From a virus (Duplodnaviria; Caudoviricetes), in IMG/VR virus record IMGVR_UViG_3300043436_004091, positions 1 to 52,953 of that record: a DNA stretch of 52,953 nucleotides; one strand, 5' to 3'. Positions 1-52,953 of this stretch are shown here, piece after piece. How positions within the stretch are numbered: the stretch's first letter is position 1; each line of letters opens with the position of its first letter. Under the pieces are notes generated by a model. The model saw only the letters and a list, made by a program, of their open reading frames with translations, did no database searches and was not told the DNA's origin. Position numbers and translations under genes: made by a program.

Positions 1-2
1 TG

Positions 3-227
3 AGTGATGATGATGATTATGATGATTCCGACCCAGAAAACTCTAGCGCGGAATATGTTCCGCAAATTAATAAGTTTCAATTTGAGATCGAGCATGAATC
101 TGAATATAACTCCTTTTCTTTAGGATCTATTTTTGGCCAAGGCTCTGAACCTTCCAAAACAACACGCCGCAGATCAGCTGCCAGCGTTGACGATTTCGTA
201 AATCAAAAAACCCGTCGTGGAGAATAA
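3..227 (+). CDS. Partial hypothetical protein (acidic C-terminal end, truncated by window edge)
   Basis: Open frame from position 3 (SDDDDYDDSDPENSSAEYVPQINKFQFEIE...TRRGE*) to TAA at 225-227, overlapping the GTG start of the next gene. Confidence 0.6.
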   Translation, partial: SDDDDYDDSDPENSSAEYVPQINKFQFEIEHESEYNSFSLGSIFGQGSEPSKTTRRRSAASVDDFVNQKTRRGE

Positions 228-903
228 TTTAAAAACATACGAAGATTGTTCTAACATCATTGATTTGGTTGTTCAGAAATTTCAAAAAAAATGGCAGTTG
301 AAAGCCATCAATTGGTTTGATTTTGACGATGTATCTCAAAACATCAAAATCCACATTTACAACAAGTGGCACATGTGGGACCAAACAAAGCCATTGGAGC
401 CTTGGGCTGCTCGAATAGCTTCCAATCAAATCAAAAATACTATACGCAACAACTACACCAACTACGTTAAACCGTGCATGAAGTGTAAGTTTAACATGGG
501 AGATAATCTATGTGCAGCCACCAGCAATGGTATCCAGAACTCCTCTTGTGATATATATGCCAAATGGACCAAGCGAAAACAATCTGGCTATGGTATCAAG
601 CTTCCACTTCCAATGGAGAATCATACTCAGGAGGTTAATCAGAAACATGATTCGGGCATAGATTTCTCTGATTCTGTTTTAAAATTAAACGATATTCTCA
701 AGCAGCAGCTTTCGGAACCTCACTACACAGTGTATATTATGTTGTTTTTTGAACATAAAAGTGAAGAAGAAGTCGCTAAGTTTATGGGCTACAAAAGCAA
801 TGAAAAAAATCGCAAAGCTGGTTACAAGCAAATAAAAAATTTAAAAAAAATGTTAAAGGAAAAAGCCGAAAACATTATTAATGAATACGATATAATTTTA
901 TGA
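217..903 (+). CDS. Phage RNA polymerase sigma-factor-like protein with a 4-Cys insertion
   Basis: Region-2-like DFDDVSQNIKIHIYNKWHMWD...LEPWAARIASNQIKNTIRN; region-4-like HTH LSEPHYTVYIMLFFEHKSEEEVAKFMG; Cys cluster between them. Confidence 0.7.
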   Translation: MENNLKTYEDCSNIIDLVVQKFQKKWQLKAINWFDFDDVSQNIKIHIYNKWHMWDQTKPLEPWAARIASNQIKNTIRNNYTNYVKPCMKCKFNMGDNLCAATSNGIQNSSCDIYAKWTKRKQSGYGIKLPLPMENHTQEVNQKHDSGIDFSDSVLKLNDILKQQLSEPHYTVYIMLFFEHKSEEEVAKFMGYKSNEKNRKAGYKQIKNLKKMLKEKAENIINEYDIIL

Positions 904-1952
904 CTTTAACCGAAGAACAAAAACAAAAAATCAAAGATACATATCGAAAAACCACAGATCTCAACGAGATCACTCGAATTGTTTTTGATAATCAAGATAT
1001 TGATGGAAGAAGCAAAGAAGGAAGACTGATTAGATCTTATATGATTGAAGCTGGCTTGAAGTTCAAGACATCCACTCGCGTCAAAAAAGAAGGCATCGAG
1101 TTTACTAAACAGCAAAAAGACTTCATCATCGAACATGCCAACGGCGGATCGTCTTCTTTGCGCATTGCAGAAATTTTATTTCCTGACAAGGAAATAAAAC
1201 CGTTGTCGCTGGAACAAAGAGCTGTGTTTACCGTCATTAATGAAATTAACCCAGATTATTCTCCATCACAGGATAGTGATGTTGGATTAAACAGTTATGT
1301 AGCGCCGAAATCGACGAGCCGAATCGTCAAGAAGATCAACGATGCCACTGGTAGTGAATTGCAGGATGAGAAGATTAATAGGCAACATAAGCTATGTGTA
1401 GATAGGTTGGGTATTAATTTAAATAATTCAAGATTTTTAAAAATTGTAAATAATTATACATCCAAAGAAGATAGAGCATTATTTGAACATGAGTTTATAC
1501 GTCTTACTTGGGACAAGCCTGATTTAACTGCTGACGAAATTAACTTATACATGAATGTATGTAAAGAAATTGTTAATTTAGAAGTTGTAAGCAAGCACTT
1601 GAATAAGTTGAATGATATTTTTGATATCACAAACGATCAAGAAGAAATGAGCGTACGTTTGTCTGAAATTATCAAAGCGAAAAGCTCAGAATATCATCAA
1701 TGCGAAACCAGAATTGAAAACCTTACTAAAAAGCTTCAGGGTGATCGCTCTGAACGAATGAAAAGCAAACATAAAGAAAATGCCTCCATCCTTTCTTTGG
1801 TTCAATCATTTCAAGACGAAGAAGAACGAATCAACATGGTTAATATCGCGGAGATGCAGAAAGCTCTTATCAAAGAGGAAGCTCATCGCTTAGAGGGAAT
1901 GGCTGAATGGAAAAGTAGAATATTAGGAATTTCACAAGAAGATGTCATTTGA
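900..1952 (+). CDS. Hypothetical protein (HTH-like N-terminus, coiled-coil C-terminus), possibly terminase small subunit
   Basis: 350-aa ORF coupled by ATGA overlap; two similar helices LTEEQKQKI / FTKQQKDFI; upstream of TerL. Function inferred from position only. Confidence 0.4.
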   Translation: MTLTEEQKQKIKDTYRKTTDLNEITRIVFDNQDIDGRSKEGRLIRSYMIEAGLKFKTSTRVKKEGIEFTKQQKDFIIEHANGGSSSLRIAEILFPDKEIKPLSLEQRAVFTVINEINPDYSPSQDSDVGLNSYVAPKSTSRIVKKINDATGSELQDEKINRQHKLCVDRLGINLNNSRFLKIVNNYTSKEDRALFEHEFIRLTWDKPDLTADEINLYMNVCKEIVNLEVVSKHLNKLNDIFDITNDQEEMSVRLSEIIKAKSSEYHQCETRIENLTKKLQGDRSERMKSKHKENASILSLVQSFQDEEERINMVNIAEMQKALIKEEAHRLEGMAEWKSRILGISQEDVI

Positions 1953-2880
1953 TTGTAAAGAATGCGGAGAATCTTTCCCCCTATTAAAAAGCCTGCATGC
2001 TCATATTAAAAAGCATGATATGCTGCTTGGAGATTACTATGTAAAACATTTTCAAAGAAAAAATAAACTAACTGGATGTTTATTGCAGTTTAAAAATTAC
2101 GAAGATTACTTTGATAGAGATTTTGCAACATATAAGCAATTAATTGAGTGGTGCGACACCGCTCCCGTCGAAGAAGTTGAGCGTTATATAATTTCTTGCT
2201 TGAAAAAAAGAATAAAAAAGAAACAATTAGTATATGGCCCGAACACTATTGAACTTTTCACTTCCAGCTTACCTTCTATGCATATATACAAAGAAGTTTT
2301 CGGAAGCTATTCGAAAGTCTGTAAACTATGTGATGTCGAACCTATGTTTACCGCTAATCTGCCACAAGCATTTCATAATGATTGTCGCGATGTGCAGATA
2401 TATGTAGACACAAGAGAACAACAGCCGTTAGAGTTTAAAAATTCCAAGAGTCTTAAATTAGACGTTGGCGATTATGCTGTCAGCGGCGATGATTATAATT
2501 ATACTTATGTAGACAGAAAATCATTCGCTGATTTTTGTTCTACTATGACAGTCGGCTATAAAAGATTCGCGAGAGAACTTCAAAGATGCAGAGATCTTGG
2601 ATCTTATTTGTTTATTGTCACTGAATGCGATTTATATAGAATGTCAGAAAGAAACGCTCACTCACCAAAGAGATATAATCTTGATTATGCCTTTCATGTG
2701 ATGAAAGAACTGCAACACGAATATAGAGACTGTTGCCAATTTGTTTTTAGCGGAAGTAGAGGGAATAGTCAAATACTAATTCCGAAACTATTGATTTGTG
2801 GGAAAGAGTTGTGGAATACTGATATGCAGTATTTCTTAGATAACAAGGTTATGGATTATTACGAAAGGAGTTCCAAATGA
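1942..2880 (+). CDS. C2H2 zinc finger plus ERCC4/XPF-family nuclease
   Basis: CKECGESFPLLKSLHAHIKKH finger; VDTREQ...LDVGDY...VDRKSFADF ERCC4 motifs. Confidence 0.8.
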   Translation: MSFDCKECGESFPLLKSLHAHIKKHDMLLGDYYVKHFQRKNKLTGCLLQFKNYEDYFDRDFATYKQLIEWCDTAPVEEVERYIISCLKKRIKKKQLVYGPNTIELFTSSLPSMHIYKEVFGSYSKVCKLCDVEPMFTANLPQAFHNDCRDVQIYVDTREQQPLEFKNSKSLKLDVGDYAVSGDDYNYTYVDRKSFADFCSTMTVGYKRFARELQRCRDLGSYLFIVTECDLYRMSERNAHSPKRYNLDYAFHVMKELQHEYRDCCQFVFSGSRGNSQILIPKLLICGKELWNTDMQYFLDNKVMDYYERSSK

Positions 2881-4736
2881 GTTGGCAAGAAGGATCGCAA
2901 AAATTAAATAAAAAATTCAAGAATGTAAATCAGGAAGTTCTTGATTGTAAAGGTTTTATAGAAGAGAAAAAAGCAAAGGTTCTTTTGTACAAATTCTTAC
3001 GAGAGAATCCATCTTTTGCCACTGAATTAATCACTGGAGTTAGTTTGTTTCCATTCCAACACATAGCAATCAAGTCTATGATGGAAACTGATTACTTTTT
3101 AGGTATTTGGAGTCGAGGTCTTTCTAAATCATTCTCAACAGCTGTGTTTGCTATTCTAGATGCAATATTTCATCAAGGCGTTCACATTGGGATTATTAGT
3201 AAATCATTCAGACAGTCAAAGATGATTTTCAGAAAGATCGAAGATATTTCTAGAAGCCCGAAAGCTACATTATTAGCTCAGTGCATTACAAGAGTTTCCA
3301 AAAGCAACGATGAATGGGTGATGGAAATTGGAAGAAGCAAAATCACAGCACTGCCTCTTGGCGATGGTGAAAAACTTCGTGGTTTCCGTTTCCAAAGAAT
3401 GATTATTGACGAACTTTTGTTGATGCCAGAAAAGATTCTAAACGAAGTTATTTTGCCGTTCTTGGCTGTTGTGGAAAATCCAACTGAAAGGCAACAAGTT
3501 TATGATTTGGAAAGTAAGTTAATCAAAGAAGGCAAAATGCAAGAATCTGAGCGTCATATTTGGCCTCACAACAAAATCATTGGACTGTCTTCTGCGAGTT
3601 ATCGATTCGAGTATTTATACAAGCTTTATTTGCAGTATGAAAACTTGATTATGAATCCTGATCAAAAGGATAAAGCTCATAGAGTTATTATGCACTTAAG
3701 TTATGATTGCGCTCCAGAGCAGCTTTACGATGCCAACCTTCTCGACCAATCAAAAGCTACCATGAGTGTCGCGCAGTTCGAGCGAGAATTCGGCTCTGTG
3801 TTCACAGACGATAGCTCTGGATACTTCAAGGTGAGCAAGATGGCTCAATGCACCGTTCCAGACGGAGAAGGGCAGTGTGTTGAAGTAATCGGGGATTCTA
3901 AAGCGAAATACATTGTATCATTTGACCCATCGTGGTCTGAAAGCGATGGTTCTGACGATTTCGCTATGCAAGTTATTAAACTACAGCCAAATCAAAGAAC
4001 AGGCATCGTGGTTCACTCGTATGCTTTATCTGGCACAAACTTGAAAAAGCATATTGAGTATTTCTACTACTTGATGACATCATTTAATGTAGTTGCGGTT
4101 GTAGGAGACTATAATGGTGGCGTGCAGTTTCTAAATTCTTGCAACGAAAGTGAGTTATTCAAAAAGAATAATTTTAAATTAGAATGCTTTGACGCTGATT
4201 TAGACAATACTCAAGAATATGAAAAATCCTTGCGCGATGCTAGAAATCAATACAATTTAGAATCCAAGAGAATCGTATTTTTAAGAAAGCCAAGTTCTTT
4301 TTGGATAAGATATGCGAATGAGTTGTTGCAGTCAGCATTTGATCATAGAAACATATGGTTTGCAAGCATGGCTATGAACGATGACTTCACTCGACAAAAA
4401 ACAGCAAACATTCCCATTGCTGATTTAAAATTCTTGCGTATCGACGATGAAAAAAATGAAGGAGCAAAAATGATCGACTTTATTGAGCATCTTAAAGACA
4501 GTGTTGATACGATTAAAGTTCAATGCGCCTTAATTCAAGTATCCAGTTCAACACAAGGAACTCAAAGTTTTGATTTGCCGCTTAATCTAAAAAAGCAAAG
4601 AGGTGCTGATAAAGCAAGAAAAGACTCCTACTCCGCTCTTGTGTTGGGAAATTGGATGATGAATGTATATTATGATATGATGTCTACGCCGCAGGAAACT
4701 GTGCAATCCACATTCGTTCCAATGTTTATTAATTAA
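2877..4736 (+). CDS. terL: Terminase large subunit
   Basis: Walker A SRGLSKS, Walker B MIIDE, motif III GLSSA, RNase H-like nuclease SFDP...DDF...KDSYSA. Confidence 0.9.
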   Translation: MSWQEGSQKLNKKFKNVNQEVLDCKGFIEEKKAKVLLYKFLRENPSFATELITGVSLFPFQHIAIKSMMETDYFLGIWSRGLSKSFSTAVFAILDAIFHQGVHIGIISKSFRQSKMIFRKIEDISRSPKATLLAQCITRVSKSNDEWVMEIGRSKITALPLGDGEKLRGFRFQRMIIDELLLMPEKILNEVILPFLAVVENPTERQQVYDLESKLIKEGKMQESERHIWPHNKIIGLSSASYRFEYLYKLYLQYENLIMNPDQKDKAHRVIMHLSYDCAPEQLYDANLLDQSKATMSVAQFEREFGSVFTDDSSGYFKVSKMAQCTVPDGEGQCVEVIGDSKAKYIVSFDPSWSESDGSDDFAMQVIKLQPNQRTGIVVHSYALSGTNLKKHIEYFYYLMTSFNVVAVVGDYNGGVQFLNSCNESELFKKNNFKLECFDADLDNTQEYEKSLRDARNQYNLESKRIVFLRKPSSFWIRYANELLQSAFDHRNIWFASMAMNDDFTRQKTANIPIADLKFLRIDDEKNEGAKMIDFIEHLKDSVDTIKVQCALIQVSSSTQGTQSFDLPLNLKKQRGADKARKDSYSALVLGNWMMNVYYDMMSTPQETVQSTFVPMFIN

Positions 4737-4763
4737 CTTTTAAAGTTAACTTTTCGACTTTTG

Positions 4764-4769
4764 GTGTAA
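4764..4769 (+). promoter_or_regulatory. GTGTAA putative phage late-promoter motif (portal)
   Basis: GTGTAA 9 nt before ATG 4779; the same hexamer recurs before other structural genes. Confidence 0.6.
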
Positions 4770-4778
4770 AATAAGTAA

Positions 4779-6788
4779 ATGGAATCATCGAAACGTAAAT
4801 ACCAAAAAAAATCTGAATACTGGAATCAGATCAGTCAAAGCAAGTTTAATCCTGTTGGTCCAACTTCGCAAAATGATTATCAACCAGAGTTGTGTGGTGA
4901 GCCTTTTTATGTTTCAGATGCATCTAGTAAGCACAGTGTATCCAAGGCATCTTATGGGCGATTAAATAATAATGAACCAAGCGGCAGTAGAGTCAATAGG
5001 TCTGCATTAAATAGAACTCTTGACAGATTCAGCAGCATTCGAAATGGACTCTTACCGTATAGTTATGCAATGGATGGAGTCAATGTGCGAGAAGCTATTG
5101 AACTTTGCCAAAAAGCTTATGCTAACATAGCTATGTTCAGAAACGCTATTGATATCATGGCAGAGTTTGCCAATACTGAAATTTACTTTGAGGGCGGATC
5201 TCAAAAAAGCAGAGATTTCTTCACAGAGTGGTTCAAAAAAATTAAATTGTGGAATTTAAAAGATCAATACTTCCGCGAGTATTATAGAAGCGGTAATATT
5301 TTCCTTTATCGAGTAGACGGTAAATTCCAAGTCGATGACTACACTAAAGTAATGCGACAAATTGGAGATATCACATCTATGGTGAATAAAATTCCAGTGA
5401 AGTATATTTTATTAAATCCATTTGATGTAGTTGCTAAAAGAGGTTCGACCTTTAATACTGGCGCTTATGAAAAAATTCTTTCTGAGTATGAATTGGCTCG
5501 TTTGCAAAATCCAATCACTCAAGAAGATAAAGATATCTTAGAAGGTCTTCCTTCAGAAGTGAAAAAAAACATCAAGAATGGTGCTTATTATTCTGATGGT
5601 TTAAAAATTGAACTCGATCCCCTAAAGCTTACATATTCATTTTATAAAAAACAAGATTATGAGCCATTTGCTGTTCCATTCGGTTATCCAGTACTTGAAG
5701 ATATCAATGCTAAAATGGAATTGAAGAAAATGGATCAGGCTATTACAAGAACAGTCGAAAACGTTATTCTTTTGATTACGATGGGAGCCGAACCAGACAA
5801 AGGAGGCATCAATCAAAACAACCTATTGGCGATGCAAAGTTTATTCAAAAACGAAAGCGTTGGAAGAGTGTTGATTTCTGATTATACCACCAAAGCAGAG
5901 TTTGTGATTCCAGAATTGAATAAAGTTCTTGGTCCCGATAAATACAAAGTATTGAATGAGGATATCAAGCAAGGTCTTCAGAATATTGTTGTTGGTGAGG
6001 AAAAGTATAGCGCTACTGAAGTAAAAGCTCAAATTTTCATCGATAGATTAAAAGAAGCGAGAAACGCATTCTTGAATGATTTTTTGCAGCCTGAGATTCG
6101 CAGAATAGCCAAGGACATGGGCTTAAAGAACTCTCCTACGGCTCACTTCAGAGATATTGATATCAGAGATCAAACCCAGCTTATGCGCGTTTCTACACGC
6201 CTTATGGAGCTTGGAATCATTACTCCACAGCAAGGAATGGAAATGTTTCATACTGGACAGTTTCCAAAAGCCGAAGAAATCGCTCCTGCTCAAGAAGGGT
6301 TCGTCAAGGAAAGAGAAGACGGCTATTACAATCCAATTGTTGGAGGTGTCCCTGTTATTGCACCGCCGAAAGATCCAAACGCTAACAAGGCGACAATCAA
6401 TCAAACAAACAAGGTTGCGGGAAGACCAGAAGGAACAACTGGTATACCAATTACAAAAGCCAATTTTTCTATAAAAAATATTCAAGCAGTAATCAAGAAT
6501 ATTGAAGCTGTAAAAGCCAACATGGAAAAAGAGTTGAAGAGCAAGTTAAACTTGAAAAAGTTAAACAACCAACAGCACGAAATGCTTGAACAGTTGTCTC
6601 ATTCTATAGCAGTTTCTAAAGAATTAAATTGTTGGGAAGATACCGCGTATTCTTGTGTAAACAACTTTGACGAAATAGCTTCTTTATCAACAATCCCAGA
6701 AGTTCTAGAGATAGCTTCCGAACATCAGATTGAAGATGATTATTCAGCAGCGTTATTATATCACTCCCAAAAAATAAATGAAAATTAA
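4779..6788 (+). CDS. Portal protein
   Basis: 669 aa between TerL and the prohead protease; portal-like segments FRNAIDIMAEFAN, YYRSGNIFLY, PFGYPVLEDI. Confidence 0.75.
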   Translation: MESSKRKYQKKSEYWNQISQSKFNPVGPTSQNDYQPELCGEPFYVSDASSKHSVSKASYGRLNNNEPSGSRVNRSALNRTLDRFSSIRNGLLPYSYAMDGVNVREAIELCQKAYANIAMFRNAIDIMAEFANTEIYFEGGSQKSRDFFTEWFKKIKLWNLKDQYFREYYRSGNIFLYRVDGKFQVDDYTKVMRQIGDITSMVNKIPVKYILLNPFDVVAKRGSTFNTGAYEKILSEYELARLQNPITQEDKDILEGLPSEVKKNIKNGAYYSDGLKIELDPLKLTYSFYKKQDYEPFAVPFGYPVLEDINAKMELKKMDQAITRTVENVILLITMGAEPDKGGINQNNLLAMQSLFKNESVGRVLISDYTTKAEFVIPELNKVLGPDKYKVLNEDIKQGLQNIVVGEEKYSATEVKAQIFIDRLKEARNAFLNDFLQPEIRRIAKDMGLKNSPTAHFRDIDIRDQTQLMRVSTRLMELGIITPQQGMEMFHTGQFPKAEEIAPAQEGFVKEREDGYYNPIVGGVPVIAPPKDPNANKATINQTNKVAGRPEGTTGIPITKANFSIKNIQAVIKNIEAVKANMEKELKSKLNLKKLNNQQHEMLEQLSHSIAVSKELNCWEDTAYSCVNNFDEIASLSTIPEVLEIASEHQIEDDYSAALLYHSQKINEN

Positions 6789-7173
6789 TCCAGAAGACGT
6801 TAAAGTGCCACTTGAAAAAACAGTTGAAATTAAAAACGGAGAGGTTCAAGTGTCTCTTGCTAAGATGGCGGATAAAAAAGCCGCTGTATACAAATCATTC
6901 ATGAGTACATGTGCATCAGATGATAAAGCTCTTGTTGATACAAGCGATATGGACAATGACTCAACAATGAAAGCTTGTGCGGTTCAATTTGACAAAATGC
7001 AAGCGACACTTATGGAAGAAAGTAATTCTGGAGAATTAACCCCAGCACAGAAAAAACTTCCACCAGCTCTTCAAAAAGCTATTCTTAAAAAGATGGACAA
7101 ATCATCAGATCCAGCTTCTCATGAGAATAAAGAAACAGAAAAAGAAGAAAAAATGGAAGAAGGAAAAGAATAA
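6778..7173 (+). CDS. Hypothetical head-associated protein
   Basis: 131-aa ORF in the head cluster; LTPAQKKLPPALQKAILKK motif and acidic tail. Confidence 0.5.
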   Translation: MKINPEDVKVPLEKTVEIKNGEVQVSLAKMADKKAAVYKSFMSTCASDDKALVDTSDMDNDSTMKACAVQFDKMQATLMEESNSGELTPAQKKLPPALQKAILKKMDKSSDPASHENKETEKEEKMEEGKE

Positions 7174-7185
7174 TGATTTTTAAAT

Positions 7186-8748
7186 ATGAAGTATAAATAC
7201 ACAGCGAAATTTGAATCGCCAATTCTTTCTTGTGTCAAGGGAGATGAGTTTTTTATTTCAAAAGCTTCTTTAGAAAATTTAAAACCATTACTTCCAAAAG
7301 ATATTGATTTTTCTGAAAATATTGATTTGATTGGTGTTGCTTTTAATGCGGCGATAGTCAACAAGTTCAATAAAAATGATGATGGAATGGATTCGGCAAC
7401 AGCTGCAAGAGTAATTAAAAACTTCTTGCACAAGCCGACTAATATTGAACATGATAAAGGTAAAGTCGTTGGTCATATCGTGAGCGCTGGTTTTAGTGAG
7501 TATGGAACAAATTCTTTGATTGAGATTGAAGAAGCTTTGGATAAAAAAGATCCTTACAACATTGCTTTGGGCGCTGTTGTTTATAAATACGCAAACAAAG
7601 AATTTGCCAAGCTTATAGAAAGATCAGTAGATCCTCAAGACTCTCTTTATCAATCAATATCCACTAGTTGGGAAGTTGGTTTTAGTGAGTTCGTGATAGC
7701 TGTCGGAGGCGCTGATTTAAAAGACGCTGAGATTATCAGCAATCCAAAACACTTTGAAGAAATGCGCAGGAAGCTTAAAGCTTATGGTGGCGCTGGTAAA
7801 CTTGATGATGGCAGTCATGTATATCGTTTATTAACTGGAGAAATTTATCCATTGGGAATAGGCTTCACAACAAATCCAGCTGCTGATGTGAAAGGTTTAT
7901 ATTCTGATAATGACTCTTCGTCTATGGTGGAAATCAAAGACAAAAGAGACAAAAAAACATTTTTTGATATAAAAAAGAAAGATTATAATAAAAAAACTGA
8001 ATCATCTATTTCCCAAATACAGTTAGCGAATGTAAAACACAAAAAAGAAACTATTATGGATATTGAAGAAGTCCTCTCTGAACTTAAAGATCTTCTTGTG
8101 GAGAAAAAATTCTCTGAAGAAGCTGTCGCCAACATGACTAGTACATTTGCCGAAGCTATCAAACAAAAAGATATCGAATATCGTGCATCTCTAACAAAAG
8201 CTGAAGAAGAAGCAGCTGCTGCAATTAAAGAGCGTGAAGAGCTAAAAGCTTCAGTTGAAAAACTACAAGCTGACATTGGCCAAGCTTCACAGCGCATTGC
8301 AGAATTCGAAAATTTCAAAAAGCAAGAAGAAGCTATTGCTTGCTTCAATGCTAGAATGGAAGTTATCGATAATAGCTACGATCTTGATGACGAAGATCGC
8401 AAAGTTCTTCTCGATGAACTCAAGTCTCTCGATTTTTCTGACGAAGCTTTTGCTGCTTATCAAGATAAGCTTTCAATCATGTGGAAACACAAGAACAAAG
8501 AAGTTAAGGCTTCTTACGAAAAGAGTATCCAAGACAGAATTGATGCGGAAGTTGCCAAGAAGCTCGCTTCTGTTTCTACCGCTTCAGAAACTAAAACCGA
8601 CAAGGAACTTGCTGAAGAAGCTCTTGAAAAAGCTCAAGCTTCTGAAAGTGGACTTCCTAATTCAAACGAAGAATCTTCAAAAGAAGTCAAATCACTCAGA
8701 GAAAAATTCGCTAGTGCATTTGATCGCAAAAACATCATTATTTCCTAA
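7186..8748 (+). CDS. Prohead maturation protease fused to coiled-coil scaffold
   Basis: N-terminal NKNDD...HKPTNIEH...VVGH...STSWE...NPAAD protease-like motifs; long E/K/A-rich coiled-coil C-terminal half; precedes capsid genes. Confidence 0.7.
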   Translation: MKYKYTAKFESPILSCVKGDEFFISKASLENLKPLLPKDIDFSENIDLIGVAFNAAIVNKFNKNDDGMDSATAARVIKNFLHKPTNIEHDKGKVVGHIVSAGFSEYGTNSLIEIEEALDKKDPYNIALGAVVYKYANKEFAKLIERSVDPQDSLYQSISTSWEVGFSEFVIAVGGADLKDAEIISNPKHFEEMRRKLKAYGGAGKLDDGSHVYRLLTGEIYPLGIGFTTNPAADVKGLYSDNDSSSMVEIKDKRDKKTFFDIKKKDYNKKTESSISQIQLANVKHKKETIMDIEEVLSELKDLLVEKKFSEEAVANMTSTFAEAIKQKDIEYRASLTKAEEEAAAAIKEREELKASVEKLQADIGQASQRIAEFENFKKQEEAIACFNARMEVIDNSYDLDDEDRKVLLDELKSLDFSDEAFAAYQDKLSIMWKHKNKEVKASYEKSIQDRIDAEVAKKLASVSTASETKTDKELAEEALEKAQASESGLPNSNEESSKEVKSLREKFASAFDRKNIIIS

Positions 8749-8769
8749 AACAATCTAAAAACTAATATT

Positions 8770-9432
8770 ATGTCACTTAGAACATTACCATTCAGACAAT
8801 ATAACGAAACTGACGTTATCAACATGTTCGCTCTTGGAACTGGATTCGTTAACGAAACAGTTCTTGATAGCAGCGCTACTAGCTTCGGAGACGCTGGCGT
8901 TTTCGTTACTATCGAAAGCGGAAACTTAAACGTGGATACCATTACTTATGATAATGCTTATGCATCATATCTTGGTAAGACGAATTATCCACACGTTGGG
9001 GCCAACCAATACCCAAGAGTTAGCATCAGTCTCAAACCTGCTACTTCAGGTGATGCGCTTATCGGTATGACTCTTCGCCAAACCGCAAAGTTTGACGAAA
9101 ACAACGAGAAGCTTCTTTATTACCCACAAAAAGCTGAAGAGCTTATGTGTGTTCTTCCAGGACAATCAGTTCCAGTCGCTACTCGCGGTGTTTTCACCCT
9201 CGCGCAAACAGCTTTCGCTGCAACTATCGGAACTGGCGCTGGTCAAATCGGCATTGGTGGTGGACTCAAGCTTCCATCAGGTGTTAGCGGTAGATTAACT
9301 GGTTGCGCCATCACCGACCCAACAAGAGTCGCTCTTGTTATCGCTACTGGTTCACGCACTTCTGCTACTTCGACTGCCAACCTTGTTGATCCGCTTACAG
9401 GAAGCTACGCAATCATCGGTCTTGGACTCTAA
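8770..9432 (+). CDS. Capsid decoration/cement-like protein
   Basis: G/T/A-rich 220 aa between scaffold and major capsid gene; VPVATRGVFTL beta motif. Confidence 0.55.
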   Translation: MSLRTLPFRQYNETDVINMFALGTGFVNETVLDSSATSFGDAGVFVTIESGNLNVDTITYDNAYASYLGKTNYPHVGANQYPRVSISLKPATSGDALIGMTLRQTAKFDENNEKLLYYPQKAEELMCVLPGQSVPVATRGVFTLAQTAFAATIGTGAGQIGIGGGLKLPSGVSGRLTGCAITDPTRVALVIATGSRTSATSTANLVDPLTGSYAIIGLGL

Positions 9433-9454
9433 TCTAACCTAGAAAAATTTAAAT

Positions 9455-10597
9455 ATGAAAATTACTTTAAAAAGAACTCCTGAACAAATCGAGTTAATCA
9501 AAGCTATGGCTTCAAGAAATCGCGCTGTTGCGATGGAAGCTCAAGTTGCTCTTGCTGAATTCATCGGTCCAGTTTTAGCTGAAGTTATCAACAATGCTCC
9601 TACCTTGAGCAACTTGTTCACTCCACTTCAATTCAACGCTGATGACAATCCAAGCATTCCGCTCGATTTATACTACGACGTAGCTGCTGAAGACTATATC
9701 ACTGTATATAGCCAAAGCGCAGCTGGTGGTCTTCCTCAGAACCAAGTTTTACCAACTGTTTCTGAAATGAAGATCCACACCTATACTCTTGATTCTGCAT
9801 TGAGCTTTGACAAGCGCTATGCTGCTAAGAGCCGTATGGATGTTATCAGCAAGACCTTTACTCGTCTTGCACAAGAAATTCTCTTCAAGCAAGAGAAGAC
9901 TTCCGCTAACCTTCTTTTAGGTTCACTCGCAAATGCTAATACCAACGGTAAGGCTCACGTTCAACGCGCTAATACCAATGGTCGCTTCTTGCTTGCGGAT
10001 CTTAACGAACTCTTCACTCTTGCCAAGAGAATCAACACCTCATGGCTTGGTGGTACTCCAGAAGCTCGCCAAGGTCGTGGTTTGACTGACATCATTGTTT
10101 CTCCAGAAGTTGTTCAAGAGCTTCGTGCAATGGCTTACAATCCAATCAACACAAGAGGAGCAAAAGCAGATGGAACTATCGTCACTGATATTCCCGCTAC
10201 TGATGAAATGAGAACATCAATCTACAACAGCGCAGGTATCCCTGAATTCTATGGTGTTTCAATCATGGAAATTAACGAGCTTGGTCGTGGACAACGTTTC
10301 AACACCGTGTTCGACACAGTTGCTGGAACCACTGCTTATACCAATGCTACTGGTGGTAACTCCGCTCAATTCAATGGCACGAACGATGAAATCATCATCG
10401 GTCTTGATCGTAGCCGTGATTCTCTTATCCGTGCAGTTGCTGTTGATTCTGAAAACGGTTCTGAGTTCTCTCTCACTGCTGATGATCAATACAGCGTTCG
10501 TCAGAGCAAGATCGGTTACTTCGGCTCTCTTGAAGAAGGTCGTATGGTTCTCGATACCCGCGCTCTTGTTGGTAAGATCGTTTCTGGTCTTGCTTAA
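9455..10597 (+). CDS. Major capsid protein
   Basis: 380 aa, last gene of head operon, followed by a strong terminator; TDIIVSPE and PEFYGVSI motifs typical of HK97-fold capsids. Confidence 0.8.
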   Translation: MKITLKRTPEQIELIKAMASRNRAVAMEAQVALAEFIGPVLAEVINNAPTLSNLFTPLQFNADDNPSIPLDLYYDVAAEDYITVYSQSAAGGLPQNQVLPTVSEMKIHTYTLDSALSFDKRYAAKSRMDVISKTFTRLAQEILFKQEKTSANLLLGSLANANTNGKAHVQRANTNGRFLLADLNELFTLAKRINTSWLGGTPEARQGRGLTDIIVSPEVVQELRAMAYNPINTRGAKADGTIVTDIPATDEMRTSIYNSAGIPEFYGVSIMEINELGRGQRFNTVFDTVAGTTAYTNATGGNSAQFNGTNDEIIIGLDRSRDSLIRAVAVDSENGSEFSLTADDQYSVRQSKIGYFGSLEEGRMVLDTRALVGKIVSGLA

Positions 10598-10614
10598 TAG
10601 CGATAAACCCTCCC

Positions 10615-10646
10615 AAGAGCCGCCCTTAACGGGGCGGCTCTTTTTT
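10615..10646 (+). terminator. Rho-independent terminator after major capsid gene
   Basis: AAGAGCCGCCC-ttaacg-GGGCGGCTCTT stem followed by a T tract. Confidence 0.9.
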
Positions 10647-10680
10647 ATTTAAAAACATGAGTTTTAAGATATAATAAAGT

Positions 10681-11136
10681 ATGCCTAGAAAAAAGAAAAT
10701 TGAAGAAACAAATGGTGCATTGAAGCCAGAAATTCAAACAACAAACGGATCTAGCAATCCACAGGGATTGATTGAACGAATCTCGCACATGAGAGCTAAT
10801 AATCAAGTGAATACTCCAGAATTCGTTCAAAACATGAGAGAGCTAGAGGTTATTCTTGGCGTATCTCAAATCAGCCCATTCGGCACAAACGAACTTGAGA
10901 TCTTCGAGGAAAATCTCAAAGAAATGTCTATCACTGATTTGCAAAGACTGGCAAACAAGATTGGCATCAATCCATTCCACGAATATCCAACTTTAAAGAA
11001 AAATCTAATCAGGGAATTCCAAGCGTATACAAAGAACAGTCGCCGCAACATTATGCCATCACCAGTAAATAGCTTTGTTCCTGATCCAAACAATCCAGAA
11101 CATAAGAAATTATTGAAAATCCTTGGGGATATTTAA
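10681..11136 (+). CDS. Hypothetical protein (possible Rho-N/HeH-like helical motif)
   Basis: 151-aa ORF; MSITDLQRLANKIGI...LKKNLIREF; TATAAT 5 nt before ATG. Confidence 0.5.
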   Translation: MPRKKKIEETNGALKPEIQTTNGSSNPQGLIERISHMRANNQVNTPEFVQNMRELEVILGVSQISPFGTNELEIFEENLKEMSITDLQRLANKIGINPFHEYPTLKKNLIREFQAYTKNSRRNIMPSPVNSFVPDPNNPEHKKLLKILGDI

Positions 11137-11142
11137 GTGTAA
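11137..11142 (+). promoter_or_regulatory. GTGTAA putative late-promoter motif
   Basis: 8 nt before ATG 11151. Confidence 0.55.
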
Positions 11143-11150
11143 TATATTGT

Positions 11151-11606
11151 ATGAGTGTAATTAGCGACTTAGCATTAAATATTTTTCAAACAGAATTCGA
11201 TGGAGACACTGGAGTGATGTATAATTCTTACATCGAAGCTTGGCTCGAAAGTAATTTGGGGCAGTTAAATAATAGAATAAATACTTCATACAGCGGAATC
11301 GATGCTGAGCTAGATTTAGAGTCGCAATCTATTTACAAAGAGTTGTATATGGGTAGTTACTATAGAAAGCAATCGCGCAACGCTTTAAGAGGATTGATTG
11401 GCAATACCAATGGCTCTGATATTCTCAGTTTAAGAGATGGTAATAGTTCTGTTACATTCACCAACAAAAACGAAGTATCCAAGGTTTACAAAAGCCTTGC
11501 AGAAGAAAGCGATAGAAAAGTCGAGAAGCTTTCTCATTACTACAATATATACCAATCCCAGCCTCTGCAACTTGGAGGAATAGATGCTCTTAATGTAACC
11601 ATCTAA
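11151..11606 (+). CDS. Putative head-tail adaptor/connector
   Basis: 151 aa downstream of capsid; helical N-terminus and ILSLRDGNSSVTF hairpin typical of adaptors; GTGTAA upstream. Confidence 0.45.
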   Translation: MSVISDLALNIFQTEFDGDTGVMYNSYIEAWLESNLGQLNNRINTSYSGIDAELDLESQSIYKELYMGSYYRKQSRNALRGLIGNTNGSDILSLRDGNSSVTFTNKNEVSKVYKSLAEESDRKVEKLSHYYNIYQSQPLQLGGIDALNVTI

Positions 11607-11625
11607 TGTAGGAAAAATAGTAAAT

Positions 11626-11658
11626 AAAAAAGGCTGGCATTTCTGCCAGCCTTTTTTT
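11626..11658. terminator. Bidirectional Rho-independent terminator
   Basis: AAAAAAGGCTGGCA-tttc-TGCCAGCCTTTTTT between convergent genes. Confidence 0.9.
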
Positions 11659-11679
11659 GTTGCTTTAAAAGCTTTATAA

Positions 11680-12804
11680 TTAGGCAAAGACAGCCCCACT
11701 TCCAAAGCCACTGATAAATAAACCATTAGCGGTATCATTGTTACCTCCAACCTGAGTCGAGAAAACAAGATCAACGGTTTTATTTGAGCCAATACTAGAA
11801 CTAAAAGATTCACTATCAAGTTTGCAACCTTTAAGAACATATACTAAAGCATTGGTAGTCGAATTAGGCTGTTTGATTGTTAATGTTAAATCATTTGTGA
11901 TTTTAGTGTCGATAGATGCAGCTAAGTTTTCAGCGGTAACTTCATTTAAAATAGCGTTGACAGACAATGTAACATTCAAAGGAAAATCAACAAGTCTTGA
12001 ATATGGATATCTGCTTCCCAAGCGTTGCAATGCAGAGCGTGAAAGAGGAACTGAAAGACTTGCGCTTTGAATGTGAATAGCGTCTGCTCCACCAGTAATA
12101 TCAGCGATAATTCCAGAATTACTATTTCCGAAAGAAAGAGTAACATCTCCAGGTCTAAGAGCAGAAACTGTGGCAGTGCCAGTGTTGCTTGATCCACTTG
12201 GAAGTAAAATGCCAGTTGATGCGTAAGACGCTCCACCGCTAGGATCAACAGAAGGTAAGAAGCCGCTAATACCAGATACGGAGGTACCGCTCACACCAGA
12301 TGCGGTAATATTTGATCCTTCCATTGATACAGATACAGTTGGTAAGCTTCCAACAGCAACATCTAAAGTATAATCCGTTAAGAAAACATTTCCTATTCCA
12401 ATGAGTGATTTAACTCCATTAAAATTAGTAGTTTTATTATAATCGTTACCTTCTGTAGAAGTGGTAATATACAAATTTCTGCCGCTTTGATCCAACATCA
12501 AGCCAGAAATAGCGTTGCCAGAAATTCCACCGACTCCTGTTAATAAATTGAATCCAAGCGCTCTTTCATTGGTTCCATCTGTCAAATAATATGAAAAGTC
12601 TACACTTACTGTAGGAGATTCTAAAACGATAGAATCGATACGTGCAAGCTCGCCATATTGATTAATGTCTTGACGAGCAACATTAAAGCTATAATTTGCG
12701 CTTTGAACGCGATCTAATTGTCTGTGCTTTCCTGTGGTAGTAGAAGTGATGCCTTCGCTAACATACAAAGCGTCTGATTGGTAAATTACTCGGTTACGTG
12801 CCAT
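11680..12804 (-). CDS. Major tail tube protein
   Basis: MARNRVIYQS start; S/T/G-rich beta protein; RVQSANYSFNVARQDINQYG; own terminator; two paralogs downstream of the TMP. Confidence 0.65.
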   Translation of the reverse strand: MARNRVIYQSDALYVSEGITSTTTGKHRQLDRVQSANYSFNVARQDINQYGELARIDSIVLESPTVSVDFSYYLTDGTNERALGFNLLTGVGGISGNAISGLMLDQSGRNLYITTSTEGNDYNKTTNFNGVKSLIGIGNVFLTDYTLDVAVGSLPTVSVSMEGSNITASGVSGTSVSGISGFLPSVDPSGGASYASTGILLPSGSSNTGTATVSALRPGDVTLSFGNSNSGIIADITGGADAIHIQSASLSVPLSRSALQRLGSRYPYSRLVDFPLNVTLSVNAILNEVTAENLAASIDTKITNDLTLTIKQPNSTTNALVYVLKGCKLDSESFSSSIGSNKTVDLVFSTQVGGNNDTANGLFISGFGSGAVFA

Positions 12805-12861
12805 AATTTTTTATCTTTATTGTCTTTACAGTTAGGCCATAAAAAAGTGAAATTATTTTTA

Positions 12862-13707
12862 TTATCTATGGTATCTTTGTTGGTGTATTTCAAAATCAAT
12901 AAAGCCAATATATAAATCATTCGCTAAAGATTTTCGCGCTTTGTCTGTTAATTTTGAAGTGTCAACATCTTCAACAAAGAACAATGGATTGCCAGCGTAT
13001 TGAGTTTTTAAATCTTCATAGGAAAAACGTCCATTTTTAATGTCTCCATATTCAGTGATTGGATTGCCAGAGTATGGAATATTGGGAATAACTTCGTTGT
13101 ATGAATCAGCAAAAATAGAAAGAACTCCATCTAATTGATAAGGATTTTCAGCAAGCACTACAGCTTTCATCGAAATCTTAGTAGTATCTTCGCCGCCAAA
13201 AGCAAACGGATCATTTCGCATTGATTGACTGGAAATGAATATAGCTGGAACTACTTGATCGTATGGTTCTACATATGTATTCGGCGCAGAGTAAACTCTT
13301 GGATTAGAATTATACTTTTTATCGACAAGTAGATCGTCTTCTCCATCATTGGTGAAGTATATGTTAAAATCTTTCACCGAAAAAGATCCAGTGATTGATG
13401 CGGTGTTTGATGCCCCGCTGATTAAAGCTCGCCCATTTTCAAAGTCTAAAAGTAAACTGTTACTTCTTGGTTGAAAAACTCCGTTTACATAAACACCAGA
13501 AGGAACAGTAGCTCCATTGATTGAAGAATCAGTAACCCACTGTTTATAAGGACTGCCGAAAGATTTGTATCTACTGTCTAATCTGTCATCAGTGTAGTTA
13601 TGAAAAACTCCTGTTTGATTGCTGAATGCTTGACCCTTTTTCAATAAAAAGTTGTCAAACCAAAGCATGAATGATGTTGTTGCTCTATGTTGAAATTGTT
13701 CGATCAT
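12862..13707 (-). CDS. Putative tail completion/terminator protein
   Basis: Directly upstream of tail tube in the same operon; PAIFI...PFAFGG...IGFIDFEI. Confidence 0.45.
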   Translation of the reverse strand: MIEQFQHRATTSFMLWFDNFLLKKGQAFSNQTGVFHNYTDDRLDSRYKSFGSPYKQWVTDSSINGATVPSGVYVNGVFQPRSNSLLLDFENGRALISGASNTASITGSFSVKDFNIYFTNDGEDDLLVDKKYNSNPRVYSAPNTYVEPYDQVVPAIFISSQSMRNDPFAFGGEDTTKISMKAVVLAENPYQLDGVLSIFADSYNEVIPNIPYSGNPITEYGDIKNGRFSYEDLKTQYAGNPLFFVEDVDTSKLTDKARKSLANDLYIGFIDFEIHQQRYHR

Positions 13708-14303
13708 GATAATTTTATGTTTGTTTGTTCGTAATTGATTTTTGAGAACAGAACTCTATACTTATTTAATAGAGCCGATATGTATGGAACGTTTTTAAAA
13801 CGCCCCGATCTTATTTTGGAATTAGACTGTATACCTCCTTCAGATCTGCCTTGTCCATACTTTTGGATGTAAAAGCCTACGCCAGAAATTCCTGTTTCTA
13901 TTCCCTTGGCCCAACTTCTTCCAGAAGCCCACGGCATAGGAGTCGCGGCGAATATATCTTGGGTGGACGGCAAGGTAATGTTTGCGGTAAGGATATTTCG
14001 CCCAGATCTAGAGAAAACAACGTTGGTTTTTTCCAAGATATCTATGATTGGCATGATAGGTGCATCTCCAGATTCGAATCCAATAAAAGAAAATAGATTG
14101 CCATTACCGTTCAAAGTATTAGAAATGTTTTCGGAGTTGTAACCATTCATAATCTCTTCAGTTACTGGGTGATTCATAAACTCTTGAATCATCTGTTTTT
14201 TTGTTTCTTCAATGGTTTGTCGCAGCGAACTTTCTACACTTGGTCGTAGTATTTTATTCGCTTGCAAATTAACACTGTCTAATACTTGCTTGGGTATTTT
14301 CAT
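13704..14303 (-). CDS. Putative neck/tail-completion protein
   Basis: Basic 199-aa ORF in neck operon; position only. Confidence 0.4.
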   Translation of the reverse strand: MKIPKQVLDSVNLQANKILRPSVESSLRQTIEETKKQMIQEFMNHPVTEEIMNGYNSENISNTLNGNGNLFSFIGFESGDAPIMPIIDILEKTNVVFSRSGRNILTANITLPSTQDIFAATPMPWASGRSWAKGIETGISGVGFYIQKYGQGRSEGGIQSNSKIRSGRFKNVPYISALLNKYRVLFSKINYEQTNIKLS

Positions 14304-14761
14304 TATTCATCTAAAGGAGTTAAAAAGAATTCATAGTATTGATTATCAAAAAGCCCAATTGGAACTCCATCACTTTTAATTGAAAAAGTTTTGCCATCGA
14401 ATTCTACCTTTCTTGCTTCTTTTATGAAAAGATAACCAGCTGGGTCAACTACTATCTTAACAGATCCTTGCGGCATTATTATTTTGTTTTGAGATCCTTT
14501 GTTAGAAGCTGAATCTGATAGAAATTCTTCGTCCATCTTAATATAGTAGATTCGAGCCATGAATGTAGATGATACTGTTTGATTTTGTGTGTTACTGTAC
14601 GCTCCAGCGTTTCCATAGATAGAATTGTATTGAGCAGAACTGGCAATAGTTACTTGCTTTGAATTTTTATAAACAGTTATCTCTCTAGAGAACGTGTCAT
14701 GCAAATTCGCAAAAGCGGATGTTACTTTTAATTGATTTGCGATATTTATTAAGCTTGGCAT
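14303..14761 (-). CDS. Putative head-closure (stopper) protein
   Basis: 152-aa beta-rich first gene of neck operon; KVEFDGKTFSI; GTGTAA upstream. Confidence 0.45.
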   Translation of the reverse strand: MPSLINIANQLKVTSAFANLHDTFSREITVYKNSKQVTIASSAQYNSIYGNAGAYSNTQNQTVSSTFMARIYYIKMDEEFLSDSASNKGSQNKIIMPQGSVKIVVDPAGYLFIKEARKVEFDGKTFSIKSDGVPIGLFDNQYYEFFLTPLDE

Positions 14762-14769
14762 ATTGAATT

Positions 14770-14775
14770 TTACAC
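14770..14775 (-). promoter_or_regulatory. GTGTAA putative late-promoter motif (neck/tube operon)
   Basis: Minus strand reads GTGTAAAATTCAATATG, 8 nt before the start at 14761. Confidence 0.6.
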
Positions 14776-14806
14776 TTTTTTATCTATTATAAATTAAGGC
14801 ATAAGG

Positions 14807-15100
14807 ATGAATGGTCAATTTTTTTTAGAAAAGAGGTATAAACAGTCGGTAACGTGCATATTTAAAGACATGTTAAAGATTGTTGAAGACATGAAAGCAG
14901 ATCATGATTATCATTATGGTAAGTTGTATGATAATATTCCACAAGAATATCATTCTATCATAGATACAGCAAATCATTTTGATGAAAACAAGTTCGCATG
15001 GATTAGAAAAAAAATACTTGATCGTGGCAACGAATCTTTAAGAGATTTCTCGTCCGAAATGGAAAATTATACAGTAAGCTTTATATTTAAAAACAACTAA
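14807..15100 (+). CDS. Hypothetical protein
   Basis: 97-aa ORF, first of the divergent chaperone block. Confidence 0.55.
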   Translation: MNGQFFLEKRYKQSVTCIFKDMLKIVEDMKADHDYHYGKLYDNIPQEYHSIIDTANHFDENKFAWIRKKILDRGNESLRDFSSEMENYTVSFIFKNN

Positions 15101-15101
15101 A

Positions 15102-15863
15102 ATGGAAACAAAAATCAAAGAGCTATATAGCTTCAGCGTTGACAAGGAAATCGAAAAGGAAGAAGTAACAACAAAGATCGACAAAAAGACCAAAGAGGAA
15201 ATCACAGTCAAGAAAAAGATCAAGACTTCTGTTCCAGTCACGATCAAGTTGAAAAGACCTTCTCGCAGAGAGTTGGAAGAAGCTGAGCTTGAATTCAGCG
15301 TCGAAATGAGTAAGTGTGTCAAGAAAGGCATTCTTACAAAAGCGATGTTGGCTAAAAAGTATAGCGATACTGGGGGTTTGATGAGTGAAGACGATGCTCA
15401 GTCTTTGGTTGATTCATACAAAAAGGTTTTCGATATTCAAAACGAATATTCAAGATTAGAGATTATTCAAAACAAAACAGACAAGCAAAAAACAAGAGTC
15501 GAGGAAATCACTTCTGAGTTGGCTCAAGTTCGCCGTCAAATTGTTGAGTTCGAATCAAACTACCAATCATTGTTTGATCATACCGCAGATGTAAAAGCTC
15601 AGAACAGGCTTATTCTTTGGTATGTGATTATGTTGACTTACATTCAGGAAGAAGGTGAAGATTCACCGTCTCCATATTTTGGCGCGGGTAGTTTTGAAGA
15701 TCGTCTTGAAGAATACTATCGCAGAGAAGAATCTGAAGATGATTTATATTTCTTGATTACCAAGAAAGCCGCAACTATTCTTGCATTCTGGTTCTTCAAC
15801 CAAGCTTCCGACAAGGAATCATTTGACTCTCTGATGAAGAGATTGGAAAGTAATGATCTGTGA
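15102..15863 (+). CDS. Putative tail assembly chaperone
   Basis: Charged helical protein (IKLKRPSRRE) two genes before the TMP. Confidence 0.5.
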   Translation: METKIKELYSFSVDKEIEKEEVTTKIDKKTKEEITVKKKIKTSVPVTIKLKRPSRRELEEAELEFSVEMSKCVKKGILTKAMLAKKYSDTGGLMSEDDAQSLVDSYKKVFDIQNEYSRLEIIQNKTDKQKTRVEEITSELAQVRRQIVEFESNYQSLFDHTADVKAQNRLILWYVIMLTYIQEEGEDSPSPYFGAGSFEDRLEEYYRREESEDDLYFLITKKAATILAFWFFNQASDKESFDSLMKRLESNDL

Positions 15864-16837
15864 GTGAAGAACAGTATATCGCTATCGTAGGGGAGATATT
15901 TGATGGATATACAGAGTTTGATTATAAAGGTCAACCTGTTTATCTAAAGCACTTTTCTATCCGCGATCAGCGATATATTCATAGATACTACGAAAAGTAT
16001 AAAAACATAGCTCTCGACAAAGGCATACCAACTGAGAAGGAAATGCTGGATCAGTTGGTTGCCGATGGCTTATGGTTGGAAGAAGATGACAAAAAAATAG
16101 CTGAGTTGGAAAATGAAATCGCCAACCTCAAACAGACTAAAATGAACTTAGTTCTACCGTCTCAAAAAGATAAAACTCAAGCATCAATCGAAGAAAGATC
16201 CAAAGAACTTTATATTCTAAAGATCAAAAGAAAAGAAGTTATCGGCAAAACAGCAGAAGATTATGGATCTTCGAGATCAAATGAAGAGTTTATCCGCTAT
16301 ATCATATATAAAGATCCAGAACTAAAAGAGCATCTGTTTACCGAAGATAGTTTCGCGGAAATAAGTGATTCTGACATTCATCATTTGATTAAACAGCATC
16401 AAATGTGCGGCACAAGATTAGGTGAAGACAATATACAACACGCTGTTTTGAGGGATTTCTTTAATATGTATTTATCTCAGACAGAGCATCTTCATTCTTT
16501 TTATGGAAAGCCTATTATTCAGCTTTCTGTATATCAGTTAAAGTTGGCGCTGTATGCTAGAATTTTCTTTAATATCTTTCAGTATAATGATGATATTCCA
16601 GAAAGCATAAAAAAGAATCCAGCTGATGTGTTAAGATTCTCAGAATCAAAAAGAAGTGGAAGCAAGACGAGTGAGAAGTTTAAGAATTCTGATACTGGTG
16701 CTACTGCTGTTTTCGGCGCTACCAAAGAAGATTTATCATTTGTTGATTCAGGAGCGAAAGCAATAAGCCTTTCTGACGAAATTAGCAAAAATGGGGGCAG
16801 TATGAATATGGAAGATTTGATGAAATTGATGGGTTAA
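15860..16837 (+). CDS. Putative tail assembly chaperone (pre-TMP protein)
   Basis: GTGA overlap; immediately before the TMP; FYGKPIIQLSVYQ motif. Confidence 0.5.
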   Translation: MSEEQYIAIVGEIFDGYTEFDYKGQPVYLKHFSIRDQRYIHRYYEKYKNIALDKGIPTEKEMLDQLVADGLWLEEDDKKIAELENEIANLKQTKMNLVLPSQKDKTQASIEERSKELYILKIKRKEVIGKTAEDYGSSRSNEEFIRYIIYKDPELKEHLFTEDSFAEISDSDIHHLIKQHQMCGTRLGEDNIQHAVLRDFFNMYLSQTEHLHSFYGKPIIQLSVYQLKLALYARIFFNIFQYNDDIPESIKKNPADVLRFSESKRSGSKTSEKFKNSDTGATAVFGATKEDLSFVDSGAKAISLSDEISKNGGSMNMEDLMKLMG

Positions 16838-16850
16838 AATATTGTTTTTT

Positions 16851-16856
16851 GTGTAA
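16851..16856 (+). promoter_or_regulatory. GTGTAA putative late-promoter motif (TMP operon)
   Basis: Intergenic, 26 nt before ATG 16883; AAGGAG also present in the leader. Confidence 0.55.
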
Positions 16857-16882
16857 ATAGGACAAAGGAGTAAGGACTATTT

Positions 16883-19800
16883 ATGCCAGCGTCAGTTCAG
16901 ATACCAGTAACACAAACAGGTTTAGAAGCGAGCATCCAAGCGGCATTGAGAAATGCTGGGAAAGGCGCTCAAATTAATTTAGGAGCGAATGCTCGTCAAA
17001 TTAATGCGTTAGCTCAACCTCTTGGTCGTATCACTGGACAAGCTGACGAATTTACCAAATCGATGGAAGCGGCGAATGCTCGCGTATTTGCATTCGGAGC
17101 TTCTGTTGGTATTATCAATGGAGTTACAAGTGCATTTAGTTCTCTAGTTAAAAGTACTATCGCAGTCGAAAAATCTTTGACAGAAATTAATTCCGTTTTC
17201 CAAAAAAGTTCTTCTGAGTTGGAGAAATTTGGCAACTCTTTATTCGATGTAGCTAAAAACACAGGACAATCATTTGACGCTGTTGCAAAAGGCGCTCTCG
17301 AATTAGCTAGACAAGGTTTAAGCACAGAAGAATCTCTTAGAAGAATTAATGATGCTCTTATCTTGACTCGCCTATCTGGATTGGATGCAGAAAGATCAGT
17401 ATCTGGTTTAACTGCCGCAGTTAATGCTTTCAAAAGCACAGGTATTACAACATCTGAAGTTTTAAACAAACTGGTTGTTGTTTCTCAAAAGTACTCGGTT
17501 TCTGAAAAAGATTTAATTGAAGGTCTTAAGAGATCATCATCTGTTGCGAAGCAAGCTGGAGTTTCTTTTGACGAGTTGGTTGGTATCATCACAGCTGTTC
17601 AAGAAAAAACATCTGTTGGTGGAGCAGTTATTGGTAACTCATTCAAAACAATCTTCACAAGGTTGCAAAGAACAGACACTTTGGATGCTCTGCAACAACT
17701 TGGAGTTTCTGTAACAGATGTTCAAGGCAGAATATTGCCAGCTACAAAACTTCTCGAAAATTTAGCAGGTACAATCAAAAGTCTTAATCAAGTACAACTT
17801 GCAGAGATTACTGAAAAAGTTGGTGGTGGATTCCAAATCGATAAGTTATTAGCTACATTAGAAGATTTGAGTAGTCAATCATCAGTGGCTTTTAAAGCGA
17901 CTGAAATATCTTTAAAAAGTACAAATGAAGCTTATGAAAAGAACGCAGCATTGAACGTTACATTAGCTGCTTTGATCAATAAGACATCTTTAAGTGCGGA
18001 GCAGCTTGGAGCTACATTGGGTAAAATTGGAATCACTGACAGCGCTAAAAACTTGCTTGGATTCTTTAATGGACTTCTTGAAAGTATCCAAAAAATCCTC
18101 GGTGAAGAAAGTGCATTGGGAGATGTTTTTAGAGGTTTAGCTAAAGGCATTGGAAATCTTATCACAGGTCCAGGTTTAGCTTTGTTTGCAGGTATTATTT
18201 TAAAACTTTCAAAAGACCTTGCTCAGTTTGGTTTTGCGAGCTTAAAAGGATTCTTTGGAATTGGAAAAGCCGCTAAAGAAATTCAAAATGTCGAACAGTC
18301 TATTGCTTCGGCTCTTTCTAGAAATGTCGGACTTCAACAACAACTTTTCGCTTTAGAAGGTAACAGAGCGGCTCAGATTAAACTGATGTCTGATGCTATC
18401 GTATTGCAAGAAGCCGCGATGAGAAGAATGGCTTCTACAGCAAGCACTTTGGCGGCTCCTCTTTATGGAGCAGGCGTAAGAAGCACTGGAGAAGGATTAA
18501 GAGTGCCTAGAGCGGCGGGTGGATACACACCAGCGGTTTCTCAAGAATCGTCTGATATTAGAAAAGGTGTTGGTGGCGCTAAATCTGGAGATCGCCCAGT
18601 TGTTATTCCTAATTTTAATTTTGGTCAAGGCAAGAAAGGATCTATTGTAGCTCACACTGGAGAGTATACAGTTCCAAATTTTGCGGGCAGCGGTGGAACA
18701 GCTATCTTTAATAGAGACATGGTTCGCTCTATGGGCTTGCCATCTGGGGCTAAAAAGATTAGTGCATCTGGCGGATTGATTCCAAATTTTGCCGAAAAAG
18801 TAAAAATAGTAAAAAATCAAAATCAAATTCTAGAGGGTAAAAATTTTGAAAGTATTTTAAATAAAAGACTCTTTGGAAAAAGTTCTTATTCTCCTAATGA
18901 TCCTCTTGATTTTCCGCTTCCTCAAGGCTACGGCCTGAATGCGAGCGCTAAAAAACAGTTAGGTATTAATAACTTGTCTAGATATGGAGATGCTAAAAGA
19001 TCTTTCAGTAGACCTTCTTCTGTTAGTTTAATGGATAAATATTTAAGAACTAAAGAGGGTGAGCTAGATTTTCGGAATAAACGTATTAGCGAAAGAGGTT
19101 TTATTAATTTAAAACCAGATGGCTTGTCCATGCTTTACAAATATGGAGAAGCTGAAGGTGTGAAATCAATTAACGTTGGAACTAAAAATAGTTCTTTTTC
19201 AGTAAAAACAAAAAAACTAATTGAACAAAAATTAATAAAGACAAAAAATCCTAATTTAAGCAGAACTATTAGTATGCCATTGATTGCCGACAAGGTTAAT
19301 TTAGCTTCTGGTTTTATCCCAAACTTCTCTAATACTCTTTTAACTGACACTATTAGACAATATTATCCAGAATTAGAAAATTACAGAGTAAGTTCTAAGA
19401 AGTTTGTTTTTCCTAATGGCATAGAAGCTTATCAATCAAATATTGATAATGTTCTTAAAAGAAATCCATCTTTTGCTACAAAAAAGAAGGCTTTGGATCA
19501 GAAAAAACTTGACCAAGGATTTTTAGATTTCAATATCGATGCAAATACTTTAGGGGGAATTGCTTTGGTCACTCCGAAGCAAGGAGATGCTTCTGGATAT
19601 GTTTCGGCAAAACTAAAAGGTTCTGATCTTAAAGACAATAAGCCGAGAGGTCTTTTAGATGATGATCAAATTATTTTAAGTAATATTCAGCAAACTGGAG
19701 TTCCTACAAAAAAGAATTTCGAGCAAATATCATCTGAAATTAATAAGTTTTTTGCTGGGCCAATTGTAGCACTCGCTCAATCTTTATATGGGCGACTTTA

Positions 19801-22800
19801 CTCTGGAATGCAAGCAGGAGAATTTACAGATCAATTAGGAAATCTTAAATCCACATCAAAAGGAGGAATTCTTCCTGCGGGTGCAGAAGGTCAGCTTTTT
19901 GAAGCTGCTAGTAAAGCCGCATTGACCACAATGAAAGATCTTTCTGCTTCATTTGATCCTAAAAATGAAAACAGACCATTTGATTTTACTAACCCAGCTG
20001 CAATGAATCAAATGTTGGGAGTAAAAGCGGTGAGAGGTGATGCGAAAAGAGGAGGTGGGTCTGCGGCGAATTTTCAAGGTCAAGTTAATACTCTTGTCAA
20101 AAAGTCAATGAATGATGGAGATATCGCTCCAAAAATATTATCTCAAATAAGTCAACAATCAAAAGGCAGAAAATCTCCTAATGCTGCTGGTGGTTTTATT
20201 CCAAATTTTGCAAATCCTTTAAAAGATGCAGTTAATCGCGAAATGGCTGCTGGAGTTCCTGCTTCTCAAATCTATGTAGATAAAAACCCATCACTCAAGA
20301 GCGTAGGCAATCCAATGGGATTGATGGTTGCTAATCGTCGTGATGAGCCAGCAGGTGGTTATCAAGGTATCAATAGAGCTATCAAAGAAGGTAGAAATCC
20401 AAAGACTTATGGTGCGGCGAGTGGGTTTGTGCCAAATTATGTAGATGCGCCAGATATTTCTGGATATATAGGTCAAACAAGAAGCGCTGCTTTAGCGATG
20501 CAAGAGTCTGCGTATCAAGAAGCGTTAAAGAAAATTACTAAAGCATTAGATGCTGAAAGAGTAAATCTTAAAACATTAAGTTCATATCGACAAAAAGAAA
20601 GAAAAGTTATAGAAGATAAAATTCAAGCTTTACAACTTGAGACTATAACTCTTCAAAAATCTTCAGAGGCAACGAAAAAAGCAATTATAGAACAATCAAA
20701 AGGCGTTTTTGGAACTGGAAAAACTGCGACCCTTAAAGAGACTACCGTTCGAGCGAGTGGAGAACAGAAAGACATGCTAGGAACTATTTTTGCTTTACAA
20801 GGAGCGTTTAGTATATTGACTGGGTATACAGATAGTTTGTCTGGCGAAATTGGATCAGCGGTGAAAGCAGTTTCAAATGCGGCATCAGGTATTACTACCG
20901 CCGCCTTTGCTTATCAAGGATCACAAAGACTTCTAGCTGAATCCACGGGTGGAGTTGGTAAAGCTCTAGGCAAGGTAGGTATTGCTGGATCAGTATTACT
21001 GGGAGTTTTTGAAGTTTTCAAAGCTGGGAAAACTATCATGCTTGAAAATAATGGCTCGACTAAACAAGCGGCAGAAAATGCTAGATTACTAGCAGAGTCG
21101 GCGGAAAAAGCTGCGAATCGACTAGATGAACTAGATCCAAATGCTCAACAAAGAATTAAAGAAGATGCTAAATTTTTATTAAAAAGTTTGGAGGAGGGTA
21201 GATTTAATCGCCAAGGTGAATTTGGGGAAGAGACAAATTATAGAAAAATGTCTGTTTCCTCTTTTGTCGCAGATCAAGATTCTGCTAATTTTCAAAGTGC
21301 TATTGAAAATGCAAAAGCAGCTGGATTACCAGAAACATCCATAGCTTCAACTATATTCAAAGAAGGTGAAAAAAATAGAAATGTTTTAGGTGATTATGTA
21401 TTATACACAGATAACATAAAAGAGGTTATAAAGGAATTAGGAAAGTTATCTGAACAATCTCCTATTAAAAAATTAAAAGAAGATTTAGATAGTATAACTA
21501 ATTTAGAAAATATCAATGCAGATAATTTAATGCCAGTTATAGCTCCATATTATGAGCAAATAAAAAATGGCACATTGGATTTAGAAACACAAAGAAAAAT
21601 TCTGAATGATTCTTCATTAACCACAATGGATAGAGTTGTTGCAGAAAATCTACTGGTGCAAGCTATTAAAAAAGGAGCTGAAGCTTCAAAAATTTCCGCA
21701 GATGAAAATAAAAAAGCATTGGATCTAATCAATACTTCTTATGCTCAAAATCAATTAAAGAATACTATTGATATTTCAATTGCTCAACAAAGAACTACTA
21801 AAGAATTAGATCTGCAATTACTTTCTGCCAAGGAGCTTAATAATTTAAGCGAAAAAGACATAAGAAGTTTAGAAAATAAAATAACTTTACGAAATTTAGA
21901 TAGAAAATTAGTAGATGAAACATCTTCTCTTTTAAAAGGACAGATTGATAAAGCTAAATTGCTTGTAGCAAATAAAGAAAAAACAATTGAGCTAGAAGGA
22001 CGATTAAAAACTTTTTCAGAAGATGATTTCAAAAATAAAGATGAAGTTACTAAATTACTAGGAGAAATAAATATATTGTTGGGTACGGGAACTGATCTCA
22101 CAGAAGCTGAAAGAAAAGAGAATGAACAGATTTTAGATAATCTTCTAAAAAAATACGATTTAGATAAGGAAGATTTAAAAGTTCAACAACAAAAAACAGA
22201 AGAATACAAAACTCAAGCATCTACAATAAAAGATATAATCTCTTCAGCACAAAGAGCTTCTCAACAAAGATCTTTCGGTATAGACATGACTTCGAGAAGA
22301 TCTCAGTTCTCGAATACCAAACAAATAGCTGAACTACAAGCTTCAAAATTAGGTAGATCTCCTGATGAGATTAAAAGAATAGACGCTAACATTGCTGCAA
22401 TTGAAGCTAATACTGTATCTTTAGAAAATGTTGCAAATTATAATAAAATGCTCGCAGATAAAAGAACTGAGTTATTAGGTTTAACAAAATTTTCAGATGA
22501 ATACCAAGCTGACGAATTTAAAAAATTAGTAGAAAATGATAGTAATTCGCTCAAATCATTGATGGATAAAGCTGATAGAGCTTTAGGTTTAACGCAGAAT
22601 GAAAATGATAAGAAAGCTATTGAAGAATTTATTATAAAATTGAAACAGGAATCCGAAAGCCTTCAATTAGATGCTGAATCCTCTCAAGCAGCAGCAGATA
22701 CTCGCACAAGAGAGGCTGGCGCAATAGAGCCAGTAATATCAGCTTTGGAAATGTTTAGAAGATCTCTACTTGATTCTACAGATATCATTGATAGAAAAAT

Positions 22801-24505
22801 TCAAGATTTAGAACTAGAAAAATTAACTTCCATATCTGGAAGAAGAAACGCTGAAATTGATTATGAAATAGAAACTCTCAATCAGCAAAAAGGACAAAGC
22901 GCAGAAGAAGCCGCAAGAACAGCAAGAAAAAGACAGGCAAAAACAATTCCTCAGTTGTTTAAAGAAGAGTACAGCAAAACGATGGAAGAAAGAACATTAG
23001 AGTTCAACAAAACAATTGTTGATGCTTCTATTCAATTCAAAAATAATTTGATCGACGGTATTTCTAAAGCTATCGAAGAAGGTGGAACATTGGCAGACAT
23101 TCTCAAAGGTGGCGCTTTAGATTTTGTAAGAACATTAAACAAGCAATTAATGTCTAACATGTTTAATTCTCTTCTTGGCTCGAACAAGAATGGATCTTCT
23201 GGATTATTAGGATCAATCTTTGGTTATGCATCTGGTGGACCGATCACAGGTGGATCTGGAACCAAAGATGATGTTCCAGCAATGCTTATGGGCGGAGAAT
23301 ATGTTATCAACAAAAAGTCTGTTGGCAGATATGGACCTAAATTCTTAGAAGCAATCAACAATGGAACACTGGGTGGTTATGCTCAAGGAGGCAAAGTTCA
23401 AAGTGGAAAAGGAGGATTCTTCACTCCAGGAACTTATGGACTTGGTGGAATTCAAGGAACAGGCAACTTGCTTAAGTTCGCGACTCAAGGTTACACTTCT
23501 GGAGCTAGAGATCAAATCGTCAATCAAGGAAATTATGCTTCTATAAACTTAGAAGCAGAAAGCGCTAGATTAACAAATTTCGGAAGAAGCAATAGTCCTC
23601 AAGCTGAAGCTACTAGATCCGCCAAAGAGCAAGCCTTTGGTTTGTATGTCCAAGACATACAAGCGCAGCAAGAAGCTCAAAAACAAGCGGAAGCAGAAAG
23701 TGATGCGCTGAAGAAGCAACTCATGTTATCAGTAGTATTGGCTGCTGGATCTGGATTCTTTAAAGCTTATGCTGGATCGGGCACAACTGGAATGGCGCGA
23801 TTAAGCGATGCGGCGAAAGGAATTTGGAGTGGTTTTGAAGGCAAAGGAGGTTTAACAAACTTATTTAGTTTTGGCGGATCATCTTCAACGACACCATCAT
23901 CAAAAAATACAAATGGTGCAAATGGATATGATGTGAATCCATATGACAATGATCAAATAAATGAAGTAAATTCTGCCTTGGGAGGTTTAGGAGTTTCTCC
24001 ATTAAATTTTGGAGGATCTAATAATGGTGTTTATAACAATAACATACCAGCATTCACTACTGGTCCATTTGACGCGCAAGGAAATTATATAGAAGAACGC
24101 GCAAATGAAAGATTCGCCACTGGAGGTTCAATTCCTTTCAAGGGTGGAATCGATACAGTTCCAGCGATGCTTTCAGGCGGCGAATTCATCATGAATCGCT
24201 CTGCCGCTCAAAACATCGGCGCTGGAAATCTACAAGCACTCAATGCTGGCGCAGGAACCATCGTTACAGAGGAGAAGACGGAAGAGTTGAACGAGAAGCT
24301 TATATCCAAGCTGGACGAGCTTATCGAGGCTTCTGGAGGAGCTTCTAGCATCACGATCAATGTCGAAGGATCTACTGGAGCGGCAACACAAAGCACCAAC
24401 GGAAATCCAACCGATCAAAGACAACAAATGGCTCGACAAATCAAAGACGCTGTTCTCAAAATCCTTCAAGACGAAAAAAGATTGGGAGGTCAATTAAGAA
24501 GATAA
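16883..24505 (+). CDS. Tail tape measure protein with internal nuclease-like cassettes
   Basis: 2540 aa; TP901-type TMP core (ELARQGLS...LILTRLSGLD...GGAVIGNSFKTIFTRL); coiled coils; C-terminal VPAMLxGGE modules. Confidence 0.9.
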   Translation: MPASVQIPVTQTGLEASIQAALRNAGKGAQINLGANARQINALAQPLGRITGQADEFTKSMEAANARVFAFGASVGIINGVTSAFSSLVKSTIAVEKSLTEINSVFQKSSSELEKFGNSLFDVAKNTGQSFDAVAKGALELARQGLSTEESLRRINDALILTRLSGLDAERSVSGLTAAVNAFKSTGITTSEVLNKLVVVSQKYSVSEKDLIEGLKRSSSVAKQAGVSFDELVGIITAVQEKTSVGGAVIGNSFKTIFTRLQRTDTLDALQQLGVSVTDVQGRILPATKLLENLAGTIKSLNQVQLAEITEKVGGGFQIDKLLATLEDLSSQSSVAFKATEISLKSTNEAYEKNAALNVTLAALINKTSLSAEQLGATLGKIGITDSAKNLLGFFNGLLESIQKILGEESALGDVFRGLAKGIGNLITGPGLALFAGIILKLSKDLAQFGFASLKGFFGIGKAAKEIQNVEQSIASALSRNVGLQQQLFALEGNRAAQIKLMSDAIVLQEAAMRRMASTASTLAAPLYGAGVRSTGEGLRVPRAAGGYTPAVSQESSDIRKGVGGAKSGDRPVVIPNFNFGQGKKGSIVAHTGEYTVPNFAGSGGTAIFNRDMVRSMGLPSGAKKISASGGLIPNFAEKVKIVKNQNQILEGKNFESILNKRLFGKSSYSPNDPLDFPLPQGYGLNASAKKQLGINNLSRYGDAKRSFSRPSSVSLMDKYLRTKEGELDFRNKRISERGFINLKPDGLSMLYKYGEAEGVKSINVGTKNSSFSVKTKKLIEQKLIKTKNPNLSRTISMPLIADKVNLASGFIPNFSNTLLTDTIRQYYPELENYRVSSKKFVFPNGIEAYQSNIDNVLKRNPSFATKKKALDQKKLDQGFLDFNIDANTLGGIALVTPKQGDASGYVSAKLKGSDLKDNKPRGLLDDDQIILSNIQQTGVPTKKNFEQISSEINKFFAGPIVALAQSLYGRLYSGMQAGEFTDQLGNLKSTSKGGILPAGAEGQLFEAASKAALTTMKDLSASFDPKNENRPFDFTNPAAMNQMLGVKAVRGDAKRGGGSAANFQGQVNTLVKKSMNDGDIAPKILSQISQQSKGRKSPNAAGGFIPNFANPLKDAVNREMAAGVPASQIYVDKNPSLKSVGNPMGLMVANRRDEPAGGYQGINRAIKEGRNPKTYGAASGFVPNYVDAPDISGYIGQTRSAALAMQESAYQEALKKITKALDAERVNLKTLSSYRQKERKVIEDKIQALQLETITLQKSSEATKKAIIEQSKGVFGTGKTATLKETTVRASGEQKDMLGTIFALQGAFSILTGYTDSLSGEIGSAVKAVSNAASGITTAAFAYQGSQRLLAESTGGVGKALGKVGIAGSVLLGVFEVFKAGKTIMLENNGSTKQAAENARLLAESAEKAANRLDELDPNAQQRIKEDAKFLLKSLEEGRFNRQGEFGEETNYRKMSVSSFVADQDSANFQSAIENAKAAGLPETSIASTIFKEGEKNRNVLGDYVLYTDNIKEVIKELGKLSEQSPIKKLKEDLDSITNLENINADNLMPVIAPYYEQIKNGTLDLETQRKILNDSSLTTMDRVVAENLLVQAIKKGAEASKISADENKKALDLINTSYAQNQLKNTIDISIAQQRTTKELDLQLLSAKELNNLSEKDIRSLENKITLRNLDRKLVDETSSLLKGQIDKAKLLVANKEKTIELEGRLKTFSEDDFKNKDEVTKLLGEINILLGTGTDLTEAERKENEQILDNLLKKYDLDKEDLKVQQQKTEEYKTQASTIKDIISSAQRASQQRSFGIDMTSRRSQFSNTKQIAELQASKLGRSPDEIKRIDANIAAIEANTVSLENVANYNKMLADKRTELLGLTKFSDEYQADEFKKLVENDSNSLKSLMDKADRALGLTQNENDKKAIEEFIIKLKQESESLQLDAESSQAAADTRTREAGAIEPVISALEMFRRSLLDSTDIIDRKIQDLELEKLTSISGRRNAEIDYEIETLNQQKGQSAEEAARTARKRQAKTIPQLFKEEYSKTMEERTLEFNKTIVDASIQFKNNLIDGISKAIEEGGTLADILKGGALDFVRTLNKQLMSNMFNSLLGSNKNGSSGLLGSIFGYASGGPITGGSGTKDDVPAMLMGGEYVINKKSVGRYGPKFLEAINNGTLGGYAQGGKVQSGKGGFFTPGTYGLGGIQGTGNLLKFATQGYTSGARDQIVNQGNYASINLEAESARLTNFGRSNSPQAEATRSAKEQAFGLYVQDIQAQQEAQKQAEAESDALKKQLMLSVVLAAGSGFFKAYAGSGTTGMARLSDAAKGIWSGFEGKGGLTNLFSFGGSSSTTPSSKNTNGANGYDVNPYDNDQINEVNSALGGLGVSPLNFGGSNNGVYNNNIPAFTTGPFDAQGNYIEERANERFATGGSIPFKGGIDTVPAMLSGGEFIMNRSAAQNIGAGNLQALNAGAGTIVTEEKTEELNEKLISKLDELIEASGGASSITINVEGSTGAATQSTNGNPTDQRQQMARQIKDAVLKILQDEKRLGGQLRR
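18761..20440 (+). repeat. Dispersed protein-level repeat A(A/S)G(G)(F/L)(I/V)PN(F/Y) within TMP
   Basis: SASGGLIPNFA (18761), LASGFIPNFS (19301), NAAGGFIPNFA (20180), AASGFVPNY (20414). Confidence 0.85.
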
Positions 24506-24506
24506 T

Positions 24507-25298
24507 ATGTTTGGACAAGTATCCAGCTACGAAAATCAATTTTACATTTCAGGCCAACAACTTATTGGCGTTGAAAGTGTAGAGCTTTCGTATTCTAATT
24601 CAGCCAATGTATTTAAACCATTGGGTTTTGCAGGTGGCTATACAACTGTAAATTCTCCCACAGAACAAAAGTTATCTATATCTCAGAATCTAATACATTC
24701 TGGAGGATTAATAAACTACACTGGCGCAAACAACATAAGCGGCAGTATAAATTATGAAAACAACAGTTATGGTTTCCAAAGTGGGTATTTGAATGAGTAT
24801 ATCGTAAATTGTGCAGTTGGATCTATTCCAAAAGTATCCAGCAACATTACTGTTTATGATGCGATGGTAACTGGAACTAAAAACGCAGCTGGATCTGTTG
24901 CTTCTCCAACGGTTTACGTGCCAACACAAGGATCAATATCTTTAACGTGTGATAATAGTTCTACAAATCGAGTTGTGGGATTTGATTATTCTGTAAAAAT
25001 AGATAGAAGACCAGTATATTCGATAGGATCTATTTTCCCAAAAGAAATAGTGACTATGCCAGTGATGGAATACTCAGCTTCTGTGCAAATAGATGTTGAC
25101 GATGCTTTCTTATCGAGCAGCACAGGTTTTCTCAGCACACGCCAAAACAAAACAGTATCATTCACCATTAGATCTAGAGATAATTCTTTGATTCTCCAAC
25201 AATTAACAATTCCAAAAGCGTCTTTAGTTTCTGAATCTTTATCTAGCTCTGCGGATGGAGGAGTTAAGTTAACATTAAATTATATCGGACACTCATGA
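24507..25298 (+). CDS. Tail-tube-fold tail tip/baseplate protein
   Basis: GYLNEYIVNCAVGSIPKVS and FDYSVKIDRRPVYSIGS align by eye with the tail tube protein. Confidence 0.6.
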   Translation: MFGQVSSYENQFYISGQQLIGVESVELSYSNSANVFKPLGFAGGYTTVNSPTEQKLSISQNLIHSGGLINYTGANNISGSINYENNSYGFQSGYLNEYIVNCAVGSIPKVSSNITVYDAMVTGTKNAAGSVASPTVYVPTQGSISLTCDNSSTNRVVGFDYSVKIDRRPVYSIGSIFPKEIVTMPVMEYSASVQIDVDDAFLSSSTGFLSTRQNKTVSFTIRSRDNSLILQQLTIPKASLVSESLSSSADGGVKLTLNYIGHS

Positions 25299-26242
25299 AC
25301 ACATTCTACGATAGAAGCAATAATATTGATATTGCCAGCGGAGATAGATTAACTGGTTTATTTTATACTCCAGTTTACGGATCAAGAGTAAACTTTTCTT
25401 CGAAAGCTAATGTATATGAAACAGTAGATGGTTATTATAACTTGATTCCATTATCAATAAACAGCTTGGATGCTAAGTTTGAGTTGAGATTTGATCTTGA
25501 TCAAACAGGATCTCAAAAACTGGTAGACTTTATTGAAAGTCAATCAGGCTGCAACTTGTATGGATTTACAGATGCTTCCAATTTTTACAAACCAATCAGT
25601 GGAGTAACTGATAACTATGCCGTTAATCACATAAACAAAAACCACTATGAAGTGGCGGTATCTATTGATGTAAATCAAGCGCCGACTCTTTTTAATTGGT
25701 CTGGAATGACATTTATAAATTCTCCACTTCAAACATGGTCCGCTGGATATAGCTACAAAAAATACGACATTGTTTACAGCGGCATAAGTCAAAACAAACT
25801 AAACAACTATTATTATTGTTCTGGAGATCATACATCTGCTTCTGTCGGTATAGACGGTCCCACTGGTGCATCAAGTAAATGGACTCAGGCTTTTTTCTTC
25901 GAGCCTGATATTGGATTGCAAAATGATGTGGCTATAAAAGTTGACAAGATAGAGTTTAAGAATTCATTCACGCAAAGAATGAAGAATAGAAAGCATTTAG
26001 CTCCAATCAATCTATCGTATAAGTTTTCAAACATAACAACCAAAGAAGCAAAAGCCATTATGCACTTCTTGGAAAACAAAGGCGGCTATAGAAGATTCTT
26101 GCATTCCATTCCTTCTGTTTACAACAGAGATAAAGTTTTTTACTGTCCGACTTGGAATCATTCTTGGAATTTTGTGGATTCACATAATATAGAAGTTAAT
26201 TTAATCGAAGACCCATTGGGCATAATACCTACAGGAACATGA
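25295..26242 (+). CDS. Minor/distal tail protein (two lambda gpM-like halves with a carbohydrate-binding-like insert)
   Basis: Repeated halves SQKLVDFIESQSG / AKAIMHFLENKGG; central WSAGYSYKKYDIVY...YYCSGDHTS...W. Confidence 0.55.
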   Translation: MNTFYDRSNNIDIASGDRLTGLFYTPVYGSRVNFSSKANVYETVDGYYNLIPLSINSLDAKFELRFDLDQTGSQKLVDFIESQSGCNLYGFTDASNFYKPISGVTDNYAVNHINKNHYEVAVSIDVNQAPTLFNWSGMTFINSPLQTWSAGYSYKKYDIVYSGISQNKLNNYYYCSGDHTSASVGIDGPTGASSKWTQAFFFEPDIGLQNDVAIKVDKIEFKNSFTQRMKNRKHLAPINLSYKFSNITTKEAKAIMHFLENKGGYRRFLHSIPSVYNRDKVFYCPTWNHSWNFVDSHNIEVNLIEDPLGIIPTGT

Positions 26243-27426
26243 ATCGACAAGTATTAAAAAGCAACTCAGCATTTGTAGCAATGGGGCAGTTTCCAGCTTG
26301 GAAAACTGGCGAAGAAGCTGCGAATCTTTTTCCATTGGTTCAAAACTGTAGCTTTTCTATCAAAAACGAGCATCAGAAAATAAAACAGATAGGCAGTCAA
26401 TCATATGCTGTCAACAATTTAGTTAAAGCTCCAGAAGCTAATATTGATGTATCTTATTATTTAAATCCATATTGCAGCAATGAGATATTAGCTGGTTTTA
26501 AAGCCGAGGCTCAGTCTTATCAACCGTGTTTGCAAGATTTAAAAAATAGAGATCAAAACATATACATAATAGTAAACCCAGATGATCAAAAAGATGGATT
26601 TGATAACTTTAAAGTTAATCCAACATCTGTAAACTTTAGTGGAATACAAGCATTAACATTTGGCAATTGCTTCTTGAATAGTTACTCTGTTGATTTTGCA
26701 CTCAATACAATACCAACTGTTAGCATGGGATTTGCTGCTTCCAATGTTAGATTTGAGAATCTAACGAGAGGCATTGTATCAATTCCAGCGATCAACAGTG
26801 TTTCTGGTAATAATAGTGGATCTGGTTTTTTGAATCTGAGTGGATTATACTCATCATTGATTGACGGATACATCCCAAACAATGCAGAAGGACGAAATGA
26901 ATTTAATGCTCCAGTTGTGAATCCTAACGCAAGTAGTTTTTCTTTACAGAACTTGCAAGTTGGAGGTGTTGGTTTGAATGCAGCCGCCAATCCTATTTTG
27001 CAGAGCTTTAATTTAAACTTAGACTTAGCTAGAACCAATTTATACGGACTCGGTAGTAATTATCCTTATGGTAGAAAATTAGAGTATCCAGTGAATGGAT
27101 CTGCCGCTATTCAGTGTTTAGTGTCTGGAATTTCCAGCGGAGAGTTTCAATCAATTATTACAAATGAATCTGGTTATTCTTTTGAAGTAGCTTTTTGCGA
27201 TACTAAAAAACTAGTTACTGGTTACTATCAAATACAAAATGCTAAATTAGAAAGCGTAGATTATTCGATGAACGTTAATGACACGTTACAATTCAGCGCC
27301 AACTTCTCTTTTGAAGCTACTGAAACAGGAGGTTTTCTAATGAAGAGAGATACGGTATACAGTGGAATATGGAGTGGAATAACTAGTCTGTGGCAAAATA
27401 TAACAGTTAATTGGGGTGATTTATAA
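26239..27426 (+). CDS. Tail-tube paralog (tail tip component)
   Basis: APEANIDVSYYL, FGNCFLNSYSVDFALNTIPTVS, LGSNYPYGRKLEYP match the tail tube protein. Confidence 0.65.
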   Translation: MNRQVLKSNSAFVAMGQFPAWKTGEEAANLFPLVQNCSFSIKNEHQKIKQIGSQSYAVNNLVKAPEANIDVSYYLNPYCSNEILAGFKAEAQSYQPCLQDLKNRDQNIYIIVNPDDQKDGFDNFKVNPTSVNFSGIQALTFGNCFLNSYSVDFALNTIPTVSMGFAASNVRFENLTRGIVSIPAINSVSGNNSGSGFLNLSGLYSSLIDGYIPNNAEGRNEFNAPVVNPNASSFSLQNLQVGGVGLNAAANPILQSFNLNLDLARTNLYGLGSNYPYGRKLEYPVNGSAAIQCLVSGISSGEFQSIITNESGYSFEVAFCDTKKLVTGYYQIQNAKLESVDYSMNVNDTLQFSANFSFEATETGGFLMKRDTVYSGIWSGITSLWQNITVNWGDL

Positions 27427-27433
27427 AACAGAG

Positions 27434-27439
27434 GTGTAA
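27434..27439 (+). promoter_or_regulatory. GTGTAA putative late-promoter motif
   Basis: 9 nt before ATG 27449. Confidence 0.6.
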
Positions 27440-27448
27440 ATAAAATAA

Positions 27449-28477
27449 ATGAATTTAGGTCCAAATCCAGTTAATACAACATATCAATTTCTCTTGAATC
27501 AAAGCGGAACTAATATTACTTTAGGTAATAACGGAGCAGTTAATTGGAACGGCGCAAATGTTGTAACAACAACTGGAACTCAAACCATAGCTGGAGCAAA
27601 GACATTTACCAGCAATATAGTTGGCAGCAATGGTTTCGGTAGTGCGGCTGGACTCATCAATAGTTTTGGTGCGGCTGCTAGTACGAATAGTTTTGGAATT
27701 AGCGCTACATCGAACGGTTTTGGAAATTCTGCGACCAACAATATTTTTGGTTTGAATGCTACTACGAACGGTTTTGGCCCAAATGCGACAACGAATAATT
27801 TCGGCATTAATGCCGCAACGAATAATTTTGGCAATAGTGGTACTGCCGCACCAACCAATATTTATGGCCAACAAGCCTTAAGCAATTCTTTCGGTGAAAA
27901 TGCCGTCACAAATGCTTTTGGAGCTAATGCTCCAATTAATAGCTTTGGAGAATTTGCCAGCACAAGCAATAGTTTTGGTGATTATGCTGAAGACAATACT
28001 TTTGGAGTTGATGTAAATAATTCGAATTCTTTTGGAAATTTAGCTTTGACTAATATGTTTGGACAAGGTGCCGAAACAAATATTTTTGGAGATAGTGCGA
28101 CATCATCAAATTCTTTCGGAAATGGTGCGTATTTTAATGAATTTGGAGGTTCAGCTGGAGTAGGCGGAAATAATTTTGGAAATAATTGTGCGGGTACAAA
28201 CAGTTTCGGACTTGAATCAACAAATGATTTCGGATATGATTCTAGCAATACTTTTGGAAACGGACCTTTTTCAACAAATTCTTTTGGAGGTGGAGCAATA
28301 ACAAATACTTTTGGTGGGGGATTATTCAATTCTGGAATCAGGCTGTTATTACCTCAATTCAATGGACTCTCATCTCAAGCTGGACAATTTGGAGAGTTGA
28401 GGATCAGCGGCAGTGGTTTATATGTATGCACTGGCACAACTGGTGGATGGAGAAGAACATTTTTACTATCTTTTTAA
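27449..28477 (+). CDS. Fibre/spike-like structural protein with NxFG repeats
   Basis: VTTTGTQTIAGAKTF fibre motif, 25 NxFG units, C-terminal GELRISGSGLYVCTG..GWRR. Confidence 0.6.
   Translation: MNLGPNPVNTTYQFLLNQSGTNITLGNNGAVNWNGANVVTTTGTQTIAGAKTFTSNIVGSNGFGSAAGLINSFGAAASTNSFGISATSNGFGNSATNNIFGLNATTNGFGPNATTNNFGINAATNNFGNSGTAAPTNIYGQQALSNSFGENAVTNAFGANAPINSFGEFASTSNSFGDYAEDNTFGVDVNNSNSFGNLALTNMFGQGAETNIFGDSATSSNSFGNGAYFNEFGGSAGVGGNNFGNNCAGTNSFGLESTNDFGYDSSNTFGNGPFSTNSFGGGAITNTFGGGLFNSGIRLLLPQFNGLSSQAGQFGELRISGSGLYVCTGTTGGWRRTFLLSF
27629..28315 (+). repeat. 25 tandem degenerate ~9-aa N-x-(F/Y)-G repeats
   Basis: Counted in the translation, e.g. ATTNGFGPN ATTNNFGIN AATNNFG. Confidence 0.9.
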
Positions 28478-28480
28478 TTT

Positions 28481-28780
28481 ATGTATATAGAAAACACAAA
28501 ACCTGTCGTCGTACCAGCAACACAAGAACTAGTCTTTGATTGTTTTTGGGCTAGTAAAATTATAATTGACATGCCTAATCCAGAATCATCTGGAAAAGCT
28601 GTTGTAGAATTAAAACCATACAACAAAGATCTCAAAAAAGTTACAGACAAAACAGAAATGCTAATTGTCGATAATATTTGGAGCAAAGCTGCCGACAATC
28701 AAGAAGTTGCAGATGCGATTACCAGTATGATCAATGCTATTAACGTTCTAAAGAAGCAGAAAGATGCTGAAAATAAATAA
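28481..28780 (+). CDS. Hypothetical protein (possible fibre chaperone)
   Basis: 99-aa ORF directly after the fibre gene. Confidence 0.5.
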   Translation: MYIENTKPVVVPATQELVFDCFWASKIIIDMPNPESSGKAVVELKPYNKDLKKVTDKTEMLIVDNIWSKAADNQEVADAITSMINAINVLKKQKDAENK

Positions 28781-28803
28781 GCCGCATCTTTCGATACGGC
28801 TTA
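28772..28803 (-). terminator. Rho-independent terminator between convergent blocks
   Basis: Minus strand TAAGCCGTATC-GAAA-GATGCGGCTTA-TTTATTTT (GNRA loop, one G.U pair). Confidence 0.75.
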
Positions 28804-28806
28804 AAT

Positions 28807-29202
28807 TTACTTCTTTCCGAAGTCTACTTTTATTTTACTGCTTTCAAATGATTTCATTTGATCTGGGTGTTTAGCTCCTCTACGTTTCGCAGAGTAATCA
28901 GTGAAGTACTTTTCTTTAACGGGGTCTTTGCCTCCAGCCAAGGAGGCTCTCTTGTCGCTCATTTCAGCACTTCTATCAAGTAGATCACCGTAGGTACCCT
29001 TCTTGTTCTGAGTCTTGTCTACGAACTGTTTAGAGCTAAATGGATCTACATGAGAATCAATAGAAGCATTTGGAACAGTGAAAACACGCTTCCAAGAATC
29101 TTCGTCACCGTTGATTCCAGAATAAACATGAAGATCATTCATGCCCTGAAAAACTTCAGAATATTCGTCGGTAGAGGTATTATGATATATGTAGACAGGC
29201 AT
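28807..29202 (-). CDS. FmdB-like regulatory protein lacking the zinc-ribbon cysteines
   Basis: MPVYIY...EVFQGMND...WKRVFTVP pattern resembles FmdB MPxYxY..FE...M, with no Cys. Confidence 0.5.
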   Translation of the reverse strand: MPVYIYHNTSTDEYSEVFQGMNDLHVYSGINGDEDSWKRVFTVPNASIDSHVDPFSSKQFVDKTQNKKGTYGDLLDRSAEMSDKRASLAGGKDPVKEKYFTDYSAKRRGAKHPDQMKSFESSKIKVDFGKK

Positions 29203-29206
29203 ATTG

Positions 29207-30280
29207 TTAAAAGCTTTCTAGAATGCGATCAACGGTATTTGAATAGGTGAATTTTTTACTCAATTCGATACCATTGGTATTCACCGAAGACACTTTGGAA
29301 ACAGCTGTTTGCATCGCCGCAATAACATCGTCTTCATTCCAAGAAAACATGTTGCCTTGATTATATTCAGCACCCTCTGAAAAGAAAAAGGAATCATAGA
29401 TAGGTTCTTGTCCAGACGGTTCGATTAAGATCGAATTCTGATCATTTGCCCAGTCTTTATGAGACGTAGCATTCAAGACGACACTCCATTTACCAAGGCA
29501 CGTAGCGTTGAAGCTCGGAAGGTTCCAGCCTTCTGCACCGCTCAATCCAGTCAAGTCGATATCAACGGCATTCAAGAACTCGTTGACTTCAGAGTTAGTC
29601 TTTAGATATGGCAGGAAATTAATATTAGTATATCTCTTTCCCTCCAAAACAGAAGCAATAACAGCTTGCATTTGCTCTGGCTTAAAGAATGGATTTGTTA
29701 CGCAGCACGATAATTGATATCGATTATCATTACCATACTTTTTGAGCCATGCTCGAATAATCTTTTCAGTATGCTTTCGCTTTTCGAACTTGCCCATCAA
29801 TCCGAAGTGAACAACTCCTTCTAAATACTTTTTACCAGTTTTAAAGAAGTCTTGATCAAATCCCATTGGAACAAAGCTGCAATTACTACATCCAGCTGAT
29901 TCAAAAAGATCTTTAGCGTAAGTAGAACTAAACAATGTGCGGTCTTGAGATTTGCACGTTGAAACTTCCTGAAATGTAGGTTCGCTAGTTTCGTAGAAAG
30001 TTAGTAGATTCTGCTTATGAGACTTGCGATCTAACGCCCCATTCAAATGCCATAATTTAAAGCTGGGAGCTTTAGATGCTACGATGTCCCAGCGCTTATC
30101 AATAGATTCTTTTATCCAAGAAGAAAAAGACGCATCCGCCTTGTAAGCGGATACGTCAACATTTCCAGTTGGAAACAAGCCTACTTCGATACCCCTCTTT
30201 GAGAACTCGCGAAGAATATTATAAGAAACATTCCCGAAAGAAAGAGAGTTAATAGGAGCTTCAACTAATAAAGTTTTCAT
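29207..30280 (-). CDS. Glycosyltransferase, GT-B fold (GT4-like)
   Basis: VPMGFD, GKFEKRK, AEGWNLPSFNATCLG motifs. Confidence 0.8.
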   Translation of the reverse strand: MKTLLVEAPINSLSFGNVSYNILREFSKRGIEVGLFPTGNVDVSAYKADASFSSWIKESIDKRWDIVASKAPSFKLWHLNGALDRKSHKQNLLTFYETSEPTFQEVSTCKSQDRTLFSSTYAKDLFESAGCSNCSFVPMGFDQDFFKTGKKYLEGVVHFGLMGKFEKRKHTEKIIRAWLKKYGNDNRYQLSCCVTNPFFKPEQMQAVIASVLEGKRYTNINFLPYLKTNSEVNEFLNAVDIDLTGLSGAEGWNLPSFNATCLGKWSVVLNATSHKDWANDQNSILIEPSGQEPIYDSFFFSEGAEYNQGNMFSWNEDDVIAAMQTAVSKVSSVNTNGIELSKKFTYSNTVDRILESF

Positions 30281-30678
30281 CAGAAAGGAATATCATCATC
30301 TTCTACATCATTGCTAGATTCTGCGACCTGCTTGCTTGATGCATTTGGACCTTCTTTAGATCCATCATTCTTCTGTCCACCGCCAAGGAACTTGACTTTG
30401 TTCGCTCTGATGAAATTCTTGCTCTGAGGATTTCCATCTTTGCCAGTCCAGCTTGAAGTGCTGAGTTCTCCTTCAACCATAGCTTCTCGTCCCTTGACTA
30501 GATACTTTTGGCAAACTTCAGCAGTTCGTTCCCAAGTTTCAACGTCAATGAAACACTTGTTCTTAGCTTGGCTTTCTGAGATACAAATTCGGAAAGTGCA
30601 AATAGCCTTTCCAGTAGAAGTTGTACGAGTTTCTGGATCTTTAACAAGATGACCGATTGCGATAATTGTGTTATACAT
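30280..30678 (-). CDS. ssb: Single-stranded DNA-binding protein
   Basis: IGHLVKDPETR, VEGELSTSSW, acidic tip DDDIPF. Confidence 0.93.
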   Translation of the reverse strand: MYNTIIAIGHLVKDPETRTTSTGKAICTFRICISESQAKNKCFIDVETWERTAEVCQKYLVKGREAMVEGELSTSSWTGKDGNPQSKNFIRANKVKFLGGGQKNDGSKEGPNASSKQVAESSNDVEDDDIPF

Positions 30679-31240
30679 TTTTAATTTCCTGTTTTACTTT
30701 ATTAATGAACTTATTATGAATATCAATGCATCCTTGAATACTCATTCCCAACTCTTTAGAGATTTCTCTCCAAGAGCAGGCTTTATTATAGCTGAAAGAA
30801 TACCTCATGTCAATAATTTTTTTGACTCTTGGATCAGAACTTTTACTGGCCATATCCAAGACATTTTTAATTGTTTCTTTTACTTGGATATCGGAAAGAA
30901 AATCTTCTCGACTTGATTTTTCTTTCAAAGAATCGTCGAGAGGCTCTTCGATCATTTTTTTATTCTTATTATAAATATTAAGACACTTCCAACGAGTTTC
31001 ATTTGCTAGGTAAGTCGGGAACTTGGTATTTTTGTCCGACTTGTATTTTAAAGCAGCAGCATATATGGAATAATCTTTGTCTTTTAAAATATCATTTTTA
31101 TTAACGAAAGAGCATGAATCAGAAACAGTCTTGTTCACCATATCCATGTAAATTCCAGAATGACGATTGATAAGCTCAGTGAGGCTTTTACTATCATTCT
31201 CCTCTTTGATTTTATTTATAAGCGACAAGTCTGAGTCCAT
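30671..31240 (-). CDS. Second sigma-factor-like protein
   Basis: DLSLINKIK...LINRHSG...KFPTYLANETRW; C-terminal HTH IIDMRY...SWREISKELGMSIQG. Confidence 0.75.
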   Translation of the reverse strand: MDSDLSLINKIKEENDSKSLTELINRHSGIYMDMVNKTVSDSCSFVNKNDILKDKDYSIYAAALKYKSDKNTKFPTYLANETRWKCLNIYNKNKKMIEEPLDDSLKEKSSREDFLSDIQVKETIKNVLDMASKSSDPRVKKIIDMRYSFSYNKACSWREISKELGMSIQGCIDIHNKFINKVKQEIKNV

Positions 31241-31803
31241 GATTCAATTTCCTCTTGTGGAACAATATTGTGAAGGGTTTCATAAGCGACAGCAACCAGT
31301 ATATCCAAATTGTCTACAGTTGACCAAGAAAGTTGGAAATCACAAAGATTAATCAATACAGAATTATTTTCTGATTCTGTTTGGTTGGCTGGTTCAACCA
31401 AACTTCCATCTTTCAATACTCTATTGATAAAAATAGAATATCCAGACTTATCTTTAAGCCATTCCATTTCATTGGTGAATCGAACGTCGGTTATGATATT
31501 GACACAATCATCTTCCAAAACAGATTCGACATGTTCGATCCAAATATTAGGATTGATTTTTCTGCGAACTTCAGTTCCCCATGTAACCAGAAGCGGACGA
31601 ATAATCTTTTTTTCCTCATCATCTTGAGTAAAAGCATCAATCCCAATTGTAGACTGGAGAAAGTCTTTTACTTCTTCTTTTAACTGATTTGCAAAAGAAA
31701 ACTTTTTAGCCTTAATTCCGCGAGCATTAAGAACTTCGATTAAACAATCAGCAAATGTATCTTTGCCACTTCTCGCGGCACCAGAAATTCCTATAATTTT
31801 CAC
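31216..31803 (-). CDS. Deoxynucleoside monophosphate kinase
   Basis: P-loop GAARSGKDT, FANQLKE, ITDVRFTNE. Confidence 0.85.
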   Translation of the reverse strand: MKIIGISGAARSGKDTFADCLIEVLNARGIKAKKFSFANQLKEEVKDFLQSTIGIDAFTQDDEEKKIIRPLLVTWGTEVRRKINPNIWIEHVESVLEDDCVNIITDVRFTNEMEWLKDKSGYSIFINRVLKDGSLVEPANQTESENNSVLINLCDFQLSWSTVDNLDILVAVAYETLHNIVPQEEIESWTQTCRL

Positions 31804-32306
31804 AGTCCTGTACTTCCAAAGCCTCCACTGTTTCTAGTTGTGTCTTCAAAAGATTCTACAAGATTAAGATTTGGGCTTAACGTTTTAGAGAAAACTAATT
31901 GGCCAATCTTATCGCCTTTCTTGTAGATCTTCGATTCATTAATCTGAATAAGCAATCCTCCGTGACCGATAATATAATCTTCTGGCTGTGGAAGATACTT
32001 GAATCTGAACTTGATAGTTCCTCTATATCCATTATCGATTAACCCAATGCTATTTGCCATAATCAAGTTGGTTTTCGAGATGGAAGACCTTGGAAAAGCA
32101 TAAGTATGGAATTCAGATTCTGGGGAAATCACAAGTTCAGTATCGTACTCTATATAATCAATAGAACTGTAGTATACAGCGAGTTGTGTTTTCCCAACAA
32201 TAACTGGGTCTGAAGCGGCAATAACATCATAGCCAGCGTCACCAATATGCGCGGGCAAAATGATATTCTTTAACGAGTTTGTGTTTAATTCATTCATCTT
32301 GATCAA
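31800..32306 (-). CDS. dut: Trimeric dUTPase
   Basis: Five motifs AGYD, PRSS, GLIDNGYRG, GQL, RNSGGFGSTG. Confidence 0.93.
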   Translation of the reverse strand: MIKMNELNTNSLKNIILPAHIGDAGYDVIAASDPVIVGKTQLAVYYSSIDYIEYDTELVISPESEFHTYAFPRSSISKTNLIMANSIGLIDNGYRGTIKFRFKYLPQPEDYIIGHGGLLIQINESKIYKKGDKIGQLVFSKTLSPNLNLVESFEDTTRNSGGFGSTGL

Positions 32307-32571
32307 TATGTTTAATTAACTCAGCTGCATATTTGTGCATACCGATATCTGCCAAAACAGCTGGAGCATAAATCAGTCTAGTCTCCGAAAGGGACTTCTT
32401 GATTGGAATCACAGAAATAACCGCTCCAACAGAGAATTTATCTCCGTCTGATTCAAGTAATTGCTCAAGCGCTCTCGACGCTGCGCTTTCGAATGAATCA
32501 GCATTATCAACTACAATTGACCAATCAGCACTTGAGCATAAAAATGACTGCTGTGGGTTATCTTCTGTCAT
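32290..32571 (-). CDS. Hypothetical protein
   Basis: 93-aa ORF, first gene of the minus block, directly behind a sigma70-type promoter. Confidence 0.6.
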   Translation of the reverse strand: MTEDNPQQSFLCSSADWSIVVDNADSFESAASRALEQLLESDGDKFSVGAVISVIPIKKSLSETRLIYAPAVLADIGMHKYAAELIKHIDQDE

Positions 32572-32580
32572 ATATCAGGC

Positions 32581-32609
32581 ATATTATCACAACTAAGATG
32601 CACAGTCAA
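32581..32609 (-). promoter_or_regulatory. Sigma70-type promoter
   Basis: TTGACT-17 nt-TAATAT, 9 nt before ATG 32571. Confidence 0.6.
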
Positions 32610-32782
32610 CAAAAAATTTGCATATTAAATTAATTTTGAATAACTTTCTATTGCAAAAATCGAAAAAAGATAAGAACCACTTCACTTAAAATTAATTTAA
32701 TCGTATCCGTAGTAGGTTAATCGTTGTTTGTTATTGGCTCATCCAAAGTTTCTTGTTTTTTTAATCGCAAAGCAGCTACGTA

Positions 32783-32810
32783 ATCGTAGGCGTTATTTTT
32801 TGGTTGTCAA
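32783..32810 (-). promoter_or_regulatory. Sigma70-type promoter reading into a non-coding region
   Basis: TTGACA-16 nt-TACGAT. Confidence 0.5.
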
Positions 32811-32879
32811 GAAAAAAATTACACTAAATTTTTGCTGGCTTTTAGAATTGGAGTGAGGTATAGTGTAAAACATACTACT

Positions 32880-33851
32880 ATGATTTTTGAAGAACAAGTT
32901 TCGAGAAAGCCGAATAAATATCCGTGGACTGAGCAATATATAGAGGCGATGCACAATGGCTTTTGGACCGACAAGGAATTCAACTTTAAGTCTGACGTTC
33001 AGCAATTCAAAGTGTCTTTGAGCGATCAAGAAAGAGAAGTGATCGTCAGAACTTTGTCGGCAATCGGCCAAATTGAGGTAGCTGTGAAGACTTTCTGGGC
33101 AAAGCTTGGCGACAATCTGCCGCATCCATCTATGCAAGATCTAGGCTACGTTATGGCCAACATAGAAGTCATTCACAACAATGCTTACGAGCGACTTTTG
33201 AATGTTCTTGATTTGGAGGATATCTTTGAAGAAAATCTCAAGCTTGAGTGGATTCAGGGCAGGGTGAAATACTTGAGAAAGTATACTCATAAATTCTATA
33301 AGGATTCAAAAAAACAATATTTGTACGCCTTGATTCTCTTTACTCTTTTTGTCGAAAATGTTTCTTTGTTTAGCCAATTCTACATCATCAATCATTTCGC
33401 TCGCTTCAAAAACGTTTTGAAGGATACGGATCAGCAAGTGAAGTACACTCGCAACGAAGAAAATATTCACGCTTTGGTTGGCGTTAAAATCATCAACACT
33501 ATTCGCGAAGAGTATCCAGATTTATTTGATTCAGAGCTTGAATCCAGAATTGCTCACGAAGCAGTTCAGGCTTTTGAAGCAGAAAGCAAGATCGTAGACT
33601 GGATGGTAAATGGTTTGAATGAGGAGTCCCTGTCTTCGCCAATTCTTAAAGAGTTTATTAAAAACAGAATCAATGAATCTTTAATTCAAATCGGTTTCAA
33701 AAAAGTATTTGAAATTGATGAAAAATTGTTATCATTGACGACATGGTTCGACGAGGAACTTTTGGGCAATAACATGACTGACTTTTTCAGTTCTAGACCC
33801 GTCGAGTACTCGAAGAAGAATCAATCATTTGGTGAAGACGACTTATTTTAA
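32880..33851 (+). CDS. nrdB: Ribonucleotide reductase beta subunit, class Id-type
   Basis: AIGQIEVAVKTFW, EVIHNNAY, ENVSLFSQF, EENIH, DFFSSRPVEY; ATG 32880 preferred over the upstream TTG. Confidence 0.92.
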   Translation: MIFEEQVSRKPNKYPWTEQYIEAMHNGFWTDKEFNFKSDVQQFKVSLSDQEREVIVRTLSAIGQIEVAVKTFWAKLGDNLPHPSMQDLGYVMANIEVIHNNAYERLLNVLDLEDIFEENLKLEWIQGRVKYLRKYTHKFYKDSKKQYLYALILFTLFVENVSLFSQFYIINHFARFKNVLKDTDQQVKYTRNEENIHALVGVKIINTIREEYPDLFDSELESRIAHEAVQAFEAESKIVDWMVNGLNEESLSSPILKEFIKNRINESLIQIGFKKVFEIDEKLLSLTTWFDEELLGNNMTDFFSSRPVEYSKKNQSFGEDDLF

Positions 33852-33853
33852 TT

Positions 33854-35506
33854 ATGACTGAAAAATACTATTGGCTTAATGCGGATTCGAGAACGTTTCT
33901 CGAAAGAGGCTATTTACTAGCGGGGGAGACTGCCGAACAGAGAATTTTGGATATTGCAAATACTGCTGAAAAATACTTAGGAATTGATGGGTTTGCTAAG
34001 AAGTTTGAGTCTTACTTGGCTTCTGGTTTTTACTCTTTGTCTTCTCCAATTTGGAGTAACTTTGGAAGATCCAGAGGATTGCCAATCAGTTGTTTTGGTT
34101 CTTATATTTCAGACAAGCTAGAGCAGATTGCTGGTTATAAGCTGTCTGAAGTGGCAATGATGACCAAAGCTGGAGGTGGAACCTCTGCATATTTTGGAGC
34201 GCTTCGCGGTCGAGGCGCACCAATTAGTTCTGGTGGAGAATCTACTGGCTCTGTGCATTTCATGGAATTGTACGATAAGATCATGAATGTTGTTTCTCAA
34301 GGCAATGTTCGAAGAGGTTCTTTTGCTGCTTATCTTCCAATCGATCATCCAGATATCGAAGAGTTTTTGAAGATTCGCTCAGACGGTCATGAGATTCAAG
34401 ACATGTCGATTGGTGTATGCATATCCAATGAATGGATGAAGAGAATGATTGATGGCGATAAAGATCTTCGTAAAATTTGGGGCTTGGTTATTAAAAAGAG
34501 ATTTGAAAGTGGCTATCCATACCTATTCTTTTCTGACAATGCCAACGAGCAAGCTCCGCAGGTTTACAAAGATAAGGGGTTGACGATCAATGCTAGTAAT
34601 CTATGCAACGAAATCATGCTTTCGACATCAGAAGATGAATCTTTTGTTTGTAACCTTTCTTCGCTGAATCTTGAAAAATGGGATGAGATTGTCAAAACTG
34701 ATGCTGTCGAAACTCTTGTTTTCTTCTTGGACGCAGTAATGAGCGAGTTTATTGAAAAGACAGAGTCCATGCCATTCATGGAAGCTCCAAGAAAGTTTGC
34801 TATCAATCAGCGTGCGCTTGGTGTTGGTGTTCTTGGATGGCACACATACCTTCAATCTAAAATGGTTTCTTTCGAATCTATGGAAGCTAAGCTGTTGAAC
34901 ATGTCAATCTGGCAAAACATTCGAAATCTTGCAGACAAAGCTTCTCAAGATCTTGCTTCTATTTTTGGCGAGCCTCCATTGTTGAAAGGCTACGCTCGTA
35001 GAAATTCTACTACATTGGCAGTAGCTCCCACTACTTCAAGCTCGTTTATTCTTGGGCAAGTATCTCCATCAATCGAACCACTGAATAGTAATTACTTTGT
35101 GAAGGATTTGGCTAAAGGAAAATTCACTTATAAAAATCCACACTTAAAAGAATTGCTCGCTTCCAAAGAAATGGACAATCAAGAAATTTGGAAATCCATT
35201 CTTGTTCACGGTGGAAGTGTTCAGCATCTTGATTTCTTAACGATAGAAGAAAAAGAAGTATTCAAGACTTTCGGCGAAATCTCTCAAAAAGAGATCGTTA
35301 TTCAAGCTGCGCAAAGACAAAAGTATATTGATCAAGGGCAGAGTTTGAATGTTATGATTCCTCCAAATTCATCACCAAAAGATGTCAATGAATTAATGAT
35401 ATTCGCTTGGGAAAGCGGTATCAAGGGAATGTATTATCAGCGAAGTGCTAATCCCGCTCAAGAACTCGCAAGATCGATCATGTCTTGCAAAACTTGTGAG
35501 GCATAA
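33854..35506 (+). CDS. nrdA: Ribonucleotide reductase alpha subunit (no ATP cone)
   Basis: PISCF, SNLCNEI, CNLSSLNL, APTTSSS, YY pair, C-terminal CKTC. Confidence 0.95.
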   Translation: MTEKYYWLNADSRTFLERGYLLAGETAEQRILDIANTAEKYLGIDGFAKKFESYLASGFYSLSSPIWSNFGRSRGLPISCFGSYISDKLEQIAGYKLSEVAMMTKAGGGTSAYFGALRGRGAPISSGGESTGSVHFMELYDKIMNVVSQGNVRRGSFAAYLPIDHPDIEEFLKIRSDGHEIQDMSIGVCISNEWMKRMIDGDKDLRKIWGLVIKKRFESGYPYLFFSDNANEQAPQVYKDKGLTINASNLCNEIMLSTSEDESFVCNLSSLNLEKWDEIVKTDAVETLVFFLDAVMSEFIEKTESMPFMEAPRKFAINQRALGVGVLGWHTYLQSKMVSFESMEAKLLNMSIWQNIRNLADKASQDLASIFGEPPLLKGYARRNSTTLAVAPTTSSSFILGQVSPSIEPLNSNYFVKDLAKGKFTYKNPHLKELLASKEMDNQEIWKSILVHGGSVQHLDFLTIEEKEVFKTFGEISQKEIVIQAAQRQKYIDQGQSLNVMIPPNSSPKDVNELMIFAWESGIKGMYYQRSANPAQELARSIMSCKTCEA

Positions 35507-35518
35507 ATCAAAAAAAAA

Positions 35519-35524
35519 GTGTAA
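35519..35524 (+). promoter_or_regulatory. GTGTAA putative late-promoter motif
   Basis: 12 nt before ATG 35537. Confidence 0.55.
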
Positions 35525-35536
35525 TATCTTTTATAT

Positions 35537-36508
35537 ATGGAAGTTGACTTTTCTTTAAAAATTAAAGAGTTATTCGATAACTCAGAAGCAAAAAGATCTG
35601 GGCCAAAAAGCTCCGCTCAGACTCCTGCTCCGAAATCTGATCAAAAAACAGGTTCAGATAAAAACAAAAAAGGATCTGCTGGAACTGACGGTGGAAAAAT
35701 TGAGTTTTCTGAAAAGATTACAAGCTCTCTTCAAGAGAAAGTTAGATCTCATAATGAAAAGTACGACAAGAAAGTTTCATTGTCTCAGTTGAAAAAAGTT
35801 TACAGAAGAGGTCTTGGAGCTTTTTCATCTTCTCATCGACCAGGTCAAACTAGAGGAAGCTGGGCAATGGCAAGAGTCAATATGTTCTTGAAGATGATGC
35901 GTGGCGGAAAAGTCAAAGATTCTTATCGTGCTGCTGATCAAGATGTCGCTTCTGGCTCTGAGTTGTATTATGAGCAAAAACCAGAAGATGTTTTTTGGGA
36001 ATTTGATTCTATTGATTTTGATTTAGCTAGAATTGATTTGATCAAAGCTAATGTGGATTTAGACGATGAAGCTAATATTGATTTGTTTGATATCGAGTAT
36101 TCAGAAGCTGAAAAGAAGACTCTCAACAAGCCGTTCAGACTGCCTAGTGGCTCCAACAAGAAGTTTGGCGTGTATGTCAAGAATGACAAGGGCAATGTCG
36201 TGATGGTGAAGTTTGGAGATCCTAACATGGAGATCAAAAGAGATGATCCAAATCGCAGAAAGAACTTCAGAGCAAGACATCAGTGCGATACTAATGTTGG
36301 CCCGAAATGGAAAGCTCGTTATTGGAGTTGCAAGTTTTGGAGCAAGAAACCAGTTTCTTCTTTAGCTTCAGAAGATTTTCTTTTAAGCGATGACGATGGA
36401 ATGGACTGGGATTGGGATGACTCTGAATTCTTAGATCACGAAGAAATTCTTGGAGAGTGGACTTATTTATCAGAGGTTCAAGTTTTTATTGAAGAAGACG
36501 ATCTCTGA
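35537..36508 (+). CDS. Hypothetical multi-module protein (two basic viral domains with acidic linkers)
   Basis: VYRRGLGAFSSSHRPGQTRGSWAMARVN (recalled as DUF5824-like) and KKFGVYVKN...VKFGDPNMEIKRDDPNRRKNFRARHQC modules. Confidence 0.6.
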   Translation: MEVDFSLKIKELFDNSEAKRSGPKSSAQTPAPKSDQKTGSDKNKKGSAGTDGGKIEFSEKITSSLQEKVRSHNEKYDKKVSLSQLKKVYRRGLGAFSSSHRPGQTRGSWAMARVNMFLKMMRGGKVKDSYRAADQDVASGSELYYEQKPEDVFWEFDSIDFDLARIDLIKANVDLDDEANIDLFDIEYSEAEKKTLNKPFRLPSGSNKKFGVYVKNDKGNVVMVKFGDPNMEIKRDDPNRRKNFRARHQCDTNVGPKWKARYWSCKFWSKKPVSSLASEDFLLSDDDGMDWDWDDSEFLDHEEILGEWTYLSEVQVFIEEDDL

Positions 36509-36528
36509 TTTATTATCATGCATTAGGC

Positions 36529-37233
36529 ATGAGCTATAGAGTTTCTGTAATCACTTCAATCTATAAATCTTTTGAATTTTTGCATCATTTTCTTTTGGAT
36601 GCAAAAAGGCAGACTATTTTTCCTGAATCAGAAATTCTTCTGTTAGATTGTAATGATGATGATTTTGATTATAAAATAATCGAGCCATTTTTGTCTTTTT
36701 GTAATTTCAAGTACCATAAACTCGGGAAATGCTCAGTATATGAAGCATGGAATATTGGAATAGATTTATCATCTTCTGATATACTCACAAATTGGAATAC
36801 TGATGATCGCAGAGCTTTTGATTCATTAGAGAATCAAGTTTCTTTCATTGAAAAAAATCCAAAGTATGATTTGTGCTATGGTCCAACTTTAATCAGTGAA
36901 ATTCCAAATGAAGTATTTGAATTTTGTTCTTCCAAAATATATTATCCAGCTTTAGATGGTACTTTAGAAAATCAAATGGAGCATAATTCTCCTCACTGCT
37001 TGCCTGTTTGGAGAAAGAGTGTTCATGAAAGATTTGGATATTTTGATACTAAATATTTCTCTGCCTCCGATTATGATATGTGGTTTCGTATTTTAAAAGG
37101 AGGAGGTGAGTTTAAAGCGTTGGATAGTCTTGTTGGACTATATTATAGAAATCCAAATGGAATTTCCTCGTCTTCTAATAATATAAATAAAGCTTTGGAG
37201 GAAGTTTTGCAAATAAGAAATAAATATAAATGA
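36529..37233 (+). CDS. Glycosyltransferase family 2
   Basis: VSVITSIY, YEAWNIGI, WNTDD, DYDMWFR. Confidence 0.88.
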   Translation: MSYRVSVITSIYKSFEFLHHFLLDAKRQTIFPESEILLLDCNDDDFDYKIIEPFLSFCNFKYHKLGKCSVYEAWNIGIDLSSSDILTNWNTDDRRAFDSLENQVSFIEKNPKYDLCYGPTLISEIPNEVFEFCSSKIYYPALDGTLENQMEHNSPHCLPVWRKSVHERFGYFDTKYFSASDYDMWFRILKGGGEFKALDSLVGLYYRNPNGISSSSNNINKALEEVLQIRNKYK

Positions 37234-37868
37234 AAATTTTTACATTTTACAGTGACTCTCATAAGCATTTATTGGATCTTTTTTTGAAATCTTTTTTTAA
37301 AAATTGCAGTTTGGATTTAACTATTAAAAAAATAGATCAAAAATGTTCTGGAGACTACCATTCAAATGGATGGAAAGAAGCAATGGTTAGTAAAATACAA
37401 TATATTGTTTACAGTCTAAAGCAATGTGGCGAAGGAGAAATTATGATCCATTCTGATTGCGACATATTAATATGCAATAACATAGATAGCTACATTGAAG
37501 AGTCTTTATCGAATAAAGATATAGTATTCCAATGGGATTCATCTGGAGTTTGCATGGGATTTTTTGCGTGTGTAAAAAACGATTTAACAGTAAAGTTTTT
37601 TGATGAATTATTATTTAATCTTCATTTGCATAAAGACGATCAATATTGCGCAAATCACTTGCTATCAATAGATGAGTTTAAAAATCTTAAATGGGATTTA
37701 TTTGATCATAAATGTTTCACTGTTGGGATGTTGAATATTATGTATAATGAAGATATCGAAATTAGCATCCCAAAAGACTTAAATATTTTCCATGCTAACT
37801 TTTCTCCTAATTTAAATTTAAAAACTCAATTAATGCAAAAAGTATTTGACTTTTTAAATTATCAATAA
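37230..37868 (+). CDS. Nucleotide-diphospho-sugar transferase (GT77-like)
   Basis: HSDCD DxD motif, CMGFF, DDQ, FHANF. Confidence 0.75.
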   Translation: MKIFTFYSDSHKHLLDLFLKSFFKNCSLDLTIKKIDQKCSGDYHSNGWKEAMVSKIQYIVYSLKQCGEGEIMIHSDCDILICNNIDSYIEESLSNKDIVFQWDSSGVCMGFFACVKNDLTVKFFDELLFNLHLHKDDQYCANHLLSIDEFKNLKWDLFDHKCFTVGMLNIMYNEDIEISIPKDLNIFHANFSPNLNLKTQLMQKVFDFLNYQ

Positions 37869-37874
37869 TACTAT
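37846..37874 (+). promoter_or_regulatory. Sigma70-type promoter, leaderless geometry
   Basis: TTGACT-17 nt-TACTAT, 6 nt before ATG 37881. Confidence 0.6.
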
Positions 37875-37880
37875 AAAAAT

Positions 37881-38759
37881 ATGATTTATTCTTATTTCGA
37901 AGATATTTTTCCATATGATAAATTTCCTGTTGAATATTCTTGTTTTCAACAACTTAAAAATGAAGAAAATATCAACTACATCGCAATTCCTTGGACGCAG
38001 ATATTAAATTCTAATTGGTTAGATTTTCCAAATAAGAAGCCAATGCAATACTATATTAATGAAATTTCAAAATTGAATATAGAACAGGAAAATAATTTTA
38101 CTGTCTGTCAGCATGATGACTATATGATGCTCATCGATGTCTTTAAGCACTTGCGCATTAACACTGTATTCTCTCCATTGCATGATAAAAATAATATTGC
38201 TACTGATGGAATAAACATTATTCCTATAGCATTTACTTGCAGTTTTATTTTTGATAATTTAAGAAATAAAGATATACCTATTTCTTTTGTTGGCGCTTAT
38301 ACTTCTCATCCTATTAGATCAAGAATGTCTAATAGAATTAATAATAAAAATATAATCTATAGAGATAGCTATCATATAGATTCTAATTCATTTTCTGTCG
38401 AAAATTACAAACAAAAAGAAGAAAAAGAATATCAAGATATCTTAGAAAGAAGCAGGTTTTCTCTATGTCCAAGAGGATCATCTCCATCTTCTGTAAGATT
38501 TTGGGAAAGCTTATCTGCTGGCGCTATACCCATTTTAATTTCAGATAATTGGGTTCTTCCTGATTGGGATTGGGACAATACTATTCTTATTATATCAGAA
38601 GATGATTTTGAAAATTTATCATATAATGAATTAATTGATATTATTGATAAAATTCCCCAAGAAAAGGAAGCTGCAATGAGAGAGGGTTGTTTAAAAGCTT
38701 ATCAAGAATTTAACCAAAATAATTTCAAAAATTACATAGAGAAATCAATAAACAGATGA
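37881..38759 (+). CDS. Exostosin-family (GT47) glycosyltransferase
   Basis: SRFSLCPRGSSPSSVRFWESLSAGAIPILISD. Confidence 0.85.
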   Translation: MIYSYFEDIFPYDKFPVEYSCFQQLKNEENINYIAIPWTQILNSNWLDFPNKKPMQYYINEISKLNIEQENNFTVCQHDDYMMLIDVFKHLRINTVFSPLHDKNNIATDGINIIPIAFTCSFIFDNLRNKDIPISFVGAYTSHPIRSRMSNRINNKNIIYRDSYHIDSNSFSVENYKQKEEKEYQDILERSRFSLCPRGSSPSSVRFWESLSAGAIPILISDNWVLPDWDWDNTILIISEDDFENLSYNELIDIIDKIPQEKEAAMREGCLKAYQEFNQNNFKNYIEKSINR

Positions 38760-39319
38760 AAACAATTTTAGACATAGGGTGCAATGATTTAGCAGGATTT
38801 GATTTTTTAAAAAATTTTGAAACTATAAACGAAGAAGATATAAAAATTTTTGTAGAAGCAAACCCAGAATGTTGGCTAGATTTAGAAGAAGATATTCAAT
38901 CTATAAAAAATTCTTTTTTAATTAAAAAGGGTCTTGATGTAGAAGTAAAAGATGCAGTCCTAATGACAAGAGCTGATGAAAATAAATGTATTGGTGCTAC
39001 TGTAATGGGAGAAGATTTCATGAATGATAGCTTGGGAAGGTGGAATATAAAAGTTAATGAATTTAATTATTACAATATACGCACAACTACAATACTGGAT
39101 ATCATTGAAGAATTTAAAATAAATACGGAAGAATGTATTTTAAAACTTGATGCTGAAGGTGTCGAGTATGGCGTATTAAATCAAATATTAGATAATGATA
39201 TAAACTTTAAGAAAATATATTGCGAATTTCATGTTCATAATCAAAATCATGAGTTGTCAAAACTAGATCTAATCAAAAGATTTAAAAATAAAAATCAAGA
39301 AATTATAGAATGGCACTAA
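38756..39319 (+). CDS. FkbM-family methyltransferase
   Basis: ILDIGCN, VEANP, LKLDAEGVEY, CEFH. Confidence 0.8.
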   Translation: MKTILDIGCNDLAGFDFLKNFETINEEDIKIFVEANPECWLDLEEDIQSIKNSFLIKKGLDVEVKDAVLMTRADENKCIGATVMGEDFMNDSLGRWNIKVNEFNYYNIRTTTILDIIEEFKINTEECILKLDAEGVEYGVLNQILDNDINFKKIYCEFHVHNQNHELSKLDLIKRFKNKNQEIIEWH

Positions 39320-40170
39320 AAAAAATTTTTCTTAATTCTGGTAATTTAAAAACTTACGGACCAAATCAATCATTTGGCAATCATTTATCTCATTTATTAT
39401 TTTGCTATAATTTCAGCAAAAAAAGAGGTTATAAATTGGTGATTGCTACAGAATCCAATTTAGATGAAGTTTTTGAATTGGAAAAATTTAAATGTTCAAA
39501 TCAATTAGAATTAATTAATTATTTTTCAGAATCTTTTAGTTATAACATTTTCGAGGCTTGCAAACTTGATGAAAGTAATTTAAAAACAAGCTTAGAAATT
39601 CTTAATAACAAGAATTTGAAAATTCCAGAAAATATATGTTTTTCTGGATGGTTTTATAATACACCTTTGTATTGTAAAACTTTTTTTGAAAAAGTTAAAA
39701 TAAGAAAAAATATTTTGGATTTCATAAATTGTAATCTTAGTCATATCATGGATCATGATTCTATATCATTACACTATAGAGGTTCAGATTTTAATGGTCA
39801 TTTAGGATACGATTTAAGATTGCCATTTGAATATTATGAAAAGTGCATCAAACACTTAAGTAAAAATCATAAAAATATAAAAAATATTTTTGTATTTTCA
39901 GATGATTCAAACAAAGCAAAAGAGTTAATTTCCTTTATTAAGGAAATAGATAATTCATATAATATCGAATTTTTGCATAATGAATATTATATTGATTGGG
40001 CTTGTTTACATTTATCACATAATATAGTATCATCTAATTCTTCATTTTGCTTAACTGCTTGTTTAAATAAAAAAATTATTTATCAGCCAGAAAAATATCA
40101 ATTAAGAAACACCACAATTGATGCTGTGTATCCATCTCAACCATTTTTTGAAAATTCTTATATATTATGA
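39310..40170 (+). CDS. GT11-like alpha-1,2-fucosyltransferase
   Basis: FGNHL, SLHYRGSDF, VFSDD, SNSSF. Confidence 0.75.
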   Translation: MALKKIFLNSGNLKTYGPNQSFGNHLSHLLFCYNFSKKRGYKLVIATESNLDEVFELEKFKCSNQLELINYFSESFSYNIFEACKLDESNLKTSLEILNNKNLKIPENICFSGWFYNTPLYCKTFFEKVKIRKNILDFINCNLSHIMDHDSISLHYRGSDFNGHLGYDLRLPFEYYEKCIKHLSKNHKNIKNIFVFSDDSNKAKELISFIKEIDNSYNIEFLHNEYYIDWACLHLSHNIVSSNSSFCLTACLNKKIIYQPEKYQLRNTTIDAVYPSQPFFENSYIL

Positions 40171-40847
40171 TAAATATAAATTATCAAGGAAGATTTGGAA
40201 ATAATCTTTTTCAGTATTTTACTGCATTAATATTATCTCAAAAATTCAATCAATCAATTAAAAATCCATTACTAAATAATATTTTTGAATTTCATTTCAG
40301 CGAAAATAAATATATTTATGAAGAGAGCTTAATAGTAAATGACGATAATATTTATAATTTACTTAATGAAGAAAACATAAATAATAATTTAATTTTAGAT
40401 GGATTTTTTCAAAATAGGAAAATACTAGAATTCCTAAAAGAAAACAAGCATTCATTTTTAAATGAAAATAAAAATCGAAAAGATACATTTGTGCATGTCA
40501 GACTTGGCGATATCTCTAATGATCAAGCAAGCTGTAATATAAATTATTATCGTAAAGCTTTAATAGGTTTAAACGGTGGATACATATCAAGCGATTCTCC
40601 TGATAGTGATATCGTAATACAGCTTATTAAGGAATTTAATTTAAAACTTTTTGAAAATTCTCCAGAAGAAACTATAATATTTGGATCTCAATTTGAAAAC
40701 AAAATATTATCATTGGGAACATTTAGCTGGTGGATTGGATTTTTGGGAAATCAAAACAATGTAATCTGCCCAGTTCAAAAAGAATATAGAGAATGGCATG
40801 GAGATATATTTCCATTCTTGAATTGGAGAGAAATATCAATAAATTAA
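40167..40847 (+). CDS. GT11-like alpha-1,2-fucosyltransferase
   Basis: GRFGNNLFQY, GFFQ, VHVRLGD, GTFSWW. Confidence 0.82.
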   Translation: MININYQGRFGNNLFQYFTALILSQKFNQSIKNPLLNNIFEFHFSENKYIYEESLIVNDDNIYNLLNEENINNNLILDGFFQNRKILEFLKENKHSFLNENKNRKDTFVHVRLGDISNDQASCNINYYRKALIGLNGGYISSDSPDSDIVIQLIKEFNLKLFENSPEETIIFGSQFENKILSLGTFSWWIGFLGNQNNVICPVQKEYREWHGDIFPFLNWREISIN

Positions 40848-40857
40848 AAAACATACT

Positions 40858-41487
40858 ATGTTCATATCGTTGAAGTATCTAAAAGAAAAATACAATTTAA
40901 ATTTAACAAATATTCTGCATGTCGGCGCTCATGAAGCTCAAGAATTAGATGATTATATTGAATGTGGAGCTAAGAAGATTCATTGGGTAGAGGCTAATAC
41001 AGAATTAGCTGCTAAACTAACTGATCGTTTAGATAAATCTATTCATAAAGTCACTAATGCCGTAGTATCTAACGAGGACAATAAAGAAGTTGTATTTAAA
41101 ATAGCCAATAATACTCAATCTTCATCTATTTTAGATTTAGGCGAACATTCAAATTTATTTCCAGATATTTATTATATTCATGAGGAAAAAAGATTAACTA
41201 AAACACTAAATTCTATCTTGACTGAAGAGCCATTTTTAGATAGAATTAATTTTTTAAATATAGATATTCAAGGTGCCGAATTATTAGCTCTAGAAGGTCT
41301 TTATAATCATTTAAATTTTATTGAATCTATTTATATAGAAATTAATGATTCTGAAGTTTATAAAAACTGTTCAAAAACAAATGAAATTGATAAATTTTTA
41401 AATAAATTTAATTTCGAAAGGAAAGAAAAATATCTATATTCAAATCATCCTTGGGGAGATGCATTTTACATAAAAAAATATGAATGA
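40858..41487 (+). CDS. FkbM-family methyltransferase
   Basis: ILHVGAH, VEAN, NIDIQGAELLALEG, WGDAFY. Confidence 0.88.
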   Translation: MFISLKYLKEKYNLNLTNILHVGAHEAQELDDYIECGAKKIHWVEANTELAAKLTDRLDKSIHKVTNAVVSNEDNKEVVFKIANNTQSSSILDLGEHSNLFPDIYYIHEEKRLTKTLNSILTEEPFLDRINFLNIDIQGAELLALEGLYNHLNFIESIYIEINDSEVYKNCSKTNEIDKFLNKFNFERKEKYLYSNHPWGDAFYIKKYE

Positions 41488-42151
41488 TTATTATAATATA
41501 TCTAAATTAAATAGATTAAAATTTAAATTTAAAAATTGCGAGCTTATTGAAAAAAATTACTCTCAGGCATATCAAGATATGTTTGTTTTGAGTATGTTAG
41601 ATGGCAAAAAAAATGGTTATTTTATTGAAATAGGAACTTTTCATCCTATTGAAATTAGCAATACGTTTTTATTAGAAAAAGAATTTGGTTGGAATGGATT
41701 ATCTATAGATATTAATAATATTAATGGATTTGAATCTCAAAGAAAATCTAAATTAGTTGTTCAAAATGCTTTGGAAATAGATTATGAAGAATTATTTGAA
41801 GAAAATAATATTCCAATTGATATAGATTATCTTCAAATAGATATTGAACCAGCCAATAACACATTATCCTGCCTTAAAAAAATACCGTTTGATAAATATA
41901 ATTTTTCTGTTATAACATATGAAACAGACTATCATAATTCTTCCGTGGAAATTAGAAACGAATCGCGTGAGTTTTTAAAATCTAATGGTTATGAACTCAT
42001 CGGAGGAGATATATGTAATGCGTATATACATCTTCCATTTGAAGATTGGTATGTAAAAAAAGATAAAATTGATGAAAAAATATTTAATACTTTTTTAAAT
42101 CCAGAATTTAACAATACGGCTGAAAAATTTATATTAAAAAATAATGAATAA
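41480..42151 (+). CDS. FkbM/Methyltransf_21-family methyltransferase
   Basis: YSQAYQD, FIEIG, SNTFLLE..GWNGLSID, IDYLQIDIE, EDWY. Confidence 0.85.
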   Translation: MNDYYNISKLNRLKFKFKNCELIEKNYSQAYQDMFVLSMLDGKKNGYFIEIGTFHPIEISNTFLLEKEFGWNGLSIDINNINGFESQRKSKLVVQNALEIDYEELFEENNIPIDIDYLQIDIEPANNTLSCLKKIPFDKYNFSVITYETDYHNSSVEIRNESREFLKSNGYELIGGDICNAYIHLPFEDWYVKKDKIDEKIFNTFLNPEFNNTAEKFILKNNE

Positions 42152-43334
42152 TCTTAAAGAAAAATACACAGGTAAAAAAATAGATCACATGGACATTTTA
42201 AATATCGAAGACGCAGCTAAGATCTCTATCGGCAAGAAGTCGATTATTGTAACTGGAGTAACAGGTCAAGATGGAAGTCACATGGTTGATTATTTATTAG
42301 CCAATACGGACTATGAAATTTTCGGATGCGTGCGAAGACTCAGCGTCTATAACCACAAGAATATTTCTCATATCAACAATAAAAGATTTCATTTAATTAA
42401 TTTTGACTTGATTGACAGTCATTCAATCGCTCGCATCATTGAAAAAATCAAACCAGATTATTTCATTAATTTGGCTGCGCAAAGCTTTGTCGGAAGCAGT
42501 TGGGATTTCGCTCATCAAACATGGGAAACAAACTCAACATCAACGCTTCATATTTTAGAAGCTATTCGTTTATATCACCCAATCTGTAGGTTTTATCAAG
42601 CTGGCTCCTCAGAAGAGTTTGGTGACGTTGCTTACGCTCCACAAGACGAGAATCACCCTCTTCGTCCAAGAAGTCCATATGGAGCTTCCAAGGCGGCTTC
42701 TAGACAGCTTGTAAAGGTATGGCGAGAGTCTTATGGACTTTATGCTGTGCAAGGTTGGTTGTTTAATCACGAAGGAACAAGACGCGGCGAAGAATTTGTT
42801 ACTAGAAAAATTACCAAAAACATCGCTAGAATAAAAAATGCAATCGACAGGCAAGAATCCTTTGCTCCTCTCGAATTAGGAAATTTAGATGCACTGAGAG
42901 ATTGGAGCGATGCAGAAGATTTCGTGGATGGAATTTGGAAAATGTTGAATCAGGAAAAGTATTGGCCTAGTGCTATTTCTAGCATTATCCCTCTTGGACA
43001 AGAGTATAGGGAAATTAAAGAATACGTTTTATCTTCTAATGAAACCCATTCTATTCGTGAATTTGTTGAATTAGCATTTGAAGCCGCTGGAATACAAGGA
43101 TCTTGGTTTGGTGAAGGTTTACAAGAAGAGTTCCGCCAAAATGAAACTGGCAGAGTTCTTTTGGTGATTAATTCCAAGTTTTATCGACCAGCAGAAGTCG
43201 AGCTTCTTCTCGGGGATTCTTCAAAAGCTAGACAAGAGCTTAACTGGAGTCCAAAAAGCTCATTCGAAGATCTAGTGCAAAAAATGCTTGCAAATGATTT
43301 GAATGAGTATAGACTTGAGCATGGCGAAGTCTAA
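42144..43334 (+). CDS. gmd: GDP-mannose 4,6-dehydratase
   Basis: GVTGQDG, YQAGSSEEFG, SPYGASK, LFNHEG.RRG.EFVTRKI, RPAEVELLLGD. Confidence 0.95.
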   Translation: MNNLKEKYTGKKIDHMDILNIEDAAKISIGKKSIIVTGVTGQDGSHMVDYLLANTDYEIFGCVRRLSVYNHKNISHINNKRFHLINFDLIDSHSIARIIEKIKPDYFINLAAQSFVGSSWDFAHQTWETNSTSTLHILEAIRLYHPICRFYQAGSSEEFGDVAYAPQDENHPLRPRSPYGASKAASRQLVKVWRESYGLYAVQGWLFNHEGTRRGEEFVTRKITKNIARIKNAIDRQESFAPLELGNLDALRDWSDAEDFVDGIWKMLNQEKYWPSAISSIIPLGQEYREIKEYVLSSNETHSIREFVELAFEAAGIQGSWFGEGLQEEFRQNETGRVLLVINSKFYRPAEVELLLGDSSKARQELNWSPKSSFEDLVQKMLANDLNEYRLEHGEV

Positions 43335-43665
43335 AATTAATAAAAAACATATACTTGCCCGACTTACGCTTGTTCCTGCACGGGACAAGCGTTTGTTTTA
43401 TATGCGCGAGATGAAGTTTTTAAATGATCTCTGCGAGAGGTATTCTCTTGAGTTCATGAACATCGTTTCTTTCGACAAGAAATTCGATTCGTTGGCATAT
43501 ATAGTGTGCGACAAACTAAAGGAAACAATGGATCAAAAGTTTAGAGCTTTTAATTATTGTATTGATCTTTCTAAGTATGAGGATTATCATCTAGGAGATA
43601 AGGTTGGTGAAGATTGTGAGCTTCCGAAAACAACCAAAACAATTAGAGATTTTTTGCATGAGTAA
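43321..43665 (+). CDS. Hypothetical protein
   Basis: ORF overlapping gmd end and recA start; start taken at MAKSK. Confidence 0.6.
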   Translation: MAKSKINKKHILARLTLVPARDKRLFYMREMKFLNDLCERYSLEFMNIVSFDKKFDSLAYIVCDKLKETMDQKFRAFNYCIDLSKYEDYHLGDKVGEDCELPKTTKTIRDFLHE

Positions 43666-44788
43666 AACCAAAGATAAAGAAGTACAGAAGTCGAGTGATA
43701 TTTTACATTCATTTTTAAAGCAGAACGTTGCAGATCATTATAATTTCGAAGAAGCGATTGATTATAAAGTCTCTAGCGGTTCTCTGCAATTAGACTTGCA
43801 TTTGGGAGGTGGTCTTGGACCAGGTTTACACAGATTTGTTGGAATGAATGAAGGAGGTAAAACAAGTGCTGCTCTTTCATTTATGAAGAACTTTTTGCAA
43901 AAAACTCCCAAAGCAAAAGGTTTTTATATCAAGGCTGAAGGTCGCCTCTCGCAAGAAATGCGAGATCGATCTGGAATCAAATTTGTCTTCACTGCTGAAG
44001 AGTGGCAAGAGGGAACTTGCTTTGTATTTGAAAGCAACATCTACGAAACTGTTGTAGATGTTATGCGCCAGCTTGTTTCAAAAAACGAAGAAGCTAATCT
44101 TTATTATTTCTTGCTTGATTCTGTAGACGGATTGATCACAAAAGGAGATCTCGACAAGAACTTCGAAGATTCCAATAAAGTTGCTGGTGGCGCTGTTATT
44201 GCGGCAAACTTCATGAAGAGACTATCTATTGGCTTGGCAAAGCGCGGCCATATCGCTGTGTTCATTAGTCAGGTTCGCGCTGACATCAAGCTAGATCCCT
44301 ATTCGAAAGCTCCGATTAGGCAGACATCCGCAACTGGCGGCAATGCACTGCTTCACTTTGCAAACTGGATTCTAGAATTTGAATCTAGAAACAAAGGAGA
44401 CATCATTCTCAAAAATCCTACAGAAAAGATTGACTTGATCAATAATCCTCCAGTTGGACACTTCGCCAAAGTAACTGTCAAGAAGTCTCCAAATGAAAAA
44501 ACAAATTTGACCATTCCATATCCAATCAAGTATGGAAGAACCAACGGAAACTCTATTTGGGTAGAAAAGGAAGTTGTTGATCTTTTGTTTCTTTGGGAAT
44601 TCTTAACCAAGAAAACTTCATGGATTTCTGCGACAGAAGAATTCGACGAGCTTCTTATGGAGAATGGGTTTGCTGCATTTGAAAAGATCCAAGGTCAAGA
44701 GGCTCTGTTCAACTTTATTGAATCCGATAAAAAACTGTGTGAGTTTCTGGTCAACTACTTCAAGAAAACAATTGCCAATGAAATTTAA
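43658..44788 (+). CDS. recA: RecA/UvsX-family recombinase
   Basis: SSGSLQLDLHLGGG, GMNEGGKT, LDSV, SQVR, GGNALLHFA. Confidence 0.9.
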   Translation: MSKTKDKEVQKSSDILHSFLKQNVADHYNFEEAIDYKVSSGSLQLDLHLGGGLGPGLHRFVGMNEGGKTSAALSFMKNFLQKTPKAKGFYIKAEGRLSQEMRDRSGIKFVFTAEEWQEGTCFVFESNIYETVVDVMRQLVSKNEEANLYYFLLDSVDGLITKGDLDKNFEDSNKVAGGAVIAANFMKRLSIGLAKRGHIAVFISQVRADIKLDPYSKAPIRQTSATGGNALLHFANWILEFESRNKGDIILKNPTEKIDLINNPPVGHFAKVTVKKSPNEKTNLTIPYPIKYGRTNGNSIWVEKEVVDLLFLWEFLTKKTSWISATEEFDELLMENGFAAFEKIQGQEALFNFIESDKKLCEFLVNYFKKTIANEI

Positions 44789-45185
44789 AACATTATCTGG
44801 TTCAACAGCTGAACTCAGAAATGCTAAAAAGTATTTAGTTGATTGGAACGGCAAAAGCAAAAGTAAATTCCAGTTGTCTGTAAGAGACTTCCTTTATCCG
44901 TATTGGAAGTCGGACATTGTTTTTGAAGAATTTAAATTGGTCGGCACTAGACTATCATTTGATTTGTACAATGCAAACAAAAAAATAGCTATTGAAGTTC
45001 AAGGCGCTCAGCATACTAAATACGTCAAGTTCTTTCATGGAAATAGAATGAAATATCTTGAGCAGTTGAAAAGAGACGATAAGAAATTTAGGTTCTGCGA
45101 AATTAATGACATTAATCTCGTCGAGATCTATCCAAACGATAAAATTTGCGAGGATCTTTTTGAATCATTTGGAGTGATTTTGTGA
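44778..45185 (+). CDS. Small PD-(D/E)XK endonuclease (DUF559/Vsr-like)
   Basis: FEEF...FDLY...IAIEVQGAQH...RDDKKFRFC. Confidence 0.75.
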   Translation: MKFKTLSGSTAELRNAKKYLVDWNGKSKSKFQLSVRDFLYPYWKSDIVFEEFKLVGTRLSFDLYNANKKIAIEVQGAQHTKYVKFFHGNRMKYLEQLKRDDKKFRFCEINDINLVEIYPNDKICEDLFESFGVIL

Positions 45186-45186
45186 G

Positions 45187-45214
45187 TTGACTTTTACATT
45201 TATACAGCAATAAT
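45187..45214 (+). promoter_or_regulatory. Sigma70-type promoter before helicase
   Basis: TTGACT-16 nt-AATAAT, 5 nt before ATG 45220. Confidence 0.45.
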
Positions 45215-45219
45215 TAGGC

Positions 45220-46728
45220 ATGATCTATAATCTTGAGCTTGAAAAACAGCTTCTAGCCGCTCTAATCAAAGAGCCAGAAAGCTATTCAGAAATTTCTAAT
45301 TTCATTAATTCCAAGGACTTTTACTCTGAGGATTCTAATCTACATAGTACTATTTTTACTATTATTAAGCAGTCGATTGATGCCAGCGAACAGCTTGATG
45401 AAGTCATCATCGCTCAACGCATCAATACTTTAGGACTGTCGTTCGAGGATCGAGTCAATCCATCTGATTATATTCGTTCGCTGGCTTTGAGAAAAGTTCC
45501 GAAGGGTAATCTTATCAAGACTTCTAGGGAACTCAAGAAATATACGATTCGTCGCGAGATCTTTGAATCCGCTCAAGAGATCGCCAAGAAGATGAAAAAT
45601 GTCTCTCCTGAGACTCCTTATTCGCAGATCATTGAACAAGCTGACAACGTATACAATTCTCGAATTAATCTTTACGAGATCGGCAATGATGTGCCTGAAA
45701 ACATTTACGAGGAAATGGAATCTCTCATCGAAGAGAGAGGTAACAATCCAATCAAAGAATTCGGGATGATGGGTCCGCATCCAAAAATCAATCAGATCTA
45801 TGGATCTCTTTTGAGGCCAGGTAATATTACAGTTGTTGTTGCTCGTTCTGGTGTTGGTAAAACTCAATGGTGCATGGATTACAGCACTAAAGTTGGCATC
45901 AAATATGGAGTTCCCGTGCTTCACTTCGACAATGGAGAAATGAGCAAGGAGGAACTTATTATGCGTCAGTGTGCTGCCATCACTGGAGTTCCCATGCATC
46001 TATTAGAAACTGGAGACTGGCGCAGGGCTGGTGAAGACGTAGTGAACAAAGTTCGTGAAGCTTGGCCAAAAATCAAGTCCATGAAATTTTATTATTATAA
46101 TGTCGGCGGCATGGATGTTGATTCTATGATCAAGACACTGAAAAGATTCTACTACGGTAAAGTTGGTCGAGGCAATCAAATGATCTTTTCGTTTGACTAC
46201 ATTAAAACCACATCAGAAGCATCTGGCGGCAAAAATGAATGGCAGATCGTTGGCGAGATGGTCGATAAGTTTAAGAAGTGTATTCAAAAAGAAATCCTTC
46301 ATGACGGTAATCCAGTTATTCCAATGATTACTTCCGTTCAGTCGAACAGAAGTGGTATTACAAACAATCGCCAATCTCAAAATATTATTGATGATGAAAG
46401 CATCGTCTCTCTGTCTGATAGAATCACTCAGTTCTGTTCTCACATGTTTATCTTGAGAAACAAGACAGCTGACGAAATTGAAACAGAAGGACGCAACTTT
46501 GGAACTCACAAATTCATCAATGTTAAAGCTCGTCACCTTGGCAAAGATATTGCTGGTGCTGTTGAACCAGTTCGTATTGGTGATACTTTGAGAAAGAATT
46601 TTATTAACCTTGAATTTAAAAACTTCTGCATCTCTGAAAGAGGCGATCTTAGAGATATCGCTTCTGTCGCAGAGGGACGCTTCGAATTAGACGAAAATGA
46701 CAACGACTCAATCCCAGACTTCGGTTGA
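45220..46728 (+). CDS. dnaB: Replicative DNA helicase
   Basis: LEKQLLAAL N-domain, ARSGVGKT, NGEM, FDYI, VQSNR, KAR. Confidence 0.92.
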   Translation: MIYNLELEKQLLAALIKEPESYSEISNFINSKDFYSEDSNLHSTIFTIIKQSIDASEQLDEVIIAQRINTLGLSFEDRVNPSDYIRSLALRKVPKGNLIKTSRELKKYTIRREIFESAQEIAKKMKNVSPETPYSQIIEQADNVYNSRINLYEIGNDVPENIYEEMESLIEERGNNPIKEFGMMGPHPKINQIYGSLLRPGNITVVVARSGVGKTQWCMDYSTKVGIKYGVPVLHFDNGEMSKEELIMRQCAAITGVPMHLLETGDWRRAGEDVVNKVREAWPKIKSMKFYYYNVGGMDVDSMIKTLKRFYYGKVGRGNQMIFSFDYIKTTSEASGGKNEWQIVGEMVDKFKKCIQKEILHDGNPVIPMITSVQSNRSGITNNRQSQNIIDDESIVSLSDRITQFCSHMFILRNKTADEIETEGRNFGTHKFINVKARHLGKDIAGAVEPVRIGDTLRKNFINLEFKNFCISERGDLRDIASVAEGRFELDENDNDSIPDFG

Positions 46729-47773
46729 TCCATCTCAAATCCAATCCACGCTAGAGAACATTGGTTACTCTTTAGTTGATTTCGGAAATCACTGGAGAAC
46801 CAATGCTATATATCGAGGAGGAGACAATAAAATGTCTGTTCGTATTTATAAGAATACAGGCGTATGGACAGACTTTGTAAATAATGGAAAAGCTTTCCCA
46901 TTCGAAAAACTTTTGCAACTTACAGTTGGTGGTGATTCTAAAAAACTAAAAGAAATAACATCCTCTCTGAATAAGAGCGATGAATTCGTATACACTCAAA
47001 AACAAACTATTGAAATGGAAGAAATTTATCCAAAAGAAATTCTACAGAAGCTATTCCCAAATTACAATTTTTACACTAAAAAAGGTATCTCAGAAGATAC
47101 TCTGAAATTCTTTAAAACTGGATTGGCTGGTGCTGGAAAAATGTATCGCAGAATGGTATTTCCCATCTTTAATGAACATGAACAAATTATTGGATTTAGT
47201 GGTCGCAAAATTGACGAGGGTAATGATCAATCTCCTAAGTGGAAGCATTTGGGCAAGCGAAAGAATTGGGTGTATCCAGCTTATCTACCCAATGAGTCCT
47301 CTGTTGATTCAGTGATCAAGCAAAAGCAGGAAGTCATTCTAGTCGAGAGTATTGGCGACAGCATGGCTTTATTTGATTCTGGCATTAAGAATAGTTTAGT
47401 TACGTTTGGCATTGGATGTAGCTCATCTATTATCAGTTATCTAAATTCTGCACCTATCAAGAAAATCACAATTGCCACAAACAATGATTTCAGATCATCT
47501 GCGAATCATGGTTACAATGGAGCTATCAAGATTCTAATGGCTCTGCGTCTTTACTTTGATTTCGATTGCATCGAAATTAAAATGCCTCCCGATGGATACA
47601 ATGACTTATTTGAAGCGCATCAAGCTGGACATAATCTAGAAAGCTGGTATAATAAGGAAGTCGATAAAAAGGAGTATTTGGAAAGTTTACATTCATACGT
47701 TAAGAAATATATGAACTTGTTCAAACAAAAAGATGCTGCATCCCTGATCAAGTTAATTGAAAATTATGAGTAG
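46697..47773 (+). CDS. dnaG: DnaG-like primase with divergent TOPRIM and no zinc ligands
   Basis: RMVFPI...IIGFSGR...PKWKH, ILVESIGD, IATNND, NDL; follows the helicase. Confidence 0.8.
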   Translation: MTTTQSQTSVDPSQIQSTLENIGYSLVDFGNHWRTNAIYRGGDNKMSVRIYKNTGVWTDFVNNGKAFPFEKLLQLTVGGDSKKLKEITSSLNKSDEFVYTQKQTIEMEEIYPKEILQKLFPNYNFYTKKGISEDTLKFFKTGLAGAGKMYRRMVFPIFNEHEQIIGFSGRKIDEGNDQSPKWKHLGKRKNWVYPAYLPNESSVDSVIKQKQEVILVESIGDSMALFDSGIKNSLVTFGIGCSSSIISYLNSAPIKKITIATNNDFRSSANHGYNGAIKILMALRLYFDFDCIEIKMPPDGYNDLFEAHQAGHNLESWYNKEVDKKEYLESLHSYVKKYMNLFKQKDAASLIKLIENYE

Positions 47774-48857
47774 TCCAAAAACACCTCTGTCCGCTAGTAG
47801 AATCAAAACTGCGCAATCTTGCAGCTGGTTGTATTGGTGCAAATATGTTCTTCAGTTGCCAGATGCATCCAATGATGGAGCTAAAAGAGGTAGTATATGC
47901 CACTTAGTTTTCGAGTTGTTGGGCGAGCCTCGTAGAAAGAATACATATCAGAAAATCATCGAAGAAGAAGATATCTTCGCCGTTGAATCTGTGAAACGGT
48001 TGGTTCTAAAACATGCAAAGAAATCTGGCGTCGATGATGAAGAGAATATTGAGATGATCAAGGAAATGACTCTGAATGGTTTGGAGTATGATTTCTACGG
48101 AGAAAACTCCGATACCCCGACAGAAGCTATTTCGGAAAAAGACTTTGAGATTGTTCACGTTTCTGAATCAGAAGGAATCAAATATAAGATCAAGGGATTC
48201 ATCGATAAGTTGTTTTTGTACAAGAATAACAAGTCAGCTTTGATTCGAGACTTTAAAAGCAGCAAGCAAGTATTCAAGGGTAAAGAGATTTCTGATAATC
48301 TGCAAGATTATATGTATAGTTTGGCAGTTAAGCATTTGTATCCTGAATACGTCAATCGTCAAAGTGAGTTCTTGTTTCTCAAGTTTAATCTTGATGATAA
48401 AAAAGCAGCTAAGCTCAGATTCGGTCCAAATAGTCTAGTTGAGAAAAAGAAAGAAAAAGGTTCTGGCGTAGTATTGATGGAGCCTATTTCAGAAGATGAT
48501 CTTTCGGGTTTTGAGTATCAATTAACTGGGATGCAAACTTATCTAGATAATTTTTCCGAAAAAGATTCCCGTGGAAATCTTGCAGCTAAGCAACCGTTTC
48601 CCTCTGATAATTCATTCAGCGGACCATTGCAGTGTGGCTTTGCAAAAACAAAAGGTCAGCTTAAAAAAGACGGAACTCCCATGTGGCATTGTTTTGCGAA
48701 GTTTCCGTTTGATTATTTTGTGGTTCTCAACAAAGAGGGAAAGATATTAAAGTCTTATAATGAAGCCGACTTCGATCCATCTATTGTTGAAGAAAATCAA
48801 ACTTTTGAAAAGCGTCATTATCTTGGATGTCCAGCGTTCAATAGGCAAAATTATTGA
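47766..48857 (+). CDS. Cas4/RecB/AddB-like PD-(D/E)XK exonuclease
   Basis: LSASRI...C, GSICH, GFIDKL, RDFKSS, QDYMY, three C-terminal Cys. Confidence 0.82.
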   Translation: MSSPKTPLSASRIKTAQSCSWLYWCKYVLQLPDASNDGAKRGSICHLVFELLGEPRRKNTYQKIIEEEDIFAVESVKRLVLKHAKKSGVDDEENIEMIKEMTLNGLEYDFYGENSDTPTEAISEKDFEIVHVSESEGIKYKIKGFIDKLFLYKNNKSALIRDFKSSKQVFKGKEISDNLQDYMYSLAVKHLYPEYVNRQSEFLFLKFNLDDKKAAKLRFGPNSLVEKKKEKGSGVVLMEPISEDDLSGFEYQLTGMQTYLDNFSEKDSRGNLAAKQPFPSDNSFSGPLQCGFAKTKGQLKKDGTPMWHCFAKFPFDYFVVLNKEGKILKSYNEADFDPSIVEENQTFEKRHYLGCPAFNRQNY

Positions 48858-48872
48858 ACCCAAAATAAGCTA

Positions 48873-48901
48873 TTGACACGCGACATGATCATGAGTATGA
48901 T
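48873..48901 (+). promoter_or_regulatory. Sigma70-type promoter of the polymerase operon
   Basis: TTGACA-17 nt-TATGAT, 8 nt before ATG 48910. Confidence 0.75.
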
Positions 48902-48914
48902 GAATACTCATGAT
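48888..48914. promoter_or_regulatory. 11-bp perfect inverted repeat (candidate operator)
   Basis: ATCATGAGTAT-gatga-ATACTCATGAT overlapping the -10 box and start codon. Confidence 0.5.
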
Positions 48915-49647
48915 TCCTCTTTTTAAGTCGCACTACTCAATTGGCAAGAGTATTTTAACTCTTGATCATCCAGAAAAATCTAGGGATGATGGATCTGATA
49001 GCATATTCTCTATCGCTCAAGAAGAGTCTTTAGATACCATTTATTTGGTGGAAGATTCCATGATTGGATTTTTCGATGCATTTAAAAAGGCTAAAGAATT
49101 CGGTATCAAGCTTATTTTCGGTTATAGATTCACTTGTTGCACTGATGTCGATTCCGCTGATTCACATCATAAATTGATTGCTTTCGCTTTGAACGATCAG
49201 GGCTGCAAAGACTTAAATAAGTTTTACAGTCACATCAATACTGAATCTAATGGAGTCATCACTAACAGTGACCTGCTGCGCTTATGGACTGAGAATATGC
49301 TTTTGGCGGTGCCTTTTTATGATTCATTTATTTTCAAGAATCATCTCTCATTGAGCAATTGCACTCCAGACTTTAAGCATATCAAGCCAATCTTCTTTGT
49401 GGAAAGAAACAATCTTCCTTTTGATTCTTTGATTGAAGAAGCTGTTCGCAAGTATGCCTCTCAATCCGATTGCCAAGTTCAGCTTGCAAAGTCGATCTAT
49501 TACCGCTATAAATCAGACTATGAAGCTCTTCAAACCTACAAGGTTATCTGCAATCGATCCTTTGGGCGACAAGCTACACTATCGTGTCCAAACTTGAATC
49601 ACTTTGGAAGTGATGAATTCTGTTGGGAATCATTTAAAGAACAATGA
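48910..49647 (+). CDS. Stand-alone PHP domain of DNA polymerase III alpha (degenerate metal ligands)
   Basis: FKSHYSIGKSIL, KLIFG, HKLIAFALNDQGCKDLNK resemble the DnaE N-terminus. Confidence 0.8.
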   Translation: MIPLFKSHYSIGKSILTLDHPEKSRDDGSDSIFSIAQEESLDTIYLVEDSMIGFFDAFKKAKEFGIKLIFGYRFTCCTDVDSADSHHKLIAFALNDQGCKDLNKFYSHINTESNGVITNSDLLRLWTENMLLAVPFYDSFIFKNHLSLSNCTPDFKHIKPIFFVERNNLPFDSLIEEAVRKYASQSDCQVQLAKSIYYRYKSDYEALQTYKVICNRSFGRQATLSCPNLNHFGSDEFCWESFKEQ

Positions 49648-50276
49648 AAGAAGAACTACTAAGGTTCCAAAAGAACCAAAAATATTTGATCATCGACACA
49701 GAAACCGAGGGATTGAATTTAGTTAATTCTCGTCCTTGGCAATGCGCTTGGATTGCTACTCAAGGCAAGAATATTGTCGAGAAAAACAATCGATTCATTC
49801 AATGGGATAATTTAAACGTATCCGAAGGTGCCGCAAAAATTACTGGCTTTTCAGAAAGTGAGTATGAGCGTCGAGCCGAAGATCCACTGAAGGTTTGGCG
49901 CGATCTTTCAAAATATCTATTTGATCCTGACTATATCGTTATTGGTCAGAACATCTTGGGTTTTGATGTTTATATGTTGAATGTTTGGCTGAAAGGCATG
50001 AATAAAAACAGTGACTATTCATACCTGCCAAGAGTCATCGACACTAAATCCTTGTCTACCGCCATATTCAAAAACATTCTCCCAGATAAAAACAATTTCT
50101 TGTCTTGGCAATATAAGCTTTTGAATCACAAAGAAAAAGGTCTTAAAACTTCCCAAGCAAGCATGTTGAAGCATTACAATATTCCTCATGATCCAAAAAA
50201 GCTGCATGACGCTTTATACGATATTGAAATGACCTTTCAGATTTTCCTCAAACAAATTTACGACATTGAAGTATGA
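49644..50276 (+). CDS. DEDDh 3'-5' exonuclease (DnaQ/epsilon-like)
   Basis: IDTETEG, QNILGFD, IDT, HDALYD. Confidence 0.88.
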   Translation: MKEELLRFQKNQKYLIIDTETEGLNLVNSRPWQCAWIATQGKNIVEKNNRFIQWDNLNVSEGAAKITGFSESEYERRAEDPLKVWRDLSKYLFDPDYIVIGQNILGFDVYMLNVWLKGMNKNSDYSYLPRVIDTKSLSTAIFKNILPDKNNFLSWQYKLLNHKEKGLKTSQASMLKHYNIPHDPKKLHDALYDIEMTFQIFLKQIYDIEV

Positions 50277-52831
50277 AAGATTTATTCACTAATTACGAAA
50301 ACCCATTTCCTGCTGGCGTTAAACTGCCAAGCATTCACATCGAAAATAAATACTATCAATTGTTAGGTTGCAGTTCCGACATCAGCAATTTTAACTTCCT
50401 ACGTAAATTGTGTTTTTCTGGTGTGCAGAGTCGCGGCATTGATAAGCTTACAAACAAGCAGGAGTATTATGATCGTTTGTCTATGGAGCTTTCAGTTTTC
50501 CAAGAGCTTGGATTTGTTGATTATGTTCTTCTGAACTGGGATGTTCTTAAGTTCTGTCACGAATCAAATATCCCGACAGGTGCTGGTCGAGGAAGTGCTG
50601 CTGGATCTCTTGTTCTTTATGTGATCGGTGTGACAAACATTGATCCAATCAAATATGATCTTTTCTTCGAAAGATTTGTTTCCAAGAGTCGAGCAAGAAA
50701 GATCTTCTCTAATGGCGAAGAATTTCTAGATGGAACTCTAGCGCCAGACGTAGACAACGATATTAGTTATGATCGTCGCCAAGAAGTCATTGATTACATC
50801 AATCTAAAATACAAAGGCAAAACATCAAAGATCCTTACTCTCAATACTCTCAGCAGCAAGCTATGCATCAAGGAGTGTGGTAAAATTGTTGGCGAAATGT
50901 CAGAATCTTCTGTAAACGAAATCAGTGATACAATTCCCAAAAAGTTCGGAAAAGTTGCCAAGCTCAGTGACGCGTTTACAGAAAGTGAATCTTTCAAAGA
51001 GTTCGCGCTCAAGAATAAAAAGATTTATAGCATCGCAAAAAAACTCGAAGGCTTGACCAAGAACACTGGTGTTCATCCTTCTGGCATTGCTATCAGTTTC
51101 TACGAACTCGATGAGATCATGCCAATGCAAAACACTGGCGATGGATCTATGATGTCTGGATACGACATGAACAATGTTTCAGAGCTTACTGTCAAATTCG
51201 ATATTCTTGGATTGAGAACTCTATCTGTCGTGCATGACGTTTGCGCTCAGATCGGCATAAAGGCGTCTGACATCGACGTAGACGATCCCTCCATCTACGC
51301 AGCGTTACAGACTCTCAAAGCTCCCAGCGGACTCTTCCAAATCGAAGCTGACACCAATTTCAGAGTAGCTCAGAAAGTCGCTCCAAAAAATCTAGAACAG
51401 TTGTCTGCTGTGGTTGCTATTGCAAGACCAGGCGCTCTCGATTTCATGGATCGCTATGCTGATTATGCTCGCAATGGAGAGTTCCAATCTGTTCATCCAT
51501 TCTTCGACGACGTTCTCAGTTACACTGGAGGCATTCCTCTGTATCAAGAACAGTTGATGAAGATGGCAACCAAGGTGGGATTCAGTCTTGATGAGTCTGA
51601 GCAGTTGCGTCGAATTGTCGGCAAAAAGAAAGTCGATCAAATGGGAGCTTGGAAAGAAAAGATCCGCGAAAAGATTGCTGAAAACAATCTAGACTCTAAC
51701 ATCGCTGATATTCTTTGGAAAGTTGCAGAAGATTCTGCGAATTACAGCTTTAATAAAAGCCATAGTATTTCGTATGCTAATTTAGCAGCCATCACAGTTT
51801 ATCTGAAGTTTAATTATCCACAGCAGTTCTTTTTAAGTTTATTGAAATTTGCTCAATTTGAGCCTAATCCACACGAAGAAATTCACAAGATTACTCAGGA
51901 ACTGAGTCATTTCGATATCAAGCTTTTGCCGCCTGATCTTTCTAAGTCTCAAATTAATTTCTGTATCGAAGGAAAGAATATTCGTTACGGACTCAATACT
52001 ATCAAGGGTGTTTCCACCAAGGTTCTTGAATCTCTTCTCGAATTCAGAGAATCTGAATTTGCCAACAAGTACGAAGTATTCTTGGCTGCTAAACAGGTTG
52101 GTGTTAATATTGGTGTTCTTTCCGCTCTTATTCAGGCTGGAGTTCTTGACGCTTTCGTCGAGAAGGATCGATGCCGTGTTGTATTGGAAGCTCAAACATT
52201 CAATTCGTTGACTGATAGAGAGAAGAGAAATTTCGTAGCTATCGGTGAAAAGTATAACTTTGATATTCTGGAATCTATCAGTGCAGCAGTCAAAGACTCT
52301 TTAATTGGCGACGATAATAAAAAAATCTTTTCCGAAAAGAGGTTCCAAACATTTAAAAATAAATATTCTCCATACAAAGAAATCTATGAAAAGAATCGTA
52401 AGCACTTAAAGTTTGCCAATTGGCATTTTGAATCCAAGCTTTTGGGTTACAGTTATTCGCAGAACATTCGTGAGATTTTCAAGAACGAGATTGGCGGCGA
52501 CTTAGTATCTGCCAACACCATCACTGATCAGGAAAATAACAGTGTTGTTAGGTTCGTTGGAACCGTAAACGATGTAGTGTCTAGAACCAGCGCCAGTGGA
52601 AATAAATACGCAAGAATTGAAGCTGCGGACGAAACTGGTAATGTAACAGCTTTATTTTTAGATTCTGCTCGCGAAGCGAAATATTCTCTGCACGTTAAAT
52701 CTGGCAAGGCTATGCCCAAAAAGGGTAGTATTGTAATTTTAATCGGCAAAAAAAGCAACGATATTATGATCGTCGATAAATTATCCTTGCTTGAAGACAA
52801 AATCTATATGAAACTTTCGGAAGTGAAGTAA
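50273..52831 (+). CDS. dnaE: DNA polymerase III alpha subunit lacking the N-terminal PHP domain
   Basis: GRGSAAGS, FERF, PDVDND, HPSG, KFDILGL, YQEQ, FNKSH, C-terminal OB fold. Confidence 0.95.
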   Translation: MKDLFTNYENPFPAGVKLPSIHIENKYYQLLGCSSDISNFNFLRKLCFSGVQSRGIDKLTNKQEYYDRLSMELSVFQELGFVDYVLLNWDVLKFCHESNIPTGAGRGSAAGSLVLYVIGVTNIDPIKYDLFFERFVSKSRARKIFSNGEEFLDGTLAPDVDNDISYDRRQEVIDYINLKYKGKTSKILTLNTLSSKLCIKECGKIVGEMSESSVNEISDTIPKKFGKVAKLSDAFTESESFKEFALKNKKIYSIAKKLEGLTKNTGVHPSGIAISFYELDEIMPMQNTGDGSMMSGYDMNNVSELTVKFDILGLRTLSVVHDVCAQIGIKASDIDVDDPSIYAALQTLKAPSGLFQIEADTNFRVAQKVAPKNLEQLSAVVAIARPGALDFMDRYADYARNGEFQSVHPFFDDVLSYTGGIPLYQEQLMKMATKVGFSLDESEQLRRIVGKKKVDQMGAWKEKIREKIAENNLDSNIADILWKVAEDSANYSFNKSHSISYANLAAITVYLKFNYPQQFFLSLLKFAQFEPNPHEEIHKITQELSHFDIKLLPPDLSKSQINFCIEGKNIRYGLNTIKGVSTKVLESLLEFRESEFANKYEVFLAAKQVGVNIGVLSALIQAGVLDAFVEKDRCRVVLEAQTFNSLTDREKRNFVAIGEKYNFDILESISAAVKDSLIGDDNKKIFSEKRFQTFKNKYSPYKEIYEKNRKHLKFANWHFESKLLGYSYSQNIREIFKNEIGGDLVSANTITDQENNSVVRFVGTVNDVVSRTSASGNKYARIEAADETGNVTALFLDSAREAKYSLHVKSGKAMPKKGSIVILIGKKSNDIMIVDKLSLLEDKIYMKLSEVK

Positions 52832-52850
52832 TCTTTGCATAATTAATAAA

Positions 52851-52953
52851 ATGGACATCGAAAAAATCAATCTAACAGCCAGCGCATCTAAATCTATTAG
52901 TGGGTTGGAGTCTTTTGCTAAACAAAAGGGTCATAATATAATCAATCCAATTC
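52851..52953 (+). CDS. Partial ORF, possibly Clp ATPase N-terminal domain
   Basis: MDIEKINLTASASKSISGLESFAKQKGHNIINPI resembles the ClpN pattern T..A...L..A...A....H..I; truncated by window edge. Confidence 0.4.
   Translation, partial: MDIEKINLTASASKSISGLESFAKQKGHNIINPI

Follow-up and report, generated by a model that had tools for sequence, protein, structure and literature searches.

Two exchangeable modules with a shared core of nuclease-like signature in a linker-delimited array within a phage tape measure protein

The window, meaning the whole 52,953-nucleotide stretch of phage DNA analysed here, encoded a very long tape measure protein (TMP) with minor tail protein genes downstream. 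Pfam placed a PhageMin_Tail domain at residues 124-314 (E 1.3e-32), tape measure families made up 10 of the 11 PHROG matches, and relatives bore the source label 'TP901 family phage tail tape measure protein'. Its domain, its very long helical sequence and its position among tail genes are those of a TP901/PhageMin_Tail-type TMP, and no muralytic domain was recognised in it by Pfam. Searching with the N-terminal part returned 2687 large relatives at E <= 1e-10, every one metagenomic; the closest match from a cultured phage was about 25% identical, and the cassette region had no match in INPHARED phages by tblastn. A scan of genome contigs gave one locus, on a contig of a MAG titled Nitrospinales, and further relatives were binned as Bacteroidota or Pseudomonadota. 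A preliminary description of the window had singled out positions 18794-20179, which correspond to residues 638-1099 of the TMP, as two PD-(D/E)XK nuclease-like cassettes. The features of the gene and of this region are as follows.

16883..24505, + strand: TMP gene, 2540 aa, a single open reading frame identified by PhageMin_Tail, PHROG and the neighbouring minor tail protein genes
18560..18790, + strand: opening conserved 'bookend', approximately residues 560-636, with the motifs VVIPNF (575), TVPNF (597) and GGLIPNF (633)
18791..19315, + strand: cassette 1, residues 637-811, belonging to module family C, with flanking linkers at 633 and 812
18827..19057, + strand: core copy 1, residues 649-725, with E656, D676 and D703-A-K705 (core HMM E 3.6e-21; hhalign to the cassette 2 core 90%)
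19316..19327, + strand: linker IPNF, residues 812-815, in the context ASGFIPNFS, placed by motif position
19328..20197, + strand: cassette 2, a member of module family B, the commonest variable module, residues 816-1105
19880..20119, + strand: core copy 2, residues 1000-1079, with E1007, D1034, D1053-A-K1055 and K1074 (core HMM E 1.9e-29)
20198..20209, + strand: linker IPNF, residues 1106-1109, in the context AAGGFIPNFA, placed by motif position
20210..20428, + strand: module A, residues 1110-1182, conserved in relatives, the 'bookend' that closes the array
20429..20440, + strand: last linker-type motif, VPNY, residues 1183-1186, placed by motif position

The six motifs from which the cassettes had been recognised all lay where they had been reported, in two mid-TMP segments of one open reading frame: EGKNFE (651-656), DPLD (673-676) and YGDAKR (701-706) in cassette 1, and EGQLFE (1002-1007), RPFD (1031-1034) and RGDAKR (1051-1056) in cassette 2. 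Recomputed GC counts also matched (10/60 at 19201-19260 and 25/60 at 18661-18720), and cassette 1 was rich in lysine, at 13.2% compared to 8.2% for the whole TMP. Its AT-richness was correctly counted but not special to it, as TMP windows at 21300-22600 had a GC content of 0.26-0.31.

Each module in the region terminates in one common short linker, GG[FY][IV]PN[FY], and six copies of this linker-type motif were found within residues 575-1186 of the TMP. Relatives had 4 to 11 linker motifs each (median 6). In alignment A2, the P, N and F of the linker following cassette 2 were invariant, and linkers fell in stretches of low model confidence, with pLDDT below 50 in the terminal residues 174-181 of the module C model and approximately 49 in the cassette 2 model. 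Linker codons varied synonymously, indicating that selection acts on the linker peptide; for the same reason, the idea that the linker serves recombination at the DNA level was discarded.

Comparison with relatives showed how freely the material between the bookends is exchanged. Among close relatives, the N-terminal 636 residues were 82-98% identical and module A was 84-96% identical, and unrelated modules occupied the slot of cassette 1 in relatives with this degree of N-terminal identity. Even where the N-terminal 636 residues were 94-98% identical and module A was 88-96% identical, relatives had arrays of 264-966 residues composed of other modules. The two segments are thus genuine, linker-bounded modules that are exchanged between relatives, bearing out the preliminary description in treating them as separable cassettes; the check it proposed, whether these slots differ in domain content between related phages, likewise came out positive. 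In a larger sample, 515 modules from 138 proteins fell into 61 strict families, with arrays of 1 to 8 modules. In a set of 30 relatives, module A ended the array in 27 of the 28 that bore modules, and 141 copies of it occurred across the 138 proteins of the larger sample. Module B accounted for 27 of the 123 modules in the set of 30 (73 in the larger sample), and module C had seven members among the same 30 relatives, plus P0033, the sole further relative of cassette 1 among proteins of 666-2000 residues. Among proteins of 149-851 residues, a search for relatives of cassette 2 that stand on their own yielded just a TMP fragment. Pfam recognised no known domain or peptidase within the array in 16 full proteins (E <= 0.01). 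One module of the relative P0028 has R...STS...ExE motifs that by eye recall ADP-ribosyltransferases, a likeness that had no search support. With high confidence, then, this giant siphophage-type TMP carries in its N-terminal half a hypervariable array, built like beads on a string and flanked by two conserved bookends, and the cassettes are two of the modules in that array.

With equally high confidence, cassettes 1 and 2 contain a homologous core roughly 80 residues long. A simple pairwise comparison of the two sequences did not reach significance (score 54; 200 shuffles gave a mean of 36.8, sd 5.7 and maximum 56) and left the motifs unpaired, which is the one result in favour of a chance likeness between stretches of a long, low-complexity protein. 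Against chance, hhalign of the cassette 1 (C) and cassette 2 (B) profiles gave a probability of 90% (E 1.7e-6) over 67 columns with the motif stretches in register, and BLAST single linkage in the larger sample united both cassettes in one family. Furthermore, E1007, D1034, K1055 and K1074 were invariant in 22 homologues of cassette 2 with 22-79% identity. Across 38 distinct core segments, which were chosen by a motif-built HMM and are therefore biased toward segments bearing the motifs, the E, the D and the K were each present in 38/38, the (D/E) position was D in 24 and E in 14, and the later K was present in 36/38. The profile match and the invariant motif residues together already refute chance likeness, to which we assign next to no probability. 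The invariant residues are the same ones named beforehand in the preliminary description, which had proposed their conservation in homologues as a test, and D/E interchange is confined to position 1053, the one position at which the PD-(D/E)XK motif permits it. The predicted layout of the core is a G-x-x-F-E helix, h-D-F, a short helix, a [GY]-[DE]-x-K strand in which x is small and hydrophobic, and a helix carrying another Lys. The core was spread over 8 module families and, in 120 relatives chosen by their N-terminus alone, was present in 116, once in 110 and twice in 6, which places the TMP of the window among the few family members with two cores. Given these frequencies, the core is a near-obligatory part of the protein and not an optional toxin.

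What the core does is less certain. Both cassettes carried the ordered PD-(D/E)XK signature of a helix Glu, an Asp and (D/E)-x-K. In AlphaFold2 models (cassette 2: pLDDT 83, pTM 0.66; cassette 1: pLDDT 73.6, built on 9 sequences), a long helix bore the Glu in both cassettes, and the (D/E)xK lay on a strand that led into a helix. The first Asp was placed in a loop in the cassette 2 model and in a stretch of pLDDT below 50 in cassette 1, and in neither model did it open a strand; between it and (D/E)xK, at a spacing of 19-27 residues, came a helix rather than a hairpin. Neither predicted model had a beta1-beta2 pair, and the sheet of cassette 2 was made of strands N-terminal to the core. Since the sheet strands follow the core in C and precede it in B, a circular permutation linking the cassettes was suspected; it received no sequence support (second hhalign alignment, E 0.5).

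Searches against known families were negative throughout. Foldseek comparison of the models with PDB and BFVD returned no significant match (best E 0.13, 0.61 and 0.8). Pfam at E up to 10 gave no family beyond chance-level matches, sequence and profile searches of the PDB with the cassettes gave no match, and the ESM Atlas offered no usable lead (cassette 2 best 0.87, to unnamed viral clusters; cassette 1 nothing). Profiles of C, B, f2 and the core aligned by hhalign to two member families of the superfamily, Mrr_cat and UPF0102, at probabilities of at most 1.6%, while the positive control, Mrr_cat against UPF0102, scored 84% (E 7.9e-6), indicating that this test is able to detect such relations. 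In the best, non-significant, local alignments to Mrr_cat, the FE and the Lys of xK were in register in 3/3 comparisons, as was the Asp for cassette 2 and the core. The weak fold neighbours of cassette 1 were enriched for restriction-type nucleases, and the 50 fold-match rows for cassette 2 included no restriction enzymes, a contrast indicating that the tool does not return such enzymes as a matter of course. The proposal that these are PD-(D/E)XK nuclease cassettes thus holds for the signature, the Glu helix, the (D/E)xK strand and the weak neighbours of cassette 1, but no nuclease family matched significantly in sequence, profile or fold. The residues look like a nuclease active site, and the nuclease identity of the core is unproven.

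In comparison to the PD-(D/E)XK superfamily (Mrr_cat, UPF0102/YraN, NucS, McrC), the core has the same ordered E...D...(D/E)-x-K with D/E interchange and, in the predicted models, a likewise helical Glu and a strand carrying (D/E)xK ahead of a helix; this fold also includes most of the weak structural neighbours of cassette 1. The superfamily fold runs alpha-beta-beta-beta-alpha-beta, its Asp opening strand 2 and its (D/E)xK lying on strand 3. The core differs in the stretch from D to (D/E)xK, 19-27 residues that include a helix where the superfamily has a short hairpin, in its lack of a predicted beta1-beta2 pair, the sheet of cassette 2 coming from strands that precede the core, and in the absence of a significant profile match to Mrr_cat or UPF0102. 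We favour, with a probability of roughly 0.4, a reading in which the core is a divergent PD-(D/E)XK-type phosphodiesterase carried in the TMP. It would most likely be a very divergent restriction-endonuclease-like nuclease or DNA-end-handling domain, predicted to form the catalytic centre of a metal-dependent phosphodiesterase, and would travel inside the tail as part of the TMP. In siphophages the C-terminus of the TMP is located at the tail tip. The array half should accordingly be the last to exit the tail, directly before the DNA, and for that reason should reach the cytoplasmic side, whereas the cell-wall hydrolase domains of relatives would sit in the other half, the first to leave. The modules are probably freed or positioned through the linker, acting as a recognition or processing site. 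Counting against this mechanism, folded globular domains should not fit within the tail tube.

A less probable alternative makes the core a structural or assembly element with no catalytic role, its invariant charged residues forming a salt-bridge or metal cluster and the linkers serving as docking peptides; the cluster might enable refolding of the module once ejected, retain the DNA end, or mediate docking to the tail tube or to chaperones. A near-universal, usually single-copy core fits such a built-in part, as do the failure of every sequence and fold search to find an enzyme family and the character of the linker, a conserved peptide in low-confidence model stretches, like short docking motifs. 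However, invariance of E, D, D/E and K across otherwise unalignable families is more typical of catalysis or ligand binding, the D/E swap at a single position mirrors the nuclease motif, and the weak structural matches of cassette 1 point specifically to nucleases. The core might instead be an envelope-directed enzyme, such as a phosphodiester or glycosidic hydrolase acting on wall polymers or lipids and aiding passage of the TMP. TMPs are known to carry wall-degrading domains, lysozyme, GH19, SLT, VanY or NlpC/P60 domains occur in relatives of the same family, and the cassettes might supply this function in the TMP of the window, where no muralytic domain was recognised. Yet those domains lie in a separate region, at residues 1632-2170, well past the array, and four of the five muralytic TMPs checked (P0130, P0133, P0048, P0059) also had the core module, so the core does not substitute for them; nor was there a lysozyme-like or peptidase fold match, though the PDB is rich in both. 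We judge this reading improbable.

Much less probable still is a polymorphic-toxin-like system, suggested in the preliminary description, in which alternative nuclease toxins, each with an immunity function, are injected against competitors or the host. Near-identical proteins do swap modules, the motif is nuclease-like, and virion-delivered multi-domain effectors exist, as described in work on polyvalent proteins (PMC5512222) and on TMP-related contractile-injection effectors (PMC13277306). The core module, however, is nearly always there (116/120) and usually once (110), making it a fixed part, and variety resides mostly in core-less modules; the variable part lies inside the protein instead of forming a toxin tip at the C-terminus. 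The genes downstream of the TMP encode tail proteins and none is immunity-like, as had been remarked from the outset. A last, speculative reading, to which we give only slightly more credence than to the envelope-directed enzyme, treats the TMP as a programmable polyprotein with linkers as (auto)proteolytic release sites. Cutting at GG[FY][IV]PN/F would split the array into separate proteins in the cell after ejection; the core module would be either an injected nuclease attacking resident DNA or an array-processing enzyme, and the 50-odd other unrecognised module families would form a large pool of injected phage effectors. Asn-Phe self-cleavage occurs in tetravirus capsid maturation.

Returning to the core as a putative phosphodiesterase carried in the tail, several known systems resemble parts of this arrangement. 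TMPs with embedded cell-wall hydrolase domains include T5 pb2 and that of mycobacteriophage TM4. They share with the TMP described here an embedded enzymatic domain that leaves the tail at infection, although here the enzymatic role is predicted; the cassettes differ in lying in another region, in being bounded by a fixed linker within an array of 1 to 8 modules, and in having no muralytic family match. Polyvalent proteins, as described by Iyer et al. 2017 (PMC5512222), carry 2-15 recognisable domains related to conflict, and a metallopeptidase for processing is common among them. They too combine many unrelated domains in one polypeptide, with proposed co-delivery with DNA and separation on deployment, and their processing peptidases are recognisable, whereas Pfam found none here; in the TMP, moreover, the domains sit in a tail-length ruler and are joined by one repeated linker. 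The term 'tape measure' was absent from the searched text of PMC5512222. Sle1-type effectors of actinobacterial contractile injection systems, as outlined in PMC13277306, similarly have a TMP-like ejected carrier with exchangeable functional domains; they differ in belonging to a bacterial injection system, not a phage, and in having a single C-terminal functional domain.

The literature searched contained no account of a nuclease domain, or of a module array delimited by linkers, within a TMP (supplementary files aside). A linker-delimited, rapidly shuffled array of domains of no known family in a TMP is a layout different from known wall-cutting cargo, and a near-universal TMP domain with a nuclease-like catalytic signature likewise differs from known layouts. 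Considering the many metagenomic relatives and the low identity of the best cultured match, this layout may be common in large aquatic siphophages. Phages inject a few proteins along with their DNA. Should the core prove to be a nuclease, it would be the first built into a tail ruler, and if the modules act inside the host, they would be a new source of early-acting phage effectors, for which the linker provides a simple rule for finding such modules.

The cassettes lie in a single open reading frame that encloses the whole flagged stretch:

Window 16883-24505, + strand: tape measure protein (TMP) gene, single ORF, 2540 aa

This ORF is a tape measure protein. Residues 124-314 matched PhageMin_Tail (Pfam, E 1.3e-32), tape measure families made up 10 of its 11 PHROG matches, and its relatives carried the source annotation 'TP901 family phage tail tape measure protein'. 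The large terminase gene was found upstream, and the two genes next after the TMP gene matched minor tail protein families. The closest matches in cultured phages, large Bacillus and Lactococcus phages, were ~25% identical over TMP residues 33-484; the cassette region had no match in the same collection.

Around the TMP gene, the window carries a lytic-type phage genome, encoding a ribonucleotide reductase, dNMP kinase, RecA-like protein, DnaB helicase, primase, PDDEXK_1 nuclease, DNA polymerase III alpha and a sugar-modification cluster. The latter (window 36529-43334) comprised glycosyltransferases (GT2, GT47-like, GT11), two FkbM methyltransferases and a GDP-mannose 4,6-dehydratase, and might serve to modify either DNA or sugars on the host surface. 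The protein encoded directly upstream of the large terminase, at window 1942-2880, combined an ERCC4 nuclease domain (E 7.5e-7) with a C2H2 zinc finger that scored below cut-off. A sigma factor of the phage's own is suggested by a protein at window 217-903 that matched Sigma70 region 2 (E 1.8e-5, narrowly over cut-off).

A short motif, [IVL]PN[FY], usually in the context A-x-G-G-[FY]-[IV]-P-N-F-A, occurred six times in the TMP, always within residues 575-1186, and partitioned this region as follows:

TMP residues 637-811: cassette 1 (module family C), exactly between the third and fourth linker copies
TMP residues 816-1105: cassette 2 (module family B), between the fourth and fifth copies
73 residues between the fifth and sixth copies: module A, the conserved closing 'bookend' of the array

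Linker codons differed synonymously between copies and between phages, so that the conserved entity is the peptide. The linker-holding ends of both cassette structure models had pLDDT <50.

The most solid new result is the array itself: its modules, delimited by this linker, shuffle fast within a large TMP family from uncultured phages. An exhaustive HMMER search with TMP residues 638-1110 matched 31 proteins, including 25 of 1783-3583 aa and five short pieces that also carried the linker; one match, P0025, was an unrelated repeat protein and was dropped. Cutting the remaining 30 at the linker, keeping modules of ≥40 aa and grouping them by BLAST yielded 123 modules in 37 families, of which family B accounted for 27 modules and family C for seven, most other families being rare. 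Of the 28 relatives having modules, 27 had module A as the last one. Between the window TMP and its close relatives P0002-P0004, identity was 82-89% over the first 636 residues, 60-81% in module B and 84-88% in module A; their modules in the first array slot were unrelated to that of the window TMP. A second search used the N-terminal 520 residues alone, so that the cassettes could not influence it; 2687 proteins scored E ≤1e-10, and the analysis covered the best 120. For the seven closest of these 120, identity was 94-98% in residues 1-636 and 88-96% in module A, yet their arrays spanned 264-966 residues with differing module sets. Pooling 138 proteins gave 515 modules in 61 strict families, and in 16 full proteins Pfam recognised no domain within the array.

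These TMP relatives come from large uncultured phages: among the best 120 of 2687, contigs reached 100-325 kb, and their bins were named Bacteroidota, Pseudomonadota or Nitrospinales. In one relative, P0028, the module after its C-type module (residues ~1600-1800) contained LYRG ... STS ... EKE motifs that, judged by eye, resemble those of R-S-E ADP-ribosyltransferases; neither Pfam (E ≤0.01) nor a PDB profile search supported this likeness.

The preliminary description had noted an ordered motif set shared by two otherwise dissimilar cassettes, and this observation is borne out and has proved stronger than first recognised. All six motifs were found at their reported residues (E656, D676 and D703-A-K705; E1007, D1034 and D1053-A-K1055), both GC spot checks were reproduced exactly, and cassette 1 was indeed Lys-rich (13.2% versus 8.2% in the whole protein). 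Its low GC was real but common to later parts of the TMP gene, so AT-richness alone does not mark it as foreign. Direct alignment of the two cassettes had no significance, making 'otherwise dissimilar' a fair description. The profiles of families C and B aligned with each other across 67 columns, motif against motif (hhalign 90%, E 1.7e-6), and an iterated HMM of this shared core found it in 39 modules of eight families. In 38 distinct core segments, picked by a motif-based HMM and hence giving biased counts, the Glu, first Asp and Lys were each present in 38/38, the acidic residue before x-Lys was D in 24 and E in 14, and a later Lys was present in 36/38. In an alignment of 22 cassette 2 homologues (22-79% identity) built without reference to the motif, E1007, D1034, K1055 and K1074 were invariant. 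Among the best 120 of the 2687 N-terminus-chosen relatives, the first HMM detected the core in 92, and two further rounds raised this to 116 (110 once, six twice), making a core-bearing module close to obligatory and the window TMP, with two copies, unusual. The four core-negative relatives carried module families f11 or f28; elsewhere, six of nine f11 modules contained the core.

The core reads G-x-x-F-E ... h-D-F ... [GY]-[DE]-x-K; D and E interchange, x is small and hydrophobic, and the whole constitutes the PD-(D/E)XK signature. Models of cassette 2 (22 sequences, pLDDT 83, pTM 0.66) and cassette 1 (nine sequences, pLDDT 73.6, pTM 0.71) placed the same elements in the same order: a long Glu helix, an Asp loop, a short helix, the (D/E)xK strand and a helix. 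Weak structural neighbours of cassette 1 included several further proteins of the PD-(D/E)XK fold: AF1548, the Avs3 N-terminus, XisH-like 2okf, VC1899, the ERCC1 centre and Cas4 SSO0001. Foldseek returned no match, the structural matches of cassette 2, the more confident model, included zero nucleases, and Pfam and PDB sequence searches came back empty. Core-family profiles reached a probability of ≤1.6% against two real PD-(D/E)XK families built from genome searches; as a positive control, those families recognised each other at 84%. In the models the first Asp lay off-strand, and the canonical first two strands were not predicted. Ordinary superfamily members are detectable in the same phage, as one was recognised among its replication genes:

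Window 47757-48857: PDDEXK_1 nuclease, recognisable PD-(D/E)XK (E 4.9e-15), between primase and DNA polymerase III alpha

We put at roughly 40% the chance of the core being a catalytic domain derived from the PD-(D/E)XK superfamily.

The cassettes had first been read as candidate nucleases in a polymorphic-toxin-like arrangement. That reading is supported in part: the cassettes and their conserved, catalytic-looking core are real, and nuclease identity is plausible but unproven. A toxin-immunity system is an unlikely reading; within the polymorphic array, the nuclease-like part is what stays constant, and no immunity gene is evident. Polyvalent proteins and Streptomyces injection-system effectors are closer analogies. 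Polyvalent proteins enter with the phage DNA and are proposed to be cleaved into separate parts upon deployment (PMC5512222), and the Streptomyces system has TMP-related effectors with exchangeable functional domains (PMC13277306). The term 'tape measure' was not found in the text of PMC5512222. Literature searches outside supplements brought up no account of such an array, nor of a nuclease carried by a TMP.

Near the TMP C-terminus, the motif GG-x-I-x-G/K-G-x-(K)-D-x-VPAML-x-GGE[YF]-[VI]-[IM]-N occurred twice, its A-x-GG-x-I start resembling the array linker; the first copy coincides with a match to phrog_13338 (unknown function) at residues 2106-2178:

Window ~23200-23420: first copy, TMP residues ~2106-2178
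Window ~24080-24200: second copy, TMP residues ~2400-2440

The C-terminal half of the TMP family also held a second variable site (P0048, P0059, P0092, P0130, P0133), where some relatives carried VanY, NlpC/P60, SLT, GH19 or phage lysozyme; the window TMP had no such wall-degrading domain there. In relatives, these domains fell within residues 1632-2170, far C-terminal of the array:

Residues 1632-1714: VanY
Residues 1677-1757: NlpC/P60
Residues 1841-1896: GH19
Residues 2024-2148: lysozyme
Residues 2082-2170: SLT

A core-bearing module was also present in four of five wall-domain proteins checked. In siphophage tails, the C-terminal end of the TMP lies at the tail tip and exits first, and the N-terminal part, adjoining the DNA, exits last. 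Wall enzymes would occupy the leading half of the TMP and a DNA-type enzyme the trailing half, which we infer to be a coherent layout.
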